Shown here piece after piece: positions 1 through 64,000 of a stretch of DNA of 64,000 nt. The stretch comes from Clostridia bacterium (lineage in GTDB: Bacteria > Bacillota > Clostridia > Saccharofermentanales > UBA5734): contig JAXGXR010000002.1 of assembly GCA_040772725.1 (NCBI GenBank), positions 949,223 to 1,013,222 of the forward strand, written 5' to 3'. Positions within the stretch are counted from its first letter, which is position 1, and each line of letters begins with the position of its first letter. The notes under the pieces are model-generated. The model was not told the origin of the DNA. It worked only from the letters and a program-made list of their open reading frames with translations, and did no database searches. The position numbers were made by a program, and so were the translations under genes.

Positions 1-6
1 TACGCG

Positions 7-984
7 ATGCGCTATTACCTTGGCATTGATCTGGGCGGGACCAACACCAAAGCCGGCGTTGTTGATGATCAGGGACGAATCCTGCACAAGGACCGGATCA
101 AGACATTCGCCATGAGGGATCAGTATGAGATTGTCCGGGACATGGGGCTTTTGGGTCAGCGCGTCATCGAGGCCTCCGGCATCCCCCTGTCCGGGATCGC
201 GGCGATTGGGGTCGGTTCACCCGGCACGTCAAACAATGAGACCGGTGAACTGATTTTCACAGGCAATCTGTCGTTCCGGCATATGCCGATCCGGGAAGAA
301 TTCCACAAGATGTTCAATCTGCCGTTTTTCATTGGCAATGACGCGAATGTCGCCGCCCTTGCGGAAAGTGTGTCGGGAGCGGCCAAGGGTTCGCGCAGTT
401 CAGTCACAATCACGCTCGGCACGGGAGTCGGCGGCGGGTTCGTGTTGAGCGACCGCATCTACAGCGGATTCAACCAGGCCGGGTGTGAGATCGGGCACCA
501 TGTGCTGATCGTCGGCGGCGAGCCCTGCACATGCGGGCGCAATGGCTGCTTTGAAGCCTATTCATCGGCTTCGGCCCTGATCCGGGACACCATGCGGGCT
601 GCCGGCGAAAATCCTGATTCCATGCTCAATCGCCTGATCGAAGAAAACGGCGGCAAGGCGGACGGTCGGACAGCGTTCATCGCAAGAGACGCGGGAGACG
701 CGATCGGCGCCGCTGTTGTCGACCGCTATATCGACCTGCTCGCCGAAGGCCTCGCCAATGTGATCAACATGCTGATGCCGGAAGTGATCGCAATCGGTGG
801 CGGCATCTCTCATGAGGGTGAGTCGCTGCTTGAACCCGTGCGTGAAAGAGCCCTGTCACGCGGCTTTCTGGCGGCTGGTGTCGTCAAGCCTCGGATTGTA
901 CTGGCCCAGATGGGGAATGATGCCGGCATCGTCGGGGCAGCCATGATGGCCAGGGGTTGCCTGGAGGACGGTCTGGTTGGCTGA
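7..984 (+). CDS. glcK: ROK-family glucokinase
   Basis: 325-aa ORF. ASKHA phosphate-1 motif GIDLGGTNTK at the N-terminus and ROK zinc motif CTCGRNGCFE. Length is typical of Gram-positive GlcK. Confidence 0.85.
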   Translation: MRYYLGIDLGGTNTKAGVVDDQGRILHKDRIKTFAMRDQYEIVRDMGLLGQRVIEASGIPLSGIAAIGVGSPGTSNNETGELIFTGNLSFRHMPIREEFHKMFNLPFFIGNDANVAALAESVSGAAKGSRSSVTITLGTGVGGGFVLSDRIYSGFNQAGCEIGHHVLIVGGEPCTCGRNGCFEAYSSASALIRDTMRAAGENPDSMLNRLIEENGGKADGRTAFIARDAGDAIGAAVVDRYIDLLAEGLANVINMLMPEVIAIGGGISHEGESLLEPVRERALSRGFLAAGVVKPRIVLAQMGNDAGIVGAAMMARGCLEDGLVG

Positions 985-1816
985 AGGGGTATCCGGAGCC
1001 GTCGGCGGTGTCATCCGGCGGATCGCGCTGCGGACCGAATATGACGGTCGCCGTTTTCACGGCTGGCAGATCCAGGATGGGCAACGGACGGTGCAACAGG
1101 TCCTGACGGACGCGCTCTCAGGCATGGTCGGCCATCCGGTCCGGCTGATCGGATGTAGCCGGACTGACGCGGGCGTGCATGCGCTGGCACACGTTTCCCA
1201 TTTCATGACCACTGCGACCATCCCGGCTGATCGGATCCCCTTCGCGTTGAATGGCCGATTGCCGGAGGATGTGGCGGTCCACGAAGCAGTTGAAGTCGGA
1301 GAGGGATTTCATGCCCGGTACGGTACGGTTGCCAAAACGTACCGTTACCTGATCCACCAGTCCCGCACGCCGTCGCCTTTGCTGGCCGGCCGGGCCGCTT
1401 TCGTGCCCAGACCTCTGGATGTCGCGTCCATGCGGCTGTCAGCCAAAGCACTCGTCGGGGAGCACGATTTCAGTGCCTTCATGGATGCGGGCAGCGAGGT
1501 GGGGACGACGGTCCGACGGATCGACCGATTGACAATCGCGCATGCGGGAAGCCAGGTCATGATCGAAGCCTGTGGAAATGGATTCTTGTACCATATGGTC
1601 AGGATCCTGGCCGGCACCCTGGTCTATGTCGGACTGGGGAAGATCGACCCTGAAGACATGCCTCGTCTGGTCCGGCAGGCTGACCGGCGCCTGACCGGCA
1701 AGACGATGCCGGCCTGCGGGCTTTATCTGACGAAAGTTGACTACGAACCGCAAGTATTCTTGCAAGAACGCAGCTTTAGCCAAGGATGGCTAACGGAGGG
1801 AAACACGAATGTATAG
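977..1816 (+). CDS. truA: tRNA pseudouridine(38-40) synthase TruA
   Basis: 279 aa. RIALRTEYDGRRFHGWQ and the catalytic-Asp motif GCSRTDAGVHA. TTG start at 977 lies 6 nt after GGAGGA and overlaps the glcK stop. Confidence 0.9.
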   Translation: MAEGVSGAVGGVIRRIALRTEYDGRRFHGWQIQDGQRTVQQVLTDALSGMVGHPVRLIGCSRTDAGVHALAHVSHFMTTATIPADRIPFALNGRLPEDVAVHEAVEVGEGFHARYGTVAKTYRYLIHQSRTPSPLLAGRAAFVPRPLDVASMRLSAKALVGEHDFSAFMDAGSEVGTTVRRIDRLTIAHAGSQVMIEACGNGFLYHMVRILAGTLVYVGLGKIDPEDMPRLVRQADRRLTGKTMPACGLYLTKVDYEPQVFLQERSFSQGWLTEGNTNV

Positions 1817-3272
1817 CTTACGATGGACCGACCAGACCAACATGACCATGCTGACGGATTTCTATGAGCTGACCATGTCGAAAGGTTATCTGGACCATGG
1901 GTTCGAGGACATGATCGCCTACTTCGACCTTTTTTTCCGGGCGGTTCCGCAGGATGGCGGATTTGCCATCATGGCCGGTTTGGAGCAGATGATCGACTAT
2001 TTGAAATCGCTCCATTTCAGTGAAGATGACCTTGCCTTCCTGATTGAACGAGGGTCCTTCAATGATCGGTTCATCGACTATCTGCGCAATTTCAAGTTCG
2101 CCTGTGATGTCTGGGCCGTCCCGGAGGGGACCCCCATTTTCCCGAATGAGCCGATTGTCAAAGTCCGCGGTCCGATCATCCAGGCCCAGATGATCGAAAC
2201 GATGCTGCTGGTGACGATCAATCACCAGTCTTTGATCGCCACCAAGACCGCCCGGATCGTCCGGGCCGCCAAAGGCCGTCCGGTCATGGAGTTCGGCGCT
2301 CGCCGGGCGCAAGGCTATGATGCCGCGGTGCTCGGCGCGAGGGCGGCGTATATCGCAGGCGCGGCGGCGACATCGTGCACGATCTGCGGTGAACAGTTCG
2401 GCGTGCCGGTGGCCGGGACGATGGCACACAGCTGGGTGCAGGCCTTCGATACCGAGTATGAGGCGTTCAAGGCTTACGCCGAGTCCTATCCGGACGATAC
2501 CGTGCTCCTGGTGGATACGTACAACACGATCAAGTTTGGTGTGCCAAACGCGATCCGGGTGGCCAAAGAGGTGCTGGAACCGATCGGCAAGCGCTTGAAG
2601 GGGATTCGGATCGACAGCGGCGACCTGACCTATCTGACCCTGAAAGCCCGGGAAATGCTGGACGAAGCCGGAATGACCGACTGTCGCATCACGGTCAGCA
2701 ACGCGCTGGATGAATACATCATTCGTGACCTGATCCAGCAAGGCGCGGCGATCGACTCCTTCGGAGTCGGTGAGCGGCTGATCACAGCCCGGGCTGAGCC
2801 GGTCTTCGGTGGCGTCTACAAATTGTCGGCGATCGAACGGGACGGCCAGGTCATCCCCAAGATGAAATTTTCCGACAATGCGGGCAAGGTCACGAATCCG
2901 GGCAACAAGGAGATCTGGCGGTTCTACGACAAGTCGACCGGCAAGGCGATCGCTGACCTGATCACACTGGCCGGAGAAGAAATCGACGAGAACGCGCCGA
3001 TGGAAATTTTTGATCCGTTACACACCTACAAGCGGAAGACTTTGACCAATTTCACGATCCGAAAGCTGCTGACACCGATCTTTGTCGGCGGCAAACTGAT
3101 CTACGCGCGTGTGCCGATTGATGAAACAAGGGCGCAATGTGCCCGTGAAGTCGACAAACTTTGGGAATCGGTCCGGCGCTTTGAAAACCCCCAGACCTAC
3201 TTTGTCGATTTGTCGCAGAAACTGTGGGATATCAAGGACCAGTTGCTGCGTGACAATGAGCGGAACATTTGA
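1809..3272 (+). CDS. pncB: nicotinate phosphoribosyltransferase
   Basis: 487 aa. N-terminal MLTDFYELTMSKGY motif and overall length are typical of NAPRTase. GGAGGG RBS precedes ATG 1809. Confidence 0.9.
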   Translation: MYSLRWTDQTNMTMLTDFYELTMSKGYLDHGFEDMIAYFDLFFRAVPQDGGFAIMAGLEQMIDYLKSLHFSEDDLAFLIERGSFNDRFIDYLRNFKFACDVWAVPEGTPIFPNEPIVKVRGPIIQAQMIETMLLVTINHQSLIATKTARIVRAAKGRPVMEFGARRAQGYDAAVLGARAAYIAGAAATSCTICGEQFGVPVAGTMAHSWVQAFDTEYEAFKAYAESYPDDTVLLVDTYNTIKFGVPNAIRVAKEVLEPIGKRLKGIRIDSGDLTYLTLKAREMLDEAGMTDCRITVSNALDEYIIRDLIQQGAAIDSFGVGERLITARAEPVFGGVYKLSAIERDGQVIPKMKFSDNAGKVTNPGNKEIWRFYDKSTGKAIADLITLAGEEIDENAPMEIFDPLHTYKRKTLTNFTIRKLLTPIFVGGKLIYARVPIDETRAQCAREVDKLWESVRRFENPQTYFVDLSQKLWDIKDQLLRDNERNI

Positions 3273-3340
3273 ACCGGATTGCCATGGTGTGGTCGATCTG
3301 GGACAATAATCTGATCAGGACACAAAAGGGAGGTGCCTTT

Positions 3341-3835
3341 ATGCAGAAACGATTCGCAACCCTGACCATGGCTGATGGCGGAAAAATCCGCCTTGAACTG
3401 GATCCGGAAGCTGCCCCGATCTCAGTGGACAATTTTGTGAAACTGGCGGAAAAAGGATTCTATGATGGTCTCATTTTTCATCGGGTGATCAAGGGCTTCA
3501 TGATCCAGGGCGGTTGTCCGGATGGTACCGGCATGGGCGGACCGGGTTATCAGATCAAAGGGGAGTTCGCGTCCAATGGTGTGCCGAATCCGATCCGCCA
3601 CAAGCGGGGTGTTCTTTCGATGGCGCGCGCCATGGATCCGAACTCGGCCGGATCGCAATTTTTCATCATGCATCAGGATTCGCCCCATCTGGATGGCCAG
3701 TACGCGGCTTTTGGCAAAGTCATCGAGGGCCTGGACATTGTCGACCGGATCGCCAACGCCAGAACGGGCCGGATGGACCGGCCGGTCGAAGAACAGAAGA
3801 TCGCCTCGATCCAGGTTGATCCGATCACTGACTGA
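3341..3835 (+). CDS. ppiB: cyclophilin-type peptidyl-prolyl cis-trans isomerase
   Basis: Cyclophilin signatures FHRVIKGFMIQGG and GSQFFI. Start moved to ATG 3341, which follows AAGGGAGG; the ORF-track start at 3269 has no RBS. Confidence 0.9.
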   Translation: MQKRFATLTMADGGKIRLELDPEAAPISVDNFVKLAEKGFYDGLIFHRVIKGFMIQGGCPDGTGMGGPGYQIKGEFASNGVPNPIRHKRGVLSMARAMDPNSAGSQFFIMHQDSPHLDGQYAAFGKVIEGLDIVDRIANARTGRMDRPVEEQKIASIQVDPITD

Positions 3836-3875
3836 AAGACGGTTGCCAGCTGATTTGATTTTTGAAAAGGACTGT

Positions 3876-5051
3876 CTACTTGAAGGTGGGCAGTTCTTTC
3901 CGTTCATCCGACAGCAGAGTGATGCCGATGACAGGTGCCGCAAGACCGATCAGGGTGATGACGTAAAAGCCGGCATCCAGTCCGTTTGACTGCATGACAA
4001 AGCCGGCCAGGGTCGGTCCGAGCGTGATGCCCAGGCTGTATAACGCCTGGTAGAAACCCATGGCCGCGGCCTGCTTCTCGTACGGGAAGGGAAGGACGAC
4101 CAGTCCAAGCATCAGGGAAAGGGAAGTGCCTCGCGCGATGCCGTTAAGGAAGACGATGATCAACAGGACCGACCAGGAAGGAGCCAAGGGCTGAAGCCCA
4201 CAGGTGACCGCCTGGATCGCCAGCAGGACGACCAGACTGTTGCGCGCGCCGAAGCGGCTGACGAATGTTCGGGCGGAAAGCAGGGAGAAAAGCGCGCCGC
4301 CCAGGGTGGCTGCCAGTTGGATGAAAGCCAGGAAACTGGGCTGGGCGCCCAGACGCAGGGCAATCTGCGGAGTGAACCCCGAGGTTGTGGCAAAGGACAT
4401 GGTCTGGCTGATGATCGCCATCAGACTGACAGCCAGGACCCATCGTGTCTTGCCGACTGCCAGCAATGTCCCGAACGCCAGTGGTTTTTTACTGACAGCC
4501 TTGTCCTTGAGTGTCAGGCTGATGACCATCGGGATGACAGCGGCCATGGCAGCCAGCAGGAAAGCGGATCGGATGCCGTGAGCTTTGGTCACCGGCATGG
4601 CGAACAGGGATGCGAGCATCTGGCCCATCAGGTTGAAAGCGTTGAGCAGGGTCATGGCCCGAACGGATTCTTTCGGGTCGAAATAGGAATTGAACAGGAC
4701 GGACATGGCGACCCAGACCGAGACCGATACGCCGCTCATGGTGCGGAACAGGATCAGCCATCCGACGCTGGGGGACCAATATAGGCCAATTGCCGCGATG
4801 ATGCCGGCCAGACAGCCTACACGGATGAAAACCCGCCGATTGTTGTATCGGTCGGACAGGATGCCGATCGGGATCCGCAGGGTCAATTGAGCCCAGCCGT
4901 ACGAGCCCAGCATCACGCCGACCAGGGCCGCGTTCGGCGTCATCGTGGTGGCATAGGCTGAGAGATAGGGGACATAAGCGTAGTTGGCGAACCAGAAGAA
5001 CAGGGTCAGGACATAGAAAAGCCAGATGCGTACCTTGTTTGAAATGACCAT
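3876..5051 (-). CDS. MFS transporter
   Basis: About 12 hydrophobic segments and an MFS-like loop motif GILSDRYNNRR. Start trimmed to ATG 5051 (MVISNK...) behind a GGGGG RBS; the upstream 36 codons look non-coding. Confidence 0.8.
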   Translation of the reverse strand: MVISNKVRIWLFYVLTLFFWFANYAYVPYLSAYATTMTPNAALVGVMLGSYGWAQLTLRIPIGILSDRYNNRRVFIRVGCLAGIIAAIGLYWSPSVGWLILFRTMSGVSVSVWVAMSVLFNSYFDPKESVRAMTLLNAFNLMGQMLASLFAMPVTKAHGIRSAFLLAAMAAVIPMVISLTLKDKAVSKKPLAFGTLLAVGKTRWVLAVSLMAIISQTMSFATTSGFTPQIALRLGAQPSFLAFIQLAATLGGALFSLLSARTFVSRFGARNSLVVLLAIQAVTCGLQPLAPSWSVLLIIVFLNGIARGTSLSLMLGLVVLPFPYEKQAAAMGFYQALYSLGITLGPTLAGFVMQSNGLDAGFYVITLIGLAAPVIGITLLSDERKELPTFK

Positions 5052-5182
5052 GACACCCCCTGGGAGCGGGCCTGGCATTGCCTTGCCGAGACGGCCGCAC
5101 ATGAACTGACGACTGTTACAGCATAAGCCACACAGCCGGATTTCACAACGGGTCCGCACAGCCAGGAACGCACCAAGTGGGA

Positions 5183-5827
5183 TTAACGGTTCAGGGCCTT
5201 CCTCACGGTCGCGTCAAGGACCGGGTCCACTTCGATCTGGAGTGTTCGCTTGCCTTTCAGGTCTTTCCGGCGGTCAAGCGAATCTGCCGCTTCGACGATC
5301 CATTTGATGGCCAGTTCGGCTTTAATGTGCCGGGTGTCGATGACCAGGTCAAAGTAGGCCGCGTCGTCCGCCTTGACATTGTAGTAGGTCTGGAGGAAGC
5401 TGCCGCGGATGCGGTCATTCTGATCGACGACCCTTTCGGCATCCTTGCGCTCCTGCAGTTCGAGCGTCATCATGGTGCTGATGATCCGATGCTCGCGGGG
5501 TGCCTTGATCAGGACATTCAGGACATTGTCGTAATCCTGGAGCACCATGTAGCCGCCGCGTCCGCGGATCACGACATTGTCCTGCCTGGCAAACGCTTCG
5601 AGGGTCTTGTCCAGCATCCGGACACTATTGACCTTGTCCGAGTCCAGCCGGTCCCAGATGGAGTGGTCCGCGTCATAGAATTTGCCGAAAGTGACCATGC
5701 CGTATTGTGAAAGGATCGATTCGATCATCGTTTTATCCACAAACGAATAGCCTTTGGCGTTCGCGACCTCTTGGCTGATCAAATCGCCAAGGCTGCCGTA
5801 ATCACGGGAAATGGTGATGATTGCCAT
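5183..5827 (-). CDS. cytidylate kinase-like family protein (AAA/NMP-kinase fold)
   Basis: 214 aa. N-terminal MAIITISRDYGSLG P-loop-like start resembles the cytidylate-kinase-like family common in Clostridia. It is the last gene of the minus-strand GRE1 gene string. Confidence 0.55.
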   Translation of the reverse strand: MAIITISRDYGSLGDLISQEVANAKGYSFVDKTMIESILSQYGMVTFGKFYDADHSIWDRLDSDKVNSVRMLDKTLEAFARQDNVVIRGRGGYMVLQDYDNVLNVLIKAPREHRIISTMMTLELQERKDAERVVDQNDRIRGSFLQTYYNVKADDAAYFDLVIDTRHIKAELAIKWIVEAADSLDRRKDLKGKRTLQIEVDPVLDATVRKALNR

Positions 5828-5889
5828 TGTTTTCTCCTTTCAGCCCTCAGAAGGGACAATAGGGGGCATGAACCAGGCCTGACGGCCAG

Positions 5890-6702
5890 TCATTTGCTGT
5901 TCACGTAATCGACCATCGCCTTTTCCATGACCTCGAAAGGCGCGTCGACACCCGTGTACAATTCAAATTGGCCGCAGGCCTGGTAGAGCAGCATCTTGTA
6001 CCCCTCGATCGCGGTGCAGCCGGCTGCGCGGGCCTCTTTGACGAAGGTTGTCTCGATCGGGATGAACACAGCGTCAAGCACAATGGACCCGGGGCGGAAG
6101 CGATCCCGGGTCAGGATCGTTTCGGTGGTCTTGAAACCGACTGACGTGCAATTGATGAGAATGTCATATTCCGTGCGGCTGTCCAGTAGTTCCGGCTTGC
6201 CGGCGAAAGTGACGCCAAACTGGTCAGCGACACGCTGCCCTTCGTCTTCGAAGATATTGTAGATGGAGATGTCGGTGGTGTATTTTTTCAGTCCCCAGGT
6301 GACCGCTTTGCCGGCTCCGCCAGCGCCGATGATGGCGACTTTTTTGCCCTTCAGGTCGGTGATGCGCGCCAACGCGCGGATCGCGCCCATGTAATCCGTG
6401 TTGTAACCGGTCAGCACACCCTGGTCATTGACCACGGTGTTCACCGCGCCGATCTCGCGGGCCGAGTCATCCAGACGATCGAGATACTGGATGACATCAA
6501 CCTTGAACGGCATGGTCACGCCCATCCCGCGAAACCCGAGGTTGCGGACAGACGCGACAGCCTGCTGCAGGTCGTCCGGCTCGAAAGACACATAGACATA
6601 CTTCAGTCCCAGATGACTGAACGCCGCGTTGTGCATGACGACGCCCATGCCACCGATTGATCCGGCAATCGAGCAGCAGACGACAGGATAACTTTTGGCC
6701 AT
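5890..6702 (-). CDS. shikimate/quinate dehydrogenase family oxidoreductase
   Basis: 270 aa. AroE-like motifs GMGVTMPFK, GAVNTVV and YNTDYMG, plus Rossmann motif IGAGGAGKA. GGGAGG RBS. Confidence 0.75.
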   Translation of the reverse strand: MAKSYPVVCCSIAGSIGGMGVVMHNAAFSHLGLKYVYVSFEPDDLQQAVASVRNLGFRGMGVTMPFKVDVIQYLDRLDDSAREIGAVNTVVNDQGVLTGYNTDYMGAIRALARITDLKGKKVAIIGAGGAGKAVTWGLKKYTTDISIYNIFEDEGQRVADQFGVTFAGKPELLDSRTEYDILINCTSVGFKTTETILTRDRFRPGSIVLDAVFIPIETTFVKEARAAGCTAIEGYKMLLYQACGQFELYTGVDAPFEVMEKAMVDYVNSK

Positions 6703-6728
6703 GGTGAAAACCTCCCTGATTTTCGATT

Positions 6729-7706
6729 TCAGATGTCGCAGGAACAGTTGTCGAACAAGAGCTGCTCCGCGCCGATGATGCCGAAATCGCTTCCGAGCTC
6801 GGCGTACTTGAAATAGACCGGCATGTCTTTCTGTGACTGGTTGAAACGGTCGAAATGATGACGCACTTTGTCGAACAGGAAATCGCCCATCCGGGAAAGT
6901 CCGCCGCCGAAAACGTACAGGTTGATGTTGAACGCCTGATACAGGTTGAATGTCCAGACGCCGAGGTAATAGGCCATTTGATCGACAGCCCGGTTCGCGA
7001 GTCTGTCTCCGGCTTTCGCGGCGTCTTCCAGGATCCTGCCATCGATTGCTTCCGGGTCGCCGCCGGCCATTTCAAGCATGGTGCTCGTTTCTCCCTGCTC
7101 CAGCCAGGCTCGTATGTGGCGGACGATCATCGAACCGGACGAGTAGGACATGAAGCAACCCTGATTGCCACAGCCGCACATCAGACCGGCATCCGGCGTG
7201 ATCAGCATGTGTCCGGTTTCACCGGAAGCGCCATAACTGCCGCGGAAGAGGTTATTGTTGATGATGATCCCGTTGGCGATACCGGTGCTGACGGCACAAT
7301 AGAGCATATGCTTCGCGCCCCGCCCCGCCCCGAACCGATGCTCCGCGATCGCGGCCACGTTGCAGTCGTTGTCCAGCAGGACACGGACACCGAGTTTTTG
7401 TTCAAAGAAAACCTTCGCGTCGCAATTCTGCAGCGTGCAGATGTTGGACGTGCAGAGAATGCGGCCTTTTTCGAAATCAATGTAAGAAGGGAACGCCAGG
7501 CCTACGCCGTCGATATCGGCCATGTCCAGCCCATTGCTTTCCACCAGACTGAAAATGCCGTCCACGATCGACTGGAGAATGTCCTCGCTGGTCCCATCCT
7601 GCCGGGTCGCATGCTTCGAGCGGGCGACAATCGTGTGGTCTTCATCGAACAGACCGTAGGCGACTTTTGTGCCGCCCACATCGACGCCGACGCAATATTT
7701 GCCCAT
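6729..7706 (-). CDS. ROK-family sugar kinase
   Basis: GVDVGGTKVAYG phosphate-1 motif and ROK Cys motif CGCGNQGCFM. Start placed at ATG 7706 (MGKYCVG). An alternative ATG at 7760 forms an ATGA overlap with the Dabb stop codon. Confidence 0.8.
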   Translation of the reverse strand: MGKYCVGVDVGGTKVAYGLFDEDHTIVARSKHATRQDGTSEDILQSIVDGIFSLVESNGLDMADIDGVGLAFPSYIDFEKGRILCTSNICTLQNCDAKVFFEQKLGVRVLLDNDCNVAAIAEHRFGAGRGAKHMLYCAVSTGIANGIIINNNLFRGSYGASGETGHMLITPDAGLMCGCGNQGCFMSYSSGSMIVRHIRAWLEQGETSTMLEMAGGDPEAIDGRILEDAAKAGDRLANRAVDQMAYYLGVWTFNLYQAFNINLYVFGGGLSRMGDFLFDKVRHHFDRFNQSQKDMPVYFKYAELGSDFGIIGAEQLLFDNCSCDI

Positions 7707-7756
7707 AGAATCATCCTTTCGCGTGTGCCCGGCCATTGGACCGGCTGGTTCGAGGG

Positions 7757-8038
7757 TCATTCCAGATAGTCAACGCTGTACGACGCGGCCCGGATCCTCC
7801 GGACTTCCTCCCGGATCAGCTGATGATAGTCACTGGTGTCATAGCGTTTCAGCCCGTCCATGTCCTTGAAATCAAGAATGAAGCAAAAATCACAGGAACT
7901 GTTCAGGTGAGAGATGTCCTCGCCAGCAGAGACGGCAAGAACGTCGGGGATGTGACGGGCGCAGTCCATCACCAGCGCTTGGCAGCGGGTGGCGTCATAG
8001 CCGTTCTTGAGCCGGATCATGACAACGTGCTTCAACAT
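7757..8038 (-). CDS. Dabb (stress-responsive alpha/beta-barrel) domain protein
   Basis: 93 aa. MLKHVVMIRLK ... HIPDV ... FKDMDGLKRYDTSDYHQ pattern is typical of Dabb family proteins. Confidence 0.7.
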   Translation of the reverse strand: MLKHVVMIRLKNGYDATRCQALVMDCARHIPDVLAVSAGEDISHLNSSCDFCFILDFKDMDGLKRYDTSDYHQLIREEVRRIRAASYSVDYLE

Positions 8039-8060
8039 GTCCTGTCCTTCGTGATTCAGG

Positions 8061-8084
8061 CGTCCGGCCAGGCCCGGCCGGACG
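8061..8084 (-). other. GC-rich intercistronic stem-loop between GRE1 and the Dabb gene
   Basis: CGTCCGGCC / GGCCGGACG 9-bp perfect stem with a 6-nt loop and no U-tract. Likely an mRNA processing or stability element rather than a terminator. Confidence 0.4.
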
Positions 8085-8092
8085 GGCGGGCA

Positions 8093-10504
8093 TCAGATCG
8101 AGTGTTCCGTACGTTCGATGATGTCATCCTGGGTTTCGGGCGACAGGACGTTGAAGAAAGCGCTGTAGCCGGCGACCCGAACGATCAGGTTGCGGTATTT
8201 CTGCGGTTCCTTCTTGGCGGCCACGAGGGTGTCGCGCGACACGATGTTGTACTGGACATGGTATCCATGCAGGTCATTGAAGAAAGTCCGGATCATGGCC
8301 ATCAATTTGCCGATGCCGGGTTCATTGGACAGGCTTGTGGGGCTGATCTTCTGATTCAGAAGGACACCGCCCGTGATCCGCCCGGTCGGCAGTTTCGCGA
8401 CGGATTTGTAGACCGCGGTCGGACCGTTGACGTCCGTGCCGTGTGACGGGGAGCACCCTTCCGCCAGCGGCTCTCGGGCTTTGCGACCGTCGGGCATCGC
8501 ACCGACTGTGCTGCCCTGCGGCACGTTGGCCGAGATGGACGACGTGCCGGCGTAGTAGCCGCCGCCGATCGGGCCGCGGCCAAATCGAGTGTTCTTGTAC
8601 GACGCGTAGGTGTCGATGAACTCGTTGTAGGCATCAGCCAGCAGATTGTCGACATAATCGATGTCATTGCCGTACTTGGGAGCCCGGTTGATGAGGGTCT
8701 GGCGGATGCGTTCACCCTCCGGACCTTCGAAGTTGCTCATGATGGCGTCCCACACCTGCTGGCGGGTCAGGACCTTGTCCTCGTAAACCAGTTTCTTGAT
8801 CGCGGCGAGCGAGTTGCCGAGATTGGCAATGCCGACCTGAAGTCCGCTGATGAAGTCATAGACCGCGCCGCCTTCCTTGATTGTCAGCCCGCGCTCGATG
8901 CAGTCGTCAGTCAGGGCAGAACACAGGACGTCCGGCACTTCCTTCTCCAACGCGTAGTCGGCAACCGTGTCCATGATGACTGCCTGGCGGGCAAAATACT
9001 TGACGGTCCTGGACCAGGCATCGAAGACTTCGTCAAAGGTTTCCATCTCGACAAAGTGCTTGCCAACGCCAGGATGGATGCGTTTGCCCGATAGCGGCTC
9101 AATGCCGCTGTTCAGCGAGGACATCAGCACCTTGCCGAAATTCAGGAAGCTCATGCCGGTGCAGCGATAGCCCCATTTGCCGGGAACGGCTGTTTCAACA
9201 CAACCGATGGCGCTGTAATTGTAGGCATCCTCCTTCCGGACCCCGAGCTTCATGAAAGAGGGGATGATGATCTCGTCATTGTTGTAGGCCGGCATGCCGA
9301 AGCCGAGCTTCACCACTTCGATCGTCGCCCGTAAGAATGCGTCGGGTGTGCCCTTGTGATAACGGACGGTCAGGTTCGGCTGCGTGAACCGGATCCGGCC
9401 GACACTCTTGAGCACCAGGATGCTCAAAGGATTGGACGCGTCCCGGCCGTCCGGGGTCTGACCGCCGATGGTCACATTCTGGTAAAGCGGTCCGCCGGCT
9501 GAAAAGCGGGTGTGGGCATAACTGCGGATCTTGTTGATCGTATAGGCTTTGATCCAGAGATATTCCAGAAGTTCGGTCGCCTCTTCTTCCGTGATGCGGC
9601 CGGCGGCAATATCCTTTTCATAATAAGGGTACAGATACTGGTCAAGGCGTCCGAAGGAGGTCGAGTGTCCGTTGGACTCGATCTGCAGGATCAGCTGGAT
9701 GAACCAGGTGCTCTGGACCGCCTCATAGAAGTTGGCCGCGGGATTTTCCGGGACTCGGCGGCAGTTGTAGGCGATACGTGACAATTCCTTCTTGCGGTTT
9801 TCGTCAGGTTCTGTTTCCGACATGGAATCGGCCAGGTCGGCGAACCGGTGGGCGAACGCGATGACCGCGTCGCACATGATCAGCACCGATTGGAGAAAGA
9901 ACTGCTTCTTGAAGTCGTCGAACTGGGCGATGTCAAGGCGGGCCAGACGCTCCTCGGCTTGCTTTCTGACACCGGCGATGCCCTCGCGGAGCACTTTGCC
10001 GAAATCGACGGCGATATGCCCGTCACCGGAGGTGATGTTCCCTTCGGCCTTGATCATGCCGATATCATACAAGAACCGGCCTTCGGGCGTCATGGTCGAA
10101 AGCGCCTTGTCCTTCAGGGTCTTGCCCTTCCACCAGTCACAGATTTCGAGCAGCTCGGGTTTCTTGTCCTCGTCGATATAGAACCGGTCACCCGGCCGTT
10201 TGTCGAATTCGTCGATTTCGTTGACAATCCAGTCGACCGCGTACTCCGGGAAAATCGGGGCCGCCCGGTGGTTGGACGCCTGGTTTCCGACGATCAGTTC
10301 AGACGGGTCGATGAAGATCGGCATTTGCTCAAGGATGGCTTTCATGGCGAGTGCGCGCTTGATGACGACCTGTTTGTCCTCGTTCTGCTTGTAAACTTCA
10401 GTAATGATCCGGGCCCGATCGATGCAGACTGTAGACTTCGTGTCCAGGACCCGATTGCGCATGTCCTGGACTTGTGCGCTTGACTGGCCAAAAAAATCAG
10501 ACAT
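8093..10504 (-). CDS. glycyl radical enzyme, PFL2/glycerol-dehydratase family (GRE1, substrate unknown)
   Basis: 803 aa. C-terminal glycyl motif RVAGYSAFF, Cys loop AIGCVETAVPGK, and SGDGH and ESNGHS motifs resembling B12-independent diol dehydratases. AAGGAGG RBS. No adjacent activase. Confidence 0.9.
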   Translation of the reverse strand: MSDFFGQSSAQVQDMRNRVLDTKSTVCIDRARIITEVYKQNEDKQVVIKRALAMKAILEQMPIFIDPSELIVGNQASNHRAAPIFPEYAVDWIVNEIDEFDKRPGDRFYIDEDKKPELLEICDWWKGKTLKDKALSTMTPEGRFLYDIGMIKAEGNITSGDGHIAVDFGKVLREGIAGVRKQAEERLARLDIAQFDDFKKQFFLQSVLIMCDAVIAFAHRFADLADSMSETEPDENRKKELSRIAYNCRRVPENPAANFYEAVQSTWFIQLILQIESNGHSTSFGRLDQYLYPYYEKDIAAGRITEEEATELLEYLWIKAYTINKIRSYAHTRFSAGGPLYQNVTIGGQTPDGRDASNPLSILVLKSVGRIRFTQPNLTVRYHKGTPDAFLRATIEVVKLGFGMPAYNNDEIIIPSFMKLGVRKEDAYNYSAIGCVETAVPGKWGYRCTGMSFLNFGKVLMSSLNSGIEPLSGKRIHPGVGKHFVEMETFDEVFDAWSRTVKYFARQAVIMDTVADYALEKEVPDVLCSALTDDCIERGLTIKEGGAVYDFISGLQVGIANLGNSLAAIKKLVYEDKVLTRQQVWDAIMSNFEGPEGERIRQTLINRAPKYGNDIDYVDNLLADAYNEFIDTYASYKNTRFGRGPIGGGYYAGTSSISANVPQGSTVGAMPDGRKAREPLAEGCSPSHGTDVNGPTAVYKSVAKLPTGRITGGVLLNQKISPTSLSNEPGIGKLMAMIRTFFNDLHGYHVQYNIVSRDTLVAAKKEPQKYRNLIVRVAGYSAFFNVLSPETQDDIIERTEHSI

Positions 10505-10583
10505 AAAGACCTCCTTGATCCAAAAAGGTATATAATGTTCTTGTAAACAGTTTCATCTTCCAATGCTGCAATGACTCAAATCC

Positions 10584-10612
10584 ATCATATTTTATGAGGC
10601 AGGTTTCGTCAA
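10584..10612 (-). promoter_or_regulatory. putative sigma-70-type promoter for the GRE1 operon
   Basis: On the minus strand: TTGACG, 17 nt spacer, TATGAT. Located in an AT-rich divergent intergenic region about 80 nt upstream of the GRE1 ATG. Confidence 0.4.
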
Positions 10613-10811
10613 GTCTGAATTTTCGAATGAAAGCAAAACGAATGATAAATGAAATATCCTTAAAACCATCTGTTTTTCGACTTATTGAACTAAATATCTT
10701 AATCAGCCGCGTTATTGATCCTTGATGAAGGCATAATGTACAAAATTAAAAGCGCATAATTGTTCAAATAATCTTATTTTGTTTTTTGATCGTCAATCTA
10801 AAGATTTTCTA

Positions 10812-10838
10812 TTGAAAGCCAACATACTTTCGTATAAT
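10812..10838 (+). promoter_or_regulatory. putative promoter for the sugar ABC operon
   Basis: TTGAAA ... TATAAT, but the spacer is only 15 nt. About 100 nt upstream of the SBP start. Confidence 0.3.
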
Positions 10839-10942
10839 ATGCAAATTGTAACAACCGATACGATTCTGAAAGGGGCGAGGAAACAACCGTTTCGACAACT
10901 TCATTTCTGAACTCGACTACAATGCGAAAGAAAAAGGAGAAA

Positions 10943-11941
10943 ATGAACATGAATCTGAAAAAAGTCATCACACTCCTGTTGGCCTTGGCCATGATCATCA
11001 GCCTCGCGGCCTGTGGTTCGACCGCGACCACCACCGCAGCGACCACCGCCGCGACCACTGGCGGCACCACGGCAGCCGGCCTGGTGAAGGCCGCCTTCAT
11101 CGTCGCCGACATGGCGAACGAGTCCCAGGCTTTCTCTTCCAGAGAATTCCAGAAATATGGTGCGGAATACGGCTTCGATGTCACGATCCTTGACGCCAAG
11201 GCTGACACGCAGACCGAGTCCAAACTGGTCACCAACTGCATCGCGCAGGGAATGAAGGTCATCTGGCTCAACCCGAATGACATCAAGGCCATCGTCCCCA
11301 GCCTGATGGAGGCAAAGAAAGCCGGCATCACCATCGGCATGTTCTCATCCGACCTCGGCACTGCCGATCAGCAGTACCGCGACTTCTTCTGCGGGGTCAA
11401 TGACCTGCAGGCCGGCGAAGCGGCTGCCAAAGCCTTCATGGACAAGTTCCCGAACGGCGCCAACATCGTCGAAATCGGCGGCCAGTCCGGCCATGATGCG
11501 CAGATCAAGCGCCATGACGGCTTCAACAAGGTCATCGCCAACACCAACATCAAGGTCATCGACTACCAGGCCCCGACTGCCTGGTCGACCGAGCAGGCCC
11601 AGAAGATAGCCGAAGACATGATCGTCCGCCACGGTGACAAGATCGAAGGCATCTTCTGCCACTGGGACAACGGCGCCACCGGCATCATCCAGGCCCTGAA
11701 GACCGCCAACAAGAGCGGTGTCTTCCTGGTCGGCGTTGATGGCAACAAGGCCGGGTTCGCCCAGGTCAAGGAGGGCACCCAGTCCGTAACCATCTCCCAG
11801 AACTTCACCAACATGACCAAGAAGTCGCTCGAACTGGCCAGGGACAAAATCGCCGGCAAGACAGTCGAGCAGATCAACTTCATCCCGCTCGATGTCATTT
11901 CCCAGGCCAACATCAGCCAGTTCCCGACACCGGAGTGGTGA
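10943..11941 (+). CDS. sugar ABC transporter substrate-binding lipoprotein (ribose/PBP1 type)
   Basis: Signal peptide plus lipobox (IISLAAC), followed by a Thr/Ala-rich linker and a periplasmic-binding-protein type I fold pattern. AAGGAG RBS before ATG 10943. Confidence 0.85.
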   Translation: MNMNLKKVITLLLALAMIISLAACGSTATTTAATTAATTGGTTAAGLVKAAFIVADMANESQAFSSREFQKYGAEYGFDVTILDAKADTQTESKLVTNCIAQGMKVIWLNPNDIKAIVPSLMEAKKAGITIGMFSSDLGTADQQYRDFFCGVNDLQAGEAAAKAFMDKFPNGANIVEIGGQSGHDAQIKRHDGFNKVIANTNIKVIDYQAPTAWSTEQAQKIAEDMIVRHGDKIEGIFCHWDNGATGIIQALKTANKSGVFLVGVDGNKAGFAQVKEGTQSVTISQNFTNMTKKSLELARDKIAGKTVEQINFIPLDVISQANISQFPTPEW

Positions 11942-11966
11942 TTTGCGTCAAACGGTAGACTGCCAA

Positions 11967-12012
11967 GGCAAAGCTCGTTCTGGACGCATTCAGCTCCAGA
12001 ACGGGCTTTGCC
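11967..12012 (+). other. intercistronic stem-loop between the SBP and ATPase genes
   Basis: GGCAAAGC-t-CGTTCTGGA / TCCAGAACG-g-GCTTTGCC gives 17 paired bases with a 10-nt loop and no U-tract. Confidence 0.5.
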
Positions 12013-12042
12013 GATGCATCCAGTGCAAAAGGGGCTAGAGAT

Positions 12043-13563
12043 ATGGCAAACGCAGCATCAGAGTATATCCTTTCGGTCAAGGATGTCAGCAAGACGTTCC
12101 CTGGCGTCAAAGCCCTTGACCAAGTGACGTTTTCCGTCAGGCGAGGAACGGTCCACGGCCTTGTCGGTGAAAACGGCGCAGGCAAATCGACCCTGATGAA
12201 GATCCTGTCAGGCGTCTATGTGAAAGATACAGGCACCGTCATTTTCGACAATGAGGAAGTGGTCAGCACCACACCGATCAAATCCATGCACAGCGGCCTC
12301 AGCATCATTTATCAGGAACTCAACCTGGTCAACACCCTGAGCGTCGGAGAAAACATCTTCCTTGGCCGTTTTGGCGAAATGAAAGGCATGAGCGGCATCC
12401 ACGCGAAAGCGAAGGAACTGCTGGACAGCATCGGCTGCCGTTTTGACTCGCACACCATGGTCGACGACCTGAGCGTGTCTGAAAAGCAGATGGTGGAAAT
12501 CGCCAAGGCCCTTTCTTACAAGTCGAAGCTGATCATCATGGACGAGCCCAGCTCGAGCCTGACAGCTGACGAAATGAAGGAACTCTACAAGATCATCCAT
12601 CAACTGAAGGACCAGGGCATTTCGATCATATTCATCAGCCACAAGCTGGATGAGATCTTCGAGCTTTGTGACGTGGTGACCATCCTGCGCGACGGTCGCG
12701 TCATCGACACCAAGCCAGCCGTGGACCTGACCCGCCAGGAGATGATCGCCAAGATGGTGGGCCGTACAATCGAGAACGAATATCCCGAAAGACCCTGCTG
12801 TATCGGCGAGGTGCTTCTGGAAGTCAAGGATATCAACACCCGAAAGCTCAAGAATGTTTCCTTCAATGTCCGGAAGGGAGAGATCCTCGGCCTGGTTGGC
12901 CTGGTCGGTGCGGGCCGCACGGAGATTGTCAGGGCCCTGTTTGGCGCGGACAAGGCGCATGGCCACGAGGTCCTGGTGGATGGCGTACCGGTTCGGATCA
13001 AAAAGCCGAGCCAGGCGATCAAGGCCGGGTTCGGTTTTGTCCCTGAGGATCGGAAACAGCAAGGGCTGGTCCTGCCGTTTTCTGTCGAATCGAACATCGC
13101 CATGGCCAGCCTGGACAAGATCACAGTCCGTGGGATCCTGCGCAAGTCCATCGAGAAACAGATCGCCGAAAAGCATGTCAAGTCCCTGGGCGTGAAAACC
13201 CCGTCCATCAAGACCAAGGTTGTCAGCCTGTCGGGCGGCAACCAGCAGAAATGCATCATTGGCCGCTGGCTGGAGATCGAACCGAAAATCTTCATCATGG
13301 ACGAGCCAACCCGCGGTATCGATGTCGGCGCCAAATACGAAATCTATGTCCTGATGAAAGAGATTGCCGAACGCGGTGGCGCTGTCATCCTGATTTCGTC
13401 CGAGCTCCCCGAGGTTCTCAACATGAGCAACCGGGTCCTGACCATCTTTGAAGGCAGGATCACTGGTGAATTCGATCCCCAGGCATTCACGCCCGACCAG
13501 ATCATGGCGAGCGCGCTCGGGATGGGCAGTATGGAGGTGGCGCAGCATGCAGGTCAACACTGA
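12043..13563 (+). CDS. sugar ABC transporter ATP-binding protein (duplicated NBD, RbsA/MglA type)
   Basis: 506 aa. Walker A GENGAGKST, signature LSVSEKQ, and a second NBD with GLVGAGRTE and LSGGNQQK. Confidence 0.9.
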   Translation: MANAASEYILSVKDVSKTFPGVKALDQVTFSVRRGTVHGLVGENGAGKSTLMKILSGVYVKDTGTVIFDNEEVVSTTPIKSMHSGLSIIYQELNLVNTLSVGENIFLGRFGEMKGMSGIHAKAKELLDSIGCRFDSHTMVDDLSVSEKQMVEIAKALSYKSKLIIMDEPSSSLTADEMKELYKIIHQLKDQGISIIFISHKLDEIFELCDVVTILRDGRVIDTKPAVDLTRQEMIAKMVGRTIENEYPERPCCIGEVLLEVKDINTRKLKNVSFNVRKGEILGLVGLVGAGRTEIVRALFGADKAHGHEVLVDGVPVRIKKPSQAIKAGFGFVPEDRKQQGLVLPFSVESNIAMASLDKITVRGILRKSIEKQIAEKHVKSLGVKTPSIKTKVVSLSGGNQQKCIIGRWLEIEPKIFIMDEPTRGIDVGAKYEIYVLMKEIAERGGAVILISSELPEVLNMSNRVLTIFEGRITGEFDPQAFTPDQIMASALGMGSMEVAQHAGQH

Positions 13564-14542
13564 TATCCGGCAAGGCAAAAATCCGGTCATGGCGCGGTTC
13601 GGCACGTATGTCAAGGACAACCTTGTCCTCGTGGGCATCATCGTGCTGGTCCTCGTCACGATCATCGTCCAGCCAAACTTCCTGTCCCCGCTGAACATGA
13701 CCAATATCCTGCGCCAGTTCGGCCCCCTGAGCCTGGTGTCACTCGGCATGACTTTCGTCATCCTAGGCGGCTTCATCGATCTTTCCGTCGCGGGCACCTT
13801 CTCGCTGGTGGCGGTCGTCACCATATCATTGATCGATCCGATCGGACAGGTGCCGGCCCTGATCGTCGGCCTGATCATCGGCGCGGCCTGCGGGTATATC
13901 AACAGCCTCCTGTGCCTGACCTCGGGAGCCCTGACACAGGCTGAGGCCCTGTTCATCACTTTCGGCATGCAGCTCGTGTACAGCGCGGTGGCCCTGATCT
14001 ATTGCGGCGGCGCCACCCAGCACATGCGCAATGTCGAAGGTAACAAATCCGTTTTTGAAGCCATTGGATCCGGCATGGTCGGCTTTCTGACGATCACGTT
14101 CATCATTTTCCTGGTCTGTCTCGCGATCCTGTATTTTTTCCAGTCGAAAACCTACATGGGCCGGACGATCAGCCTGACCGGCGGCAACAAGACCGCGGCC
14201 AGGCTTACGGGACTGCCTGTCGAACGCTCGATCATGATCATCTACACCCTGTCAGGACTGATGGCCGGCCTTGGCGGCATCACCCTCTTTTCCCGTGTAA
14301 CCACCGCCTCGCCGGTTCTGGGCGCCGGGTATGAGACAAATGCGATCCTGTCCGTCGTTGTCGGCGGCACGTCCTTGAAAGGTGGCAAAGGCAGTGTCCT
14401 CCGAACCGTTCTCGGCACCCTGCTCATCATCCTCATGTCCAACTGCCTGAATCTGCTGGGTGTCTCACCCTTCATGCAGAACATGGTCAAAGGCTTGATC
14501 CTGGTTGTCGCCATCTGGCTGGACAACCGGAAGCCGCTGTAG
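13547..14542 (+). CDS. sugar ABC transporter permease (RbsC/AraH type)
   Basis: Multi-TM protein. Start placed at ATG 13547 behind GGAGGTGG, overlapping the ATPase gene end. Confidence 0.85.
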   Translation: MQVNTDIRQGKNPVMARFGTYVKDNLVLVGIIVLVLVTIIVQPNFLSPLNMTNILRQFGPLSLVSLGMTFVILGGFIDLSVAGTFSLVAVVTISLIDPIGQVPALIVGLIIGAACGYINSLLCLTSGALTQAEALFITFGMQLVYSAVALIYCGGATQHMRNVEGNKSVFEAIGSGMVGFLTITFIIFLVCLAILYFFQSKTYMGRTISLTGGNKTAARLTGLPVERSIMIIYTLSGLMAGLGGITLFSRVTTASPVLGAGYETNAILSVVVGGTSLKGGKGSVLRTVLGTLLIILMSNCLNLLGVSPFMQNMVKGLILVVAIWLDNRKPL

Positions 14543-14548
14543 GAGGGG

Positions 14549-15520
14549 ATGAGCATGGAAATCAAATCAATGGCCAAGACAGTCGGGAAACTTGCCGTCA
14601 AGCAGAAGGCCACGGTGGCCATCCTCGCCATGCTGGTGCTGATGCTGTTTTTCCCCACCAATTTCTACACAGCCTATAACCTGATCGACCTGCTGAATTC
14701 GTCCGCGATCCTGATCATTCTCGCGGCCGGTGTCAGCATCACGGTCATCGCCGGTGGCTGTGACCTGTCAATCGGCGGTGTCATGGTGACTTCCGGCATC
14801 ATCGCCATCCAGCTGATGCCGAAACTGGGCATGTTCCTGGCGATTCTGATCGCGCTGCTGAGCGGTGTCGTCATCGGATTCGTCAATGGTTTCCTCGTGG
14901 TCCAGCAGAAAACAGAGCCCTTCATCATCACGCTCGGCATGGGCATGCTGCTTAGCGGCTTTGCCCAGCAGCTGACGAACGGGCGGGCTGTCCAAGGCGA
15001 GGTCCCGGCGTACATGCAACTGGCCAACGGACGAATTCTCGGGCAGATCACCAACCTGGTCATCTTCATGATCGTTGTCATTGCCGCCATGCATTACGTG
15101 ATGCGCTACACCACATTCGGTCGCAACTGCTATGCCATCGGTGGTGACTATGAAGTTGCCCGATATTCCGGTATCTCGGTCATTTTCACCAAATGGGCGA
15201 CCTTCCTGATCAGTGGATTCATCGCGGCTTTGGCAGGCGTTCTTCTGTCATCCAAGCTCAATTCGGGATCGTACCTCTACGGTGAGAACATCGCCCTGAT
15301 CGTCAACTGCGGCTGTGTCGTCGGCGGTGTTTCTTTCGCAGGCGGTGTCGGCAGCATTCCGCAGGCTGCGCTGGGCCTCCTGGTGTTCGGCGTCCTGGAG
15401 AATGCCATGAACATGCTGGGCATCAGCTCCTACATCCAGATCCTCCTGAGAGGCATTGTCATCGTCGCGATCATCTGGCTCGACTGCTTTGGCCGGAAAC
15501 GCAAGCGTGAGCTCGTTTAA
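14549..15520 (+). CDS. sugar ABC transporter permease (second RbsC-type subunit)
   Basis: 323 aa, multi-TM, paralogous to the preceding permease. AGGAGGGG RBS. Confidence 0.85.
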   Translation: MSMEIKSMAKTVGKLAVKQKATVAILAMLVLMLFFPTNFYTAYNLIDLLNSSAILIILAAGVSITVIAGGCDLSIGGVMVTSGIIAIQLMPKLGMFLAILIALLSGVVIGFVNGFLVVQQKTEPFIITLGMGMLLSGFAQQLTNGRAVQGEVPAYMQLANGRILGQITNLVIFMIVVIAAMHYVMRYTTFGRNCYAIGGDYEVARYSGISVIFTKWATFLISGFIAALAGVLLSSKLNSGSYLYGENIALIVNCGCVVGGVSFAGGVGSIPQAALGLLVFGVLENAMNMLGISSYIQILLRGIVIVAIIWLDCFGRKRKRELV

Positions 15521-15541
15521 GTCAAAGACAACGGACATTCG

Positions 15542-15576
15542 AAAAAGGCGGCCTTGCGAAAGGCCGCCTTTTATTA
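15542..15576. terminator. bidirectional rho-independent terminator
   Basis: AAAAGGCGGCCTT-gcga-AAGGCCGCCTTTT perfect hairpin flanked by an A-run and a T-run. Lies between the convergent permease and AraC genes. Confidence 0.8.
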
Positions 15577-15606
15577 TTGACTCAGTGTCAAGCCGGCACG
15601 CAGGCT

Positions 15607-16419
15607 TCAGGACGTTTCCGGTTTGTTGGTGAAGGTGACCCGATAGGCCGCTGGCGACAGGGAAGTCATCCGCTTGAAGAGCTTGGCGAAATGCTTGGAA
15701 TCCTCCAGACCGACAAAACTGGAAATGGCGCTGATCTTGCTGTCTGTCTGGACCAGCATTTCCCGTGCGACTTCCATGCGGTACCGGTTCAGATACAGGA
15801 TCGGCGTCGTGCCGAAACGTCGCTTGAACATGCGGTTCAAATAGGAAGGGCTGACGAACATCTCCTGTGAAAGCCGGCCCATGTCGATCGGCTCGGAAAA
15901 ATGCTCCTGGATGAACTGCATGCATTTTTCCGCGATGTTCGCTTTTGGCGCCTGGTATTCATGGGAGATTTTCTGCATCTGGCTGATCAGGAGGTTGATC
16001 AGGTCATTGAGCAACTGCTGCTGATATGGCCCTTCGTGATGGAATTCATGATGGATCTGGCGCATCAGCCAGCGGAGAATCCCCTGTTCATCCTTGAGTT
16101 TGAACAGCCGGTCGAATGGCAACGCGGCCTCGCACGACAAATGCAGGCAGATGACCGCCTGATGGTAACGGGTGTCAAGGTATTCCTGATGCGCCACGTG
16201 AGCCGGATAAACCACCAGTTCAAAGAGCGACAAGGCCATGGTGCGATCCTTGTCCTTGATGTCCGCCTTCCCTTCCAGGAAATAGATCAGCTCGATCAGC
16301 GAATGTTCGTGCCGATTGTAATTCCAGATTCTGCTCTTTTCGTCAAACTGCTCACAGAAGGTGGCCCGGCAGTTGCCGGCATGGAGAGATGCCAGATATG
16401 CGTCAGGCATCTTTGACAT
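15607..16419 (-). CDS. AraC-family transcriptional regulator
   Basis: 270 aa. N-terminal cupin-like sensor and C-terminal double HTH (ISSFVGLEDSKHFAKLFKR). Its start overlaps the upstream gene by 17 nt. Confidence 0.85.
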   Translation of the reverse strand: MSKMPDAYLASLHAGNCRATFCEQFDEKSRIWNYNRHEHSLIELIYFLEGKADIKDKDRTMALSLFELVVYPAHVAHQEYLDTRYHQAVICLHLSCEAALPFDRLFKLKDEQGILRWLMRQIHHEFHHEGPYQQQLLNDLINLLISQMQKISHEYQAPKANIAEKCMQFIQEHFSEPIDMGRLSQEMFVSPSYLNRMFKRRFGTTPILYLNRYRMEVAREMLVQTDSKISAISSFVGLEDSKHFAKLFKRMTSLSPAAYRVTFTNKPETS

Positions 16420-18238
16420 TCCCGAAGTAGATCGCGCCGATCGCCTGGGCGAACTGGGCGACGGTGTAGTCCCTATCGGCCTCCAGCTGTTTCATCAGAC
16501 GAGTATTGGCGATTGACCCGTCGGCGACTTCAAAGACAAGGTCTGGCACGATCGAGCGTGCCCCCTGCTGCATGAGTTCGAAGCAACGCGGATTCTTGAC
16601 CAGACGCCCGAACAGGACCCTCGATTTTGCCTTCGGTTCCAGGATCATCTCCGTCTGCGCGAACGTGACTGCCAGGTATTGCCCGATGTCGATGAAAATC
16701 TGGTCACAGAGTGGATCGTTTTCCCGATCCACCAGGTCCATCAGATACTGCAGAAATGGTTTGCGCTGGTCGATGGGCTCGGTCGGGACCACTCGCTCGA
16801 CCATGCCATCGTGTTCACGAGTGACGATGAAGCCCTTGTCGACCATTTCCCGGTACAAATCAGGCCGCCCCTGCTCGAAATAGCGGATCGCGAGACGGAA
16901 CGCACCGCTCTGGCTGGCGTATTTCTGCAAGGTGCCGGCCAGTCCGGTGTTGAAATTGTTGATACTACGGAGATCGTCACAATGGAACTGTCGCGCGCGA
17001 AAGCTGCCTAGATCGATCACAAAGTTGTACACTTCGAGCGGAATGTCCGGAATCGATCCTGTTTCATCGATCCAGCCGGTTCCCAGTTCCGTGCCGAGCG
17101 TGTGGGCGAACACGCCATCGGCCAACCGGTCGGCCTGATCGGAAAATGCCTGTTCCACGGCTGCAGTGAAGGAGGCCATCGGACCGTCGTTGGTCATACG
17201 GACCTTGCCGTCCGTCTTGCAGAACATCTTCAAGTGGCTGTCCAGATCAGTCAGTTTGGCAAACTCGACTTCATAGTCAATGTCCGGGTTCTCCCGCATG
17301 CCCCGCGTCTTGTACACTTCGCCACCTACGATCTTGTTCTCGACAACGACATCGGGGAAACACAGGCCGATCGCGTCGAAAGCCAGCAGGCGATCGCCGA
17401 GCCTTGATTCGGCATCCAGGATGATTTCTTTCATCCGATCGAGCGGGCACGCTCGTTCCATGGCCTCGTCGAGGACCGGGTCAAGGGACGCTCGCAAGGC
17501 CTGGTCATGAAGATCGAGCTGGGTCAGACGGGCCCGGACGAGCCGAACCAGCAGCAGGATGGGGTCGATCATCTCATGCGCTTCACGGAACTGGGCGGGA
17601 AACCAGTCGTATTCCTTGAAACAGCGGATGTCACGATTGACGCTGGCCGCCACCTTGATGTCCGTTCCGCCGACATCAATGCCAAGAAGAACTTTCCCAT
17701 CAAGGTCGGAGGCTGCGGCGACAAACTTCTGCAAAGCGTTCCCGCTGACTTCATTTCGCGTGGAAGGTGCTTGAAATGCCATTGTCTCCGGCCGTCCCGC
17801 CAGGAAACGGAACCGGTTTCCTCCGTCGGGTCCATGATCGAGATGCTCGAGCATCCGGTCAATGACATTGATGCATTTGCCATAGCCGCTCCGTTTCGCA
17901 CGTGGCTGGTGAATGCAAAACAGTCGGTCCAGCTCGTCAATCAATCCGGAAAGCCAGGGCAGTCGGTCGTCCAGGTCAAGGAATAGCCGGCGCCCACCGA
18001 GGCTGGAAAGGATATTGTAAATGATCGCGCTCACATACGACCGGACAAACAGGACATGCTCCTCTTCAAGGTCCGGATCGCCAGGCAAGGCCAGGTCGAA
18101 CCGCTTGTAACTCCCGTCCAGCCGTTCCAGCGTGAGTGTCAGCATGCTTTGGGGTGACAGACGCGAAAACGCGGCGGCCACATCATGGATGAACACGGGT
18201 TCGTCGGATCTGGCCTTTGCCAGCAAAGAATCGATCAT
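16403..18238 (-). CDS. ASKHA/ROK-like ATPase domain protein with an uncharacterised ~200-aa N-terminal domain
   Basis: LLGIDVGGTDIKVA phosphate-1 motif and GTELGTG phosphate-2-like motif, but no ROK zinc Cys cluster. Start moved to ATG 18238 behind AGGAGG. Confidence 0.6.
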   Translation of the reverse strand: MIDSLLAKARSDEPVFIHDVAAAFSRLSPQSMLTLTLERLDGSYKRFDLALPGDPDLEEEHVLFVRSYVSAIIYNILSSLGGRRLFLDLDDRLPWLSGLIDELDRLFCIHQPRAKRSGYGKCINVIDRMLEHLDHGPDGGNRFRFLAGRPETMAFQAPSTRNEVSGNALQKFVAAASDLDGKVLLGIDVGGTDIKVAASVNRDIRCFKEYDWFPAQFREAHEMIDPILLLVRLVRARLTQLDLHDQALRASLDPVLDEAMERACPLDRMKEIILDAESRLGDRLLAFDAIGLCFPDVVVENKIVGGEVYKTRGMRENPDIDYEVEFAKLTDLDSHLKMFCKTDGKVRMTNDGPMASFTAAVEQAFSDQADRLADGVFAHTLGTELGTGWIDETGSIPDIPLEVYNFVIDLGSFRARQFHCDDLRSINNFNTGLAGTLQKYASQSGAFRLAIRYFEQGRPDLYREMVDKGFIVTREHDGMVERVVPTEPIDQRKPFLQYLMDLVDRENDPLCDQIFIDIGQYLAVTFAQTEMILEPKAKSRVLFGRLVKNPRCFELMQQGARSIVPDLVFEVADGSIANTRLMKQLEADRDYTVAQFAQAIGAIYFGNVKDA

Positions 18239-18522
18239 AGAGCCTGCCTCCTGTACGCATATCCTGGCCTTCGTCCTGATTATCTTCATTCTACCGCACC
18301 GCAGGTGCCTGTGGATAGGATCATTCATTGCCTACAGGTGGACAGAACTGAACTTGCCGACCGTTTTCGGCCCATTTTGAAAGCAGGGGTCGAAACAGGA
18401 CCTTTCTGGTTCAATGGCAGACACCATCAGGCTTTTTTTGGCGGATGACTTCACCACTGGCAGGGGGTAAAATGGAGACAAGGCAATCGGCGCACACCCA
18501 TGGCTTGAACGGAGGGTTTACC

Positions 18523-20916
18523 ATGAAGTCACCTGTCCATTTGAATGATCAGCAAATCGCCAGACTCAACCAGACGCCGCAGACATTGCGGATTGAAACA
18601 TTAAAGCAGAAAATGCTCGATGAGCCACGCTACATGTCGATTGAACAGGCCAGAATCATCACTGCGGTGTATCAGGCCAATCCGGACAAGCCGGTCATCC
18701 TGAAACGCGCGCTTTCTCTTCGGGCTTCGCTCGAGCAGCTTGAGATCGCGATTGAGCCTGAAGAACTGATCGTTGGCAACCGGACACGTGGCGTCCGCGG
18801 CGGTGTCGTGTTCCCGGAGTCGGGCGCTTCCTGGATCGACCGGGAAATCGAAACGTTGCCGACCCGGCCCCAGGACCGGTTCAATGTCCGGCCGGAGGAT
18901 GTGGTCGAGTTCCGTGAAAAGATTTATCCGTACTGGAAAGGCCATTCGCTCGAGGACCGGATTGTCGAGGCGGGTGGGGAAGAGATCAATGCGATCGCCA
19001 AGGTCGTCAAGATCAACCAGAAGGACCACGCGCAGGGTCATATCTGTCCGGATACCGAACTCTGGCTGGAAAAGGGACCGGCCGGCTTGCGCAAACAGGC
19101 TGAAGACCTGATTCAGACCAGTTCGGGCGAGGCGCATGACTTTTACGCCAGTGTCATCGAGGTCCTGACCGGCGCGAGCCGATTCATGGAACGTTACGCT
19201 GAACTGGCGACCGGGATGGCGTCCGATGAAATAAACGCCCCAAACCGGGAAAACCTGCTTGAGGTGGCCAGAATCTGTCATAAATTGGCTTCTGCGCCAC
19301 CGGAGACCTTCCATGAAGCGGTCCAGTCGATGTGGTTCCTGTATGTCATCCTGCACATGGAATCCAATGCCTCGTCATTTTCACCCGGTCGGGCGGACCA
19401 GTACCTTTACCCGTATTATGCGGCGGATCGTGCGTCCGGTCGTCTGGATGACACTCGCGCCCTGGAGATCATCGAGTCCCTCTGGCTGAAATTCAACCAG
19501 ATCGTCTATCTGCGCAATGCGCATAGTGCCAAATACTTCGCTGGTTTCCCCATCGGATTCAACCTGGCGGTCGGCGGACAGCTGGCAGATGGCAACGATG
19601 CGACCAATGAGCTGTCCTACCTGTTCCTGACGGCCCAGGAGCACATCGGTCTGCCACAGCCAAACCTGTCGGCCAGGCTTTACAAGAATTCACCCGAAGC
19701 CTTTGTCCGCCAGTGTGTCCGAGTCGTTGCCAAGGGCAGCGGCATGCCGCAATTCTTCAATGATGAAGCGGTCATACCTGCTCTGATCAATCAGGGGATC
19801 GAGGAGCCGGACGCCAGGGATTATGCCATTGTCGGCTGTGTGGAGTTGACAACCCATGGCAACAACCTCGGCTGGAGCGATGCTGCGATGTTCAACATGC
19901 TCAAGGCTCTGGAACTGACGCTCAACAATGGTGTCTGCCTGGTCAGCGGCGAACGGATCGGACTGCCCCTGGGCGATCTGACCACTTACGCATCCTATGA
20001 AGAGCTGGAAAACGCTTTCCAGAAACAGGTCGACCATTTCATCGACCGGATGGTGAAAAGCTGTGAAGTGGTGGAACGGATGCATCAGGAAGTCCTGCCT
20101 TCACCCTTCTTGTCAACCGTCATTGACGACTGCATGGTGGCCGCGAAGGACGTGACCGCCGGTGGCGCCCAGTACAACCTGTCGGGCATCCAGATCATCC
20201 AGGGTGCCAACATCGCGGACAGTCTGGCAGCTTTGAAAAAACTGGTGTTTGATGAAAACCGCTTTTCGAAAGAGCAGGTGCTGAATGCCCTGCGTGAAAA
20301 CTTTGCCCATGACGAGCCGCTTCGCCTGACCCTGCTCAATCACGCGCCCAAATACGGCAATGACATCGCCTGGGTCGATGATATCGCCAATCACTGGATC
20401 CGCCACTTCAACACCTACCTGAGCCAATATACGAACTACCGTGGCGGTCGCTACCATACGGGTCTCTACACCGTGTCAGCCCATGTCCCGATGGGCCAGA
20501 ACGTCGGCGCCAGCCCGGATGGGCGATTCTCGCGCGAACCGCTGGCCGATGGCGGCATGTCGCCGGTCTATGGTCGTGACATCAAGGGGCCGACCGCCGT
20601 CCTGAAGTCTGTCTCCAAGATCAGCTCCATGTATGGCAGCAATGGGACGTTGCTGAACATGAAGTTCCTGCCGGAATTCTTCACGGAAAGCGGGGTCGAG
20701 AAATTCGCCCTGATGCTGCGGACCTTTGTCGATCTCAAGATCCCGCACATCCAGTTCAATGTCCTGCGTCAGGAGGATCTCCGTGCCGCGCAGAAGGAGC
20801 CGGAGAAATACAGGAACCTCACCGTCCGGGTCGCGGGCTACACCGCCTACTTCACGGAGCTGGCCGGCGATCTTCAGAATGAGATCATCGCCCGCACCAG
20901 CTACGGTGATATCTGA
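18523..20916 (+). CDS. glycyl radical enzyme, PflD/YbiW-like (GRE2)
   Basis: 797 aa. RVAGYTAYF glycyl motif, Cys loop IVGCVELTTHG (Cys codon 19837-19839), and motifs NQKDHAQGH, ESNASSFSPGR, LPQPNL and YTVSAHVPMG. Start at ATG 18523 behind GGAGGG. Confidence 0.9.
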   Translation: MKSPVHLNDQQIARLNQTPQTLRIETLKQKMLDEPRYMSIEQARIITAVYQANPDKPVILKRALSLRASLEQLEIAIEPEELIVGNRTRGVRGGVVFPESGASWIDREIETLPTRPQDRFNVRPEDVVEFREKIYPYWKGHSLEDRIVEAGGEEINAIAKVVKINQKDHAQGHICPDTELWLEKGPAGLRKQAEDLIQTSSGEAHDFYASVIEVLTGASRFMERYAELATGMASDEINAPNRENLLEVARICHKLASAPPETFHEAVQSMWFLYVILHMESNASSFSPGRADQYLYPYYAADRASGRLDDTRALEIIESLWLKFNQIVYLRNAHSAKYFAGFPIGFNLAVGGQLADGNDATNELSYLFLTAQEHIGLPQPNLSARLYKNSPEAFVRQCVRVVAKGSGMPQFFNDEAVIPALINQGIEEPDARDYAIVGCVELTTHGNNLGWSDAAMFNMLKALELTLNNGVCLVSGERIGLPLGDLTTYASYEELENAFQKQVDHFIDRMVKSCEVVERMHQEVLPSPFLSTVIDDCMVAAKDVTAGGAQYNLSGIQIIQGANIADSLAALKKLVFDENRFSKEQVLNALRENFAHDEPLRLTLLNHAPKYGNDIAWVDDIANHWIRHFNTYLSQYTNYRGGRYHTGLYTVSAHVPMGQNVGASPDGRFSREPLADGGMSPVYGRDIKGPTAVLKSVSKISSMYGSNGTLLNMKFLPEFFTESGVEKFALMLRTFVDLKIPHIQFNVLRQEDLRAAQKEPEKYRNLTVRVAGYTAYFTELAGDLQNEIIARTSYGDI

Positions 20917-21944
20917 TGGCAGCCGACCAGGCGGCCAAACCCGTGCAGGAGGCCGGACGGTCCCGGTCGGACATCGACTGGGACCGCCGAGGTCTGGTTT
21001 TTGATATCCGTCGGTTTTCCACGCATGACGGACCCGGCATCCGGACATCGGTTTTCACCAAGGGCTGTCCGCTTCGGTGCCTCTGGTGCCAGAACCCGGA
21101 AGGGATCGAACTGAAGCGCAATTTGTTCTATTTCCGTGAAAAGTGTATCGGCTGCGGGACCTGTGTCGCCCATTGCCCGCAAAAGGCGATCCGGAAAGTG
21201 GACGACAAGATCGCCATCGACCGATCGCTGTGCGATCTGTGCGGCATCTGTGTCGATGTCTGCCCGCCCCAGGCCCTGAGCTTTGATTCGCGGGAGATGA
21301 CGGTACGCGAGGTCGTGAACGAGGTGCTGCTCGACCGGCCGTTCTATCGCGATAACGGTGGATTGACGATCACGGGCGGGGATCCGGTGGTCCAGCATGC
21401 GTTCAATGTCCAGGTCCTCAAGGCGTGCCGGTCTTACGGCATCCACACGGCGATCGAAACGAGCCTTTTTGCGGACCGGAACGTGCTCGAGTCACTTCTG
21501 CCGCACATCAACCTGCTGATCGCGGATTTCAAGGTGTTTGACGAACAGGACCATCTGGCCTGGACCGGCGTGTCCAATGACCGGATCAAGCGCAACTTCG
21601 AATGGATCATTTTGCGTATGAGACAGATGCGGGAGCAGAAAGGACAGCGTGCCGGCCATCAGACACCCGATCCGGAACTGCTGGTCCGGATTCCCATGAT
21701 CCCCGGCCACAACACCACTTTGGAAAACCTTCGTCAGACCGGCGCCTATTTTTACCGGCTTGACCCGACAACCCGGATCGAATTGCTGAATTACAATCCT
21801 CTGGCCATGAACAAATATGTCCTTCTGGAACAGCCCTACCTGTTTGACCAGAATCCCAGAATGTTCACGCAGGAAGAAATGGCTGATTTTGTCCTGGCCT
21901 TGCGGGAAACGGGTGTGGTGGCGTTCGCCGAACCATCCCGTTGA
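20916..21944 (+). CDS. glycyl-radical enzyme activating protein (radical SAM)
   Basis: CPLRCLWC (CX3CX2C) plus two ferredoxin motifs, CIGCGTCVAHCP and CDLCGICVDVCP. ATGA overlap with the GRE2 stop. Confidence 0.9.
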   Translation: MAADQAAKPVQEAGRSRSDIDWDRRGLVFDIRRFSTHDGPGIRTSVFTKGCPLRCLWCQNPEGIELKRNLFYFREKCIGCGTCVAHCPQKAIRKVDDKIAIDRSLCDLCGICVDVCPPQALSFDSREMTVREVVNEVLLDRPFYRDNGGLTITGGDPVVQHAFNVQVLKACRSYGIHTAIETSLFADRNVLESLLPHINLLIADFKVFDEQDHLAWTGVSNDRIKRNFEWIILRMRQMREQKGQRAGHQTPDPELLVRIPMIPGHNTTLENLRQTGAYFYRLDPTTRIELLNYNPLAMNKYVLLEQPYLFDQNPRMFTQEEMADFVLALRETGVVAFAEPSR

Positions 21945-21974
21945 CAGGCAGTTGAAAGGGTGCTGAAGCCCTGG

Positions 21975-22712
21975 TCAGCAGGGAACGGTGATCAACTCGA
22001 TTCCATATCCGCTGATGACTTTGCGTGCGCTTTCCGGGATGCATTCGTCGGTGATGATGACGCTGACCTCGGAGAGAGACAGTTGCTTGGCAACACCCCG
22101 CATGCTGAACTTGCCGGAATCCGTGAGGATGATCGCCTTGTTCGCCCGCTGGGCCATCGCATAGGCGACCTCGGCGCGCTGGAGGTTGATGCAGGTGAAT
22201 CCATCCTCGGAAAAACCATCCGAACCGATGAACACCTTGTCGACAAAAAAGGACTGCAGGGACTGTCGTGTGAGTGGGCCGACGCAAACCTCGGACTCCG
22301 GCTGAAAATCGCCGCCGAGCAGGATGACTTTTGCCCGGGGGTGTTCACGGATGAAACTGGCAATGAAACAGGAGTTGGTGACGATCGTGACATCCTTGCT
22401 CTCGGCGAGTGCCTTGGCAAGCAACGCATTGGTCGAGCCGGACTCGATCAGGATCGTTTCACCCGATTCCACCATCTGGGCTGCCCGTTCCGCGATCCGC
22501 TGCTTGATTTCAAAATTGGAGTGCAATCGATTGGCGACACGTTCAGCCGAGGCGCCACCATGGACTCGCCGGATCAGACCATGCTGCTGCAATGCTTTGA
22601 GGTCACTACGGATCGTCACCTGGGAGACATTGTACTTCAAGGCCAGCTCTGATACAGTTAATTTGTCATTTTCTGACAGGTCCTTGAGGATTTGCATGCG
22701 TCGCTCATTCAT
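21975..22712 (-). CDS. DeoR-family transcriptional regulator
   Basis: 245 aa. N-terminal HTH (LTVSELALKYNVSQVTIRSDLKAL) and a C-terminal DeoR sugar-phosphate-sensor domain. Divergent from GRE3. Confidence 0.9.
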   Translation of the reverse strand: MNERRMQILKDLSENDKLTVSELALKYNVSQVTIRSDLKALQQHGLIRRVHGGASAERVANRLHSNFEIKQRIAERAAQMVESGETILIESGSTNALLAKALAESKDVTIVTNSCFIASFIREHPRAKVILLGGDFQPESEVCVGPLTRQSLQSFFVDKVFIGSDGFSEDGFTCINLQRAEVAYAMAQRANKAIILTDSGKFSMRGVAKQLSLSEVSVIITDECIPESARKVISGYGIELITVPC

Positions 22713-22791
22713 TTGATGTCACACTCCTGTTGATTAACGGATTGAAGACACCCCGTTATGGTTCTTTTGTTTAAAATTATAACTGTTTTTA

Positions 22792-22820
22792 TTGAAAGTG
22801 TATAGCATTTCGATTAAAAT
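22792..22820 (+). promoter_or_regulatory. putative promoter for the GRE3 operon
   Basis: TTGAAA, 17 nt spacer, TAAAAT in an AT-rich divergent region. An AAAATG-N9-CATTTT inverted repeat follows immediately downstream and may be an operator. Confidence 0.45.
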
Positions 22821-22945
22821 CAAAATGACTTATTTGCATTTTAACCCGTGTTGGTTGAAAATGGTCTGCAAACATAGATATCAGGCGTTTCACGATCTGA
22901 AAGCCGCTGTCCCCTGTCTTGTCTTCAAGGGTTGAAGGTGAAAGA

Positions 22946-25297
22946 ATGCTGGAAAGAATCGAAAGTCTCAGAAAATTTGTCATGGAAAGCCCGCGCCAGG
23001 TGTCTCTGGAGCGCGCACTGATCCACAAGGAATCCATGGAGGCCTCCGCCGGTCTGCCGGAGATCATCCGGCGCGCCATGTCATTTGGCCACATGGTGTC
23101 AAAATTCGAGATCGCGATCCATCCCGGTGAACTGATTGTCGGCGGGAGAACGGCCAATCCAAGGGCCGGAGTCGTGTCGGCCGGCCTGGGGGCCGACTGG
23201 CTGATGGAAGAACTGGACACGATCGCGACACGTGCGGTCGATCCGTTCCAGATCAGCCCGGCACAAAAACAGCTTTTCCGTGATGTGCTTTATCCGTATC
23301 ACAAAGGTCATGACATGCGGTCACGGATCGAGGCGGATCTGTCCGATGAGCAGAAAGCGGCCCGGGATGCCGGGATTTTTCGCCTCAACCAGACTGACAA
23401 GGGGCAGGGGCACATCCTGCCCGATTATTCGATTCTCCTGAAGCAGGGGATCGGACAGATGATCGAGGCCATGTCGGCCCTCCTGGGAGACCATCCGGAC
23501 AACACATTCTACAAGGCGACCCTGATCTGCTATCGAGGATTCCAGCACCTGATCGACCGATATGCCCGGCTGGCAGCCGATCAGGCTGATCATGAACCGG
23601 ATCCGGCGCGAAAGGCAGAGCTGAGGACCATCGCCGTCAACCTGAAATCCATCCGGGAAGCGCCGCCGGCAGATTTTCATCAGGCCTTGCAGCTTTTCTG
23701 GCTGACTTGTGTCGCGCTTCAACTCGAGTCCAATGCCAGTTCAATCTCGATCGGCCGTTTTGACCAGTTCATGCTACCCTATTTCCAGAAGGATATCGAA
23801 GAGGACCGGCTGAGTTTCGAACAGGCGCATCTGCTGCTGTCCTGCCTCTGGATCAAGATGAACGAGGTCATCATGATCCGCAGTGAGGACAGCGCCCGCT
23901 ATTTCGGCGGCTTTCCGACCGGATACAACATGGTTCTGGGCGGGATCACCAGCGACGGGTGGGACGGGACCAACGCGCTCAGCTATCTTTGCCTGGAGAT
24001 CACGAATGATCTTCGCCTGCCTCAGCCAAACCTGTCGGTCCGGGTCCACGCGAGCACCCCGACTTCGTTCTTGAAAAAGTCGTCCGAACTGGTGGCACAG
24101 GGATTTGGCATGCCCCAGATTTTCAACGATGATACGATCATCGAGACGCTGGTCAAGGAAGGAGTCAATCGGGAGGACGCCAAAGATTACGCGATTGTCG
24201 GCTGTGTCCAGCTGTCCATACCCGGCAAGATGTATGGCATGCCCGATGTCGCCCTTTTCAACCTGTTGAAATGCCTGGAGCTGGTGATTCACAGGGGGCT
24301 GGATCCGATCACCGGATCCACGATGCCGGTCGAGCTGGTGGATGGCCATGAGAGTCGATTTGAAAACTTCGAACAATCCGTGATGGAAACGGTGCGGCAC
24401 TATGTCCGTCAGGCCTGCCTCGGTGCGAATGTCGTTGACCGGGCACACCAGGACCTGGCCCAGGTGCCGCTGTTGTCGACCCTGATGACGGGATGCGCTG
24501 AAAGCGGCCGGGACATGACAGCAGGCGGGACCCGCTACAACTTCACCGGCCTTCAGCAGACCGGCATCGCCAATCTGGCCGATGCCATGCTCGTGATCCG
24601 CTCCGTGGTGTTTGAACAGCGGCGGATGACACTCGCTCAGTTGAGCCGTATCCTGCTGGACAACTACGCCGGGCATGAATCGATCCGACAGTCATTTATC
24701 GAAGACTACCCCAAGTACGGCAACAACATTGATGCGGTCGACACATTGGCGAACCGTTATCTGAAAAAATTCTGCGAGTTTGTATCGGCCAACACCAATC
24801 CGAGGGGTGGTCGGTTCTCGCCCGGCAGCTACACGGTGTCGGCCCACATCCCGATGGGGAAGAAGGTGGGGGCGACCCCGGATGGCCGCATGACCGGCAC
24901 AAAACTGGCGGATGGGGGACTGGCGCCCAGTGCCGGCCGGGATCTGCTGGGTCCGGTTTCGCTACTCAAGACGGTCAGTCGTCTGGACAGCGAGCTCTTG
25001 TCAAACGGCAGTCTGCTCAACATGCGGTTCAGCCGCGCCTCGTTTGTCGAGGCGGACAGTTTCGACCGATTCTTCCGGCTGATCAAGCTGTTCATCAAAC
25101 TCAAGCTCCTGCATATCCAGTTCAGTGTGGTGGATGAATCGTACCTGCGGGACGCCCAGACGCATCCAGAAAAGTATCCTGAACTCATGGTCAGGGTCGC
25201 CGGGTACACGGCCTATTTCAAGGACCTGGGCCGGGAGGTCCAGGATGACATCATCGACCGTTGCGCGAACAATATGGAGTTGAATGCGGATGAGTGA
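22946..25297 (+). CDS. glycyl radical enzyme, PflD/YbiW-like with a variant Cys loop (GRE3)
   Basis: 783 aa. RVAGYTAYF (Gly codon 25202-25204), and motifs LNQTDKGQGH, LESNASSISIGRFDQ, ARYFGGFPTGY and YTVSAHIPMG. The Cys loop reads IVGCVQLSIPGK, with Gln where the family normally has Glu. Confidence 0.9.
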   Translation: MLERIESLRKFVMESPRQVSLERALIHKESMEASAGLPEIIRRAMSFGHMVSKFEIAIHPGELIVGGRTANPRAGVVSAGLGADWLMEELDTIATRAVDPFQISPAQKQLFRDVLYPYHKGHDMRSRIEADLSDEQKAARDAGIFRLNQTDKGQGHILPDYSILLKQGIGQMIEAMSALLGDHPDNTFYKATLICYRGFQHLIDRYARLAADQADHEPDPARKAELRTIAVNLKSIREAPPADFHQALQLFWLTCVALQLESNASSISIGRFDQFMLPYFQKDIEEDRLSFEQAHLLLSCLWIKMNEVIMIRSEDSARYFGGFPTGYNMVLGGITSDGWDGTNALSYLCLEITNDLRLPQPNLSVRVHASTPTSFLKKSSELVAQGFGMPQIFNDDTIIETLVKEGVNREDAKDYAIVGCVQLSIPGKMYGMPDVALFNLLKCLELVIHRGLDPITGSTMPVELVDGHESRFENFEQSVMETVRHYVRQACLGANVVDRAHQDLAQVPLLSTLMTGCAESGRDMTAGGTRYNFTGLQQTGIANLADAMLVIRSVVFEQRRMTLAQLSRILLDNYAGHESIRQSFIEDYPKYGNNIDAVDTLANRYLKKFCEFVSANTNPRGGRFSPGSYTVSAHIPMGKKVGATPDGRMTGTKLADGGLAPSAGRDLLGPVSLLKTVSRLDSELLSNGSLLNMRFSRASFVEADSFDRFFRLIKLFIKLKLLHIQFSVVDESYLRDAQTHPEKYPELMVRVAGYTAYFKDLGREVQDDIIDRCANNMELNADE

Positions 25298-26234
25298 GTT
25301 GACGCCCGAACAAAGGAACACCTATCTGGCGACACGAGGCATCGTGTTCAATATCCAGCGCTTCAGCATTCACGATGGCCCGGGCATCCGGACAATCGTG
25401 TTCATCAAGGGTTGCCCCCTGCGCTGCCAGTGGTGTTCCAACCCCGAATCACAGGATCCGAAGCCTGTCCTCATGTTCTCACAGAAAAAATGCATCAGCT
25501 GTGGCCTGTGTGAAAAAGCCTGCCCGCTGGACGCGATCTCTTTTGTCGACAGTCCTTATCCGAAAATTGATCGCAGCATTTGCGACAACTGCGGCAAATG
25601 CGCCGAAGTCTGCTGCACGGAAGCGCTCTATATGGAAGGCAAAAGCATGTCGGTCGAGGAGGCCATGACAGAGGTCATGAAGGACAAACCCTTCTATGAC
25701 AATTCGGGCGGCGGACTGACCCTTTCCGGTGGCGAAACCCTTGCCCAGCCAAATTTCGCTCACGCGCTCCTGGCGATCGCCAAAGACCGGGGCCTTCATA
25801 CGGCTGCGGAAACGACCGGCTTTGCCCAGCCGGAGGTCCTGAAAAAAATCGTATCCAAATTGGACTTGGTCCTTTATGACTTCAAGCATGTCGATCCGGT
25901 CCGACACCTCGAAAAGACCGGGGTCGACAATACACAGATTCTTGAAAACCTGAAAATGCTGTGCGAGATGAAAGTCCCTCTGGTCGTGCGCATTCCGATC
26001 ATCCCGGGATTCAATGACGCGCTTTCAGATGCCGCTGAATTCGGTCGCCTGCTCAGTGAACTGAAAGTTGAAGAAGTCAATCTGCTTCCGTTCCACCAGA
26101 TGGGAGAGCACAAATACGAACTGCTTGGCAAACCCTATGCTTACAAGGGTGTCAAGAGCCTGCGCGAAGAGAGCCTTGTCGAGTACCGCCAGATCATGGC
26201 CGATTTTGATCTCGACGTCAAAATTGGTGGCTGA
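25284..26234 (+). CDS. glycyl-radical enzyme activating protein (radical SAM)
   Basis: 316 aa. CPLRCQWC plus CISCGLCEKACP and CDNCGKCAEVC motifs. Overlaps the GRE3 end. Confidence 0.9.
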   Translation: MRMSELTPEQRNTYLATRGIVFNIQRFSIHDGPGIRTIVFIKGCPLRCQWCSNPESQDPKPVLMFSQKKCISCGLCEKACPLDAISFVDSPYPKIDRSICDNCGKCAEVCCTEALYMEGKSMSVEEAMTEVMKDKPFYDNSGGGLTLSGGETLAQPNFAHALLAIAKDRGLHTAAETTGFAQPEVLKKIVSKLDLVLYDFKHVDPVRHLEKTGVDNTQILENLKMLCEMKVPLVVRIPIIPGFNDALSDAAEFGRLLSELKVEEVNLLPFHQMGEHKYELLGKPYAYKGVKSLREESLVEYRQIMADFDLDVKIGG

Positions 26235-26335
26235 ATGAATTTTTTATGAAGAATGGAACTTTTTCCGTGCCATGACGTCTCATAACCAAATACGTGTGAT
26301 GCACCGTATGGATATATGACAGAAAGGTGATGACC

Positions 26336-27055
26336 ATGAAAAAATTATCGATCATAATCCTGGTGCTGGCTGTCCTGACGGCTGTGGCCGGCTGCGGATC
26401 CGCCGCGACCACGACGGCCGCGACCACGACAGCGGCAACAACGACAACTGCAACAACGACGACGGCTGCGACTACCGCGCCGACGACCGCAGGGACAACA
26501 CAGCCGACTACAACCCCGACAACAGCCCCGACCACGCAGCCATCCCAGACGACGACTCCGACGACGACCGTTGAGCCGACCCCGACAACCGTGGTCCATC
26601 CGGTCTACCAGGACACAATCGAGATCGAAGGCATGGAAGAGACGGTCAACTACCGTTTGACAGAGGGCCGTTATGATTATGCGATGCCGATGGATATCGA
26701 CCGCTTCCTGTTCCGCGAAGGGGAGGAGGCCGACTTCTTCCGCAGCATTGCGAACGATTTGGTGTTCCTGACAGTCACCTACATCGAGGACACGGACAAT
26801 CAGACAGAGACCGCGATCCGGACCAATGTCGCCGAGGGGATCACCGCGACGGCCAGCACCGGAAAACTCGGTGAACATGATGCCGCGATTGTCCATGTCA
26901 CCTATGGGGATCAGCCGGACAGCAAGGTCATGGATTTCTTCCTGATCGAGGATGACGGCGGGGTCTATGAGATCAACCTGGTGTATACGATCGCGACTGC
27001 TGAAGGCTTTGGCGCTCGCATGTCAGCCATGGCCGAGGGTTTCGTCATCCGCTGA
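26336..27055 (+). CDS. lipoprotein with a long Thr/Ala/Pro-rich linker, unknown function
   Basis: Signal peptide and lipobox (LTAVAGC), about 75 aa of T/A/P low-complexity linker, then a ~150-aa globular domain with no motif I recognise. Start is ambiguous (GTG 26327, ATG 26330 or ATG 26336). Confidence 0.7.
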   Translation: MKKLSIIILVLAVLTAVAGCGSAATTTAATTTAATTTTATTTTAATTAPTTAGTTQPTTTPTTAPTTQPSQTTTPTTTVEPTPTTVVHPVYQDTIEIEGMEETVNYRLTEGRYDYAMPMDIDRFLFREGEEADFFRSIANDLVFLTVTYIEDTDNQTETAIRTNVAEGITATASTGKLGEHDAAIVHVTYGDQPDSKVMDFFLIEDDGGVYEINLVYTIATAEGFGARMSAMAEGFVIR

Positions 27056-27237
27056 AACCGGCATCCACGCCGATGAAAAAGCCACAACTGAGGGGTTCAC
27101 TGATTTGCAGCCGCCTTTGCTTGTGGCTTTTCGCTGTCTCCAAGGTTTCATATCCAAAAGGGAACGTGTACAATAAGACCGTGCACGTGCATTTGTTCTA
27201 GGCGCACGGGCTGCAGAACAGCTAAAGGGGCAGCCGC

Positions 27238-28392
27238 ATGATCCCATTTCAAAAAGCTTATCGACTTGATCAGGCCGGCCAATTGATCGGGCAGGTCCTG
27301 GATTCCGGGCGGACTGAGGGAGATGGCATCATGTCCGAGCGGTGCCGGACCTGGCTATCATCGAGACTGGGCTCGCCTGATGTCCTGATGATGACCTCGT
27401 GCACCCATGCGCTGGAAGCGGCGGTCCGTTTGATCGGGATCAGGCCGCAGGACGAAGTCATCGTCCCATCATTTTGTTTTCCTTCCGCTGCGAACGCTGT
27501 CCTGCTCGCGGGTGGCACCGTGGTCTATGGAGAGGTGGAACCCGATCATCTGACGCTCGATCCCGACCGGCTTGCCATCCATATCAGCGATCGCACGCGG
27601 GCGGTGATCGTGATGCACTATGGCGGCGCCAGCTGCGATATGTCGAGGATTATGGCTCTCACAGAGCCAAGGGGCATTTTCATCATCGAAGATTGCGCCC
27701 AGAGTTTCCTGACGCGCTATCGTGGCCGATTGACAGGAACAATCGGGCATTTCGGCTGCTTCAGCTTTCACGGAACCAAGGATATCGTGGCCGGAGAAGG
27801 CGGTGCGCTCATGGTCAACGACGCCCGATTTGTGGTGGATGCCCGCCGATTCCGACAAAAAGGCACCAATCGCGATGATTTTTCATCCGGCAAGGTCAAT
27901 CGGTACGAGTGGGTTTCGCCCGGCTCCAGTTACGCGCCAGGCGAACTCCAGATGGCCTTGCTCGCATCGCAGCTGGAATTGAGCGACGAGATCCTTCAGC
28001 AGCGCCGTCATCTTTTCAAGCGTTACCACGATCATTTTTCAAATCAAACACGCGCTTCTCTCTACCATCAGGTCCTGGACAGTTTCAGCAGTCCCCAGCC
28101 GGATGTGGAGGAAAACGGGCACCTGTTCTTTCTACTCTTCCGACAATCGACCATCGCGGACGACCTGGTTTTGCATCTAAAAAACAACGGCATCGATGCG
28201 CGCACGCACTTTGTCCCGTTGCATGAAAGCCGGTACGGCCAATCTTTCGTCCGACCGGAGAATCATTTCACGGTGGAGCACGACATCGGCCGCCGTCTTG
28301 TCCGGCTGCCTTTGTTCCCCTCAATGACCGAATCCGAGCAGGATCAGGTGATGTCGACCATCGATCGATACTTCATGGGATTCCAGCCGTGA
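27238..28392 (+). CDS. DegT/DnrJ/EryC1-family sugar aminotransferase (WecE-like)
   Basis: 384 aa. PLP-Lys region FHGTKDIVAGEGGAL and KGTNRDDFSSGKVNRYEWVSPGSSY resemble dTDP-4-amino-4,6-dideoxygalactose transaminase. Confidence 0.85.
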   Translation: MIPFQKAYRLDQAGQLIGQVLDSGRTEGDGIMSERCRTWLSSRLGSPDVLMMTSCTHALEAAVRLIGIRPQDEVIVPSFCFPSAANAVLLAGGTVVYGEVEPDHLTLDPDRLAIHISDRTRAVIVMHYGGASCDMSRIMALTEPRGIFIIEDCAQSFLTRYRGRLTGTIGHFGCFSFHGTKDIVAGEGGALMVNDARFVVDARRFRQKGTNRDDFSSGKVNRYEWVSPGSSYAPGELQMALLASQLELSDEILQQRRHLFKRYHDHFSNQTRASLYHQVLDSFSSPQPDVEENGHLFFLLFRQSTIADDLVLHLKNNGIDARTHFVPLHESRYGQSFVRPENHFTVEHDIGRRLVRLPLFPSMTESEQDQVMSTIDRYFMGFQP

Positions 28393-29204
28393 AATCTGAA
28401 CTCAAACAGAAAGCTTCATCCAGCGAAAACGAATTTGATGCTGCAGCCGGACTATTGCTGTCGGTTGTCATACCGACTTACGGTCGAGGATCGGTGCTCG
28501 ACAAACATGTGGCACACATTCGGGATGTCCTGTCAGGCGATTCAGTTTACGGTCGTTCATTCGAGCTGATTCTGGTCGACGATCACAGCCCGGATGACAC
28601 CGCGATGGTGATCCGCTCACTTTGTCGCCGCTGGTCGGATGTCAAAGGGATCCTGCTGGCAGAAAATGTTGGACAGCAGAACGCCACCCTGGCCGGCTTG
28701 CGTCGGGCGTCAGGCCATTCCGTTGTCACAATGGACGACGACCTGAAAGATGATCCAAAAGACATCCGGCTCCTGCTGGATCTGCTTGCGGAAGACTACG
28801 ATGTCGTCTACGGGGTGCCGGCCGACATGCGGTCTGCCCGCTTGCACCGCCGATTCGGCACAGCCTTGAAGGAATCGATCATCGACTGGTCCTGTCGCAA
28901 ACCAGAAGGCATCCAGTTGACCGGGTTTCGCGCCATGAACCGACAGACCGCAGACCGGGTGGCCCGGGAAACCCGACAGCATGTCTATGTGTCCGCCACC
29001 ATCCTGCAGGAGCCGGTCCGTGTGGGTCAGGTGCTGGTCCGTGAAGGGCGCGGGGCTTCGCTCGCGTCCGGATACTCCATGACGAAACTGGCCGGGCTGA
29101 TTTTCAGATTGACTGTCCAATATGGCAGATGCCCGGTTTTCAAGCCTTTCAGAAAAGCGGGCAGACAATACGAAATCCGGGAGGTCATTGGATGCGACTC
29201 ATGA
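28389..29204 (+). CDS. family-2 glycosyltransferase, polyprenyl-phosphate sugar transferase type (ArnC/GtrB-like)
   Basis: VVIPTYGR ... LVDDHSPDDT ... MDDDLKDDP (DXD) motifs. 4-nt overlap with the upstream gene. Confidence 0.8.
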   Translation: MKSELKQKASSSENEFDAAAGLLLSVVIPTYGRGSVLDKHVAHIRDVLSGDSVYGRSFELILVDDHSPDDTAMVIRSLCRRWSDVKGILLAENVGQQNATLAGLRRASGHSVVTMDDDLKDDPKDIRLLLDLLAEDYDVVYGVPADMRSARLHRRFGTALKESIIDWSCRKPEGIQLTGFRAMNRQTADRVARETRQHVYVSATILQEPVRVGQVLVREGRGASLASGYSMTKLAGLIFRLTVQYGRCPVFKPFRKAGRQYEIREVIGCDS

Positions 29205-30448
29205 TGCTGGGTGCCGCTCTGGCCCAGTTGCCGGGGATCAAGGCCGCCAAGGACATGAATGTCACCGTCATCACCTGTGACAATCAGCCTGAATCGGTCG
29301 GGCATGCGTTCGCGGATCATGTGGCCTACGCCAGCACATTCGATCCGGATGGTGTTTATCGTGCGGCTCAAATGTATGCGATCGATGGAATCATGACCAT
29401 GGGTTCTGACCAACCGGTCCTGACAGCCGCCCTGGTCGCCCGGAAAATGGGCCTGCCGTCCGCGCTTGATGTGCCAACTGCCCGCTCGGTCACCGACAAG
29501 CGGGTGATGAAGCGACGATTCACCCGGCTGGGCATTCCGACGGTGCCCTACCTGATCTATCGGCAAAACGAAGCGGAGTTGCGCCGCTTTACGTCCTGGC
29601 CGGTTGTCGTCAAGCCGGTCGACTCACAAGGCCAGCGGGGTGTCTTTCTGCTGGATTCGCCGGAAGCGGTCCTCGCACGCGTCAATGATGTGCTTGCTTT
29701 CAGCCGGGTCGATGAGATCCTGGTCGAATCATACTATCCGAGCGATGAGGTCACGGTCAGTGGCTGGGTCCGGGATGGCCAGGCGACGGTGCTGGCGATT
29801 ACAGATCGTGTCACCTTTTCCGAACGGGAACGGATCGGGATCTGTCTGGCCCATGATCTGCCTTCAAAGCATCTGGCCAGGCATGGCGAAGACCTGATCG
29901 CCCTCACACATGATATCGTTTCCGGGTTTGGCATCCGGAACGGACCGGTCTATTTCCAATTCCTGATCGGGGCGGACGGGATCAAGGTCAACGAGATCGC
30001 CTGCCGGATCGGCGGGGCATTCGAGTCCCAATTCCTTCCACAGGTGACGGGTTTTGACCTGACGAAAGTCCAGGTGCAATCCGTACTCGGCATGGCAACG
30101 GGCGTAAACAACTGGGATGCGCTTGGCCGGTTCGATGTCCGGTCCGACCGGCACTTCCTGTCCGTGCAATTGTTTTTTGCTGAGCCGTGCACCATCGGCA
30201 GTCTGACCCCGCTTGAGGAAATCCTGGCTTTGGATGGCGTACTGGACGCTGGATATCATAAAAGCTGCGGACAAACCATCCGGGACATCAGCGACGCGAC
30301 TGCCCGAGTCGGGTACTGCATTGTGACCGGAGATTCGCAAAAACAAGTGGATAGAAGGGTGGACCGGTTATATCAGGTGCTGGCGGTCCGCGACACAGAC
30401 GGCTACAACCGACTGATCCATCAACCACGACGGGAGGTGTCAGCATGA
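29192..30448 (+). CDS. ATP-grasp domain ligase
   Basis: Start at ATG 29192 behind GGGAGG. ATP-grasp-like motifs WPVVVKPVDSQGQRGVF, ILVESYY and VNEIACRIGG. Confidence 0.75.
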   Translation: MRLMMLGAALAQLPGIKAAKDMNVTVITCDNQPESVGHAFADHVAYASTFDPDGVYRAAQMYAIDGIMTMGSDQPVLTAALVARKMGLPSALDVPTARSVTDKRVMKRRFTRLGIPTVPYLIYRQNEAELRRFTSWPVVVKPVDSQGQRGVFLLDSPEAVLARVNDVLAFSRVDEILVESYYPSDEVTVSGWVRDGQATVLAITDRVTFSERERIGICLAHDLPSKHLARHGEDLIALTHDIVSGFGIRNGPVYFQFLIGADGIKVNEIACRIGGAFESQFLPQVTGFDLTKVQVQSVLGMATGVNNWDALGRFDVRSDRHFLSVQLFFAEPCTIGSLTPLEEILALDGVLDAGYHKSCGQTIRDISDATARVGYCIVTGDSQKQVDRRVDRLYQVLAVRDTDGYNRLIHQPRREVSA

Positions 30449-31431
30449 ACGGCAGGCGGTCTTTCATCCCACCGGGAATCCGCATGGCCGTCCTGGCTCT
30501 GCTCGTTTTCGTGACCGCGTTGATTGGTGGATGTGGTCAGCCAGAAGGGGTCGACATCATTGTCGCCGAACAATATGGCCTGGCCTACGCGCCGATTCAG
30601 ATCATGAAGGAGAAGGGCTTTCTGGAGCAGGCGCTTGCCAAGAGGACTGGCGTCAATCAACCGGTGTCCGTCAACTGGGTCAAACTGGCGAACACGGCCG
30701 CGATCCGGGAAGCCATGCTGGCCGATTCACTGGATGTGGCATTCGTCGGGATCCCGCCTTTCCTGATTGGCTTGGACCAGGGCATGCCCTGGAAGATGAT
30801 CACCGGGCTGTCGGAGTGCCCGCTGGACCTGATGGTTCACGAATCGTCCGTGCCTGACTTTCAATCGCTGGTCGGTGCGGGGAAGATCGCACTGCCGCAG
30901 CCGGGCAGCATCCAGCACATCCTGCTGGCGATGGCCGCTGAGAAGCAATTGGGCGATGCCTCGATTTTTGACCGCCAGCTGGTCTCGATGAAGCACCCGG
31001 ACGGGATGCAAGCCCTGCTTTCCGGTCAGGACATTGTGGCACACTTCACCGCGCCGCCGTATAATTTCATGGAATCGGAAACAGTTGGATTTCGATCGGT
31101 TCTGACTGGTGAAGCGGCAATGGGGGAACCATTCAGTTTCATTGTCGGCATCGCTCAGCCCGCTCTTTACGAGGACAAGATCCGAATTGAGGCTTTCATG
31201 GAAGCACTAGACCAATCATTCGCTTTCATCGACGAAAACCGGGACGAAACAGTAGCCTTGCTGGCTGCCAGCTTTGAGCTCAGTCCGGAACAGACCGAGG
31301 AATTTTTGTTCGAACGCGGTATCAGATTCGGACCGGAGATTCGCGGCACGTCCGCATTCAGTACGTTCATGACCCGGACAGGTTACATAGGAAGGCAGTA
31401 CGATGTTGAAGAACTGGTATGGCAAGGATAA
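30445..31431 (+). CDS. ABC substrate-binding lipoprotein, NMT1/THI5 (NitT/TauT) type
   Basis: Signal peptide plus lipobox (LIGGC). SsuA/NMT1-like fold pattern. ATGA-type overlap with the ATP-grasp gene. Confidence 0.7.
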   Translation: MNGRRSFIPPGIRMAVLALLVFVTALIGGCGQPEGVDIIVAEQYGLAYAPIQIMKEKGFLEQALAKRTGVNQPVSVNWVKLANTAAIREAMLADSLDVAFVGIPPFLIGLDQGMPWKMITGLSECPLDLMVHESSVPDFQSLVGAGKIALPQPGSIQHILLAMAAEKQLGDASIFDRQLVSMKHPDGMQALLSGQDIVAHFTAPPYNFMESETVGFRSVLTGEAAMGEPFSFIVGIAQPALYEDKIRIEAFMEALDQSFAFIDENRDETVALLAASFELSPEQTEEFLFERGIRFGPEIRGTSAFSTFMTRTGYIGRQYDVEELVWQG

Positions 31432-32170
31432 CGCGGCAAATCGCAGCGTTGGCCGCCAACTGATCTGGCTGGCCATCATCATCGCAATATGGGAGCTGGC
31501 AGCCAGGCTCAAGCTGGTCAACCCGCTGATCCTGCCGAGCGCGTCAGCGGTCCTTGTCCGGATGGTCACCGGCCTATGGGAAGGCACACTTGCCCTGCAG
31601 CTGCTTCAATCGATCGGCCTTGTCCTGGCCGGACTGGTGGTCGGCAGCCTGATTGGATTCATGTTAGCGTGCCTCGATTATTTCCTGCCATTCACCCGGC
31701 CGCTGATCACTCTGCTCAATGCCATGTTCCATCCGTTGCCGGGTGTCGCGATTCTGCCGTTGGTCCTGGCCATAGCCGGCCTTGGCCTGAAGTCTGTTTT
31801 CATTGTGATCCTGCATGCGGTTGTCTGGTCTACCTATTTGAACCTGTCGACCGGATTTCGCTCCGTCGATCCGGACTACATCGACGCGGCGCTCAATGTC
31901 GGCGTGAACAGTTGGCAGCTGGTCTGGCACATCCTGCTGCCGGTCAGCGGTCATCATGTTGTGACCGGGCTGAAAATCGGCTGGTCACGAGGATGGCGTG
32001 CCCTGATCAGCGCCGAGATGGTGTTCAGCGCGATCGGCGCGCTGGGAGGCATCGGCTGGTACTTGTTTGAAAGACGAGCCTTCATGGACACAACAGGGTT
32101 ATATGCGGGTATCTGCCTGGTCATTCTGACCGGCGTCCTCATGGAAAACATCCTGTTCAATCGCTCCTAG
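31403..32170 (+). CDS. ABC transporter permease, NitT/TauT family
   Basis: 255 aa, 6 TM, with the binding-protein-dependent transport EAA-like region. Overlaps the SBP gene by 29 nt. No ATPase gene follows. Confidence 0.8.
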   Translation: MLKNWYGKDNAANRSVGRQLIWLAIIIAIWELAARLKLVNPLILPSASAVLVRMVTGLWEGTLALQLLQSIGLVLAGLVVGSLIGFMLACLDYFLPFTRPLITLLNAMFHPLPGVAILPLVLAIAGLGLKSVFIVILHAVVWSTYLNLSTGFRSVDPDYIDAALNVGVNSWQLVWHILLPVSGHHVVTGLKIGWSRGWRALISAEMVFSAIGALGGIGWYLFERRAFMDTTGLYAGICLVILTGVLMENILFNRS

Positions 32171-32180
32171 GTCTTGAAAA

Positions 32181-32215
32181 AAAGAAAGCCCGGGGCTGAC
32201 CCGGGCCTTCTTTAT
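32181..32215. terminator. bidirectional terminator hairpin
   Basis: GCCCGGG-gctga-CCCGGGC stem flanked by AAAAAAAGAAA and CTTCTTTAT. Lies between convergent genes. Confidence 0.65.
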
Positions 32216-32245
32216 GTTCCATCAGACAATACCGGATGTGATCTG

Positions 32246-34843
32246 TCAGCCGGTTACCAGCTCGAAGCCGGCGTTGACCCAGCCCTGCGGCGCGTTGGAC
32301 GGCATGCCGGCGCCACCGTTGAGGGAGACGGCGTCGTAGCCGAGCAGGCGCAGGGAGGCGACGGCCTGGCCGGCGGTCTGGCCGGTGTAGCAGTAGACGA
32401 CGATCTTCTTGTCCTTCGGCAGCGCGCTCAGGTCATTGAGCATGGCCTTGCCGAACGGGATGTTGATCGCGCCGGGGATGTGGCCCTTCTGGTAGTCCTC
32501 GGCCTTGCGCACCGACAGGATGACAATGTCTTCCTTGGCGTCGATGGCGGCCTTGAGGTCGGCCTCGGAGATCTTGTAGTTCTTGTACTTGTCGGTGATC
32601 TGGACCATCTTGCCGTAGTAGTCGGCGACGGCCTTGGCGACGTTGGCGTTGACCGGATAGGTCTTGTCCGGCAGGGTGTTGGCTGTCGTCTCGGTGACAT
32701 CGGCGACACCCTCGACCTTGGAGATGCCGAAGTTCCAGCCCAGGTTGACGCTGCGGGCCTTGATGCCGGCGGCGTTCAAGGTGATGACGGCCTGGCCGGC
32801 GGTCTGGCCGGTGTAGCAGTAGACGAAGACGTCCTTGTCCTGCGGGATTTTGGCCAGGTTGTCACTGATGGCCGTGCCCCACGGGATGTTGACGGCGCCC
32901 TTGACATGGCCCTTCTCATAATCGGCGGCGCCGCGGATGTCAAGGATGACCAGGCTTTCGCCGGCCTTGACCTTGTCGACGAATTCCTTCTCCGCGATCT
33001 TGTAGATATGGTCCGGCATGTTGGCGACCAGCGCCTTCACGACCGACTCGACCGAAGCCTCGGCTGTGCCGGTTACCAGCTCGAAGCCGGCATTGACCCA
33101 GCCCTGCGGCGCGTTGGACGGCATGCCGGCGCCACCGTTGAGGGAGACGGCGTCGTAGCCGAGCAGGCGCAGGGAGGCGACGGCCTGGCCGGCGGTCTGG
33201 CCGGTGTAGCAGTAGACGACGATCTTCTTGTCCTTCGGCAGCGCGCTCAGGTCATTGAGCATGGCCTTGCCGAACGGGATGTTGATCGCGCCGGGGATGT
33301 GGCCCTTCTGGTAGTCCTCGGCCTTGCGCACCGACAGGATGACAATGTCTTCCTTGGCGTCGATGGCGGCCTTGAGGTCGGCCTCGGAGATCTTGTAGTT
33401 CTTGTACTTGTCGGTGATCTGGACCATCTTGCCGTAGTAGTCGGCGACGGCCTTGGCGACGTTGGCGTTGACCGGATAGGTCTTGTCCGGCAGGGTGTTG
33501 GCTGTCGTCTCGGTGACATCGGCGACACCCTCGACCTTGGAGATGCCGAAGTTCCAGCCCAGGTTGACGCTGCGGGCCTTGATGCCGGCGGCGTTCAAGG
33601 TGATGACGGCCTGGCCGGCGGTCTGGCCGGTGTAGCAGTAGACGAAGACGTCCTTGTCCTGCGGGATTTTGGCCAGGTTGTCACTGATGGCCGTGCCCCA
33701 CGGGATGTTGACGGCGCCCTTGACATGGCCCTTCTCATAATCGGCGGCGCCGCGGATGTCAAGGATGACCAGGCTTTCGCCGGCCTTGACCTTGTCGACG
33801 AATTCCTTCTCCGCGATCTTGTAGATATGGTCCGGCATGTTGGCGACCAGCGCCTTCACGACCGACTCGACCGAAGCCTCGGCTGTGCCGGTGACCAGCT
33901 CGAAGCCGGCGTTGACCCAGCCCTGCGGCGCGTTGGACGGCATGCCGGCGCCACCGTTGAGGGAGACGGCGTCGTAGCCGAGCAGGCGCAGGGAGGCGAC
34001 GGCCTGGCCGGCGGTCTGGCCGGTGTAGCAGTAGACGACGATCTTCTTGTCCTTCGGCAGCGTGCTCAGGTCATTGAGCATGGCCTTGCCGAACGGGATG
34101 TTGATCGCGCCGGGGATGTGGCCCTTCTGGTAGTCCTCGGCCTTGCGCACCGACAGGATGACAATGTCTTCCTTGGCGTCGATGGCGGCCTTGAGGTCGG
34201 CCTCGGAGATCTTGTAGTTCTTGTACTTGTCGGTGATCTGGACCATCTTGCCGTAGTAGTCGGCGACGGCCTTGGCGACGTTGGCGTTGACCGGATAGGT
34301 CTTGTCCGGCAGGGTGTTGGCTGTCGTCTCGGTGACATCGGCGACACCCTCGACCTTGGAGATGCCGAAGTTCCAGCCCAGGTTGACGCTGCGGGCCTTG
34401 ATGCCGGCGGCGTTCAGGGTGATGACGGCCTGGCCGGCGGTCTGGCCGGTGTAGCAGTAGACGAAGACGTCCTTGTCCTGCGGGATTTTGGCCAGGTTGT
34501 CACTGATGGCCGTGCCCCACGGGATGTTGACGGCGCCCTTGACATGGCCCTTCTCGTAATCGGCGGCGCCGCGGATGTCAAGGATGACCAGGCTTTCGCC
34601 GGCCTTGACCTTGTCGACGAATTCCTTCTCCGCGATCTTGTAGATATGGTCCGGCATGTTGGCGACCAGCGCCTTCACGACCGACTCGACCGAAGCCTCG
34701 GCCGGTTTCGTTGTCGTGGCGGCGGTTGTCGCCGCCGTCGTGTTGGTGGCTGTCATGGTCGGTACACTGGTGGCGGTCTGGCCGCATGCGGCGACGGTCA
34801 GTGCAAGAATAAGCAGGAGCGCTACAAGGGTCAGTTTCTTCAT
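32246..34843 (-). CDS. secreted lipoprotein with six rhodanese domains (3 x tandem double-rhodanese module)
   Basis: Start at ATG 34843 behind AAGGAG. Signal peptide and lipobox (LTVAAC), then a Thr-rich linker. Three 273-aa units follow, each with two GlpE/PspE-like domains carrying the active-site loop VYCYTGQTAGQAV. Confidence 0.85.
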   Translation of the reverse strand: MKKLTLVALLLILALTVAACGQTATSVPTMTATNTTAATTAATTTKPAEASVESVVKALVANMPDHIYKIAEKEFVDKVKAGESLVILDIRGAADYEKGHVKGAVNIPWGTAISDNLAKIPQDKDVFVYCYTGQTAGQAVITLNAAGIKARSVNLGWNFGISKVEGVADVTETTANTLPDKTYPVNANVAKAVADYYGKMVQITDKYKNYKISEADLKAAIDAKEDIVILSVRKAEDYQKGHIPGAINIPFGKAMLNDLSTLPKDKKIVVYCYTGQTAGQAVASLRLLGYDAVSLNGGAGMPSNAPQGWVNAGFELVTGTAEASVESVVKALVANMPDHIYKIAEKEFVDKVKAGESLVILDIRGAADYEKGHVKGAVNIPWGTAISDNLAKIPQDKDVFVYCYTGQTAGQAVITLNAAGIKARSVNLGWNFGISKVEGVADVTETTANTLPDKTYPVNANVAKAVADYYGKMVQITDKYKNYKISEADLKAAIDAKEDIVILSVRKAEDYQKGHIPGAINIPFGKAMLNDLSALPKDKKIVVYCYTGQTAGQAVASLRLLGYDAVSLNGGAGMPSNAPQGWVNAGFELVTGTAEASVESVVKALVANMPDHIYKIAEKEFVDKVKAGESLVILDIRGAADYEKGHVKGAVNIPWGTAISDNLAKIPQDKDVFVYCYTGQTAGQAVITLNAAGIKARSVNLGWNFGISKVEGVADVTETTANTLPDKTYPVNANVAKAVADYYGKMVQITDKYKNYKISEADLKAAIDAKEDIVILSVRKAEDYQKGHIPGAINIPFGKAMLNDLSALPKDKKIVVYCYTGQTAGQAVASLRLLGYDAVSLNGGAGMPSNAPQGWVNAGFELVTG
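32250..34701. repeat. tandem triplication, period 819 bp
   Basis: Units start at 32250, 33069 and 33888. I count 1 difference between units 1 and 2 and 4-5 differences to unit 3, of which only one is non-synonymous (Ala/Thr). Confidence 0.95.
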
Positions 34844-34938
34844 AAACGTTTTCTCCTTCAAATTGGGGATCATATTGGGGATCATATGGATGATTTGACC
34901 GGGATGGCAATCAAGTGGATTATGCTGGTGGGAATCGG

Positions 34939-35871
34939 TTATGACCCATCACCCTGTGTTGGCGCGATGGTTGTCGGAGCGGGTCCCGTCGGCTGGGCCG
35001 GCTGGGTCGGCGTGACAGGGGTCTGGTCGATAGAGGACCATTCGACCCATGCGCCATCGTAAACCTGTACGTTCTTGAATCCGGCTTCTTTGAGCAGCAT
35101 GTAGGTTTGTGTCGCACGGAAAGAAGTCTTGCAGTAGACAATGATGTTGTCATTCAATTTGACACCCTTGTCCATGTAATCCAGCAGGGTGTCATGACCG
35201 GACTTGAACCGTCCGTTATCATAAAGATTGTCGGTGTGCGGATAAAGGATGGCTTTCGGAATGGCGCCTTCCGCGAATTCGGCTTTGGTGCGCACATCGA
35301 TGATGACACCCTTTTCGCGTCCTTCAGTTATAGCCTTGACTTCGTCGATTGTCGCGTAGATGCCTTGATCAAGCGGTTTGGCTGTATATGTCGTGGGCTT
35401 GGGCTCGGTCGCCAGTCCGGTGATGGGCAGACCGGCCAGAACGATGCCGGCTTCGCCGTGATTGACCAGCCAGGCGTTCTCGTGGCCGTACGCCTTTAGC
35501 ACCCACCAGACCCTGCTGGCGTTGACGCCGGCATTGTGGTCGTAGATATACACTTTCGACTGGTTGCTGATGCCCATCCGGCCAAGTTCTTCCTCAACCT
35601 GTGCCTGCGATGCGATCAGGTTGGGGACGGGCTCCTGGACGGACAGCATGGACGGGGGCAGGTTGATCGCGTTTTCCAGGTGTCCAGCGCCATAATTTTC
35701 CGACGGCCGGGCATCGATGACGACGGCATCCGGATCCTTCATCAGTTCCGCCAGGTCAGTTGCCTCAACAAAGTGGATACTGTCGGTGAATTCAGTCTTG
35801 TTGCAAGCCGCAACTGTCAACAGTAAAGCAATCGCCAGCAGACAGAATACAGCCTGTTTCATGAGACGCAT
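34939..35871 (-). CDS. lipoprotein thiosulfate/3-mercaptopyruvate-type sulfurtransferase (two-domain rhodanese)
   Basis: Start at ATG 35871 behind AGGAGG. Lipobox LTVAAC. An inactive N-terminal rhodanese domain plus a C-terminal domain with the loop VYCKTSFRAT, followed by a Pro/Thr-rich C-terminal tail. Confidence 0.85.
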   Translation of the reverse strand: MRLMKQAVFCLLAIALLLTVAACNKTEFTDSIHFVEATDLAELMKDPDAVVIDARPSENYGAGHLENAINLPPSMLSVQEPVPNLIASQAQVEEELGRMGISNQSKVYIYDHNAGVNASRVWWVLKAYGHENAWLVNHGEAGIVLAGLPITGLATEPKPTTYTAKPLDQGIYATIDEVKAITEGREKGVIIDVRTKAEFAEGAIPKAILYPHTDNLYDNGRFKSGHDTLLDYMDKGVKLNDNIIVYCKTSFRATQTYMLLKEAGFKNVQVYDGAWVEWSSIDQTPVTPTQPAQPTGPAPTTIAPTQGDGS

Positions 35872-36089
35872 ATTGTTTGTTCCTCCTGAAAATAGCATAT
35901 GATGGTAACACTGTTCCCATCATATCACAAATCGTTTAATTGTCACCTGTCTCAGTGTTCAATGAGGGGGCAAAATTGCCTAAATAACGTAAACGATTGC
36001 ATCTGTTTTGCGGTCAAGAGAGAAAAGCATGTGTCGTCCTGGTTGCCACGTATGATAAAATCAGGGAAACACAAAAGGCAGGACAGGGT

Positions 36090-37781
36090 GTGAAGGGAAC
36101 AGGAAGCAGGGAACGGCCGCATCGGGATCGATCCGGCAGGATCATCCATTCACAGGCCATCCTCTATGGCCTTGTCTGGACATCGATCCAGGTGATGACC
36201 CTGGACCGCTTCCCGTTCGTCCATTCCGATGAAGCATGGCTGTCCGGGCTGTCGCTGACCATGCTCCGCGCGAGATCCTTCCTGGTGACCGAGCCCTTTT
36301 TCGATGTGTTCCCCCGACAGGCTCACGCATTCAAAATCCTCTTTCATGCGCTTCAATCCGGTTTCATCCAGCTGTTCGGCTATCAGCTGAAGAGTATCAG
36401 GCTGATCAGCCTGATGGCCGCGATGGCCTGCCTCGTCATGTTGCATGTCCATGCCGATCGCCTGTTTTCAGACAAGAAGGCAGCCCTGGGCTTCACGATC
36501 CTGTTCAGTCTCCAGATCCAGTTCCTGTACGCTTCCCATCTGGCCCGCCAGGAAATCCTGCTTCTGCTGGTGCTCATTCTGGCCGGTTTTCTGTATGATC
36601 GATCCACAGCCGGACGATTCTGGGTCATGCCACTCATGATCGGTCTGTCCGCGATGCTGCACCCGAACGCATTCATCATCGCCATGATGATCGGGCTGGT
36701 TGTTCTCAAGGACGCCTGGCGAAAACGCATCCCACGTAACCGTTTGCTGTTGTACACCGGCATCCTGCTTTCATGCATGGTCGCGCTGACATCTGTCAGC
36801 CTGGCCATGACGCCGGATTTCCTGACCAATTATGCCCGATACGGGTCAACATTCGGCATGGATACGGGTCTGATCTCTCGCTGGCAAGGCTTCCTTGCCT
36901 ATTTCATCAAGCTATTTCAGCAGATCAGCGGCTCTTACTGGCTGCCGGACATCCGTTTCTGGCTGATACTAGGCGGAGTGGTCACGCTTGTCTCGATTGC
37001 AGCCCTGCTTTTGGCTGGTCGACGAATTGGAATGGAAACGAGAAACGGTCTCGAAAACGGCCTGTGTGGAATGGGGGGATTTTTGATGGCCACCTTCATC
37101 ATCGGCCGATACAATCCGACCGCCATCCTGTTTGCCTTCTACCCGATTCTACTGCTGACCGGACACCTGCTGAATGCCTTGTGGCAGTCCCGCTCACAAT
37201 GGCTCAGAGGGACGGCGATTGCTGCAGCCGGTGGGCTGATTGCCTTCAGCCTGGTGGGCAGTATCCAGACGATTCGACCGTTCACGATGAAGGTGACGGA
37301 TCCATACGAATTGTATCTGGCTGAAATTCGCGGCCATCTGCCTCAGGACGCCATCGTGCTCGGCAACCTGAGCGCGGGATTTGCCCTGATGGATGTTCCG
37401 TTCTATGACATCCGCAACCTGGACCATGTGGCAAACCTGAATGGCCAGGACAACAATGTTCCGTCAACCAGCATAAGTGACCCGGATAAGCAAATGACAA
37501 CAGCATCTGACATAGAGGCCTATCTGCAAAAAAACGAAATCAACACGGTCATCTGGTATGAGGAATATGACTACATCATCAGAAACCCCATGTGGCGGAT
37601 CCTCTATGAGGAGCAATCCGACAGCACAGCTCCGTCCGACATGCTGATGGCCCTCAAGCAGGTGGTCGAAGAAAGGGGCGACTTGCTCCATACGTTCGAA
37701 TCCAAGGTGTATGGGACCCGGATCGCCCGGTTTATGGACGACTATCCATGGCAGATCAGCTTGTATCGGATCCAGCCTTGA
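36090..37781 (+). CDS. GT-C fold membrane glycosyltransferase (ArnT/PMT-like, GT39/GT83-type)
   Basis: More than 10 TM segments and an acidic HSDEAW motif in the first extracytoplasmic loop, then a ~160-aa soluble C-terminal domain. Start is uncertain (GTG 36090 or ATG 35997). Confidence 0.55.
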   Translation: MKGTGSRERPHRDRSGRIIHSQAILYGLVWTSIQVMTLDRFPFVHSDEAWLSGLSLTMLRARSFLVTEPFFDVFPRQAHAFKILFHALQSGFIQLFGYQLKSIRLISLMAAMACLVMLHVHADRLFSDKKAALGFTILFSLQIQFLYASHLARQEILLLLVLILAGFLYDRSTAGRFWVMPLMIGLSAMLHPNAFIIAMMIGLVVLKDAWRKRIPRNRLLLYTGILLSCMVALTSVSLAMTPDFLTNYARYGSTFGMDTGLISRWQGFLAYFIKLFQQISGSYWLPDIRFWLILGGVVTLVSIAALLLAGRRIGMETRNGLENGLCGMGGFLMATFIIGRYNPTAILFAFYPILLLTGHLLNALWQSRSQWLRGTAIAAAGGLIAFSLVGSIQTIRPFTMKVTDPYELYLAEIRGHLPQDAIVLGNLSAGFALMDVPFYDIRNLDHVANLNGQDNNVPSTSISDPDKQMTTASDIEAYLQKNEINTVIWYEEYDYIIRNPMWRILYEEQSDSTAPSDMLMALKQVVEERGDLLHTFESKVYGTRIARFMDDYPWQISLYRIQP

Positions 37782-37841
37782 TCAGATAAAAGGAGGCTTC
37801 CCGATTGCCGGTCAGCCTCCTGTCAGATGATTTCCGTCGCT

Positions 37842-37874
37842 CTTGACCTTGTCTGTGCTGACAAGGTCAAGTTT
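37842..37874. terminator. hairpin between convergent genes
   Basis: CTTGACCTTGTC-tgtgct-GACAAGGTCAAG perfect 12-bp stem followed by TTTAAA on the plus strand. Confidence 0.5.
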
Positions 37875-37884
37875 AAACCGCCTG

Positions 37885-39609
37885 TTATTTGAAGTTGTAC
37901 TTGGTCACGATCTTGTCGCGACCGGTGACCTGGTCATTGTAGTATTCGTAATAGCAGATGCCCAGATACGATCCGGATATGTTCCTGACATTGCAATACC
38001 CAAGATTGTACAAAGCCTTGACGGCGTTGTAGCTTCTCTGGGAAGACCGGCAATGCATATAGACGGGAATGTCCTGGGGAATTTCGTCTACTCTTTGCCG
38101 AAGCTCGCTGAGCGGGATGTTGATCGCATTGATCAGGTGACCGGCTTCATATTCCCGCTTCTCACGGACATCGACGATGAAGGCATTGCTCTCGACCAGT
38201 TCTCTGACCTCGGACACCTTGACCTGTTCGAAATCGCCGTTCAGCAGATTCAGTCCCACCAGCGCGGCCAGGTTGACAACATCCTTGGCCGTCCCGAACG
38301 GCGGCGCGTAGCACAGTTCGAGCTCTTTCAAGTCTTCAAGGGTACCGCCCATGGTGATCATGGTTGCGATCACGTCGATCCGCTTGTCCACGTTGCCCTT
38401 GCCGATGGCCTGGGCACCCAGGATCGTGCCGGTCGGGACTTCATACACCAGCTTGAAATGCATTGGATTGCTGTCCGGCATCAGGCCGACCTTGTCGCTC
38501 GGGATGATGTAGACGAAATCATGATGAATGCCGGCTTTCTGGGCAGCTTTGACGGTCAGTCCGGTCGAGGCGGCGTTCATGCCGAAGACCTTGATGCAGG
38601 ATGAACCGATGACACCGGTGTAGCGATGGGGTTTGCCGTACATGTGGTCTGCCGCGGCCCGGGCTTGTCTCTGGGCCGGACCGGCCAGGGGCAGCCGAGT
38701 CCGCTGCTTGGTGATCTGATTGTAGGTCTCGATCGCGTCGCCGACGGCATAGATGTTCTTGTCATTCGTCAGATAATTGTGGTCGACCAGAATGCCGCCG
38801 GTTTCTCCCAGTTTCAGGCCGGCATCGACAGCCAGGGAAACTTCCGGCCTGACACCGATGGCCATGACGACCGCTTCAGCCGGTATGGTCTTGCCGGAAT
38901 TGAGTTCGATGGCTTCTTCCCCGACTTTTTTCAAGCCGTCACCCAGAATGAGGTTGACACCCTGGTCCATCATTTCCTTGTGGAGGATCTGTGCCATGTC
39001 GTAATCATAGGGCGCCATGATCTGGTCGAGGGCTTCGACCAGCGTGACATTGAACCCGGCTTCCTTCAGGTTTTCAGCAACTTCCACGCCGATGAAGCCA
39101 CCGCCGATCACGGCGATGTTGTTGACTTCGCACATCTCGACATTGGTCATTTTCGTACGGCTCTTGACGTACTTGTTCAGTTTGTCGATGTCCACGACAT
39201 TTCTGACGACAAAAACGTTGGGGCCGTCAATGCCTTCGATGCTCCTGGGGAGGATCGGGTTTGCACCCGGGGAAAGGAACAGTTTGTCATAGGTCTCTTT
39301 GTATTCTTTTCCGGTGTCGAGTTCCCTGACCGTGACTGTTTTCTTGGCCCGGTTGATTTTGACGACTTCTGACATGACCCGGGCCTGGATGTTGTACTGC
39401 TTCTTGAAAACGATCGGATCCATCAGAACAAGATCCTCGCTGTTTGGAACGATTCCACTCAGATGATAAGGCAAGGAGCAGTTTGAAAAACTGACATTGG
39501 GCCCTCTTTCGAACATGATGATCTCGGCGGTTTCATCGATGCGCCTCACCCTGGCTGCCACGGAAGCGCCGCCGGCGACACCTCCAACGATCAGAATCTT
39601 TTTCCCCAT
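37885..39609 (-). CDS. CoA-disulfide reductase / NAD(P)H persulfide reductase with a C-terminal rhodanese domain
   Basis: 574 aa. FAD motif VGGVAGGAS, redox Cys SFSNCSLPY, NAD motif VIGGGFIGVE, and a C-terminal rhodanese with the loop MHCRSSQRS. Confidence 0.9.
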   Translation of the reverse strand: MGKKILIVGGVAGGASVAARVRRIDETAEIIMFERGPNVSFSNCSLPYHLSGIVPNSEDLVLMDPIVFKKQYNIQARVMSEVVKINRAKKTVTVRELDTGKEYKETYDKLFLSPGANPILPRSIEGIDGPNVFVVRNVVDIDKLNKYVKSRTKMTNVEMCEVNNIAVIGGGFIGVEVAENLKEAGFNVTLVEALDQIMAPYDYDMAQILHKEMMDQGVNLILGDGLKKVGEEAIELNSGKTIPAEAVVMAIGVRPEVSLAVDAGLKLGETGGILVDHNYLTNDKNIYAVGDAIETYNQITKQRTRLPLAGPAQRQARAAADHMYGKPHRYTGVIGSSCIKVFGMNAASTGLTVKAAQKAGIHHDFVYIIPSDKVGLMPDSNPMHFKLVYEVPTGTILGAQAIGKGNVDKRIDVIATMITMGGTLEDLKELELCYAPPFGTAKDVVNLAALVGLNLLNGDFEQVKVSEVRELVESNAFIVDVREKREYEAGHLINAINIPLSELRQRVDEIPQDIPVYMHCRSSQRSYNAVKALYNLGYCNVRNISGSYLGICYYEYYNDQVTGRDKIVTKYNFK

Positions 39610-39738
39610 GGTTTTGATTTCTCCTTTCTTTGATTCCGGACAAATTCAAACATGCCGTTCATGTGGCAAAATATCGATAAATATGTTCGGATATGTCACT
39701 TGACTATCTGAATCGTGATCAAGAACGAGAGAATTCGT

Positions 39739-41010
39739 TCAGCGTTTGGCAAAAATGACTTTTGAGAGCGAATGGCCGATAACCCCGCCAACCACCATGA
39801 AAACCAGGAATACCCATCCGGAAAGCGAGAAATTGGCAATTGGCGTGAACAGGGCGCCGACATTGCAGCCATTGGCCAGTCGAGTGCCAAATCCCATCGT
39901 CAATCCGCCCAACACGAACGTCAGGGCTTCACGGGTGGTGATGTGGATTTCCTCCAGAAAGGTTTCCTTGAAGACGCCGGCTGTCAGCAGGAAAACAGCG
40001 GTCCCCAGCACAATGCCGACGTTCTGGACGGTAATCTGGTTCTGGAACAGCGGCTGTGTGAAACTGCCGGCACTCATGCCGGAGAAGGAAGCCAGCGAAT
40101 CCGCCGACACTCCAAACAGCATCAGGATCTTGCCAAACCAGATTCCATACGGGGTGGAAGCGCCCCAGCCGGCTCGGGTCACGCCCATCATCAATCCGTA
40201 GAAGATGACCAGCAGGACCGCGCCTTGCTGCAGGGTCCACGGCCTGACGAAGAGACGGTCGTATGTGCTGTTGCTCAGCGGTTTGAAGTCCTTGGCGTCC
40301 GGCTCGGCCAGAGCAGCCTGCTTTTTCTCCATGCCGACACCGGTGTATGTGTTGTTCAGCTTGCGGCGCTTTTCGTATAGCGTGGCCAGCCAGACGACCG
40401 CACCGCAAAGGATTGCGGTCATGAGCAGCGCGCCAATATAGCCGCCGGTGCCGTCCCCGCGGAACAGGTCGGGCAGGAAGATGCCATTGTGGTAGGTCGC
40501 CTTGTCCACATCCAGGAAGAACCAGGACCGCTTGACCCAAGCTGCTCCGTTTTGAAGCGGATAACCCAGGAAGACGCCCATCATGAAGAAAATCAGCGTG
40601 ATGAACGCTCGCGGCAGACCTGTCACCAGGTCTGTCATCACACCGGAGGCGCAGCAGGAAGCGAAGGACATGCCGAAACCGAAGAGCAGTCCGCCAAGAA
40701 TCAAGCCCAGATTGATCGGATTGATCCAGAGACTGTAGGTGGTCGCATCCTGTCGGAACAAGAACGCGGTCGTCAGGAGCGCCGCGATGAAGAACATGAA
40801 CATCATGGTTCGCATCAGTTTTGTCGATCCGGTTCTAACAGCCCGGTTGACGCTGCCGGCAAAGCCGGTGTAGGCCCTTGAAAGGGTGTAACCGATTCCG
40901 GTACCGACCAGAAGCCGGAAAAACAGGACATCTGACGCCAACAAAGTCTTGCCCAGGATCATGAGCAGAATAATGCCGATAAAACCAATCACTTTCTCCA
41001 CATTCTTCAT
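39739..41010 (-). CDS. YeeE/YedE family sulfur-compound (thiosulfate-type) transporter
   Basis: 423 aa, multi-TM. Conserved Cys motifs SFASCCASG and RLANGCNVG are typical of YeeE/YedE. Confidence 0.85.
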   Translation of the reverse strand: MKNVEKVIGFIGIILLMILGKTLLASDVLFFRLLVGTGIGYTLSRAYTGFAGSVNRAVRTGSTKLMRTMMFMFFIAALLTTAFLFRQDATTYSLWINPINLGLILGGLLFGFGMSFASCCASGVMTDLVTGLPRAFITLIFFMMGVFLGYPLQNGAAWVKRSWFFLDVDKATYHNGIFLPDLFRGDGTGGYIGALLMTAILCGAVVWLATLYEKRRKLNNTYTGVGMEKKQAALAEPDAKDFKPLSNSTYDRLFVRPWTLQQGAVLLVIFYGLMMGVTRAGWGASTPYGIWFGKILMLFGVSADSLASFSGMSAGSFTQPLFQNQITVQNVGIVLGTAVFLLTAGVFKETFLEEIHITTREALTFVLGGLTMGFGTRLANGCNVGALFTPIANFSLSGWVFLVFMVVGGVIGHSLSKVIFAKR

Positions 41011-41060
41011 AAGTACCCTACCTCTTATTCGTGTGCTTTTGATTAATGGTGTTGACAGTC

Positions 41061-41069
41061 ATTATATCA
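41061..41069 (-). promoter_or_regulatory. extended -10 element upstream of yeeE-like gene
   Basis: Minus strand reads TGATATAAT (TGnTATAAT) about 50 nt upstream of the ATG. No good -35 element. Confidence 0.3.
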
Positions 41070-41127
41070 GTGATTCATGAAAAAGTGCATGTTTTTGACC
41101 AAATGCCGGAAACGATTTCGATACAAT

Positions 41128-41982
41128 TCAACGTTGTCTTTTCACCGGCTCATCTTTGTCCATCCTGACAGTATCTGTATCCATATCTCCGGTGATCATG
41201 ATCAGGATCTCATCTCGTACCTCCATGTATCCTTGCGAATAGCGAACGTGATCCAGTTTGCTATCGCCATTCAGGATTTCATAGGTGAAATGCGTGCGAA
41301 ATTCTTTGATGATCTTGCTTGGCCGTTGCGACATCACTAGAATTCTGGTCCCCAGGGAAAGGGCTTCATCAACATCGTGGGTGATCAATAGGACCGTGCT
41401 CTGTGTTTTCTGCCAGATCTCCCGAGCCAGATTCTGGATATTCTTTCGGGTCAGCGCATCAAGAGCGCCGAAGGGTTCGTCCATCAGCACCATGCGAGGC
41501 TGATTGACCAGTATCCTGGCAAAAGCCGCACGTTGCTTCATTCCACCGGACAATTCATATGGATGATAATTGGCAAAGTCGCTCAACCCGACAGTCTTTA
41601 GACTTTCAGCAGTCAATTCTTCGATCTTTTCCCTGGATACATGCCGCATCTTCAAACCAAATGAAATGTTGTCATGTACATTGAGCCATGGAAAACAAGA
41701 AGGACGCTGGAAGATGACGCCACGATCCCAATCCGGTCCGGTAATCGGCTTATGATCCATTATTGCTTCGCCATCGGTTGGTAGAAGCAAACCGGCGATA
41801 ATCCAAAGCAATGTACTTTTTCCGCACCCTGAAGGACCGAGCAGACAAACGAATTCACCCGCCTCGATATCAAGATTGATATCTTGAAGAACAACCACGT
41901 CACCTTTTGCGCCATGATAGGTCATATGGATATTATTCAGCGAGATGATGTGGTCTTTCGGTCCTGCTGTGGCTGCATTCAT
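41128..41982 (-). CDS. ABC transporter ATP-binding protein, NitT/TauT family (TauB/SsuB-like)
   Basis: Walker A GPSGCGKST, signature LSGGMKQR, Walker B LMDEPFGALD. Confidence 0.9.
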   Translation of the reverse strand: MNAATAGPKDHIISLNNIHMTYHGAKGDVVVLQDINLDIEAGEFVCLLGPSGCGKSTLLWIIAGLLLPTDGEAIMDHKPITGPDWDRGVIFQRPSCFPWLNVHDNISFGLKMRHVSREKIEELTAESLKTVGLSDFANYHPYELSGGMKQRAAFARILVNQPRMVLMDEPFGALDALTRKNIQNLAREIWQKTQSTVLLITHDVDEALSLGTRILVMSQRPSKIIKEFRTHFTYEILNGDSKLDHVRYSQGYMEVRDEILIMITGDMDTDTVRMDKDEPVKRQR

Positions 41983-42001
41983 GCCAACTGCACCTCTCTT
42001 G

Positions 42002-43048
42002 CTATTTTTTCATTTGCTGCACGGCTTGTTCGATATAAAACGAATTGATGGCCGCTTCGAAAACCGATAGTTTCGGTTCGGAGACCAGGCTGTTCTGTTC
42101 ATACAGGAAATCAGCAGTGTCCTTGATGGCGGCTGCCAGATTGCCCCGCTTCTCAGTCGTTCCAAAATAAGCCGTGTCAAGTTGCTCCTCTGCGCGGAGC
42201 CAGATCGATCCGGTCATCTGTTTGAGCGCATCCGCCTCAGTGAGTTCCATGGCCCTCGCAATGGACTTGACGGCTTCCGGCTGGTTTTCCTTGAACAGCG
42301 CCACGCATTCGTCCACCGTTTGGATGTATTTGACGACGATGTCGGGGTACTGCTGGGCAAATTCACGCCGGACAATCTCGACGTTCATGGTGACTATCCC
42401 CTGGTTTGCCAGGTCTTCACTGCTGATGATCATCTTGCCGTCTGTCAGCAGGTTGGACAGGGTCGGTTCCCAGGCATAAGCCGCGTCGATGTCTCCCCTT
42501 TGCCATGCGGCATAAAGGTCGGGCATCTGCATGTCATAGATCTCCACGTCTTTTTCGGCGATGCCGTTCAATTCCAATGCTTTCAACAGGCTGTAGTGGG
42601 CTGTCGATGAAAACGGTGTCGCCACCTTCTTGCCCACCAGGTCCTGGATCGTTTCGATGGAGGATCCGTTTCGGGCAACCAGCTGTTCGGCCAGTCCCAA
42701 GACCTCATGGATCCAGATCAACTCCACGTCAATGCCATTGGCAATGCCGATTGTCGCCGATGATGATCCAAGGTGGGCAAAATCGATGTCCTTGGAAACC
42801 AATGCGTTCCGGATTTCTCCTGCCTGGAATTCAATGATGTTGACCTTGACGCCGAGCGCTTTTTCGAACAGGCCCTTTTCGATGGCAATCCGCTCACCGT
42901 TGGGTATCTGCTGGGTGCCGATATTGACAACGACTGGCAAGGGTGTGCCGGTCGAATCGGATGGTTGTGTTGAATGATTACAACCAGCCAGCAAAACAAG
43001 GGAGATGGTCAATGAGAGAATGATTGAAATGGCCCGTTTGCATTTCAT
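42002..43048 (-). CDS. ABC substrate-binding lipoprotein, taurine/sulfonate (TauA-like)
   Basis: Lipobox LLAGC. The 348-aa NMT1/TauA-like pattern includes the AYAWEP motif. Confidence 0.75.
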   Translation of the reverse strand: MKCKRAISIILSLTISLVLLAGCNHSTQPSDSTGTPLPVVVNIGTQQIPNGERIAIEKGLFEKALGVKVNIIEFQAGEIRNALVSKDIDFAHLGSSSATIGIANGIDVELIWIHEVLGLAEQLVARNGSSIETIQDLVGKKVATPFSSTAHYSLLKALELNGIAEKDVEIYDMQMPDLYAAWQRGDIDAAYAWEPTLSNLLTDGKMIISSEDLANQGIVTMNVEIVRREFAQQYPDIVVKYIQTVDECVALFKENQPEAVKSIARAMELTEADALKQMTGSIWLRAEEQLDTAYFGTTEKRGNLAAAIKDTADFLYEQNSLVSEPKLSVFEAAINSFYIEQAVQQMKK

Positions 43049-43075
43049 AAAGTCCGGTTCCTCCTCAAATGGTTC

Positions 43076-43822
43076 CTAACATTCTTTTCCTTTCCAGGGG
43101 ACTAACTTTCTTTCAATAAAAAGGATGATCCTGTCCAGCATGATTCCTGTGATTCCCATCAGGATGATGCCTAGAAAAATGATGTCGCTGCGCATGTAAC
43201 GACTCGCGTCCAGAACCATCCAGCCGACACCTGACCTCGCCGCAACCATTTCAGCGGATACCAGTGTCGTGTAGCCTACACCCAGTGCAGTCCGGATCCC
43301 GGTGAAAATGTCCGGCAGGCAGGCCGGGAATATGACATGGATGTAGATCTGCCATTTTGTTGCACCAACAATTCGGGCATTGTTGATGTAGTCTTCTCGG
43401 ATTTTTGACACAGCAGAAGCACTCGCGATATATATGGGAGCCATGCAGGCAAGGAACAGAAGGGAGATTTTGGATTCGTTTCCGATGCCCATCCATAGCA
43501 CGAGCAGGGTGTAATAGGCCAGTGGCGGCAGCGGCCGATAAAATTCGATCAGCGGCTCCAGGGCGGCCCGGACCTTCGGGCTGTTGCCGCTGGCCAGACC
43601 CAGTGGGACGGTGATGACAACCGCCGCGAAGAACGCGATCAGCAGGCGTTCAAGACTGGTGCCCAGATGCTGCAGCAGCGTGAAGTTCTTGTAACCATTG
43701 CGAAGAATGTCCACAAAGGCCTTCCAGACGGAGGCCGGTGCCGGGACCAGCTTGGGGTCGACCCATTTGAGGGAGGTGGAAACAAACCATATCGCGAAAA
43801 CACTCGCGATGACAGCGAACAT
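43076..43822 (-). CDS. ABC transporter permease, NitT/TauT family (TauC-like)
   Basis: 248 aa, 6 TM. It is the first gene of the permease-SBP-ATPase string on the minus strand. Confidence 0.85.
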   Translation of the reverse strand: MFAVIASVFAIWFVSTSLKWVDPKLVPAPASVWKAFVDILRNGYKNFTLLQHLGTSLERLLIAFFAAVVITVPLGLASGNSPKVRAALEPLIEFYRPLPPLAYYTLLVLWMGIGNESKISLLFLACMAPIYIASASAVSKIREDYINNARIVGATKWQIYIHVIFPACLPDIFTGIRTALGVGYTTLVSAEMVAARSGVGWMVLDASRYMRSDIIFLGIILMGITGIMLDRIILFIERKLVPWKGKEC

Positions 43823-44086
43823 GATCAGTTTTTCGGTTTTGCTTCTTTTACCCGAAATGATGCATGCCCCCCGCCAGGCTTGTTATATCCGATCTGAACC
43901 CGAATCATGCGGACCAGTCAGATTCGACACCATTGTATCATATCCAACCCCAATGTTTAAAAAGATTGTCAGAATCCTGACAAGACGCTCATAAATTCCT
44001 GACATTTGCGGTTTAGACTGAAGCCATGAACCAGACAAAAAGGCTAGCGGCCAAGCCCGCTACCCAAATAAAAGGAGTTGTGAATC

Positions 44087-44812
44087 ATGAACAGGCAAAT
44101 AAAGACATGGACCTCCAGCCTCCTCGCCGTCGCCATCCTTGGCACCGCCGGAGCCGTCATGGCAGAAGAAAACTCACTCGGGGCGAAAGCCGCCTCGGAA
44201 GACACAAGCTACACCCTGCAGGAAATGCTGACCTACGCGATCGAGGACGAATACATGGCCAAAGCCGAGTACGCAGCGATCATCGACACCTTTGACGTGG
44301 CCAGACCCTTCACCAACATCATGAGAGCCGAGAACACGCACATCGCAGAACTTCTGCCGCTCTTTGAAGCCTACCAGGTTCCGGTGCCCGCCGAGAGCTC
44401 CGTGGCCGGACAGGCCGTGATCCCCGAGACCCTGGCCGATACTTTTGCCATCGGCGTCGAGGCGGAAGAGAAGAATATCGCCATGTATGAAGCCTTCCTC
44501 AAGCAGGATCTGCCGGATGATGTCCGGGAAGTCTTTGAAAACCTGAGGGACGGCTCCATCAACCACCTGGCCGCTTTCGAACGGGGCGTATCCCGAGATG
44601 GGACCCAGACTGGACTAGGCAACCGCGCCGGCGGATCAGCCGATGTCAACGGCAATCGCGGCGGCAAGGCCAATGGGAACAGCCGCTTCGGCAATGATCT
44701 ATCGGAAAGCCGGAATCCGGGCAACCGGCTCGGTGGCATCACGGGGAATCGTGGCAACGGCGGTGGCAGCATTGGCCCCCAAGGTGATCCTGAGAACTGC
44801 ATACTCGGGTAA
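44087..44812 (+). CDS. secreted ferritin-like DUF2202 family protein
   Basis: Signal peptide, then paired ExxH-like ferritin motifs (IEDEYMAKAEY, EEKNIAMYE) and a Gly/Asn/Arg-rich tail. AAGGAG RBS. Confidence 0.65.
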   Translation: MNRQIKTWTSSLLAVAILGTAGAVMAEENSLGAKAASEDTSYTLQEMLTYAIEDEYMAKAEYAAIIDTFDVARPFTNIMRAENTHIAELLPLFEAYQVPVPAESSVAGQAVIPETLADTFAIGVEAEEKNIAMYEAFLKQDLPDDVREVFENLRDGSINHLAAFERGVSRDGTQTGLGNRAGGSADVNGNRGGKANGNSRFGNDLSESRNPGNRLGGITGNRGNGGGSIGPQGDPENCILG

Positions 44813-44862
44813 GATGATCAGTCATCAACAGGCGATTGCCTGAATATCACATAGAAACATAG

Positions 44863-44893
44863 AAAAGACCGCCTTCGAAAAGGTGGTCTTTTT
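44863..44893. terminator. bidirectional rho-independent terminator
   Basis: AAAAGACCGCC-ttcgaaaa-GGTGGTCTTTT hairpin (one G-U pair) with flanking A and T runs. Lies between convergent genes. Confidence 0.7.
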
Positions 44894-44932
44894 CCGTTCA
44901 ACGCGGGGGTCTGGCTCCCAATGATCGCGGGT

Positions 44933-45931
44933 TCACATCGACTTGTCAGACAGTTGGACGACCGTCCTTGGCTTGAGCCAGCCATGCCGAGGTGCCAATC
45001 TGCCATACCAGGCAGCGCCCTGCACCTGCAGGATGAAGGCCAGCGTGACCACCAGTGCGGTCTGGGGCCCGAAAGCGGTTACAGCAATGCCAAGCGCGAT
45101 GGATAAATTGCGCATGACCGTCCCGTATACCAGCGCATAACCATCGGCCGGCTTGAGAGCCCAACGGGCCATCAGGGTGCTGATGATGAAATTGAATCCG
45201 TAAAAGATGGCCAGAAGCAGGAAAACCTGCAGCAGGGCGGAAGGGTCCTGGACGATGCTTTTCGCTTTCATGCCGATGCTGGCAAAAATCAGAACCATGA
45301 GGAACCAGACACTGACTGCCGGAAAAAGAGGCTTGACCTTCTTGAGGTAAACTTCAGGCTCGTACCGATTCTGAAGCAATCGGAAGGTGATGCTGCCGAT
45401 GACCATCGGCAGGACCACGACCAGAAGGATGGTGATGAAGGTCTGGATGATGTCCACCTTGACCAGTTTGCCCACGAGGAAATAAAGATACCATGGGGCC
45501 AGGAACGACCCCAGCAGCAAACTGATGGCCGTGATCTTGATGGCAGCGGCTACGTTGCCTTTGCTCAGCATGGTCCAGGAAATGGTCATGCCACTGGTCG
45601 GGAAAAGGGAGATCATGATCAGCCCGACAAACATTTCAGGCTGCCCTCGCAGCAGCAAGGAACCGAGACTGAAGGCAGCCAGTGGAATCAGGAGGAAATT
45701 GACGCCAAGGGACAGAAGCAGGGGCCGCATATGGGACAGATCGACCGCTTCCTTGATCTTGAATCCGATCATGGTCGGATAGATCATCAAGAAAGTCAGG
45801 ACCAGGATATAGTCCTTGAAAAAGGAAAGGTCGAAATACAGTCCAGCCAGGAATCCAAGGGCCAGGACAACCGGTATCGCGACCACCAGATGGGTTGAGG
45901 GATAGATAAACCATTTTCGCATATGAATCAC
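44933..45931 (-). CDS. BASS/ACR3-superfamily transporter (bile acid:Na+ symporter-like)
   Basis: 332 aa, about 10 TM, SBF-like pattern. It lacks the ACR3 RCIAMV-type motif, so the substrate is unclear. Confidence 0.65.
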   Translation of the reverse strand: MIHMRKWFIYPSTHLVVAIPVVLALGFLAGLYFDLSFFKDYILVLTFLMIYPTMIGFKIKEAVDLSHMRPLLLSLGVNFLLIPLAAFSLGSLLLRGQPEMFVGLIMISLFPTSGMTISWTMLSKGNVAAAIKITAISLLLGSFLAPWYLYFLVGKLVKVDIIQTFITILLVVVLPMVIGSITFRLLQNRYEPEVYLKKVKPLFPAVSVWFLMVLIFASIGMKAKSIVQDPSALLQVFLLLAIFYGFNFIISTLMARWALKPADGYALVYGTVMRNLSIALGIAVTAFGPQTALVVTLAFILQVQGAAWYGRLAPRHGWLKPRTVVQLSDKSM

Positions 45932-46003
45932 ACCTGTTCATTCAAGATAAGGGCATGATAGATAGCGAAAAGGCTAGTTGTCTGTGTAAAAGTTACACTT
46001 CCA

Positions 46004-46183
46004 TCAGTGTGACTGTCTCGATGAAGGTGCCACGAACTCCTCGGCTGACTCGCTTTCCTGGGAAGAAATATCCGGGTCGTTCTGTGTCTTGTACGACAAG
46101 TCGGCCAATTCGTGATATGTGGCAAAATGCAGATGGGGAATCCGGCACAGATGACAGTAATTGTTCGGGCGAATCAGTTCCAT
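46004..46183 (-). CDS. hypothetical small protein (59 aa)
   Basis: ATG 46183 lies 7 nt downstream of a perfect AAGGAGG. Contains a CHLC motif and an acidic tail. No family recognised. Confidence 0.3.
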   Translation of the reverse strand: MELIRPNNYCHLCRIPHLHFATYHELADLSYKTQNDPDISSQESESAEEFVAPSSRQSH

Positions 46184-46256
46184 TTCGTCAACCTCCTTCA
46201 TAAACGGCACATGTTTTGTATGGTTCATGAAACCCGACCGGGATCATTTGCCACCG

Positions 46257-47513
46257 TCAGGGGAAAATGCCCCGAATGTTTTTGGCGCGCACGAGTTTGC
46301 GCAAGGCCACCATGTACGCGGCCGATCGCAAGGTCACGTTCTTTTCCAGATGCAGCGCGTACACTTCATCGATCGCGGACACCATGATCCGGTTCAGCGT
46401 CTTGTTGACCTCATCTTCATCCCAGATCAGGGACTGGATGTTCTGGACCCATTCAAAATAGGAGACGACCACGCCTCCCGCATTGGCCAGGATGTCGGGG
46501 ATGACGATGACACCTCTCTTTTCGAGGATTTCGTCCGCGGCGACTGTTGTCGGTCCGTTTGCCCCTTCGACGATGACCTTTGCCCGAATCCGTTTCGCGA
46601 TTCCCTCGGTGATCTGGTTTTCCATGGCAGCCGGCACCAGCACGTCCACATCGCTCGTCAAGAGTTCTTCGTTGGAAATATGGCTGACCCCTTCAGCCGA
46701 GAATTCTTTCAGGAGATGTCCGCGTACGGAAAGATGTCTGAGGATTTCATCGACTGGCAAGCCTTCCTTTTTGTACACACCTCCGGAGACATCGCTGACC
46801 GCAACGATGGTTGCGCCGGACTCGGAAAGCAGTTTGGCGGAGGTGGAGCCGACATTGCCCATGCCCTGGACCGCCACGGTCACCTGTTCGATCGGCATGC
46901 CCATTTTGGCCAGCACTTCGTGGGTGGTGATCGTGACACCCCGCCCGGTCGCTTCAGCCCGGCCGAGCGAACCGCCGATATCGACGGGCTTGCCGGTGAC
47001 CACGCCGGGAACGGCATACCCCTTGAGCATGCTGTACGAATCCATGATCCAGCCCATCACATCGGCGTTTGTGTTGATGTCAGGAGCGGGTATGTCCTTC
47101 TCAGGGCCGATGATCGGTAGAATCATGGCTGTATAGCGGCGGGTCAGCCTTTCGATTTCACCTCGGGAGAGCTTGGTGGGATCCACTTTGATGGCGCCTT
47201 TGGCTCCGCCAAAGGGAAGCCCGACAACGGCGCACTTGAAGGTCATCCAGGCGGCCAGCGCCTTGACTTCATCAATGTCGGTGTCCTGATGATAGCGGAT
47301 GCCGCCTTTGCATGGCCCTCGCGAACTGGAATGCTGGACGCGGAATCCCTCGAAAATCCGGATACTGCCATCATCCATCTTGACCGGAAAGGACACTTTG
47401 AGTTCCCGTTCCGGATACATGGTGGTAATGTAATCTTTTTCTTTCAAGCCCAGTAAGTCAGCGGCTTTTTTAATCGTCGAAAGTACATTGTCGTAAGGAT
47501 TGTAGGCACTCAT
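46257..47513 (-). CDS. NAD(P)-dependent glutamate dehydrogenase
   Basis: Glu/Leu/Phe/Val dehydrogenase signatures PCKGGIRYH and LPFGGAKGAI, plus Rossmann motif VQGMGNVG. Start placed at ATG 47513. Confidence 0.9.
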   Translation of the reverse strand: MSAYNPYDNVLSTIKKAADLLGLKEKDYITTMYPERELKVSFPVKMDDGSIRIFEGFRVQHSSSRGPCKGGIRYHQDTDIDEVKALAAWMTFKCAVVGLPFGGAKGAIKVDPTKLSRGEIERLTRRYTAMILPIIGPEKDIPAPDINTNADVMGWIMDSYSMLKGYAVPGVVTGKPVDIGGSLGRAEATGRGVTITTHEVLAKMGMPIEQVTVAVQGMGNVGSTSAKLLSESGATIVAVSDVSGGVYKKEGLPVDEILRHLSVRGHLLKEFSAEGVSHISNEELLTSDVDVLVPAAMENQITEGIAKRIRAKVIVEGANGPTTVAADEILEKRGVIVIPDILANAGGVVVSYFEWVQNIQSLIWDEDEVNKTLNRIMVSAIDEVYALHLEKNVTLRSAAYMVALRKLVRAKNIRGIFP

Positions 47514-47660
47514 CCCAACCACCCTTTCACGATATGAAAATCGTACATCCCAATTTCATTGTAGGATGGTTTTGATATATAATCTAATATATAATTATTT
47601 ATAGAATACATATATAAGAAGTTATAGATGTGCTGATTTTCGTTGGCCGGAGTGTGCGGT

Positions 47661-48596
47661 ATGTTCACGAACAAGGAATATGTCTATGAAGTCTATAAAG
47701 TGCGCAGTTTTTCCAAGGCGGCGGAGAAACTTTTCATATCCCAGCCTTCTTTAAGCGCGACCATCAAGCGCATCGAGGAACGGATCGGCGCGGCCCTGTT
47801 CGATCGAAGCGTCTATCCAATCCAGTTGACGGACTGTGGAGTCGAGTACATCAAGTGTGTCGAAAAGATCCAGGATATCGAGAATGGTTTTCACCACTTC
47901 ATGAACGACATGAACGAATCGGTGGCCGGCAGCCTGACAATCGGTGCGACCAGTTTTTTCGCCTCGTTTATCCTGCCACCGATGATTGCCCGGTTTCAGG
48001 AAAAATATCCCCATGTCAAGACAGAACTGATCGAGTCAAGCACGGTCGAACTCGAAAAAATGCTGCGCAGTGGCGATGTCGACCTGATCGTCGATAATTA
48101 TCAATATGATGACACACAATTCATCAAACGACCTTTTTATCAGGAACGACTGGTTTTATCAGTTCCGGAGCGCTTGATCCCGCATGAGCGTTGCCGGCCT
48201 TTTGCCCTCAGCCGACAGGATGTCCTGTCTGACCGTCATCTGGCTGATCAGACACCGGCCATTCCGCTCCAAATGTTCAAGAAGTCGCCCTTTGTCCTGC
48301 TCAAGCGAGGGAATGACACCCGCCTGAGAGCGGACCGGATCTGTGAGGAAAGTGGGATCGAGCCTCGGATCGTCCTGTTGCTGGATCAGCTGTCGACCGC
48401 CTATCAAGTTTCGAGTCACGGCATGGGGATCACATTTGTCAGTGACGCCCTGATCAAGCAGGTCGTTACGGAGCATGAGATCGCCTACTTCAAGATAGAC
48501 AGCCCCCATACGCTTCGCCAGAACTGGTTCATTTACCGGCACAACAAGTATGTGACCCGGACGATGGAAGCGTTTCTGACCATTGCCCAGGTATAG
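47661..48596 (+). CDS. LysR-family transcriptional regulator
   Basis: N-terminal HTH FSKAAEKLFISQPSLSATIKRIEERIG and a C-terminal LysR substrate-binding domain. Divergent from the GDH gene. Confidence 0.85.
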   Translation: MFTNKEYVYEVYKVRSFSKAAEKLFISQPSLSATIKRIEERIGAALFDRSVYPIQLTDCGVEYIKCVEKIQDIENGFHHFMNDMNESVAGSLTIGATSFFASFILPPMIARFQEKYPHVKTELIESSTVELEKMLRSGDVDLIVDNYQYDDTQFIKRPFYQERLVLSVPERLIPHERCRPFALSRQDVLSDRHLADQTPAIPLQMFKKSPFVLLKRGNDTRLRADRICEESGIEPRIVLLLDQLSTAYQVSSHGMGITFVSDALIKQVVTEHEIAYFKIDSPHTLRQNWFIYRHNKYVTRTMEAFLTIAQV

Positions 48597-48638
48597 GGCG
48601 CCATTTGATCGATATCACCCAATCCATGAAAGGATCAC

Positions 48639-49739
48639 TTACGTTTTTTCAGTGCCGGCATTCAGGGCCGCCATCGCTTCACCGATCGTATTGGCTTGCC
48701 CACTGGTCACGATGATCTCCATCTGCTCCAATTTATCCAGCGTCAGAAAATCCTTCCCAAGGTAGCCCTCATATTCCGATGAAAGATTCAACGACAGTTT
48801 ATTCAGGCATTCCAGATTTTCCTTGTTTTGATCATAGACTTTCCGGTACTCCGACTTCAGGCTGCTGACCTCCTCTTCGTGTCTGGCAAGGATTTGCTCC
48901 TTGATCGTCTGACTGGTGACGGTGTCGAAATCGGAGAGCGCGGCTTTTTTCTGCTGCAGCAAATCGTTGATGGACTGCTGCAGGCCCTGGATTTCCTGGT
49001 CAAACGATTCCAGGTCATAAGGGCTGTCGTCTTTGTCCTTCTGGATCTGCCGCCTGATTTTTTTCTGTTTCCTTTTGCTTTCCTGAATCCGTCGACGCAT
49101 TTCACGGACCCGGTCGAGCGCAGCCTGGTGTTTGTACTTTGTTTTCCCCAAAATCAGATACGCACCACCGAAAATGATGATTGTGCATATGTAGCACAAG
49201 GCCAGATAAAGGACACCTTTTTCATCGAACAGCAGTTGGTAGAGACCGAACGGGATGACGAAAAAGACGATGGCCAACGTCAGCGCAATGATCCCCCAAT
49301 CCCCCAGCCCTCTTGGAAAATAAAGCGCGAAAAACAGGCGATTGTTGTACACATGCGGAATGTGCTCCTGCTTGAAAATCGACTTTCCGGTCAAGTGCAG
49401 CTCTTCCGCTTCATTGCGAAAATCAGCGGTTTCGACGTCGATTCGTGAAACAACCGCTTTTTTACGTGACTTCTCCTTGCTGGCCTGTACTTTCTTCAGT
49501 TTTTCAGTCACATGATCGACCTGCTTGTCGATGGTCGATTCGATCTGAAGCCTGCGCTGACGGGTGACTTGCGCGATTTCATCCGCGATCTCGCGCTCTT
49601 TCTTTTCCAGGCTTTTCTCCAGCTGAGTCTCCTGCGTCCCCAGCGACGCTTTCTGCTCGGTGCACTGATTGAATTCCATCACCTTTTGTTTGATGACCTT
49701 GAGCTCTTCAAGACCTCCCAATAGCACGTTTGGTTCCAT
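48639..49739 (-). CDS. coiled-coil / 2-TM / coiled-coil membrane protein, unknown function
   Basis: 366 aa. Heptad-rich, charged N- and C-terminal halves flank two adjacent hydrophobic helices. No motif recognised. Confidence 0.55.
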   Translation of the reverse strand: MEPNVLLGGLEELKVIKQKVMEFNQCTEQKASLGTQETQLEKSLEKKEREIADEIAQVTRQRRLQIESTIDKQVDHVTEKLKKVQASKEKSRKKAVVSRIDVETADFRNEAEELHLTGKSIFKQEHIPHVYNNRLFFALYFPRGLGDWGIIALTLAIVFFVIPFGLYQLLFDEKGVLYLALCYICTIIIFGGAYLILGKTKYKHQAALDRVREMRRRIQESKRKQKKIRRQIQKDKDDSPYDLESFDQEIQGLQQSINDLLQQKKAALSDFDTVTSQTIKEQILARHEEEVSSLKSEYRKVYDQNKENLECLNKLSLNLSSEYEGYLGKDFLTLDKLEQMEIIVTSGQANTIGEAMAALNAGTEKT

Positions 49740-49975
49740 CCTGCACTCCTTTCGAGCCTGCAGCGGATTTGTTCTCCACTGTCATCAACATGACATAAAA
49801 CCTGCGTTTGAAATCAGATGCAATATCTGATTTCATTCAAACAAATCTGCGTCTTCACTTCAAGTTAAAGAAGAAAATTTTGAACTCGCCAATAAAAATT
49901 GAACAGATTGACGGCAAACATCCCACGCACCCTGTTACCGAGAGCCTACGTCAATCAGGTCAAGGATGTCCCTTC

Positions 49976-50008
49976 GAAAAAGAAAAAACCACTGTTTCCA
50001 GTGGTTTT
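49976..50008 (-). terminator. rho-independent terminator of tRNA-Ala
   Basis: Minus strand reads AAAACCACTG-gaaa-CAGTGGTTTT followed by TTCTTTTT, directly after the tRNA CCA end. Confidence 0.85.
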
Positions 50009-50084
50009 TGGTGGAGCATAGGGGATTCGAACCCCTGACCCCAACACTGCCAGTGTTGTGCGCTCCCAACTGCGCTAATGCCCC
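50009..50084 (-). tRNA. tRNA-Ala (anticodon GGC)
   Basis: 76-nt cloverleaf folded by hand. Acceptor GGGGCAT/ATGCTCC has the G3:U70 Ala identity pair. D stem GCGC/GCGC, anticodon loop CU-GGC-AG, T arm AGGGG-TTCGAAT-CCCCT, encoded CCA. Confidence 0.95.
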
Positions 50085-50130
50085 GTGGCCTAAATGATTC
50101 TATTATACAGCCGTATCAATGTCAATAGGA

Positions 50131-51558
50131 CGGCGTACCTTATATAAAATGAGCGCGAAATAGTAATGGTGCCTCACATACTTTTAAGCGCGAAAAAAAT
50201 ATACTTGAAATATGAATAAGGAAGTTGTATCCATGGCATCAAGAATTGAAGTATCTCGGAAACTGAAGACCGCGTATACCCGGGCGACGAAGGGTGAGAA
50301 GTCTGTCATTCTGGACACATTCTGCCAGAGCACCGGATTGAGCAGGTCTTGCGCCCGAGGATACCTGACTTCCAAGACACGGGGCAAGAAGAATGTCGTG
50401 CGCATCGACCGTCGACAAAGTCGACCCACGAAATACAGTACAGCTGCCAAGGAGAAGCTGGTGTGGTTGTGGCGCGTGATGTTCATGCCTTGTGGGAAGT
50501 ATCTCGTAGCGGAACGTGCGCAGTGGATTGCCGCTTTGGAAGCACACGGCGAACTGGTCCTGGGTCAACACGGCTGGACAGACAGTGTGCGTACAGAAGT
50601 GCTGGCCATGAGTGCGGCAACCGTCGACCGTTACCTGAACCCGGAACGAGCGCGGTTAAAGCTCAAGGGCATCAGTACAACCAAGCCTGGCGCACTGCTG
50701 CGCCACTCGATCAAAATCCGCAAGGCCGGCGACGAGTGTGAAGCAGAGCCCGGCTTCATGGAAGTCGATACAGCCGCACACTGCGGCCCAACCCTTAAAG
50801 GCGAGTTTGCCAGGACGCTGACGCTGACGGATGTGTTCACAGGCTGGATCCATCTGGAGGCAATGCGGAACAACGCGCATGTGCACATTCGCTCCGCCTT
50901 GGATGCGGCGATTGACACCATCCCCTACCAAGTCCAGGGATTGGACTGTGACAACGGCAGCGAACTCATCAACTACGATGTCGTCAACTGGGCTGCAGGA
51001 CGGCAGATCTTCTTCACCCGAGCCCGCCCCTACAAAAAGAACGACCAGGCACACGTCGAGTCCAAGAACAACCATGTCGTCCGTCGCTACGGCTTCTATT
51101 ACCGCTATGACACGGAGGCGGAGAGACAGACGCTGGACCAACTGTGGAAGGTGGTCTGTCTTAAAATGAACTTCTTCACCGCCACAAAAAAACCAATCGG
51201 CTGGACGTCGGATGCCGTTGGCCGGCGCAAGCGGCTGTACGACAACCCCAAGACGCCCCTCGAACGTCTGTTGGATGCCGACGTGTTGTCCATCGCCCAA
51301 ATCCAAGAACTCAAAGACCAGCGGGATTCACTCAACCCCGCTTCGCTGAGTCGGGAAATCGTTCGCCTTCAATGTGTCTTAACCAGCTTGGCCAAAGCAA
51401 AAACCGACAGTCTGATGGCCGTGGTCGAAGATGCTAAAAGACGCCGGTTGAAATCCATGCAAGGTGGGCTGAAGGTCAATCCTGGATAGATCTGTTCGCG
51501 CTTAATCTATGTGAGGCACCAATTTATTTTCGCGCTCATATTGACATGAGGCACTACG
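50131..51558 (+). mobile_element. IS element with an rve/DDE-type transposase (IS481- or IS1202/ISNCY-like), 1428 bp
   Basis: About 50-bp imperfect terminal inverted repeats, including ATGAGCGCGAAA...GGTGCCTCACATA at both ends. 5-bp direct repeat TAGGA at 50126-50130 and 51559-51563. The uninterrupted target sequence is seen at 54131-54140. Confidence 0.85.
50212..51489 (+). CDS. DDE (rve integrase-core) transposase
   Basis: 425-aa ORF filling the IS. N-terminal HTH-like region and an rve-like core. The start may instead be ATG 50233. Confidence 0.8.
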   Translation: MNKEVVSMASRIEVSRKLKTAYTRATKGEKSVILDTFCQSTGLSRSCARGYLTSKTRGKKNVVRIDRRQSRPTKYSTAAKEKLVWLWRVMFMPCGKYLVAERAQWIAALEAHGELVLGQHGWTDSVRTEVLAMSAATVDRYLNPERARLKLKGISTTKPGALLRHSIKIRKAGDECEAEPGFMEVDTAAHCGPTLKGEFARTLTLTDVFTGWIHLEAMRNNAHVHIRSALDAAIDTIPYQVQGLDCDNGSELINYDVVNWAAGRQIFFTRARPYKKNDQAHVESKNNHVVRRYGFYYRYDTEAERQTLDQLWKVVCLKMNFFTATKKPIGWTSDAVGRRKRLYDNPKTPLERLLDADVLSIAQIQELKDQRDSLNPASLSREIVRLQCVLTSLAKAKTDSLMAVVEDAKRRRLKSMQGGLKVNPG

Positions 51559-51563
51559 TAGGA

Positions 51564-52099
51564 AATGCAGCCGTTTGTGGCCGTTTCCAATCGCCGGTTA
51601 CATGCACACTGGGCGCCCGGAAGTTAGTTCCGTCGGGTTCCGAAATCCGAAATCGTGCCAGGCGCCCGAACGGAACTCGCATAATCCCACGGCTTGTGAT
51701 GTTACAGGCTCAGTGCTTGCGGGGAGCTTCTTTTAATAAGTACTGAAACGGTGTCTGGCACCGCCCACTTGGCGGTGCCAGACAATATTTCAGAACCAGC
51801 GCGTCGTCACGCCCTGTAATGCTACAGCCGCAGAGGTTTTCAGGGGGACTCGAAAATTGGTAACGAAACGGCAGCTGGCACCCATCCCGGAACCAACGGA
51901 ACTAACGGGCAACGGCACACAAGCTCATGGAACAGGCTTGCTGTGACTTAGTCACGGAAACACCTGAACGCGATTTGTCATAGTGACGCAGACAGGCTAT
52001 CGGGGTTATTGTCCCGGGCAGACTGGCACAAAGCGCATTGATTGAGGGGAGTTTGCCATTCATGTCGCATCCGGAAGGCGCATCCTGTATAATAATCTC
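51564..52099. repeat. 565-bp direct repeat, copy 1 (its first 29 bp are at 50102-50130, split off by the rve-type IS)
   Basis: By eye, identical base-for-base to 54111-54675. Confidence 0.9.
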
Positions 52100-54110
52100 C
52101 CAAGTTTTGCAGCATCATGATCTAGCATAAATCCGGAAACCCAGGTGAGGCCGCGATCCGCGGTTCTTTTTTTATTCATTTTGATGCAATCTTTTTGTTA
52201 CATAGTATTGCATAGTTATGTGGTATAATGCCTATAACCGGAGCGATAGGATGGTGCTGCCATGTACGTCAAGAAAAACAGCTGCAAAAACGGGCGCATT
52301 CTTCTGACTTTTACACATGGTTATCGCGAAAATGGCAAAATCAAGCAGAAAAACATCGAAACAATTGGGTATCTGGACGACCTGGAGAAACTCTACGCCG
52401 ATCCGATCGCCCACTTCCGCAAAATTGCCAAGCAGAAAACGGCCGAGAAAGCGTTTGAATCGGAACCGATCCGTCTCAAACTGGATCCTTCGGCCGAGAT
52501 CGGCCAGCTGGAGATCGGCCTGAAGAATCTGGGCTATGCTGTTTTCGAGAAAATTTACCATGAACTCGGCATTCACACCTTCTTTGCCCGCCACGAGAAC
52601 CGGCTGAACATCGATTTCAATCTCAATGCCATTTTCCGGCTTCTGGTCTATTCGCGGATTCTGGACCCGGGCTCCAAAAAGAAGGCCTATGACAAACAGG
52701 ACCAGTTCTTTGAAACCATGGCGCCATCCCTGGAGTCGGTTTACGCAGCCTGGACTACTTTGACCGGTTCAACCTGGACTTGCAGACTTGGCTTAACGAG
52801 GCGGTCAAGAAACAATACGGCCGGAAACATGAATATGCCTACTACGACGTCACCAACTACTATTTCGAAATCGATGAGGAGGACGAGTTGCGCCGCCGCG
52901 GCCCTTGCAAGGAGCACCGGCCCAACCCCATCGTCCAGATGGGGCTTTTGCTCGATAGCCAAGGCTTGCCCCTGGCTTATCACCTATTCCCGGGCAACCA
53001 GTCCGAAAAACTGTCGCTCAACCCGCTGTTGAACCGCTTGAAAGAGGATTTCGGCTTGGGACGGCTGGTTGTCGTGGCCGATAAAGGCCTTAACTGCGGC
53101 GACAATATCGCCTATCAGCTGGCCCATGGCAATGGCTACATCTACAGCCAGTCCATCCGCGGGGCGGACCAGGAGTTCAAGCAGTATGTCCTGGAGCAGG
53201 GCGGGTACAGGCAAAACGGCGAAAACAGCAAGTGCAAATCCCGCATTTATCCCAAGGAAATCACGTTTACCGACGCTAACGGCAAAAAGAAGAAGATCCG
53301 TGTCGACCAGAAGCAGGTTGTGTTCTTCAGTCAGGACTATGCCGACAAAGCCCGGTACGAACGTAACCGGACCGTGGCCAAGGCCAGGAAATACATCAAG
53401 AACGAATCGGGACTCAAGCAGGCACTGGCCTACAGCGCCGCCAGCTACATCAAGGGTTTGCAGTACGACAAGGATGGCGAAGTCATTGAGACCAAGTCCT
53501 TCTTGTATCTGGATGAAGCCAGGATTCGCGAAGAGGAGCAATTTGACGGTTATTACGCGATTGTCACCAGTGAACTGGATACCAGCGATGCAGACATTAT
53601 CGAGACTTACCACGGCCTTTGGAGAATCGAAGAGACGTTCAAGATCTCCAAATCCGACTTCAGGACCCGGCCGATCTATGTCTCGCTCGAGGCCCATGTC
53701 GAGGCGCACTTCCTGACTTGTTTCACCGCCCTGCTTTTGACGCGGGTTCTCGAACTGCGCATGAACAAGGCTGAGCTGCCGGCTGTTCAAGATCATCCGA
53801 GCAAAGACGGTAAGCGTGTTTTTTCATCGTTTGAACTCATTAGATCCCTGCGCAAATACAAATGCAGTCATGTCAGCGAGAATGTCTACAACTTCCACTA
53901 CTCCGATGAGGTCATCCGCAGCATTGAAAAGGTCTTCAATATTGAATTGAACAAACGATTCCGTAAGCGTGGCGACATTCGAAAATTTATTGCCAGTATG
54001 AAAAAATAGGGCTACTATACTACAATCTACACATGATTCAGAAGAGCCGGGGATCGCTGGCACACAGCACTTTCCGGCTCTTTTTATACTTTTCAACTGC
54101 AAAAGTCAGG
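52100..54110 (+). mobile_element. IS1634-like (IS4 superfamily) insertion sequence, 2011 bp
   Basis: Ends read CCAAGTTTTGCAG ... CTGCAAAAGTCAGG (imperfect IR). The transposase N-terminus MYVKKNSCKNGRILLTF is typical of the IS1634 family. Flanked by 565-bp direct repeats. Confidence 0.8.
52262..54009 (+). pseudogene. IS1634-family transposase, frameshifted
   Basis: The reading frame switches near 52744: frame 1 reads ...SLESVY and the next frame continues RSLDYFDRFNLDLQTWLNE. This is consistent with loss of one C in GTTTAC(C)GCAGC. Confidence 0.8.
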
Positions 54111-54675
54111 ATTATACAGCCGTATCAATGTCAATAGGAAATGCAGCCGTTTGTGGCCGTTTCCAATCGCCGGTTACATGCACACTGGGCGCCCGGAAGT
54201 TAGTTCCGTCGGGTTCCGAAATCCGAAATCGTGCCAGGCGCCCGAACGGAACTCGCATAATCCCACGGCTTGTGATGTTACAGGCTCAGTGCTTGCGGGG
54301 AGCTTCTTTTAATAAGTACTGAAACGGTGTCTGGCACCGCCCACTTGGCGGTGCCAGACAATATTTCAGAACCAGCGCGTCGTCACGCCCTGTAATGCTA
54401 CAGCCGCAGAGGTTTTCAGGGGGACTCGAAAATTGGTAACGAAACGGCAGCTGGCACCCATCCCGGAACCAACGGAACTAACGGGCAACGGCACACAAGC
54501 TCATGGAACAGGCTTGCTGTGACTTAGTCACGGAAACACCTGAACGCGATTTGTCATAGTGACGCAGACAGGCTATCGGGGTTATTGTCCCGGGCAGACT
54601 GGCACAAAGCGCATTGATTGAGGGGAGTTTGCCATTCATGTCGCATCCGGAAGGCGCATCCTGTATAATAATCTC
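54111..54675. repeat. 565-bp direct repeat, copy 2 (intact)
   Basis: Identical to copy 1. Bounded by the 9-bp inverted repeat ATTATACAG ... CTGTATAAT. No ORF longer than 66 codons. Confidence 0.9.
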
Positions 54676-54759
54676 TAACCAATAGAACCATTGGAACGGT
54701 ATTGATTATCAGGCATGGTCCATCGTGACAATTGATCAGATGAAGGTGAGGATAAGCGA

Positions 54760-56469
54760 ATGAAGAACATCCCCTTGTATGATGTCCGGAAAATCAATGA
54801 CCTGCGTGACATGCTCCGCCAAAGTGTGAAACTGTATGGTGATCAGACAGCTTTCTTGGTCAAGACAGAAGCCGGCAGTGACTATACGCCGGTCACTTAC
54901 CATCAGCTTGGCCGTGATGTGGATGGCTTCGGAACCGCTTTGCTTCAACTGGGCCTTTCAAGTGGTCGTGTCGCGATTCTCGCTGAAACCCGCTATGAAT
55001 GGTATGTCTCCTATTTGTCGACCGTCAACGGGGTAGGCACGGTCGTCCCTCTGGACAAGGAATTGCCGCAGGTTGAGATCAAGAATCTGCTGATCCGGTC
55101 CCATGCCGACGTGCTGATCTATTCCAGGTCCAAGCAGAAGGAAGTCCAGGCGATCCGCAAGGAAACGCCCGGTGTCAAGTATTTCATTTGCATGGATGAC
55201 AACCCGGCTGAAGCAGGCGACCTATTGTTCAGCGAGTTGCTGGCGGATGGTCGGATGCGGGTCGAGTCAGGAGACCAGCGTTTCCTCAACGCGCCTGTCG
55301 ATCCGGAAGCGATGCGGATCCTGCTGTTCACATCAGGAACAACATCTGCCTCAAAGGCTGTCATGCTTTCTCACCGCAACATTTGCATCAACCTGCAGGC
55401 CATGTGCTCCATGGTGGACATCAGACCGGACGATGTTTTCCTCTCGGTGCTGCCACTGCACCACACGTACGAATGCACCTGCGGCTTTCTCTGCCCGATT
55501 TACAGAGGATCGTCCGTCGCTGTCTGCGAGGGGCTGCGGCACATCGTGAAAAACCTCCAGGAGTCGCACGCCACCGTGATCCTGGTCGTGCCGCTGATGC
55601 TCGAACTGTTCTACAAGCGGATCATGAAGTCGGCGACATCGGATCCGAAACTCGCCAGGAAGTTCAACTTCGGACGAAAACTGAGCAAATTGCTGATGGC
55701 TGTCGGTGTGGACAAGCGGCGGAAACTGTTTGCCAAAATCCAGGACAATTTCGGCGGCAAGCTTCGACTGATCATAGCAGGGGGAGCGGCGATCGATCCG
55801 GCTGTTCTTTCAGGCATGCAGGAGTTTGGTTTTGGCTGCATCCAGGGCTATGGCCTGACCGAATGCGCGCCGATCCTCGCGCTCAACCGGGATGTCGATT
55901 TCAAGAACGAGTCAGCCGGGCTGCCGTTGCCGGGGATCGAGATACGCATCATCGACAAGGATGAGAATGGAATCGGCGAAATCATCGGCAAAGGGCCGAA
56001 TGTCATGCTCGGCTATTATGAAAACCCGGAGGCGACGGCGGAAGCGATCGACGCGGAAGGATTCTTTCACACAGGCGACCTGGGCTATCTGGACAAGGAT
56101 GGATTTGTCATCATCACCGGCCGCAAGAAAAACGTGATTGTGACGAAAAATGGCAAGAACATCTATCCTGAGGAAATCGAATTCCTGCTTTACAAGAGTG
56201 ATTTGATCCAGGAGTGCCTGGTGTTCGGCGGGACCGACGAGGACGGGGAGATCGTGGTCCGGGCCGAGATTTTCCCGAACATGGAGAAGATAAAGGAAGC
56301 GTATGGGTTTGAATCGGCGATGGGTGACGATGTGCGCCGATTGATCGCTGAAGAAGTGAAAAATGTCAATCACCAGCTTGCTACCTATAAATATATCAGA
56401 AGTTTCACGTTGCGCGATGTGGAGTTTGAGAAGACCACCTCCAAGAAAATCAAGCGCAAATACAATTGA
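54760..56469 (+). CDS. long-chain acyl-CoA synthetase (AMP-binding enzyme)
   Basis: 569 aa. AMP-binding motif FTSGTTSASKAV, YGLTE, and GDLGYLDKDGFVIITGRKKN. Confidence 0.85.
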   Translation: MKNIPLYDVRKINDLRDMLRQSVKLYGDQTAFLVKTEAGSDYTPVTYHQLGRDVDGFGTALLQLGLSSGRVAILAETRYEWYVSYLSTVNGVGTVVPLDKELPQVEIKNLLIRSHADVLIYSRSKQKEVQAIRKETPGVKYFICMDDNPAEAGDLLFSELLADGRMRVESGDQRFLNAPVDPEAMRILLFTSGTTSASKAVMLSHRNICINLQAMCSMVDIRPDDVFLSVLPLHHTYECTCGFLCPIYRGSSVAVCEGLRHIVKNLQESHATVILVVPLMLELFYKRIMKSATSDPKLARKFNFGRKLSKLLMAVGVDKRRKLFAKIQDNFGGKLRLIIAGGAAIDPAVLSGMQEFGFGCIQGYGLTECAPILALNRDVDFKNESAGLPLPGIEIRIIDKDENGIGEIIGKGPNVMLGYYENPEATAEAIDAEGFFHTGDLGYLDKDGFVIITGRKKNVIVTKNGKNIYPEEIEFLLYKSDLIQECLVFGGTDEDGEIVVRAEIFPNMEKIKEAYGFESAMGDDVRRLIAEEVKNVNHQLATYKYIRSFTLRDVEFEKTTSKKIKRKYN

Positions 56470-56559
56470 CCGGACCCGGACAGCAAGACGCTCGTTATGG
56501 CAGCCATTCCGTCCGACTGGCTTGATGGGACCGGCTCATACATCAATAACAGGGAGTGA

Positions 56560-57072
56560 ATGTGTATGCTGAAAACAAGAGCGGCTCAGATTGTCGCGCT
56601 CGTGCTGCTGGTCGCCGTCGTGGCGGTGGGGGCATTGGCCGTGCTCAATGGTGGATTTGACGGATTGTTCGGGCTTGGCGGCAAGAAGGCCGATGACCAG
56701 ACGGACACCAGTGTATATGAACTGGTGGTGAAAGATGGCAGTCAAACGCCTGTCCATCAGCCGATCGACAATTTTTCTGAATGGATCAAAACAACCGATA
56801 AACCTATTTTTGTCGACTTTTGGGCTGACTGGTGCGCGCCTTGCCGGGCTGCTGCGCCTTTCGTCGAATCGCTGGCGACCGAATACGCTGGCAAAGCCCA
56901 TATCGTCAAAATCGATGTAGATGAAGAAACGGCGCTGGCCCGGGCATACAACGCCACCAGCATCCCGTTATTCGTGTTTATCAAGAATGGTGAAATGGTA
57001 AGCAGCATGGCCGGATATTCAAGCGCTCGCGACGACCAGATCCGTGACGTGCTGAACCAGTTGATCGGTTGA
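56560..57072 (+). CDS. membrane-anchored thioredoxin
   Basis: N-terminal TM helix followed by a thioredoxin fold with the active site WADWCAPC. Confidence 0.85.
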   Translation: MCMLKTRAAQIVALVLLVAVVAVGALAVLNGGFDGLFGLGGKKADDQTDTSVYELVVKDGSQTPVHQPIDNFSEWIKTTDKPIFVDFWADWCAPCRAAAPFVESLATEYAGKAHIVKIDVDEETALARAYNATSIPLFVFIKNGEMVSSMAGYSSARDDQIRDVLNQLIG

Positions 57073-57968
57073 CCGTGGAGATCCTGCTGTGGTTTGAGTC
57101 GATACGGACGCCATTTCTCGACACTCTGTTTCTGGTCGTGACTTTCCTGGGTCAGCAGGAACTGCTGATCGGCGGATTTTGCATCCTATACTGGATGGTG
57201 GACAAAAAACTGGCCTATCGCATCGGTGCGTCCGCCTTTGTCGCGATCGGCATGAACCAGTTCATGAAGAACACGTTTGCCGTTGCCCGGCCTTTTGTGC
57301 GATGGCCGGGATTGACACCGGTCGAGTCGGCCTTGCCTGCCGCGACCGGTTACTCCTTGCCAAGCGGGCACACGGCCAATGCGGTTGCTGTCTATGGCAT
57401 GGCCGGGTTCAGTGTGCACGGACCGCTGCGCGTCATCTTGTGGGTTGTACCCTGGCTGGTGGGATTGTCCCGCCTCTACCTCGGCGTCCACACGCTTGTG
57501 GATGTAGTGGTTTCGCTATTGATCGGGATTCCGCTGGCCGCGTCTGTCAGCCTGCTGGCTGACGCTTACGACTCAGACCGGATCAAGCCGTTCATCCTCT
57601 TGCTGGCCGCTCTGGCCGGTGCCATGCTGCTGGCTGTCGCCGGATTCATTGCCCCGGGCAGCATCAATCCTCATGAGTCGATCGATTGCTTCAAAGCGTC
57701 CGGCGCCATTGCCGGATTTGCCTTCGGCTTTTACCTGGAGCAACGGTTCATCAAGCATACGCCGAAGAGCAGTCTGGTCTTGCAGATCCAGAAGCTTGTC
57801 CTGGGCTTCGCCGTGACCATCCTGCTGCTTGTTTCCGCCAAGGTTTTGCTCAACAGCCTGCTTGGGGAGCAGATCGGTTCTTTTGCCCGTTACGGCCTGG
57901 TTTCACTCTGGATTGTCGCAGGTCTTCCGGCTTTCGCCAAACTGCTCGAACCTCGTCGAACCTGCTGA
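57069..57968 (+). CDS. PAP2-family phosphatase (membrane)
   Basis: PAP2 motifs SLPSGHT and SRLYLGVHTLVDV, multi-TM. TTG 57069 overlaps the thioredoxin stop; GTG 57075 is an alternative start. Confidence 0.8.
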   Translation: MTVEILLWFESIRTPFLDTLFLVVTFLGQQELLIGGFCILYWMVDKKLAYRIGASAFVAIGMNQFMKNTFAVARPFVRWPGLTPVESALPAATGYSLPSGHTANAVAVYGMAGFSVHGPLRVILWVVPWLVGLSRLYLGVHTLVDVVVSLLIGIPLAASVSLLADAYDSDRIKPFILLLAALAGAMLLAVAGFIAPGSINPHESIDCFKASGAIAGFAFGFYLEQRFIKHTPKSSLVLQIQKLVLGFAVTILLLVSAKVLLNSLLGEQIGSFARYGLVSLWIVAGLPAFAKLLEPRRTC

Positions 57969-58057
57969 GCAACGAAGCGGTTCATGCTATACTGAATATA
58001 TTATTGACCTTCAGGGATTCATGATCAGTCAATGTTCGCGTCACAGGAGGTCCAGCC

Positions 58058-58195
58058 ATGCGTCGAAGACCCTACCTGATCCCACTGGCCATCGGCCTGG
58101 TCTTGATGGCTATCGGCATCCTGCGCGGTACCGAGCTGCCGCGCCTTCTGGCGAAAGCAACGCACATCTGTCTGGAGTGTATCGGCATTGGCTAG
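58058..58195 (+). CDS. 45-aa membrane CXXC peptide (CD1871A-like)
   Basis: Absent from the ORF track because it is under 60 aa. AGGAGG lies 7 nt upstream. One TM helix and a C-terminal ICLECIGIG. Overlaps the next gene by 8 nt. Confidence 0.6.
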   Translation: MRRRPYLIPLAIGLVLMAIGILRGTELPRLLAKATHICLECIGIG

Positions 58196-59120
58196 TAAGC
58201 AACGCGTCCGCAAACAGGAAAAAAGGCGCCGCCTGATCCAACTCGGCGGTCTGGTGGCCAGCAACAGCTATCTGAAAGGTTTTTTTGAGGGCGGCATCTA
58301 CCAGGGCAAGCTCAAGACTGTCTGTGTGCCCGGTCTCAACTGCTACTCCTGCCCGGGGGCATTGGGGTCCTGTCCGCTTGGCGCGCTGCAGAATTCGATC
58401 GCTGATCCTTCACAGCAGATTTCGTTCTATGTCTTGGGGTTTCTCGTCGCCATCGGTGCTTTGCTGGGCCGAGCGGTCTGTGGATTTCTTTGCCCGTTCG
58501 GACTGTTCCAGGATCTTCTGGGCCGACGCGCGAAAAGGCGGTTCAAGGGAATTGGCGGGATAAGGACAGACCAGCTGCTGCGCTCGGCCAAGACGGTCAT
58601 CCTGGTTGTCTTTGTGGTGGTGCTGCCATTTGCCGGTCTCATGGCCAGCGGCTTCGGATCCCCCATGTTCTGCAAGCTGATCTGCCCGTCCGGCACGCTG
58701 ATGGCCGGATTGCCGCTGATCGCGCTCAACAGCGACCTGAGGGAGATCATCGGTGTCCTGTTTGGCTGGAAGGTGTTTCTCCTGCTGTTCTTCACCGGTC
58801 TTTCCCTGGTCATCTACCGCCCGTTTTGCCGCTATGTGTGCCCTCTTGGCGCGATTTACGGATTTTTCAACCGGATCAGCCTTTACCGGGTAGCGGTCGA
58901 CTACGACCGCTGCACCAATTGCGGAGCCTGCACCCGCATCTGCCCCATGGGCGCGCCCATCCCGGCCCACCCGGACAGCGCGGAATGCATCCGGTGCGGA
59001 GCGTGTGCGGCAGTCTGCCCGGAGGATGCCATTCAATGCGGCTTCCCGAGACGTTCGGACTCGGCGAAGACGAAGTCTCCAGTGATCATCGATACGCAAC
59101 CAGACCACGAGACTTCCTGA
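58188..59120 (+). CDS. membrane 4Fe-4S ferredoxin-type protein (NapH/MauN-like)
   Basis: N-terminal CYSCPGALGSCP motif, 4-5 TM segments, and C-terminal CTNCGACTRICP and CIRCGACAAVCP motifs. TTG start. Confidence 0.75.
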   Translation: MASKQRVRKQEKRRRLIQLGGLVASNSYLKGFFEGGIYQGKLKTVCVPGLNCYSCPGALGSCPLGALQNSIADPSQQISFYVLGFLVAIGALLGRAVCGFLCPFGLFQDLLGRRAKRRFKGIGGIRTDQLLRSAKTVILVVFVVVLPFAGLMASGFGSPMFCKLICPSGTLMAGLPLIALNSDLREIIGVLFGWKVFLLLFFTGLSLVIYRPFCRYVCPLGAIYGFFNRISLYRVAVDYDRCTNCGACTRICPMGAPIPAHPDSAECIRCGACAAVCPEDAIQCGFPRRSDSAKTKSPVIIDTQPDHETS

Positions 59121-59131
59121 AAGGAAAGACT

Positions 59132-60472
59132 GTGAGCCCGACGCGACACCCAGACCGCCAGCTCTGGTACCCACTCGACAACTCGGCCAAGATATTTCCG
59201 GCCATCCGGACGAGCCACATCAGCGCCGTCTTTCGAGTCACAGTGCTCTTGAAACAAGAGATCGACCCGGCTTTGCTGCTTCAAGCATTGAAGGACATCC
59301 TGCCCCGGTTTCCCGGCTTCACCCTTCGTCTGAGACCGGGCTTTTTCTGGTATTACCTGGAGCCCAATCCCAAACCACCAGCCGTCTATCCGGACACGCG
59401 ATTCCCTTGCCGTCGCCTGTACCGCAAGGACAATGAGGGATATTTGTTTCGCGTCCTTTATCACGCCAACCGGATATCAATCGAATTTTTCCACTCACTG
59501 ACCGATGGAAGCGGTGCCATGATTTTCATGAAGACCCTGGCTGCCCGGTACCTGACGTTGCTAGGCATGAAGATCCCGGATGAAGAGGGGATTCTGCCGC
59601 TTCATGAAACACCTCACCCGGAGGAGATGGAAGACAGCGCACGACGATACGCGAAGCCGACCATCCGTTTCAGCAGGCGACAGCCTGCCGCTTTTCATCT
59701 CAAGGGGATTCCGGAACCGTTGGGGCGTGTCCATGTCATCTCTGCGCGCATGCCGGTAGCCGCCATCCGCGAAAAAGCCAAATTGATGGGGGTGTCGATC
59801 AACGACCTTCTCGCGGCTGCCTACATGGATGCCTTCAGTCAGGTCCAGCAAGCAGCCGAACGTCATCCCCAAAAGCCAATCGTCATTGCCATTCCGGTCA
59901 ACCTGAGGCAAATCTACAACAGCCGGACGCTGCGCAACTTTTTTCAACGGATTTACCCAACCCTGATGCCGGGTTATCAGACGCACACCTTTGAAGAGAT
60001 TGTTTCGCTGGTCCATCACTCGGTCCGCCTCGGCATGAACGAAAAAGAACTGAACGCCAAAATGTCTGCCAATCTGCGCCGCGAAAGGCAACTGGCCCTA
60101 AGGCTCATACCGCTCTTTATCAAGAACTGGATCCTCCGGGCCATGTTCCGGATGTATGGTGACAGCCGCTACACCAGCACCTTCAGTAACCTGGGCAGCG
60201 TGAAACTGCCGGAAGCCATGCGCGACCAAGTCGAAGGCTTCGAGGTGCTGTTCGGGCCATCGCTGGACAATGTCGTCAACGCAGGCGTCGTGTCTTACGG
60301 GCAGGATCTGGTCATCACGTTTACAAGGAGAATCAGGGAACCGATTATTGAACGGTTGATGCTGACCCGACTGGTCGGGATGGGAATCCCGGTGACGGTG
60401 GTCAGCAATGCGCCAGAGCAAGGAGGAACGGATCATGGGAACGACCATCGACTCTTTCGGCCTCAATCATGA
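59132..60472 (+). CDS. condensation-domain-like acyltransferase (alcohol acetyltransferase-like)
   Basis: 446 aa from GTG 59132 behind AAAGGAAAG. HxxxDG-type motif FHSLTDGSG. The ORF-track start at 58490 overlaps the ferredoxin gene in another frame. Confidence 0.6.
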   Translation: MSPTRHPDRQLWYPLDNSAKIFPAIRTSHISAVFRVTVLLKQEIDPALLLQALKDILPRFPGFTLRLRPGFFWYYLEPNPKPPAVYPDTRFPCRRLYRKDNEGYLFRVLYHANRISIEFFHSLTDGSGAMIFMKTLAARYLTLLGMKIPDEEGILPLHETPHPEEMEDSARRYAKPTIRFSRRQPAAFHLKGIPEPLGRVHVISARMPVAAIREKAKLMGVSINDLLAAAYMDAFSQVQQAAERHPQKPIVIAIPVNLRQIYNSRTLRNFFQRIYPTLMPGYQTHTFEEIVSLVHHSVRLGMNEKELNAKMSANLRRERQLALRLIPLFIKNWILRAMFRMYGDSRYTSTFSNLGSVKLPEAMRDQVEGFEVLFGPSLDNVVNAGVVSYGQDLVITFTRRIREPIIERLMLTRLVGMGIPVTVVSNAPEQGGTDHGNDHRLFRPQS

Positions 60473-61479
60473 CGGGATACCCGTCCAGCGATTCACCTTG
60501 GACCGGGGTGGCGTCACGGTCAGCCTGATCGAATACGCCGCCGCGATCCAGCAGCTCATTGTACCCGACTCCGAGGGGCGCCCCGCGGACATCGTGCTCG
60601 GGTATGAAACGGTCGAGGGGTATGAAAAAAGGCCGTGGCCAACAGGGCGCGATCATCGGACGACATGCCAACCGGATCGAAAATGCCGAGTTTGAGCTTT
60701 CCGGGAAGACATATCATCTGGCGGCAAACAGCGGGCGGCACAATTCGCACAGCGGCCCGGTCGGGCTTTCCAAGCGACTTTGGTCAGGAGCGGTGATAGC
60801 CGACCCGTCCAGTGACGCCGTGCGCTTCACGATCGAAAGTCCCGATGGGGATCAGGGATTTCCGGGACACCTGACCGTGATGGTGACTTACCGGTTGGAT
60901 GACGAGGGCAGCCTGACCCTTGACTATCAGGCCCATAGTGACCAGGACACGGTGGTCAATCTGACCAACCATGCCTATTTCAATCTGGCCGGGATCGAGA
61001 CGGGATCGATCATGGACCAGACCCTGATGATGCCGGCCGAGTTTTTCACAGTGGTGAACCCGGAAGGCCTTCCCAACGGAGAGATCCGGCGGGTCGATGG
61101 CACCGCCTTCGACTTTCGCGAACCGAAAGCGCTCGGCCGGGACATTGGGGCTGATGAAATCCAGGACAGTCATGGCTATGACCACAACTGGATTGTTCCC
61201 GGACCGATCGGCCAATTGCGCTTGTGCGCGGTCGCGACCGACCCGGTGAGCGGACGCAGGCTGGTCTGCGAGACAACCATGCCGGGTGTGCAGTTTTATA
61301 CCGCGAACACGTTGCCCGAGCAAATCGGAAAGGGTGGTGGCCGGTTCGGCCAGCACGGCGGATTTTGCCTTGAAACGCAGTATTTCCCCAATTCCATGCG
61401 CCACCTCCATTTCCCGTCCCCCATCCTGAAAGCCGGTGAGACATACCATCACCAGACGGTGTTCCGTTTTAAAAATTGA
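60435..61479 (+). pseudogene. galM: aldose 1-epimerase (galactose mutarotase), frameshifted
   Basis: N-terminal part (MGTTIDSFGL...VLGYETVEGYEK) is in one frame and GAIIGRHANRI...NHAYFNL...FCLETQ is in the +1 frame. The switch occurs at the A6 run 60625-60630. Confidence 0.8.
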
Positions 61480-61554
61480 ATGTCTCGCAGCGAACAGTAA
61501 AACGCCGGATTGCTTCAAGCAGCCCGGCGTCATTGTTAATGAGGGGCAGGATGT

Positions 61555-63270
61555 TTATTTCTTCCAGCTGTCCTTCAGGGATACGCTTCGGTTGAACACC
61601 AACGCGTCCGGCCGGCTGTCTTTCGAGTCGAGACAGAAATAGCCCAGTCGCAGGAACTGGCAATTGAGGGGCGCGGATGAGCCGGCCAGACTGGCTTCGA
61701 CATAGGCCTGCTTCAAGACCTCGAGAGAGTCCGGATTCAAATGCTCGAGAAAATCACGCTCGGCGGAATCCGGGTCTTCAACGGCGAACAGATTGTCATA
61801 CAGACGCACTTGCGCCGCGACGGCGGTCTTGCTGTCGACCCAGTGGATCGTGCCCTTGATGCGCCGGCCATCCGGTGCGTTGCCGCCCCGCGTGTCGGGA
61901 TCGTAGGTCGCATAGACGGTCGTGACGTTGCCGTCGGCATCCTTTTCGCAGCCGGTGCAGCGGATGATGTAGGCCGTCTTGAGCCGGACCTCATTGCCTG
62001 GGAAGAGCCGGAAGTAGCCTTTGGCCGGCACTTCGGCGAAATCATCGGCTTCGATCCACAGCTCACGTGAGAACGTGACCGTCCGCGTGCCGTCTTCCGG
62101 CCGTTCCGGATTGTTTTCGACTGTGAAGTCCTCGACCAGGTTTTCCGGATAATTGGTCAGGACGAGCTTGACAGGCCGCAGGACCGCCATGACCCGCCTG
62201 GCGTTGCTGTTCAGGTCCTCGCGCAGGCAATGCTCGAGAAACGCGTAGTCGACCGTGCTGTTGACCTTGGAAACCCCGATCCGGTCGGTGAAATTGCGGA
62301 TCGAGGACGGCGTGTAGCCCCTGCGCCTCAGGCCGCCCAGAGTCGGCATGCGGGGGTCGTCCCAGCCGTCAACCAGGCCGCCCTCCACCAGGCGGCGGAG
62401 TTTGCGTTTGCTCATGACAGTGTAATTGATGCCCAGTCGGGCAAATTCGATCTGCCTCGGCTGGGCCGGCAGGTCGAGGTTGTTGATGACCCAGTCATAA
62501 AGGGGCCGGTGATCCTCGAACTCGAGAGAGCAGAGGGAGTGGGTCACGAGTTCCAGCGCGTCCTCGATCGGATGGGCATAGTCGTACATCGGGTAGATGC
62601 ACCAGTCGTCACCCGTGCGATGGTGATGGATGCGCAGAATCCGGTACAGGACCGGATCACGCATGTTGAAGTTGCCGGAGTTCAGGTCGATCCTGGCTCT
62701 CAGCGTGTACGTTCCGTCGGCGAATTCACCGGCCCGCATACGACGGAACAAGTCGAGATTTTCCTCGACCGGACGATCACGCCAGGGGCTGGGGATGCCC
62801 GGCGTGGTCAGGGTGCCGCGGCTTTCCCGCATCTGTTCCGGCGTCTGCTCGCAGACAAAGGCCAGCCCTTTGCGGATCAGGTCACAGGCAAAGCCATACA
62901 TCTGTTCAAAATAGTCCGACGCATAGTAAAACCGGTCGCCCCAGTCGAAACCGAGCCAATGGATGTCCTCCTTGATGGCCTCGACATACTCGACATCCTC
63001 TTTGCTCGGGTTGGTGTCGTCCATCCGCAGATTGCACAGGCCGCCATACTGCTCGGCGATCCCGAAATCGATGCAGATCGCTTTCGCGTGGCCGATATGA
63101 AGATAGCCGTTTGGCTCGGGCGGAAACCGGGTGTGCACGGCCATGCCGGCAAACCGGCCGCCCTCGGCGATGTCTTCATCGATCAGGTCATGGATGAAAT
63201 GACGGGTCGATGTGTTTGAATCATGTTCCGCCGGAATGTCCGCCGGGTTTTTGTTTTCTTTGTCACGCAT
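61555..63270 (-). CDS. glnS: glutaminyl-tRNA synthetase
   Basis: 571 aa from ATG 63270 behind AGGAG. Class I HIGH motif PEPNGYLHIGHAK and KMSKS-type VMSKR. Confidence 0.9.
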   Translation of the reverse strand: MRDKENKNPADIPAEHDSNTSTRHFIHDLIDEDIAEGGRFAGMAVHTRFPPEPNGYLHIGHAKAICIDFGIAEQYGGLCNLRMDDTNPSKEDVEYVEAIKEDIHWLGFDWGDRFYYASDYFEQMYGFACDLIRKGLAFVCEQTPEQMRESRGTLTTPGIPSPWRDRPVEENLDLFRRMRAGEFADGTYTLRARIDLNSGNFNMRDPVLYRILRIHHHRTGDDWCIYPMYDYAHPIEDALELVTHSLCSLEFEDHRPLYDWVINNLDLPAQPRQIEFARLGINYTVMSKRKLRRLVEGGLVDGWDDPRMPTLGGLRRRGYTPSSIRNFTDRIGVSKVNSTVDYAFLEHCLREDLNSNARRVMAVLRPVKLVLTNYPENLVEDFTVENNPERPEDGTRTVTFSRELWIEADDFAEVPAKGYFRLFPGNEVRLKTAYIIRCTGCEKDADGNVTTVYATYDPDTRGGNAPDGRRIKGTIHWVDSKTAVAAQVRLYDNLFAVEDPDSAERDFLEHLNPDSLEVLKQAYVEASLAGSSAPLNCQFLRLGYFCLDSKDSRPDALVFNRSVSLKDSWKK

Positions 63271-63323
63271 GTTTATCGCTCCTATACTGGCCCAGTGCGG
63301 CCGATTCGCGTTCGATGAGCTGT

Positions 63324-64000
63324 TCAGGCTTGAGCCAGCCGCTGTCGTCCGCTTTCCAGGCGACGCAAGGATTCGGCGCGGCCGACAAGGAACAGCACCT
63401 CGATGGCGCCGCCCGGTGTTACTTCCAGTCCGGAAGCGGCGATCCGCAAAGGCCAGAGCATTTGCCCGGTTTTCATGCCAAGCGGCTCGGCCTGTGCCAT
63501 CAGCGTGTCGTGCAGGCTGCTTCGCGACCACTCAGACAGGGACTCCAGCACCGGAATCAGGGCATTCAGCGCGACGCGGGCCGACTCGAGGGTCGATTTG
63601 CTTTTCTTGTTCTCGAACAAGGACAGCGGGTAGTCCTCGATCCGGTCGATGAAGCGCAGCCGCTCCGGGATCTCCGTCAGCCGGCTGATCCGGGGCTTGA
63701 GCATGTCGACGACCAGCAGCTCCCGCTGCTCGTCCCCGAGGACGGACGCAGGCAGGAACGATCGCGCCCGCTCGATGAAGGCCGAAGGATCCAGCGCTTT
63801 GATGTAGGCGGCATTGAACCAGTCCAGCTTGCCGTAGTCGAAGACTGAAGGCGATTTGCTGATGCCCGTGACATCGAAGTCCCGGCACAGCTCCTCGAGA
63901 GAAAACAGTTCGCGATTGTCCTTCGGGCACCAGCCGAGGAGCGCGATGGCATTGACGATGGCCTCCGGCAGGTAGCCCTCGGTGATCAGGTCGTGGTAGC
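63324..64000 (-). CDS. gltX: glutamyl-tRNA synthetase, C-terminal part (runs off the window)
   Basis: The frame is open to the window edge. It reads ...GYLPEAIVNAIALLGW...SKSPSVFDYGKLDWFNAAYIK..., typical of GltX. Confidence 0.8.
   Translation of the reverse strand, partial: YHDLITEGYLPEAIVNAIALLGWCPKDNRELFSLEELCRDFDVTGISKSPSVFDYGKLDWFNAAYIKALDPSAFIERARSFLPASVLGDEQRELLVVDMLKPRISRLTEIPERLRFIDRIEDYPLSLFENKKSKSTLESARVALNALIPVLESLSEWSRSSLHDTLMAQAEPLGMKTGQMLWPLRIAASGLEVTPGGAIEVLFLVGRAESLRRLESGRQRLAQA

Follow-up and report, generated by a model that had tools for sequence, protein, structure and literature searches.

A gene for a predicted rhodanese lipoprotein in the window (the whole stretch of 64,000 nucleotides of a Clostridia bacterium analysed here) contains three head-to-tail units of 819 bp which are near-identical in DNA. 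With a probability of roughly 70%, the array is real and consists of a rhodanese module that has been tandemly arrayed in its family for a long time, has been homogenised by recombination between its units and has gained the third unit recently, with a role that may lie in the handling of sulfane sulfur.

Structure of the Array

The three units extend across window 32249-34702, as seen when the window is compared with itself at a shift of 819 bp, where identity is 0.97-1.0 over 32249-33883 vs. about 0.25-0.3 in the flanks. Only six of 1,635 comparisons at this period are mismatches (32273, 33074, 33092, 33244, 33598 and 33737), and an independent repeat search placed the copies at 32249, 33068 and 33887, with spacings of 819 and 819. 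Compared unit by unit, DNA identity is 99.4-99.9%. The array is not reported by Tandem Repeats Finder because the longest period of this program is 500; the period was therefore computed directly. These results bear out the sequence-only reading of this DNA, which had described a near-perfect tandem triplication of 3 × 819 bp inside a coding gene with a period of exactly 273 codons: all copies are in frame, without indels.

Five sites vary within the array. Four of them are synonymous (AAC/AAT, GTA/GTC, TTG/CTG and TAT/TAC on the minus strand), and the sole amino-acid change is GCG (Ala)/ACG (Thr), which gives LSALPKD vs. LSTLPKD. In the numbering of the earlier reading, units 1 and 2 were said to differ at a single site and unit 3 to carry four further differences, one of which alters an amino acid; this was confirmed (32273 G and 33092 A between units 1 and 2; 33893, 34063, 34417 and 34556 between units 3 and 1), with the refinement that unit 3 of that numbering is the N-terminal unit, since the minus strand is the coding one. 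The true repeat measures 816 nt and is extended by a junction codon of 3 nt (ACA, Thr), which is missing before the first copy as well as after the last one, where the stop codon TGA (32246-32248) follows directly. At 34703-34706, mismatches are only apparent and mark the place where the repeat ends.

Table 1. Features of the rhodanese gene and its surroundings, in window coordinates.
Feature	Position	Strand	Basis	Remarks
Multi-rhodanese lipoprotein gene	32246..34843	-	ORF list, translation, Pfam	865 aa
Signal peptide with lipobox	34784..34843	-	MKKLTLVALLLILALTVAAC	Cys20 is the predicted lipidated residue
Thr/Ala-rich linker, outside the repeat	34703..34783	-	GQTATSVPTMTATNTTAATTAATTTKP; translation	Repeat boundary at 34702/34703
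N-terminal 273-aa unit	33884..34702	-		Residues 48-320; putative catalytic Cys130, Cys272
Middle 273-aa unit	33065..33883	-		Residues 321-593; Cys403, Cys545
C-terminal 272-aa unit	32249..33064	-		Residues 594-865; Cys676, Cys818
GC-rich hairpin between convergent permease and rhodanese genes	32188..32206			Probably a bidirectional terminator
Promoter-like site TTGCCA-18-TATGAT	34881..34910	-	Consensus match only	Upstream of the MKKL start
319-aa lipoprotein, classical two-domain rhodanese type	34939..35898	-	Pfam, sequence	Upstream gene
594-aa polytopic membrane protein, weakly PMT_2/GT-C-like	35997..37781	+	PF13231, 25.6 bits (cutoff 26.1)	Divergent
CoA-disulfide-reductase-like flavoprotein with C-terminal rhodanese domain	37885-39609	-	Pfam, NCBIfam	
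YeeE/YedE-type sulfur transporter	39739-41010	-	Pfam, NCBIfam	
Cluster of WecE-like aminotransferase, ArnC/PgfS-like GT2, ATP-grasp ligase, SsuA-like binding protein and TauC-like permease	27238..32170	+		Convergent

The Gene Product and Its Rhodanese Domains

The 865-aa protein is 100% identical to a database protein (P0001) that begins at MKKL, and the ATG of MKKL at 34843, preceded by an AAGGAGA ribosome-binding site, is the likely start codon; the list of open reading frames also holds an in-frame ATG further upstream, at 34885. In the minus frame, GC content by codon position is 0.58/0.40/0.91. A 962-aa open reading frame on the plus strand over the array (32174-35062), which is rich in Gly, Asp, Leu and Val and displays no domain logic, was rejected as an antisense shadow because of this high GC at third positions (GC3) of the minus frame and because of the six rhodanese domains that the latter encodes.

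Signal, linker and three units make up the whole protein. Read directly from the sequence, MKKLTLVALLLILALTVAAC carries VAAC at residues 17-20, in agreement with the lipobox pattern [LVI][ASTVI][GAS]C, and in the family consensus these last two positions are also AC by majority, while an ordinary signal peptide takes the place of the lipobox in some family members (P0003, P0014). Judging from the lipobox, the protein is predicted to be N-terminally lipid-anchored and extracytoplasmic.

The Pfam Rhodanese model (PF00581) matches the protein with 338.4 bits (cutoff 22.2) in six separate stretches. Each unit holds two rhodanese domains with the loop CYTGQT in both, for a total of six putative active-site cysteines. 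According to Bordo and Bork (2002), as quoted in PMC5525254, a rhodanese is recognized by a Cys that opens a six-residue loop, CxxGx[RT], vs. the longer loop of Cdc25 and arsenate reductases, and the six-residue loop is found here in both domains of every unit. Across the family the loop Cys is present in 247 of 247 units in one domain and in 246 of 247 in the other. The middle unit is predicted to fold into two domains with a pLDDT of 97.1 and a pTM of 0.93; this model gave no superposition with solved two-domain rhodaneses (TM 0.34-0.41, rmsd about 10 Å). As for narrower families, NF045521 (rhoda_near_glyco) is matched by the whole protein with 207.7 bits vs. a cutoff of 145, while its single domains reach 32-45 bits, below the cutoff, and since the whole-protein score sums six domains, membership in this family is not established. 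Single domains also score 33-40 bits with NF007627 (PspE), below its cutoff of 102.

Gene Neighbourhood

A hairpin comparable to that which separates the rhodanese gene from the convergent permease gene (Table 1) lies 3' of the orthologue in L013, a related locus discussed below. On the opposite side, the promoter-like site overlaps a 12-bp tandem repeat at 34858-34887, which is not conserved in the closest relative, L001. The upstream gene product of 319 aa, found in relatives too, has an N-terminal domain without Cys, a C-terminal domain with the loop CKTSFR and a Pro/Thr-rich tail. No neighbour of the rhodanese gene is better conserved than the one for the 594-aa membrane protein, a homologue of which is present in the flank of 42 of 49 loci and orthologues of which carry PMT_2/PMT matches; a gene for a putative GT-C-type membrane glycosyltransferase thus stands next to nearly every member of the family, and this neighbourhood fits the description of NF045521 as a rhodanese-homology protein beside glycosyltransferase genes. 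The convergent cluster is kept beside the rhodanese gene in L001, L027, L028, L029 and many other loci. The region of the CoA-disulfide-reductase-like and YeeE genes (37885..41010) has the same gene order in L001, and these genes are adjacent in a minority of loci only (YeeE in 7 of 49). No Rfam families were found within 20000-50000.

The Family and the Relations Among Its Units

From their sequences, the relatives appear to form a family of extracytoplasmic two-domain rhodanese lipoproteins of anaerobic Clostridia and Spirochaetes; no specific report on this lipoprotein family or on tandem multi-rhodanese proteins came up in literature searches. Of the 120 best homologues, 113 carry two units and seven carry three, and forms with a single unit were seen at 12 of 25 loci in species-representative genomes. 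Three-unit proteins with diverged units are encoded at L002, whose units are 77-80% identical in DNA, and are represented in the database by P0004-P0008, and the three-unit architecture is therefore viable.

Within a protein, identity between units mostly lies at 55-80%, with some values as high as 100%, and the nearest match of a unit in another protein is the unit at the same position in 215 of 226 cases. In a tree of 247 units (neighbour-joining, without bootstrap support), first- and second-unit clades are repeatedly sisters, with no single deep split. Mosaic units are visible in DNA: the units of L027 differ at third positions over their first half but are about 100% identical over their second half, and those of L028 and L029 reach about 100% identity everywhere except in the first ~80 nt. 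Run tests at the protein level agree with this mosaicism and near identity of units in distant members. In JGI metagenomes, a 35-nt exact pattern common to the window and L001 had no match, and a protein-pattern scan returned relatives of ≤70% identity only.

History of the Array

The closest relative, L001, is a metagenome scaffold with conserved synteny; its flanking genes share 70-94% identity with those of the window in protein and 72-84% in DNA. Its array has the same 819-bp period and the same position of the junction codon, and the junction aligns codon for codon (ELVTG-T-AEAS in the window, ELVTD-S-AEAS in L001). The units of L001 are about 100% identical to each other, yet they are 88% identical to the window units in DNA and 72% at third positions, so that two or more units must already have stood in tandem before the split, with homogenisation taking place separately in the two lineages. 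The proposal, made from the sequence of the window, that identity of this level implies very recent amplification or ongoing gene conversion is thus supported and also sharpened, as the junction is shared and the homogenisation is separate.

When alleles are polarised with L001, the middle and C-terminal units share at least two derived synonymous alleles, which argues that the third unit was added last. The N-terminal unit has the ancestral C at two synonymous sites along with the derived Thr261, and the middle unit has one private synonymous change (AAT, 33092). At eight conservative positions that separate first from second units in the eight nearest two-unit relatives, the window units have the first-unit state at six, and the second-unit state is confined to the C-terminal end. 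A simple unequal crossover between the two older units would give a B/A chimera, and the middle unit does not have this form unless the exchange fell in the last ~10 nt.

These observations bear on an alternative in which the array arose purely by recent de novo triplication from a single-unit ancestor, without ongoing exchange, and owes its identity to youth. The same period and junction codon position in L001 would be unexpected from independent illegitimate duplications, homogenisation and mosaic tracts recur across the family, and the absence of ACA before the first copy and after the last one means that the junction was not freshly made from the ends seen today. A history of this kind is thus unlikely, even though many family members have one unit, as does an assembly of the closest species (L013), and the unit, with the body of a first unit and the C-terminal tail of a second one, resembles the product of a deletion, possibly a single-unit intermediate.

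All four polarisable substitutions inside the array are GC to AT. GC-biased gene conversion was considered as the cause of the high GC3 (0.93 vs. a neighbour median of 0.66) and is not supported; from the sequences compared, expression-linked codon bias would fit better, because single-unit relatives in GC-rich genomes show a similar GC3 excess, and in AT-rich relatives the reverse is seen, the rhodanese gene being more AT-rich at third positions than its neighbour genes.

Comparison With Known Systems

Periscope proteins (SasG, Rib/alpha C, Sgo_0707) are surface-anchored and are characterised by tandem folded domains of high DNA identity whose number varies (Whelan et al., 2021; PMC8201768), and the units described here might likewise be mainly a spacer of variable length, selected for its reach from the membrane through the wall. 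The two systems have in common a predicted or known surface anchor, folded domains near-identical at the DNA level (99.4-99.9% here, in a unit that folds confidently in the model) and the same proposed mechanism, intragenic homologous recombination. A repeat number that differs between close relatives, as in the Periscope class, may also exist here, the cases of one vs. two units being mostly short-read assemblies. By contrast, the repeat in the window is a putative catalytic two-domain module and not a stalk domain; it projects no distal ligand-binding or other separate functional domain, since the protein ends with its last unit; the anchor is predicted to be an N-terminal lipid and not a C-terminal wall anchor; and only one to three units are seen, vs. 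wide ranges in the Periscope class. The catalytic loop is invariant in the repeated domains across 247 units, which indicates that every copy is under selection for catalysis or for the binding of sulfur and makes a mainly spacing role quite improbable.

Among solved structures, the best sequence match is the four-domain thiosulfate sulfurtransferase of Pseudomonas aeruginosa (1YT8; E 3.6e-20). This protein and the classical two-domain rhodaneses (rhodanese, RhdA, SseA) resemble the window protein in having several rhodanese domains per chain and a six-residue Cys loop, but the similarity is weak, at about 20% identity. The domains of 1YT8, moreover, have diverged from each other, as seen from their differing alignments, and the classical two-domain enzymes pack an inactive N-terminal domain against an active C-terminal one, in contrast to the window units, which keep the Cys in both domains. 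E. coli PspE and Wolinella succinogenes Sud (a polysulfide-sulfur transferase) are extracytoplasmic single-domain rhodaneses that bind or transfer sulfane sulfur. When domains of the window protein are taken singly, PspE ranks among their best NCBIfam matches; the protein differs from PspE and Sud by its six domains, predicted lipid anchor and other gene neighbourhood, and is not a PspE equivalog.

Unit Number in Close Relatives

Copy-number variation, which had been predicted from the window, is seen as one, two or three units among relatives, although the cases of one vs. two units in close genomes come largely from short-read assemblies, whose proneness to errors in arrays of this type had been pointed out in the sequence-only reading. 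The species of the window is itself represented once in the databases searched, and its genome is not among the species-representative ones. L013 and L001 have one and two units, respectively, in genomes that are 99.2-99.6% identical, and in a second lineage forms of 332 aa and 607 aa fall in one 90% cluster with flanks 97-99% identical; in both lineages the single-unit forms are from short-read-style assemblies. Identical tandem units collapse or loop in such assemblies, and collapse is possible behind these counts. That the window array is itself an assembly artefact, with really one or two units and with unit differences due to consensus errors or strain heterogeneity, is very improbable: identical 819-bp tandem units do exceed short-read size, and two related lineages with near-identical genomes were assembled at one vs. 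two units, but the array keeps its frame throughout, is free of indels and has five copy-specific substitutions, of which four are synonymous, as real evolution under constraint would give, it sits in a 1.36 Mb contig, assemblers normally collapse and do not expand such repeats, and diverged three-unit homologues exist, one of them in a 3.4-Mb single-chromosome MAG assembly.

Discussion

In the preferred reading, that of a real array homogenised by recombination, the module would have been tandemly arrayed in the family for a long time, two units being the commonest state, and its units would recombine with one another by gene conversion and unequal crossing-over, homologous exchanges that repeatedly overwrite units and alter their number. 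In the window lineage, the body of the second unit would have been overwritten by the first-unit type, homogenisation would have gone on after the split from the closest sequenced relative, and the gain of a third unit would be the most recent step. Six persulfide-forming cysteines outside the membrane may then capture or shuttle sulfane sulfur from thiosulfate or polysulfide, a role suggested by gene context. Candidate partners are the two-domain rhodanese lipoprotein of the adjacent gene and, for this genome, also the YeeE-type transporter and the CoA-disulfide-reductase/rhodanese enzyme. Unit number would set the count of active sites per anchored molecule. The change in unit number may be RecA-dependent, and its “tunability” may be a selected function.

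The array is a case of concerted evolution inside one gene, real and fairly ordinary, and it opens no new kind of mechanism. Its value is that of a clear bacterial example in which a whole enzyme module evolves in concert within one gene, with a family-wide record of repeated homogenisation and of forms with one, two and three units. It is doubtful that recombination-driven gain, loss and homogenisation of modules amount to a genuine dosage switch, with a selected number of sulfane-sulfur-binding sites per anchored molecule that varies between strains; if they did, the system would be the enzymatic counterpart of Periscope proteins. As near-identical genomes give one vs. two units, copy number in genes of this type is untrustworthy in short-read assemblies and MAGs, and summed domain scores may lift a multi-domain protein above family cutoffs that it does not deserve. 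More generally, a widespread family of rhodanese lipoproteins with a conserved glycosylation-type neighbourhood may matter for the handling of thiosulfate or sulfur in anaerobic fermenters.

The repeat array and its gene

The match at a period of 819 bp lies far above chance: a self-comparison offset by 819 bp gives an identity of 0.97-1.0 over 32249-33883, versus about 0.25-0.3 in the flanks, and mismatches occur at 32273, 33074, 33092, 33244, 33598 and 33737 only. A repeat search places the copy starts at 32249, 33068 and 33887, while the array was not reported by Tandem Repeats Finder (longest period, 500). The sequence-only reading had described a near-perfect triplication within a coding gene, with a single-base difference between the units encoding the C-terminal and middle parts of the protein (32273 G / 33092 A) and a four-base difference between the N-terminal and C-terminal ones. 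Both counts were confirmed, and its other statements on the sequence of the array are also correct, so that the feature is real and rightly described. On the coding strand, the five variable sites are four synonymous changes and one Ala to Thr change in the N-terminal unit (residue 261).

Translation likely starts at the ATG of MKKL at 34843, just preceded by AAGGAGA, and the resulting product of 865 aa is identical to the database entry of the window's protein (P0001). From the N to the C terminus it consists of a signal peptide with a lipobox (LTVAAC), a Thr/Ala-rich linker and three 273-residue units, the last directly followed by the stop codon. Six rhodanese domains are recognized by Pfam over the three units, each unit thus being a pair of domains, which share about 60% DNA identity at an offset of 426 nt and both carry the loop sequence YCYTGQTAGQ. 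Two cysteines are invariant in the family (247/247 and 246/247 units from 120 homologues).

Codon-position GC in the minus frame is 0.58/0.40/0.91, and third-position GC of the gene reaches 0.91-0.93 versus a median of about 0.66 in the adjoining genes; in AT-rich relatives the third positions of the orthologue are instead more AT-rich than those of its neighbours. This skew suggests a strong codon bias linked to expression, and not GC-biased conversion. A plus-strand ORF of 962 aa (32174-35062), antisense to the whole array, was rejected as a shadow ORF; it arises from the real gene's very high GC3, and gene callers could be misled by it. A 12-bp tandem repeat (ATGATCCCCAAT x2.5, minus strand) that closely precedes the MKKL start overlaps a –10-like box; it is not conserved in L001, the syntenic metagenome scaffold that is the closest relative.

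Features of the window around the rhodanese array
Feature	Positions	Strand	Remark
Glycyl-radical enzyme and radical-SAM activase	22919-26234	+	
GC-rich hairpin	32188-32206		between rhodanese gene and convergent permease gene
Multi-rhodanese lipoprotein gene	32246-34885 (ORF list)	-	likely start 34843
12-bp tandem repeat	34858-34887	-	
Second lipoprotein, classical two-domain rhodanese type	34939-35898	-	immediately upstream
CoA-disulfide-reductase-like enzyme with rhodanese domain	37885-39609	-	farther upstream
YeeE/YedE-type transporter	39739-41010	-	farther upstream
Secreted DUF2202 protein	44087-44812	+	
SBF-family transporter	44933-45931		

History of the array

The array is probably not an assembly artefact: the reading frame is kept throughout, individual copies have substitutions of their own and zero indels, and the contig is 1.36 Mb long; moreover, with arrays of this kind assemblers tend towards collapse, not expansion. 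The junction codon ACA (Thr) is absent both 5' of the first copy and 3' of the last, so the junction is not a fresh join of the present-day ends.

L001, from an ENA metagenome, shares synteny with the window across 12 genes or more, with flanks 70-94% identical in protein and 72-84% in DNA. The orthologue in L001 likewise has a period of 819 bp, its two units being about 100% identical in DNA; the junctions align codon for codon (ELVTD-S-AEAS in L001, ELVTG-T-AEAS in the window), and its units are 88% identical in DNA to those of the window (72% at third positions). The common period, the common junction and the clustering of the units by genome indicate that the common ancestor already had two or more units in its array, later homogenized in each lineage. 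Few differences are seen per unit pair, 1-5 versus roughly a hundred expected under free divergence since the split from L001. At eight diagnostic positions, which separate first and second units (counted from the N terminus) in the eight nearest two-unit relatives, the window and L001 units have the first-unit state at 6/8 and the second-unit state at the extreme C-terminus only, which suggests that the body of the first unit overwrote the second. When the variable sites of the window are polarized by the L001 orthologue, the middle and C-terminal units have two derived synonymous alleles in common, the derived Thr belongs to the N-terminal unit, and the middle unit has one private change. 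The shared derived alleles indicate that the last event joined the middle and C-terminal units, and fit either an expansion from two to three units or a conversion between these two.

Unit number and homogenization across the family

The 120 best homologues (247 units; Fusibacter, Vallitalea, Oceanirhabdus, Helicovermis and many Clostridia MAGs) have two units in 113 cases and three in seven; single-unit forms were found at 12 of 25 loci, Spirochaetes included, in a pattern-based scan of species-representative genomes. Within-protein unit identity is mostly 55-80%, with a tail to 100% (17 proteins at 80-90%, five at 90-95%, two at 95-99% and two at ≥99%). The nearest neighbour of a unit occupies the same position in 215/226 cases, units being orthologous by position between close relatives. 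In a neighbour-joining tree, first-unit and second-unit clades are sisters many times, without one deep split, a signature of repeated homogenization or re-duplication. Three-unit proteins have at least three origins, namely P0001, P0003, in which the second unit was recently duplicated, and the group P0004-P0008. In the loci L028 (3.75-Mb contig) and L029 the units are about 100% identical in DNA except for the first ~80 nt, while the two units of L027 show third-position divergence over their first half and about 100% identity over the second, a conversion-tract-like mosaic. The three units of L002 have merely 77-80% DNA identity, so a three-unit protein can also persist without homogenization.

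Unit number also differs between near-identical genomes. L013, a species-representative MAG labelled uncultured Oscillospiraceae, is 99.2-99.6% identical in DNA to L001 and has one unit instead of two. The second case is in the Vallitaleaceae, where L046 and L047 have one unit and L028, L048 and L049 two; in both cases the near-identical genomes come from different metagenome assemblies. In the Vallitaleaceae cluster (90% identity), 607-aa two-unit forms, in 3.7-3.8-Mb contigs and some SPAdes contigs, coexist with 332-aa one-unit forms in at least nine contigs. Their flanks are 97-99% identical overall (97-98.8% for one-unit and 99.2% for two-unit forms). The one-versus-two pattern is predicted alike by recombinational gain or loss and by assembly collapse of identical repeats; unit number in the Vallitaleaceae follows sub-lineage, which hints at a real polymorphism. 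The window's own species occurs once in the databases searched.

Structure and family assignment

The model of one unit (33065-33883, minus strand) is highly confident (pLDDT 97.1, pTM 0.93), and as a whole unit it superposes on no solved two-domain rhodanese (TM 0.34-0.41, rmsd about 10 Å). The modelled domains are therefore individually canonical, with a mutual arrangement unlike that of a classical rhodanese, in which the N-terminal domain is inactive and lies over the active one. The model suggests an arrangement new among solved structures, with both active sites kept. By Pfam the protein is a rhodanese-domain protein; its assignment as a classical two-domain sulfurtransferase was rejected, as was membership in NCBIfam rhoda_near_glyco or PspE. 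Whole-protein scores exceed the curated cutoffs for PspE (194.8 vs 102), GlpE, rhoda_near_glyco and rhodanese_LYCAU solely by summing six domains, which score just 26-45 bits singly, a general annotation hazard in repeated-domain proteins.

The closest described phenomenon is that of the Periscope proteins, surface proteins with DNA-identical tandem domains whose length varies by recombination (PMC8201768). The window protein is alike at the DNA level, but it lacks a further domain for the array to project, and the repeats are themselves the predicted catalytic domains; it is therefore not a member of that class.

Neighbouring genes

A divergent PMT_2/GT-C-like polytopic membrane protein almost always adjoins the pair of rhodanese lipoproteins, with a homologue in the flank of 42/49 loci, and a WecE-like sugar aminotransferase, an ArnC/PgfS-like GT2, an ATP-grasp ligase and an SsuA/TauC-like ABC transporter are often nearby too. 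This neighbourhood (window 27238-37781, L001, L027, L028, L029 and most of L002-L049) resembles a pathway for the transfer of lipid-linked amino sugars. Speculatively, the Thr/Pro-rich segments present in each of the two rhodanese lipoproteins could be glycosylation targets.

Elsewhere in the window, a glycyl-radical enzyme with its radical-SAM activase scores over the subfamily cutoff of the PFL2-3 family and under those of the sulfopropanediol dehydratase, choline lyase and hydroxyproline dehydratase models. Two sulfonate-type ABC transporters and the sulfur genes are close by, which makes a role in organosulfonate metabolism possible. The secreted DUF2202 (ferritin-like) protein has a long Gly/Asn/Arg-rich low-complexity tail, and its gene adjoins that of an SBF-family transporter.

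Proposed role in sulfur metabolism

A literature search found no paper on the window's rhodanese lipoprotein. The protein should lie on the external face of the membrane with six persulfide-forming cysteines, and the most economical reading of its role is the capture and hand-over of extracellular sulfane sulfur from thiosulfate or polysulfide. Periplasmic PspE or Sud would be comparable in principle. Homologues are carried by Fusibacter, whose species reported so far are thiosulfate or sulfur reducers (PMC9751042). The number of units would fix how many sites each anchored molecule presents. The array itself is best explained by the concerted evolution of a catalytic module that has long been arrayed, together with the recent gain of a third copy.

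Follow-up and report, generated by a model that had tools for sequence, protein, structure and literature searches.

The window, the 64,000-nt stretch of Clostridia DNA analyzed here, carries two adjacent minus-strand genes that are predicted to encode secreted, lipid-anchored sulfurtransferases. These two genes and the features around them are:

27238-32170, plus strand: operon of overlapping genes (DegT/GT2/ATP-grasp/SBP/permease), made up of the next five entries
27238-28392, plus strand: DegT-type dTDP-4-amino-4,6-dideoxyhexose transaminase
28389-29204, plus strand: ArnC-like GT2
29129-30448, plus strand: L-amino-acid-ligase-type ATP-grasp protein
30445-31431, plus strand: SsuA-like lipoprotein substrate-binding protein (SBP)
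31403-32170, plus strand: permease of the SsuA-like importer
32188-32206, unstranded: G+C-rich, terminator-like hairpin where the permease and multi-rhodanese genes converge
32246-34885, minus strand: multi-rhodanese ORF, 879 aa; six rhodanese stretches in Pfam (E 6.6e-103)
32246-34843, minus strand: multi-rhodanese lipoprotein, likely true extent, 865 aa
32249-33067, 33068-33886 and 33887-34705, minus strand: three tandem 819-bp DNA repeats
34939-35898, minus strand: second rhodanese ORF; two rhodanese domains, one CKTSFRA loop (ORF residue 256)
34939-35871, minus strand: partner rhodanese, a TST/MST-type two-domain lipoprotein, 310 aa (database protein P0218)
34942-34962, minus strand: conserved C-terminal heptapeptide PTQGDGS-COOH, ending the disordered tail of the partner rhodanese
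35872-36089, unstranded: divergent intergenic region between the partner rhodanese and GT-C genes
35946-35919, minus strand: promoter-like site for the rhodanese genes (GTGACA, 16-nt spacer, TG-TATGAT)
36090-37781, plus strand: GT-C-fold membrane glycosyltransferase, 563 aa (AF2 pLDDT 91.5)
37885-39609, minus strand: fusion of a CoA-disulfide reductase with a rhodanese (CoADR-RHD), 574 aa; Pyr_redox_2, dimerisation and Rhodanese domains
39739-41010, minus strand: YeeE/YedE-family membrane protein (YeeE423), 423 aa (Sulf_transp E 3.1e-50)
41128-43822, minus strand: TauB/TauA/TauC-like ABC importer, three genes, each below the taurine equivalog cut-offs
41128-41982, minus strand: its ATPase
42002-43048, minus strand: its lipoprotein substrate-binding protein
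43076-43822, minus strand: its permease

The multi-rhodanese ORF contains CYTGQTA loops at residues 144, 286, 417, 559, 690 and 832. Translation most likely begins at the ATG at 34843, which has GGAG 8 nt upstream and yields an 865-aa product that is the database protein P0001 (100% identity). A signal peptide (MKKLTLVALLLILALTVAAC) with the lipobox LTVAAC is followed by a Thr/Ala-rich linker and three units of 273 aa, each with two rhodanese domains, and profile matches place these domains close to PspE/GlpE. With at least 490 homologues, the family is broadly distributed. Of the 120 best homologues, 112 have a lipobox, and the active-site loop, near-invariant across 105 units, read CY[ST]GQTA in 480 of 486 instances. 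The partner gene likely starts at 35871, which is preceded by AGGAGG, and its product has the same LTVAAC lipobox, kept in 117 of its 120 best homologues. The N-terminal domain of this protein has no active-site cysteine motif, and the C-terminal domain carries CKTSFRA, a basic active-site loop. In its AF2 model (mean pLDDT 89.8) the tail falls to pLDDT 43-54, although 119 of 120 homologues end in P-[ST]-x-[QGS]-[DSN]-[AG]-S. Conservation of the lipoboxes and of the CY[ST]GQTA loop among homologues indicates that the features of the pair are not due to chance. The first-pass annotation had described two rhodanese lipoproteins with LTVAAC lipoboxes and seven catalytic loops (six CYTGQTA, one CKTSFRA); both proteins (32246-35871, minus strand) and all seven loops were confirmed, and the family-wide signal peptides and lipoboxes support the proposed location outside the cytoplasm.

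The six-domain array itself proved not to be a defining feature. The 819-bp copies differ by only 1-7 nt, which argues for a recent intragenic triplication of a two-domain unit, and the sequences indicate that the array arose very recently from one 819-bp unit, with the proviso that assembly across three near-identical repeats could misstate the copy number. The nearest relative (locus L012, 84-90% identity) has one unit, another (P0002, 88% identity) has two, and relatives in general carry one, two or three.

YeeE and CoADR-RHD had been placed downstream of the rhodanese genes on the same strand. The strand was correct, but on the minus strand both lie upstream. Moreover, the oppositely oriented GT-C gene sits between the two pairs, so that the rhodanese genes and YeeE/CoADR-RHD form separate transcription units rather than one operon, with the GT-C gene as a third unit. 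The promoter-like site ahead of the rhodanese genes is conserved in L012.

We then compared gene neighborhoods across 28 loci: the window and 27 others from Clostridia and Spirochaetes. The families found near the rhodanese genes were GT-C (24 loci), ATP-grasp (22), GT2 (20), YeeE (19), DegT (18), TusA (17) and a TrxR-like reductase (15). The YeeE-family transporter and flavoprotein reductase occurred in two non-orthologous forms: a split YeeE with TusA and the TrxR-like protein, or, as in the window, fused YeeE423 with CoADR-RHD. In Spirochaetes, the order YeeE-TusA-YeeE-TrxR-Rhd-Rhd-GT-C forms one co-directional run that includes both rhodanese genes, with gaps of a few bases. The TusA gene between half-size YeeE pairs in related loci recalls YedE1E2 (PMC10812762). 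CoADR-RHD was found with the multi-rhodanese protein at 0 of 25 genome loci, yet YeeE423 adjoined CoADR-RHD in 28 of 28 metagenome loci extending far enough, nine of which also held the rhodanese genes, and the architecture of a Halanaerobium saccharolyticum locus (L060) matches that of the window. A Tau-like importer follows YeeE-CoADR-RHD in approximately 15 metagenome loci and in Halanaerobium. Thus, the suggested link between the rhodaneses, YeeE and a cytoplasmic reductase is supported by comparative genomics, in two non-orthologous forms, but not as a single operon. Judged from these gene neighborhoods, the rhodanese genes are conserved neighbors, in two phyla, of a YeeE-family channel, a protein that accepts sulfur in the cytoplasm and a flavoprotein reductase using NAD(P)H, and likewise of a dedicated GT-C enzyme and an amino-sugar pathway.

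The most frequent neighbors, the GT-C gene with its amino-sugar/undecaprenyl-phosphate-type pathway and ABC importer, had been missed by the first-pass annotation. Near the rhodanese genes, GT-C is usually accompanied by DegT, GT2, ATP-grasp and the SsuA-like ABC importer, and the genes of the overlapping operon are kept there in 18-22 of 28 loci; in one (L058), GT2 and ATP-grasp are fused. In the GT-C protein, the first outer loop holds an invariant H-S-D-E motif, and the C terminus forms an alpha/beta domain outside the cytoplasm. Foldseek matched it to ALG12, DPY19, STT3/PglB, ArnT and Pmt4, whereas phmmer gave no link from the family to ArnT or PMT; the family is small and distinct (358 representatives in 1.84 billion). 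The module shares its logic with ArnB/ArnC/ArnT (lipid A amino-sugar modification), protein O-mannosyltransferases and TfpO/TfpM (pilin O-glycosylation): an aminotransferase of the DegT type, a GT2 that charges polyprenyl phosphate, and a GT-C that transfers the sugar on the outer side. Unlike these, the module in the window adds an ATP-grasp ligase and an SBP-dependent importer, and its sugar is probably a dTDP-4-amino-4,6-dideoxyhexose rather than Ara4N.

YeeE423 is, like YeeE/YeeD (TsuA/TsuB) and YedE1E2, a Sulf_transp membrane protein with conserved cysteine motifs (CCASG and GCNVG). It is distant from the characterized thiosulfate transporter (E 1.8e-11), has no equivalent of Cys22, one of that protein's three conserved cysteines, and scored 49 bits against a cut-off of 400 and 25 against 645 on the TsuA models. 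To our knowledge, no outer rhodanese accompanies the characterized YeeE/YeeD or YedE1E2 systems. No TusA/YeeD gene lies beside YeeE423 in the window; unlike in YeeE/YeeD systems, that place is taken by the rhodanese domain fused to the flavoprotein. Thiosulfate uptake is ascribed to YeeE/YeeD (as cited in PMC9774590) and uptake of zero-valent sulfur to the split YedE1E2 (PMC10812762), and a cytoplasmic NAD(P)H polysulfide/thiosulfate reductase is co-induced with yeeE (PMC9431562). CoADR-RHD (redox Cys in SFSNCSLPY, rhodanese loop CRSSQRS) shares its architecture and both catalytic cysteines with the NADH-dependent persulfide reductase Npsr of Shewanella loihica (3NTA, E 4.7e-144), Bacillus anthracis CoADR-RHD (3ICR, E 2.3e-140) and Enterococcus faecalis CoA persulfide reductase (CoAPR; 8A56, E 2.6e-124), whose mechanism and persulfide-clearing role are known (PMC9405070). 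Its context differs: the E. faecalis enzyme belongs to a CstR-regulated operon with cytoplasmic rhodaneses, whereas the type in the window was always paired in metagenome loci with a YeeE-family gene, often together with a Tau-like importer, and no CstR-like gene was seen nearby.

Other exported rhodaneses provide partial parallels. Wolinella succinogenes Sud is a periplasmic polysulfide-sulfur transferase that feeds the polysulfide reductase PsrABC. As is predicted for the pair in the window, it is a rhodanese-fold protein outside the cytoplasmic membrane, and it carries sulfane sulfur on one cysteine and gives it to a sulfide-making membrane system. However, Sud is a soluble single-domain homodimer serving a periplasm-facing molybdoenzyme, whereas here two lipoproteins, one with 2-6 active domains, would serve a YeeE-type channel and the sulfur would be reduced in the cytoplasm; no Psr was seen at the locus and Sud was not among the sequence matches. 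PspE (a single domain, 85-104 aa) and YnjE (three domains, one active site) of Escherichia coli and the lipoprotein ExtH of Geobacter, part of an outer-membrane cytochrome conduit cluster, also have rhodanese domains exported across the cytoplasmic membrane, but neither a GT-C enzyme nor YeeE is linked to any of them, and the window rhodaneses scored below threshold, per domain, against these NCBIfam families.

Halanaerobium, a known thiosulfate reducer, makes three rhodaneses more abundantly with thiosulfate (PMC5497025). In the supplement to that report, Ga0073283_11115 is labeled thiosulfate/3-mercaptopyruvate sulfurtransferase and the adjacent _11116 rhodanese-related sulfurtransferase, with 41 and 87 spectral counts, respectively, in one sample; the supplement sequences place a CYTGQTA-loop protein beside the TST-type gene. 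The Halanaerobium orthologues are abundant proteins, implicated earlier in thiosulfate reduction though, in the accessible part of the report, not as surface proteins. Going by sequence, rhodaneses of the type in the window are very probably the "rhodanese-like proteins" of thiosulfate-reducing anaerobes, with RdlA itself a candidate: the organisms (Halanaerobium, Spirochaeta smaragdinae) are shared. Current models couple these proteins to the anaerobic sulfite reductase Asr. The published Halanaerobium models, as far as that accessible part goes, treat the rhodaneses as generic thiosulfate-cleaving enzymes and do not include signal peptides, a YeeE/CoADR-RHD partner, a GT-C/sugar module, unit expansion or the C-terminal motif.

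We give an even chance to the explanation that the genes here belong to a multi-part system, conserved among sulfide-producing anaerobic fermenters, that handles sulfane sulfur on the outside of the cytoplasmic membrane. The TST-type protein would bind the outer sulfur atom of thiosulfate, or sulfur from polysulfide, on a cysteine to form a persulfide and pass this sulfur to the CYTGQTA domains, a tethered relay or store in which more units would mean more capacity or reach. A sulfur species would then cross the membrane via YeeE to the rhodanese domain of CoADR-RHD as acceptor and be reduced to H2S with NAD(P)H, which would either dispose of fermentation reductant or provide sulfide to be assimilated. 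Import of the co-product, sulfite or sulfonate, may fall to the TauABC-like transporter. Since characterized YeeE imports thiosulfate without an outer rhodanese, it is not evident why a relay outside the cell would be required, and the glycosylation module lies outside what such a relay accounts for, which counts against it. The separate transcription units, the lack of CoADR-RHD at the 25 genome loci and the distance of YeeE423 from the characterized transporter weigh in the same direction.

Two independent systems side by side would also fit the division into separate transcription units and the convergent GT-C gene between them, the rhodanese lipoproteins and GT-C/amino-sugar genes serving the cell envelope and YeeE/CoADR-RHD/TauABC performing cytoplasmic thiosulfate or sulfonate uptake and reactive-sulfur clearance, like cst-type operons of Firmicutes. 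The absence of CoADR-RHD from all 25 genome loci, the occurrence of YeeE423/CoADR-RHD/tau without rhodanese genes in the fetched flanks of L048, L053, L054 and L028, and the persulfide-clearing role of CoAPR favor this arrangement; we nevertheless consider it unlikely, as two non-homologous YeeE-plus-reductase modules recur beside one rhodanese pair (Clostridia, Halanaerobiales, Spirochaetes) and the Spirochaete genes are co-directional and nearly contiguous. Surface protection, in which outer rhodaneses stabilized by glycosylation detoxify cyanide, polysulfide or reactive sulfur species (as proposed for PspE-type proteins) while YeeE and the reductase handle what leaks in, is quite unlikely. 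It would suit the PspE/GlpE-like domains, the known periplasmic rhodaneses PspE and YnjE, the latter among the PDB matches, and the sulfidic habitats of the hosts. It does not explain why an importer-type channel and SBP-dependent ABC importers are so tightly linked, nor why expansion to 4-6 active sites recurs, and the orthologues are plentiful in an organism that reduces thiosulfate.

Selenium acquisition or detoxification, with perselenide on the outer rhodaneses, import by a YedE-like channel and a YedF/TusA-like protein, and reduction by TrxR-like or CoADR enzymes, appears very unlikely. Several partners have selenium families as their best NCBIfam matches, namely LysR_Sec_metab (170 bits against a cut-off of 250), selen_YedE_FdhT (approximately 95-111 bits per half against 350) and YedF; the rhodanese matches include ExtH, rhodanese_LYCAU and TsoB, and Geobacter ExtH, a rhodanese-like lipoprotein, is linked in the literature to selenite handling. 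All these selenium-family scores fall below curated cut-offs, however, and neither selD, selA nor a selenoprotein marker turned up in the window. Furthermore, no in-frame TGA occurs at the active site, all 486 loops retrieved with a cysteine-based pattern begin with Cys, the cluster includes sulfonate-type ABC importers, and the Halanaerobium orthologues respond to thiosulfate (PMC5497025).

Within the favored sulfane-sulfur system, the most likely target of GT-C, supplied by DegT, GT2 and ATP-grasp via a polyprenyl-phosphate sugar, would be some part of the outer module. For the conserved Ser that ends the partner rhodanese there is a precedent in TfpO and TfpM, which attach sugars to a Ser or Thr at the C terminus (PMC9829042).

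The sulfur genes of the window are transcribed from the minus strand, with one plus-strand gene between them.

Genes of the sulfur cluster, in order of minus-strand transcription
43822-41128 (-): TauC/TauA/TauB-like ABC importer, first
41010-39739 (-): Sulf_transp (YeeE/YedE) protein of 423 aa, here YeeE423, second
39609-37885 (-): fusion of CoA-disulfide reductase and rhodanese, 574 aa, here CoADR-RHD, third
35871-34939 (-): two-domain rhodanese of 310 aa, here the TST-type partner, after the intervening plus-strand gene
34843-32246 (-): protein of six rhodanese domains, 865 aa, here the multi-rhodanese protein, last

The intervening gene, 36090-37781 (+), encodes a putative glycosyltransferase (GT-C); it converges on CoADR-RHD and diverges from the rhodanese genes. 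The first-pass annotation had placed YeeE and CoADR-RHD downstream of the rhodanese genes; in minus-strand order they are actually upstream, and the GT-C gene interrupts the run, so that this is not one operon. The finding is real and goes beyond simple gene neighbourhood, yet it is unlike that description: the cluster is one instance of a system that is widespread and uncharacterised, and for whose orthologues a link to thiosulfate reduction has already been reported.

Ribosome-binding sites place the likely starts of the rhodanese genes at 35871 and 34843, matching the database proteins P0218 (310 aa) and P0001 (865 aa). Directly 5′ of the 310-aa gene is a promoter-like site whose -10 is extended; it is kept in the closest relative, an Oscillospiraceae MAG (L012). 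Directly 5′ of the likely multi-rhodanese start, a 12-bp tandem repeat of 2.5 copies (34858-34887) yields an in-frame MIPNMIPN extension of the mechanical ORF and overlaps a promoter-like site at 34910-34881. An ORF of 962 aa (32174-35062, +) spans the whole multi-rhodanese gene in antisense. Its product would be repetitive, with an abundance of Gly, Asp, Ala and Val, and the frame is most likely no gene but a by-product of the repeated, G+C-rich coding DNA. Rfam returned no riboswitch or other RNA element near the genes, and inspection of the ORFs of ≥60 aa in 28-46 kb brought up no candidate for CstR, the CsoR-family persulfide sensor that regulates cst-like operons.

Domain and loop composition predict that the rhodaneses are sulfurtransferases. 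PF00581 (cut-off 22.2 bits) matches the multi-rhodanese protein in six stretches (338.4 bits), the partner in two (121.9 bits) and CoADR-RHD in its rhodanese domain (61.4 bits). The six active-site loops of the multi-rhodanese protein all read CYTGQTA, the partner has a single loop, CKTSFRA, and the loop of CoADR-RHD is CRSSQRS; in each the catalytic cysteine opens a C-X5 loop, a length that Bordo and Bork 2002 set against the longer loop of Cdc25 and arsenate reductases. Both outer proteins start with lipoprotein signals, MKKLTLVALLLILALTVAAC and MRLMKQAVFCLLAIALLLTVAAC, each comprising a basic region, a hydrophobic core and a lipobox ending in Cys, with LTVAAC at the end of both. The proposal of two rhodanese lipoproteins carrying six CYTGQTA loops and one CKTSFRA loop was thus borne out. 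By pattern matching, a lipobox is present in 112 of the 120 best multi-rhodanese homologues and in 117 of the 120 best partner homologues, so that lipid anchoring and an outward location are predicted for the pair. In Halanaerobium saccharolyticum (L060, 6375-7277, -) and in a MAG locus (L061, 13041-13937, -), the CYTGQTA-type protein instead has a type I signal peptide, with cleavage after VFA or VSA, and would there be soluble in the periplasm; the first loop of the Halanaerobium protein is CYTAQTA.

The multi-rhodanese protein has at least 490 homologues, mostly in Clostridia (Fusibacter, Vallitalea, Oceanirhabdus, Acidaminobacter, Tissierellales, Oscillospiraceae) and Spirochaetes. Their loops are nearly invariant: CY[ST]GQTA occurs in 480 of 486 loop instances, and an extended YCY[ST]GQTAGQ is invariant in both domains of 105 aligned units. 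The PspE/GlpE-type and NF045521 scores of the window's protein, 194.8 and 207.7 bits, are sums over its six stretches; a one-unit orthologue stays below the cut-offs of PspE (57.0 versus 102) and of NF045521, 'rhoda_near_glyco' (53.9 versus 145). The hexa-rhodanese is a recent triplication of an 819-bp two-domain unit, whose copies at 32249, 33068 and 33887 are 1 to 7 nucleotides apart, with the exact copy number hinging on correct assembly of these near-identical repeats. They exceed the period limit of Tandem Repeats Finder (500) and were detected by a repeat search and a script. The closest relative, L012, keeps the gene order, is 84-90% identical and has a single unit; a metagenome protein of 88% identity has two, which share 98.5% identity. 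Among the 120 best-scoring homologues, a ranking that favours long proteins, 108 have four loops and seven have six. Elsewhere the units of one protein are 54-98% identical (median 71%), and in distant lineages sister units are often more alike than units of other species, which points to repeated unit expansion or homogenisation. Multi-unit arrays thus recur within the family and are not unique to this genome.

The partner is a classical tandem rhodanese of the TST/MST type, as judged by its similarity to PDB entries 3AAX (E 5.7e-26) and 1URH (E 1e-17); its 92.4 bits against the NCBIfam 3-MST equivalog (cut-off 250) make it a relative of that family, not a member. The CYTGQTA-type loop has no basic residue, and the family loop of the partner, CK[ST]S[FYVI]R[AG], has two. 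Thiosulfate-using rhodaneses carry basic loop residues, as in the bovine (CRKGVTA) and A. vinelandii (CQTHHRS) enzymes.

The remaining members of the cluster point to import and reduction. CoADR-RHD combines Pyr_redox_2, dimerisation and C-terminal rhodanese domains, the architecture of the persulfide reductases Npsr and CoAPR, and has both catalytic cysteines. It matches Shewanella Npsr with E 4.7e-144, is also close to the E. faecalis CoA persulfide reductase, and aligns with 3NTA in two segments covering nearly the whole query, with SFSNCSLPY opposite SFANCGLPY; it falls below the equivalog for plain CoA-disulfide reductase (TIGR03385, 435.6 versus 578.8). We therefore predict a persulfide reductase of the Npsr/CoAPR type. 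YeeE423 scores 171.9 bits against Sulf_transp (PF04143, cut-off 27) and carries CCASG and GCNVG motifs, and it stays below TsuA equivalog level (49 bits versus 400, 25 versus 645). Its RAYTGF, lacking Cys, aligns with the RGRICF motif of 6LEO, which we take to hold Cys22 of StYeeE; YeeE423 is thus related only distantly to the crystallised thiosulfate transporter and has no counterpart of one of its three conserved cysteines. No TusA (YeeD-like) ORF lies between or beside 37885-41128; the place of TusA/YeeD is probably taken by the rhodanese domain of CoADR-RHD.

We then clustered all ORFs of 27 related loci together with the window (28 loci).

Gene families shared among the 28 loci
Rhodanese: 27/28
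PMT_2-like membrane protein (GT-C): 24/28
ATP-grasp: 22/28
GT2: 20/28
YeeE: 19/28
DegT aminotransferase: 18/28
TusA: 17/28
TrxR-like flavoprotein with a thioredoxin-like end (~413 aa): 15/28
LysR: 14/28
SsuA-like binding protein (SBP)/permease: 13/28

In Clostridia the typical order is TrxR<YeeE<TusA<YeeE, LysR, TusA, GT2, ATP-grasp (SBP, permease, ATPase), <GT-C, then Rhd300, Rhd600, DegT and RmlB. In Spirochaetes it is YeeE, TusA, YeeE, TrxR, Rhd300, Rhd320 and GT-C, all co-directional with small gaps, the TrxR-like and first rhodanese genes overlapping by a few bases. CoADR-RHD is absent from all 25 genome loci, and TusA belongs to the alternative module with split YeeE. A metagenome scan with YeeE423 returned 30 loci: CoADR-RHD directly follows YeeE in all 28 that extend far enough, a TauCAB-like importer comes next in about 15, and nine of the 28 carry a one-unit CYTGQTA protein, a TST-type partner or both. 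A Halanaerobium saccharolyticum contig reproduces the window's layout (YeeE419, CoADR-RHD565, permease, SBP, ATPase, <Rhd300, <Rhd306, GT-C>). Half-size YeeE genes in two related loci (L026, 1930-3621, -; L059, 3052-4595, +) are permuted when set against the full-length YedE/FdhT model: the leading gene covers approximately model positions 176-383 and the second approximately 3-159, with a TusA gene in between.

The same rhodanese pair therefore recurs beside either split YeeE with TusA and a TrxR-like flavoprotein or fused YeeE with CoADR-RHD, in three bacterial lineages. The conserved neighbourhood of rhodanese lipoproteins, YeeE and reductase anticipated by the first-pass annotation is thus upheld, and the recurrence of two non-orthologous import-and-reduce modules is the strongest support for its central idea, an extracytoplasmic sulfane-sulfur relay, to which we give about an even chance. 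The analysis establishes the domain content, the export signals and the synteny; each transfer step and the direction of flux are deduced. The basic-loop TST-type protein would take sulfane sulfur off thiosulfate or polysulfide, and the CYTGQTA domains would then carry it. YeeE would move the sulfur species inward to the rhodanese domain of CoADR-RHD, or to TusA in other loci, and the flavoprotein would use NAD(P)H to release H2S. In Sud-Psr polysulfide respiration, by contrast, the acceptor is the molybdopterin enzyme PsrABC, and Pfam/NCBIfam scans of the window's largest ORFs and of the annotated related loci returned no molybdoenzyme family. The nearest known kinds are outer rhodaneses of the Sud/PspE type, YeeE uptake and Npsr/CoAPR reduction. 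What appears new is the outward location, the two alternative import-and-reduce partners and the recurrent unit expansion, together with a dedicated GT-C and amino-sugar pathway and a conserved terminal D-x-S tail.

The plus-strand gene that separates the rhodanese genes from the import-and-reduce genes would suit two independent systems lying side by side, which we consider unlikely given the repeated pairing just described. A surface-protective role for the outward-facing rhodaneses is less likely again. The conserved regulator of the related loci brings in selenium handling, to which we assign only a slim chance: the window's LysR (47643-48596, +) has as its best match a selenium-metabolism-associated LysR family (143.7 bits versus 250), the LysR of related clusters has the same best match (170 versus 250), and other cluster proteins consistently find selenium families first, but every one of these matches is below threshold. 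The glycosylation module, however, is explained neither by the preferred relay nor by any of these rivals.

The product of 36090-37781 (+) is, according to its AF2 model (pLDDT 91.5), a GT-C-fold membrane protein. The top 31 Foldseek matches in the PDB are all GT-C enzymes (probability 1.00, TM ~0.5), including ALG12, DPY19, STT3/PglB, ArnT, Pmt4, AftB and Emb; the score against Pfam PMT_2 lies just under the cut-off (25.6 versus 26.1), and PDB searches by single sequence and profile gave nothing useful for GT-C or the SsuA-like binding protein. In its first outer loop, H45-S46-D47-E48 is invariant in 38 sequences 28-69% identical to the window's; its acidic residues are presumably catalytic, like those of the PMT 'DE' motif. 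With 358 representatives at E≤1e-3 in 1.84 billion and 187 at E≤1e-30, the family is small and has sharp limits, and members just 26-34% identical to the window's still lie beside rhodanese genes in all five extra loci sampled.

Upstream of GT-C, an operon of overlapping genes encodes a DegT aminotransferase, an ArnC-like GT2, an ATP-grasp protein of the L-amino-acid-ligase type, an SsuA-like lipoprotein SBP and a permease; related loci add RmlA- and RmlB-like genes. DegT passes NF008687 (dTDP-4-amino-4,6-dideoxygalactose transaminase; 402.6, cut-off 375) and scores far lower against ArnB (165.7 versus 631), as does GT2 against ArnC (71.4 versus 529). The pathway logic resembles that of ArnB/ArnC/ArnT, probably with a different sugar; by this analogy polyprenyl phosphate would receive an N-acylated amino sugar, which would then be handed to an acceptor on the outer side of the membrane. 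In a Clostridium MAG (L058, 12419-14401, -), GT2 and the ATP-grasp ligase are fused (660 aa), which suggests a common sugar intermediate for both. The SsuA-like SBP/permease operon (30445-32170, +) has its own ATPase in most related loci, but not in the window or L012, and may share the TauB-like ATPase (41128-41982). In L061, a 141-aa EamA-type half-transporter (7035-7460, +) directly 5′ of the GT-C gene may be a flippase for the lipid-linked sugar, as are ArnE/ArnF. A small lipoprotein without a Pfam match (26327-27055, +; lipobox AVAGC), encoded directly 5′ of the DegT operon, has a linker of ~65 residues that is almost all Thr, Ala and Pro, like the multi-rhodanese linker; this composition suggests heavy O-glycosylation. 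Thr-rich linkers as the GT-C target are weakened by the Halanaerobium and L061 proteins, which have no such linker.

Another candidate target is the C terminus of the partner. Its homologues (P0218-P0337) close with P-[ST]-x-[QGS]-[DSN]-[AG]-S-COOH in 119 of 120 cases, after a variable tail of 15-77 residues; the last three residues are DAS (76), DGS (35), SAS (7) or NAS (1), Spirochaete orthologues end in D-N-S or D-V-S, and the window's partner ends in PTQGDGS (34942-34962, -). AF2 leaves the tail disordered (pLDDT 43-54), which speaks against docking on its own protein and gives it the look of a segment to be recognised or attached to by another protein. TfpO and TfpM, transferases that use lipid-linked donors, set a precedent for glycosylation at a C-terminal serine (PMC9829042). 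The tail cannot be the only target, since three loci (L014, L025, L061) have GT-C with a CYTGQTA-type protein alone nearby.

A bolder reading, which we regard as improbable, is that the module makes a sulfur-carrying prosthetic arm or cofactor, a glycan-borne thiol, for the outer rhodaneses. The ATP-grasp protein would join an amino acid, perhaps cysteine or a different acid with a thiol that the SsuA-like importer supplies, to a 4-amino-4,6-dideoxyhexose; GT2 would put the product on polyprenyl phosphate, and GT-C would attach it outside the membrane, possibly at the invariant C-terminal serine of the D-[A/G]-S tail. The thiol would then shuttle persulfide between the active sites and the YeeE channel. 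It would be an extracytoplasmic counterpart both of swinging arms (phosphopantetheine, lipoyl, SoxY) and of mycothiol and bacillithiol, in which a sugar carries a cysteine thiol. If true, a sugar module making a sulfur-carrying group would be new biochemistry. Literature searches found no described system combining rhodaneses with GT39/ArnT and ATP-grasp proteins.

Halanaerobium, Fusibacter and Spirochaeta smaragdinae are classic non-sulfate-reducing reducers of thiosulfate and S0. Fermentative sulfidogens of this sort (among them Halanaerobium, Fusibacter and certain Spirochaetes) are responsible for souring and corrosion of oil and gas installations and also drive cryptic turnover of thiosulfate and elemental sulfur in sediments. 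RdlA ("rhodanese-like protein") has been described in Halanaerobium and S. smaragdinae, and the rhodaneses of the cluster may correspond to it. In Halanaerobium WG8, PMC5497025 reports three rhodaneses as more abundant with thiosulfate; in its supplement, sequences with the CYTGQTA loop adjoin a TST-type gene, and the adjacent Ga0073283_11115 and _11116 have 41 and 87 spectral counts in one sample, against 1-3 for their neighbours. The rest of the relay path is made plausible by YeeE-mediated thiosulfate uptake (as cited in PMC9774590), uptake of zero-valent sulfur by split YedE1E2 (PMC10812762), the 42-fold rise of yeeE along with a cytoplasmic NAD(P)H polysulfide/thiosulfate reductase in Thermotoga (PMC9431562) and the reduction of CoA persulfide by CoAPR through its rhodanese cysteine (PMC9405070). 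Where current models speak of "rhodanese-like" enzymes without specifying them, our analysis supplies a predicted location outside the membrane, defined partners (a YeeE-family channel and a reductase of either the Npsr/CoAPR or the TrxR type), active units that vary in number and an unexpected, tightly linked glycosyltransferase and amino-sugar pathway. It thereby offers a concrete pathway that can be put to the test, and genomic markers for this kind of sulfidogenesis.

Elsewhere in the window, three glycyl radical enzymes of the generic PFL2-3 subfamily are encoded at 8093-10504 (-), 18445-20916 (+) and 22919-25297 (+), two of them adjoined by radical-SAM activases (20916-21944 and 25284-26234, +). 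Considered as sulfonate lyases, they reached no equivalog and matched the generic subfamily alone, nor did they reach the cut-offs of the choline, hydroxyproline or sulfopropanediol families; they are not kept in related loci. A tRNA gene (50012-50084, -) adjoins an integrase-core (rve) ORF (50212-51489, +), a pair that may delimit a mobile element on one side, a few kb away from the sulfur genes.
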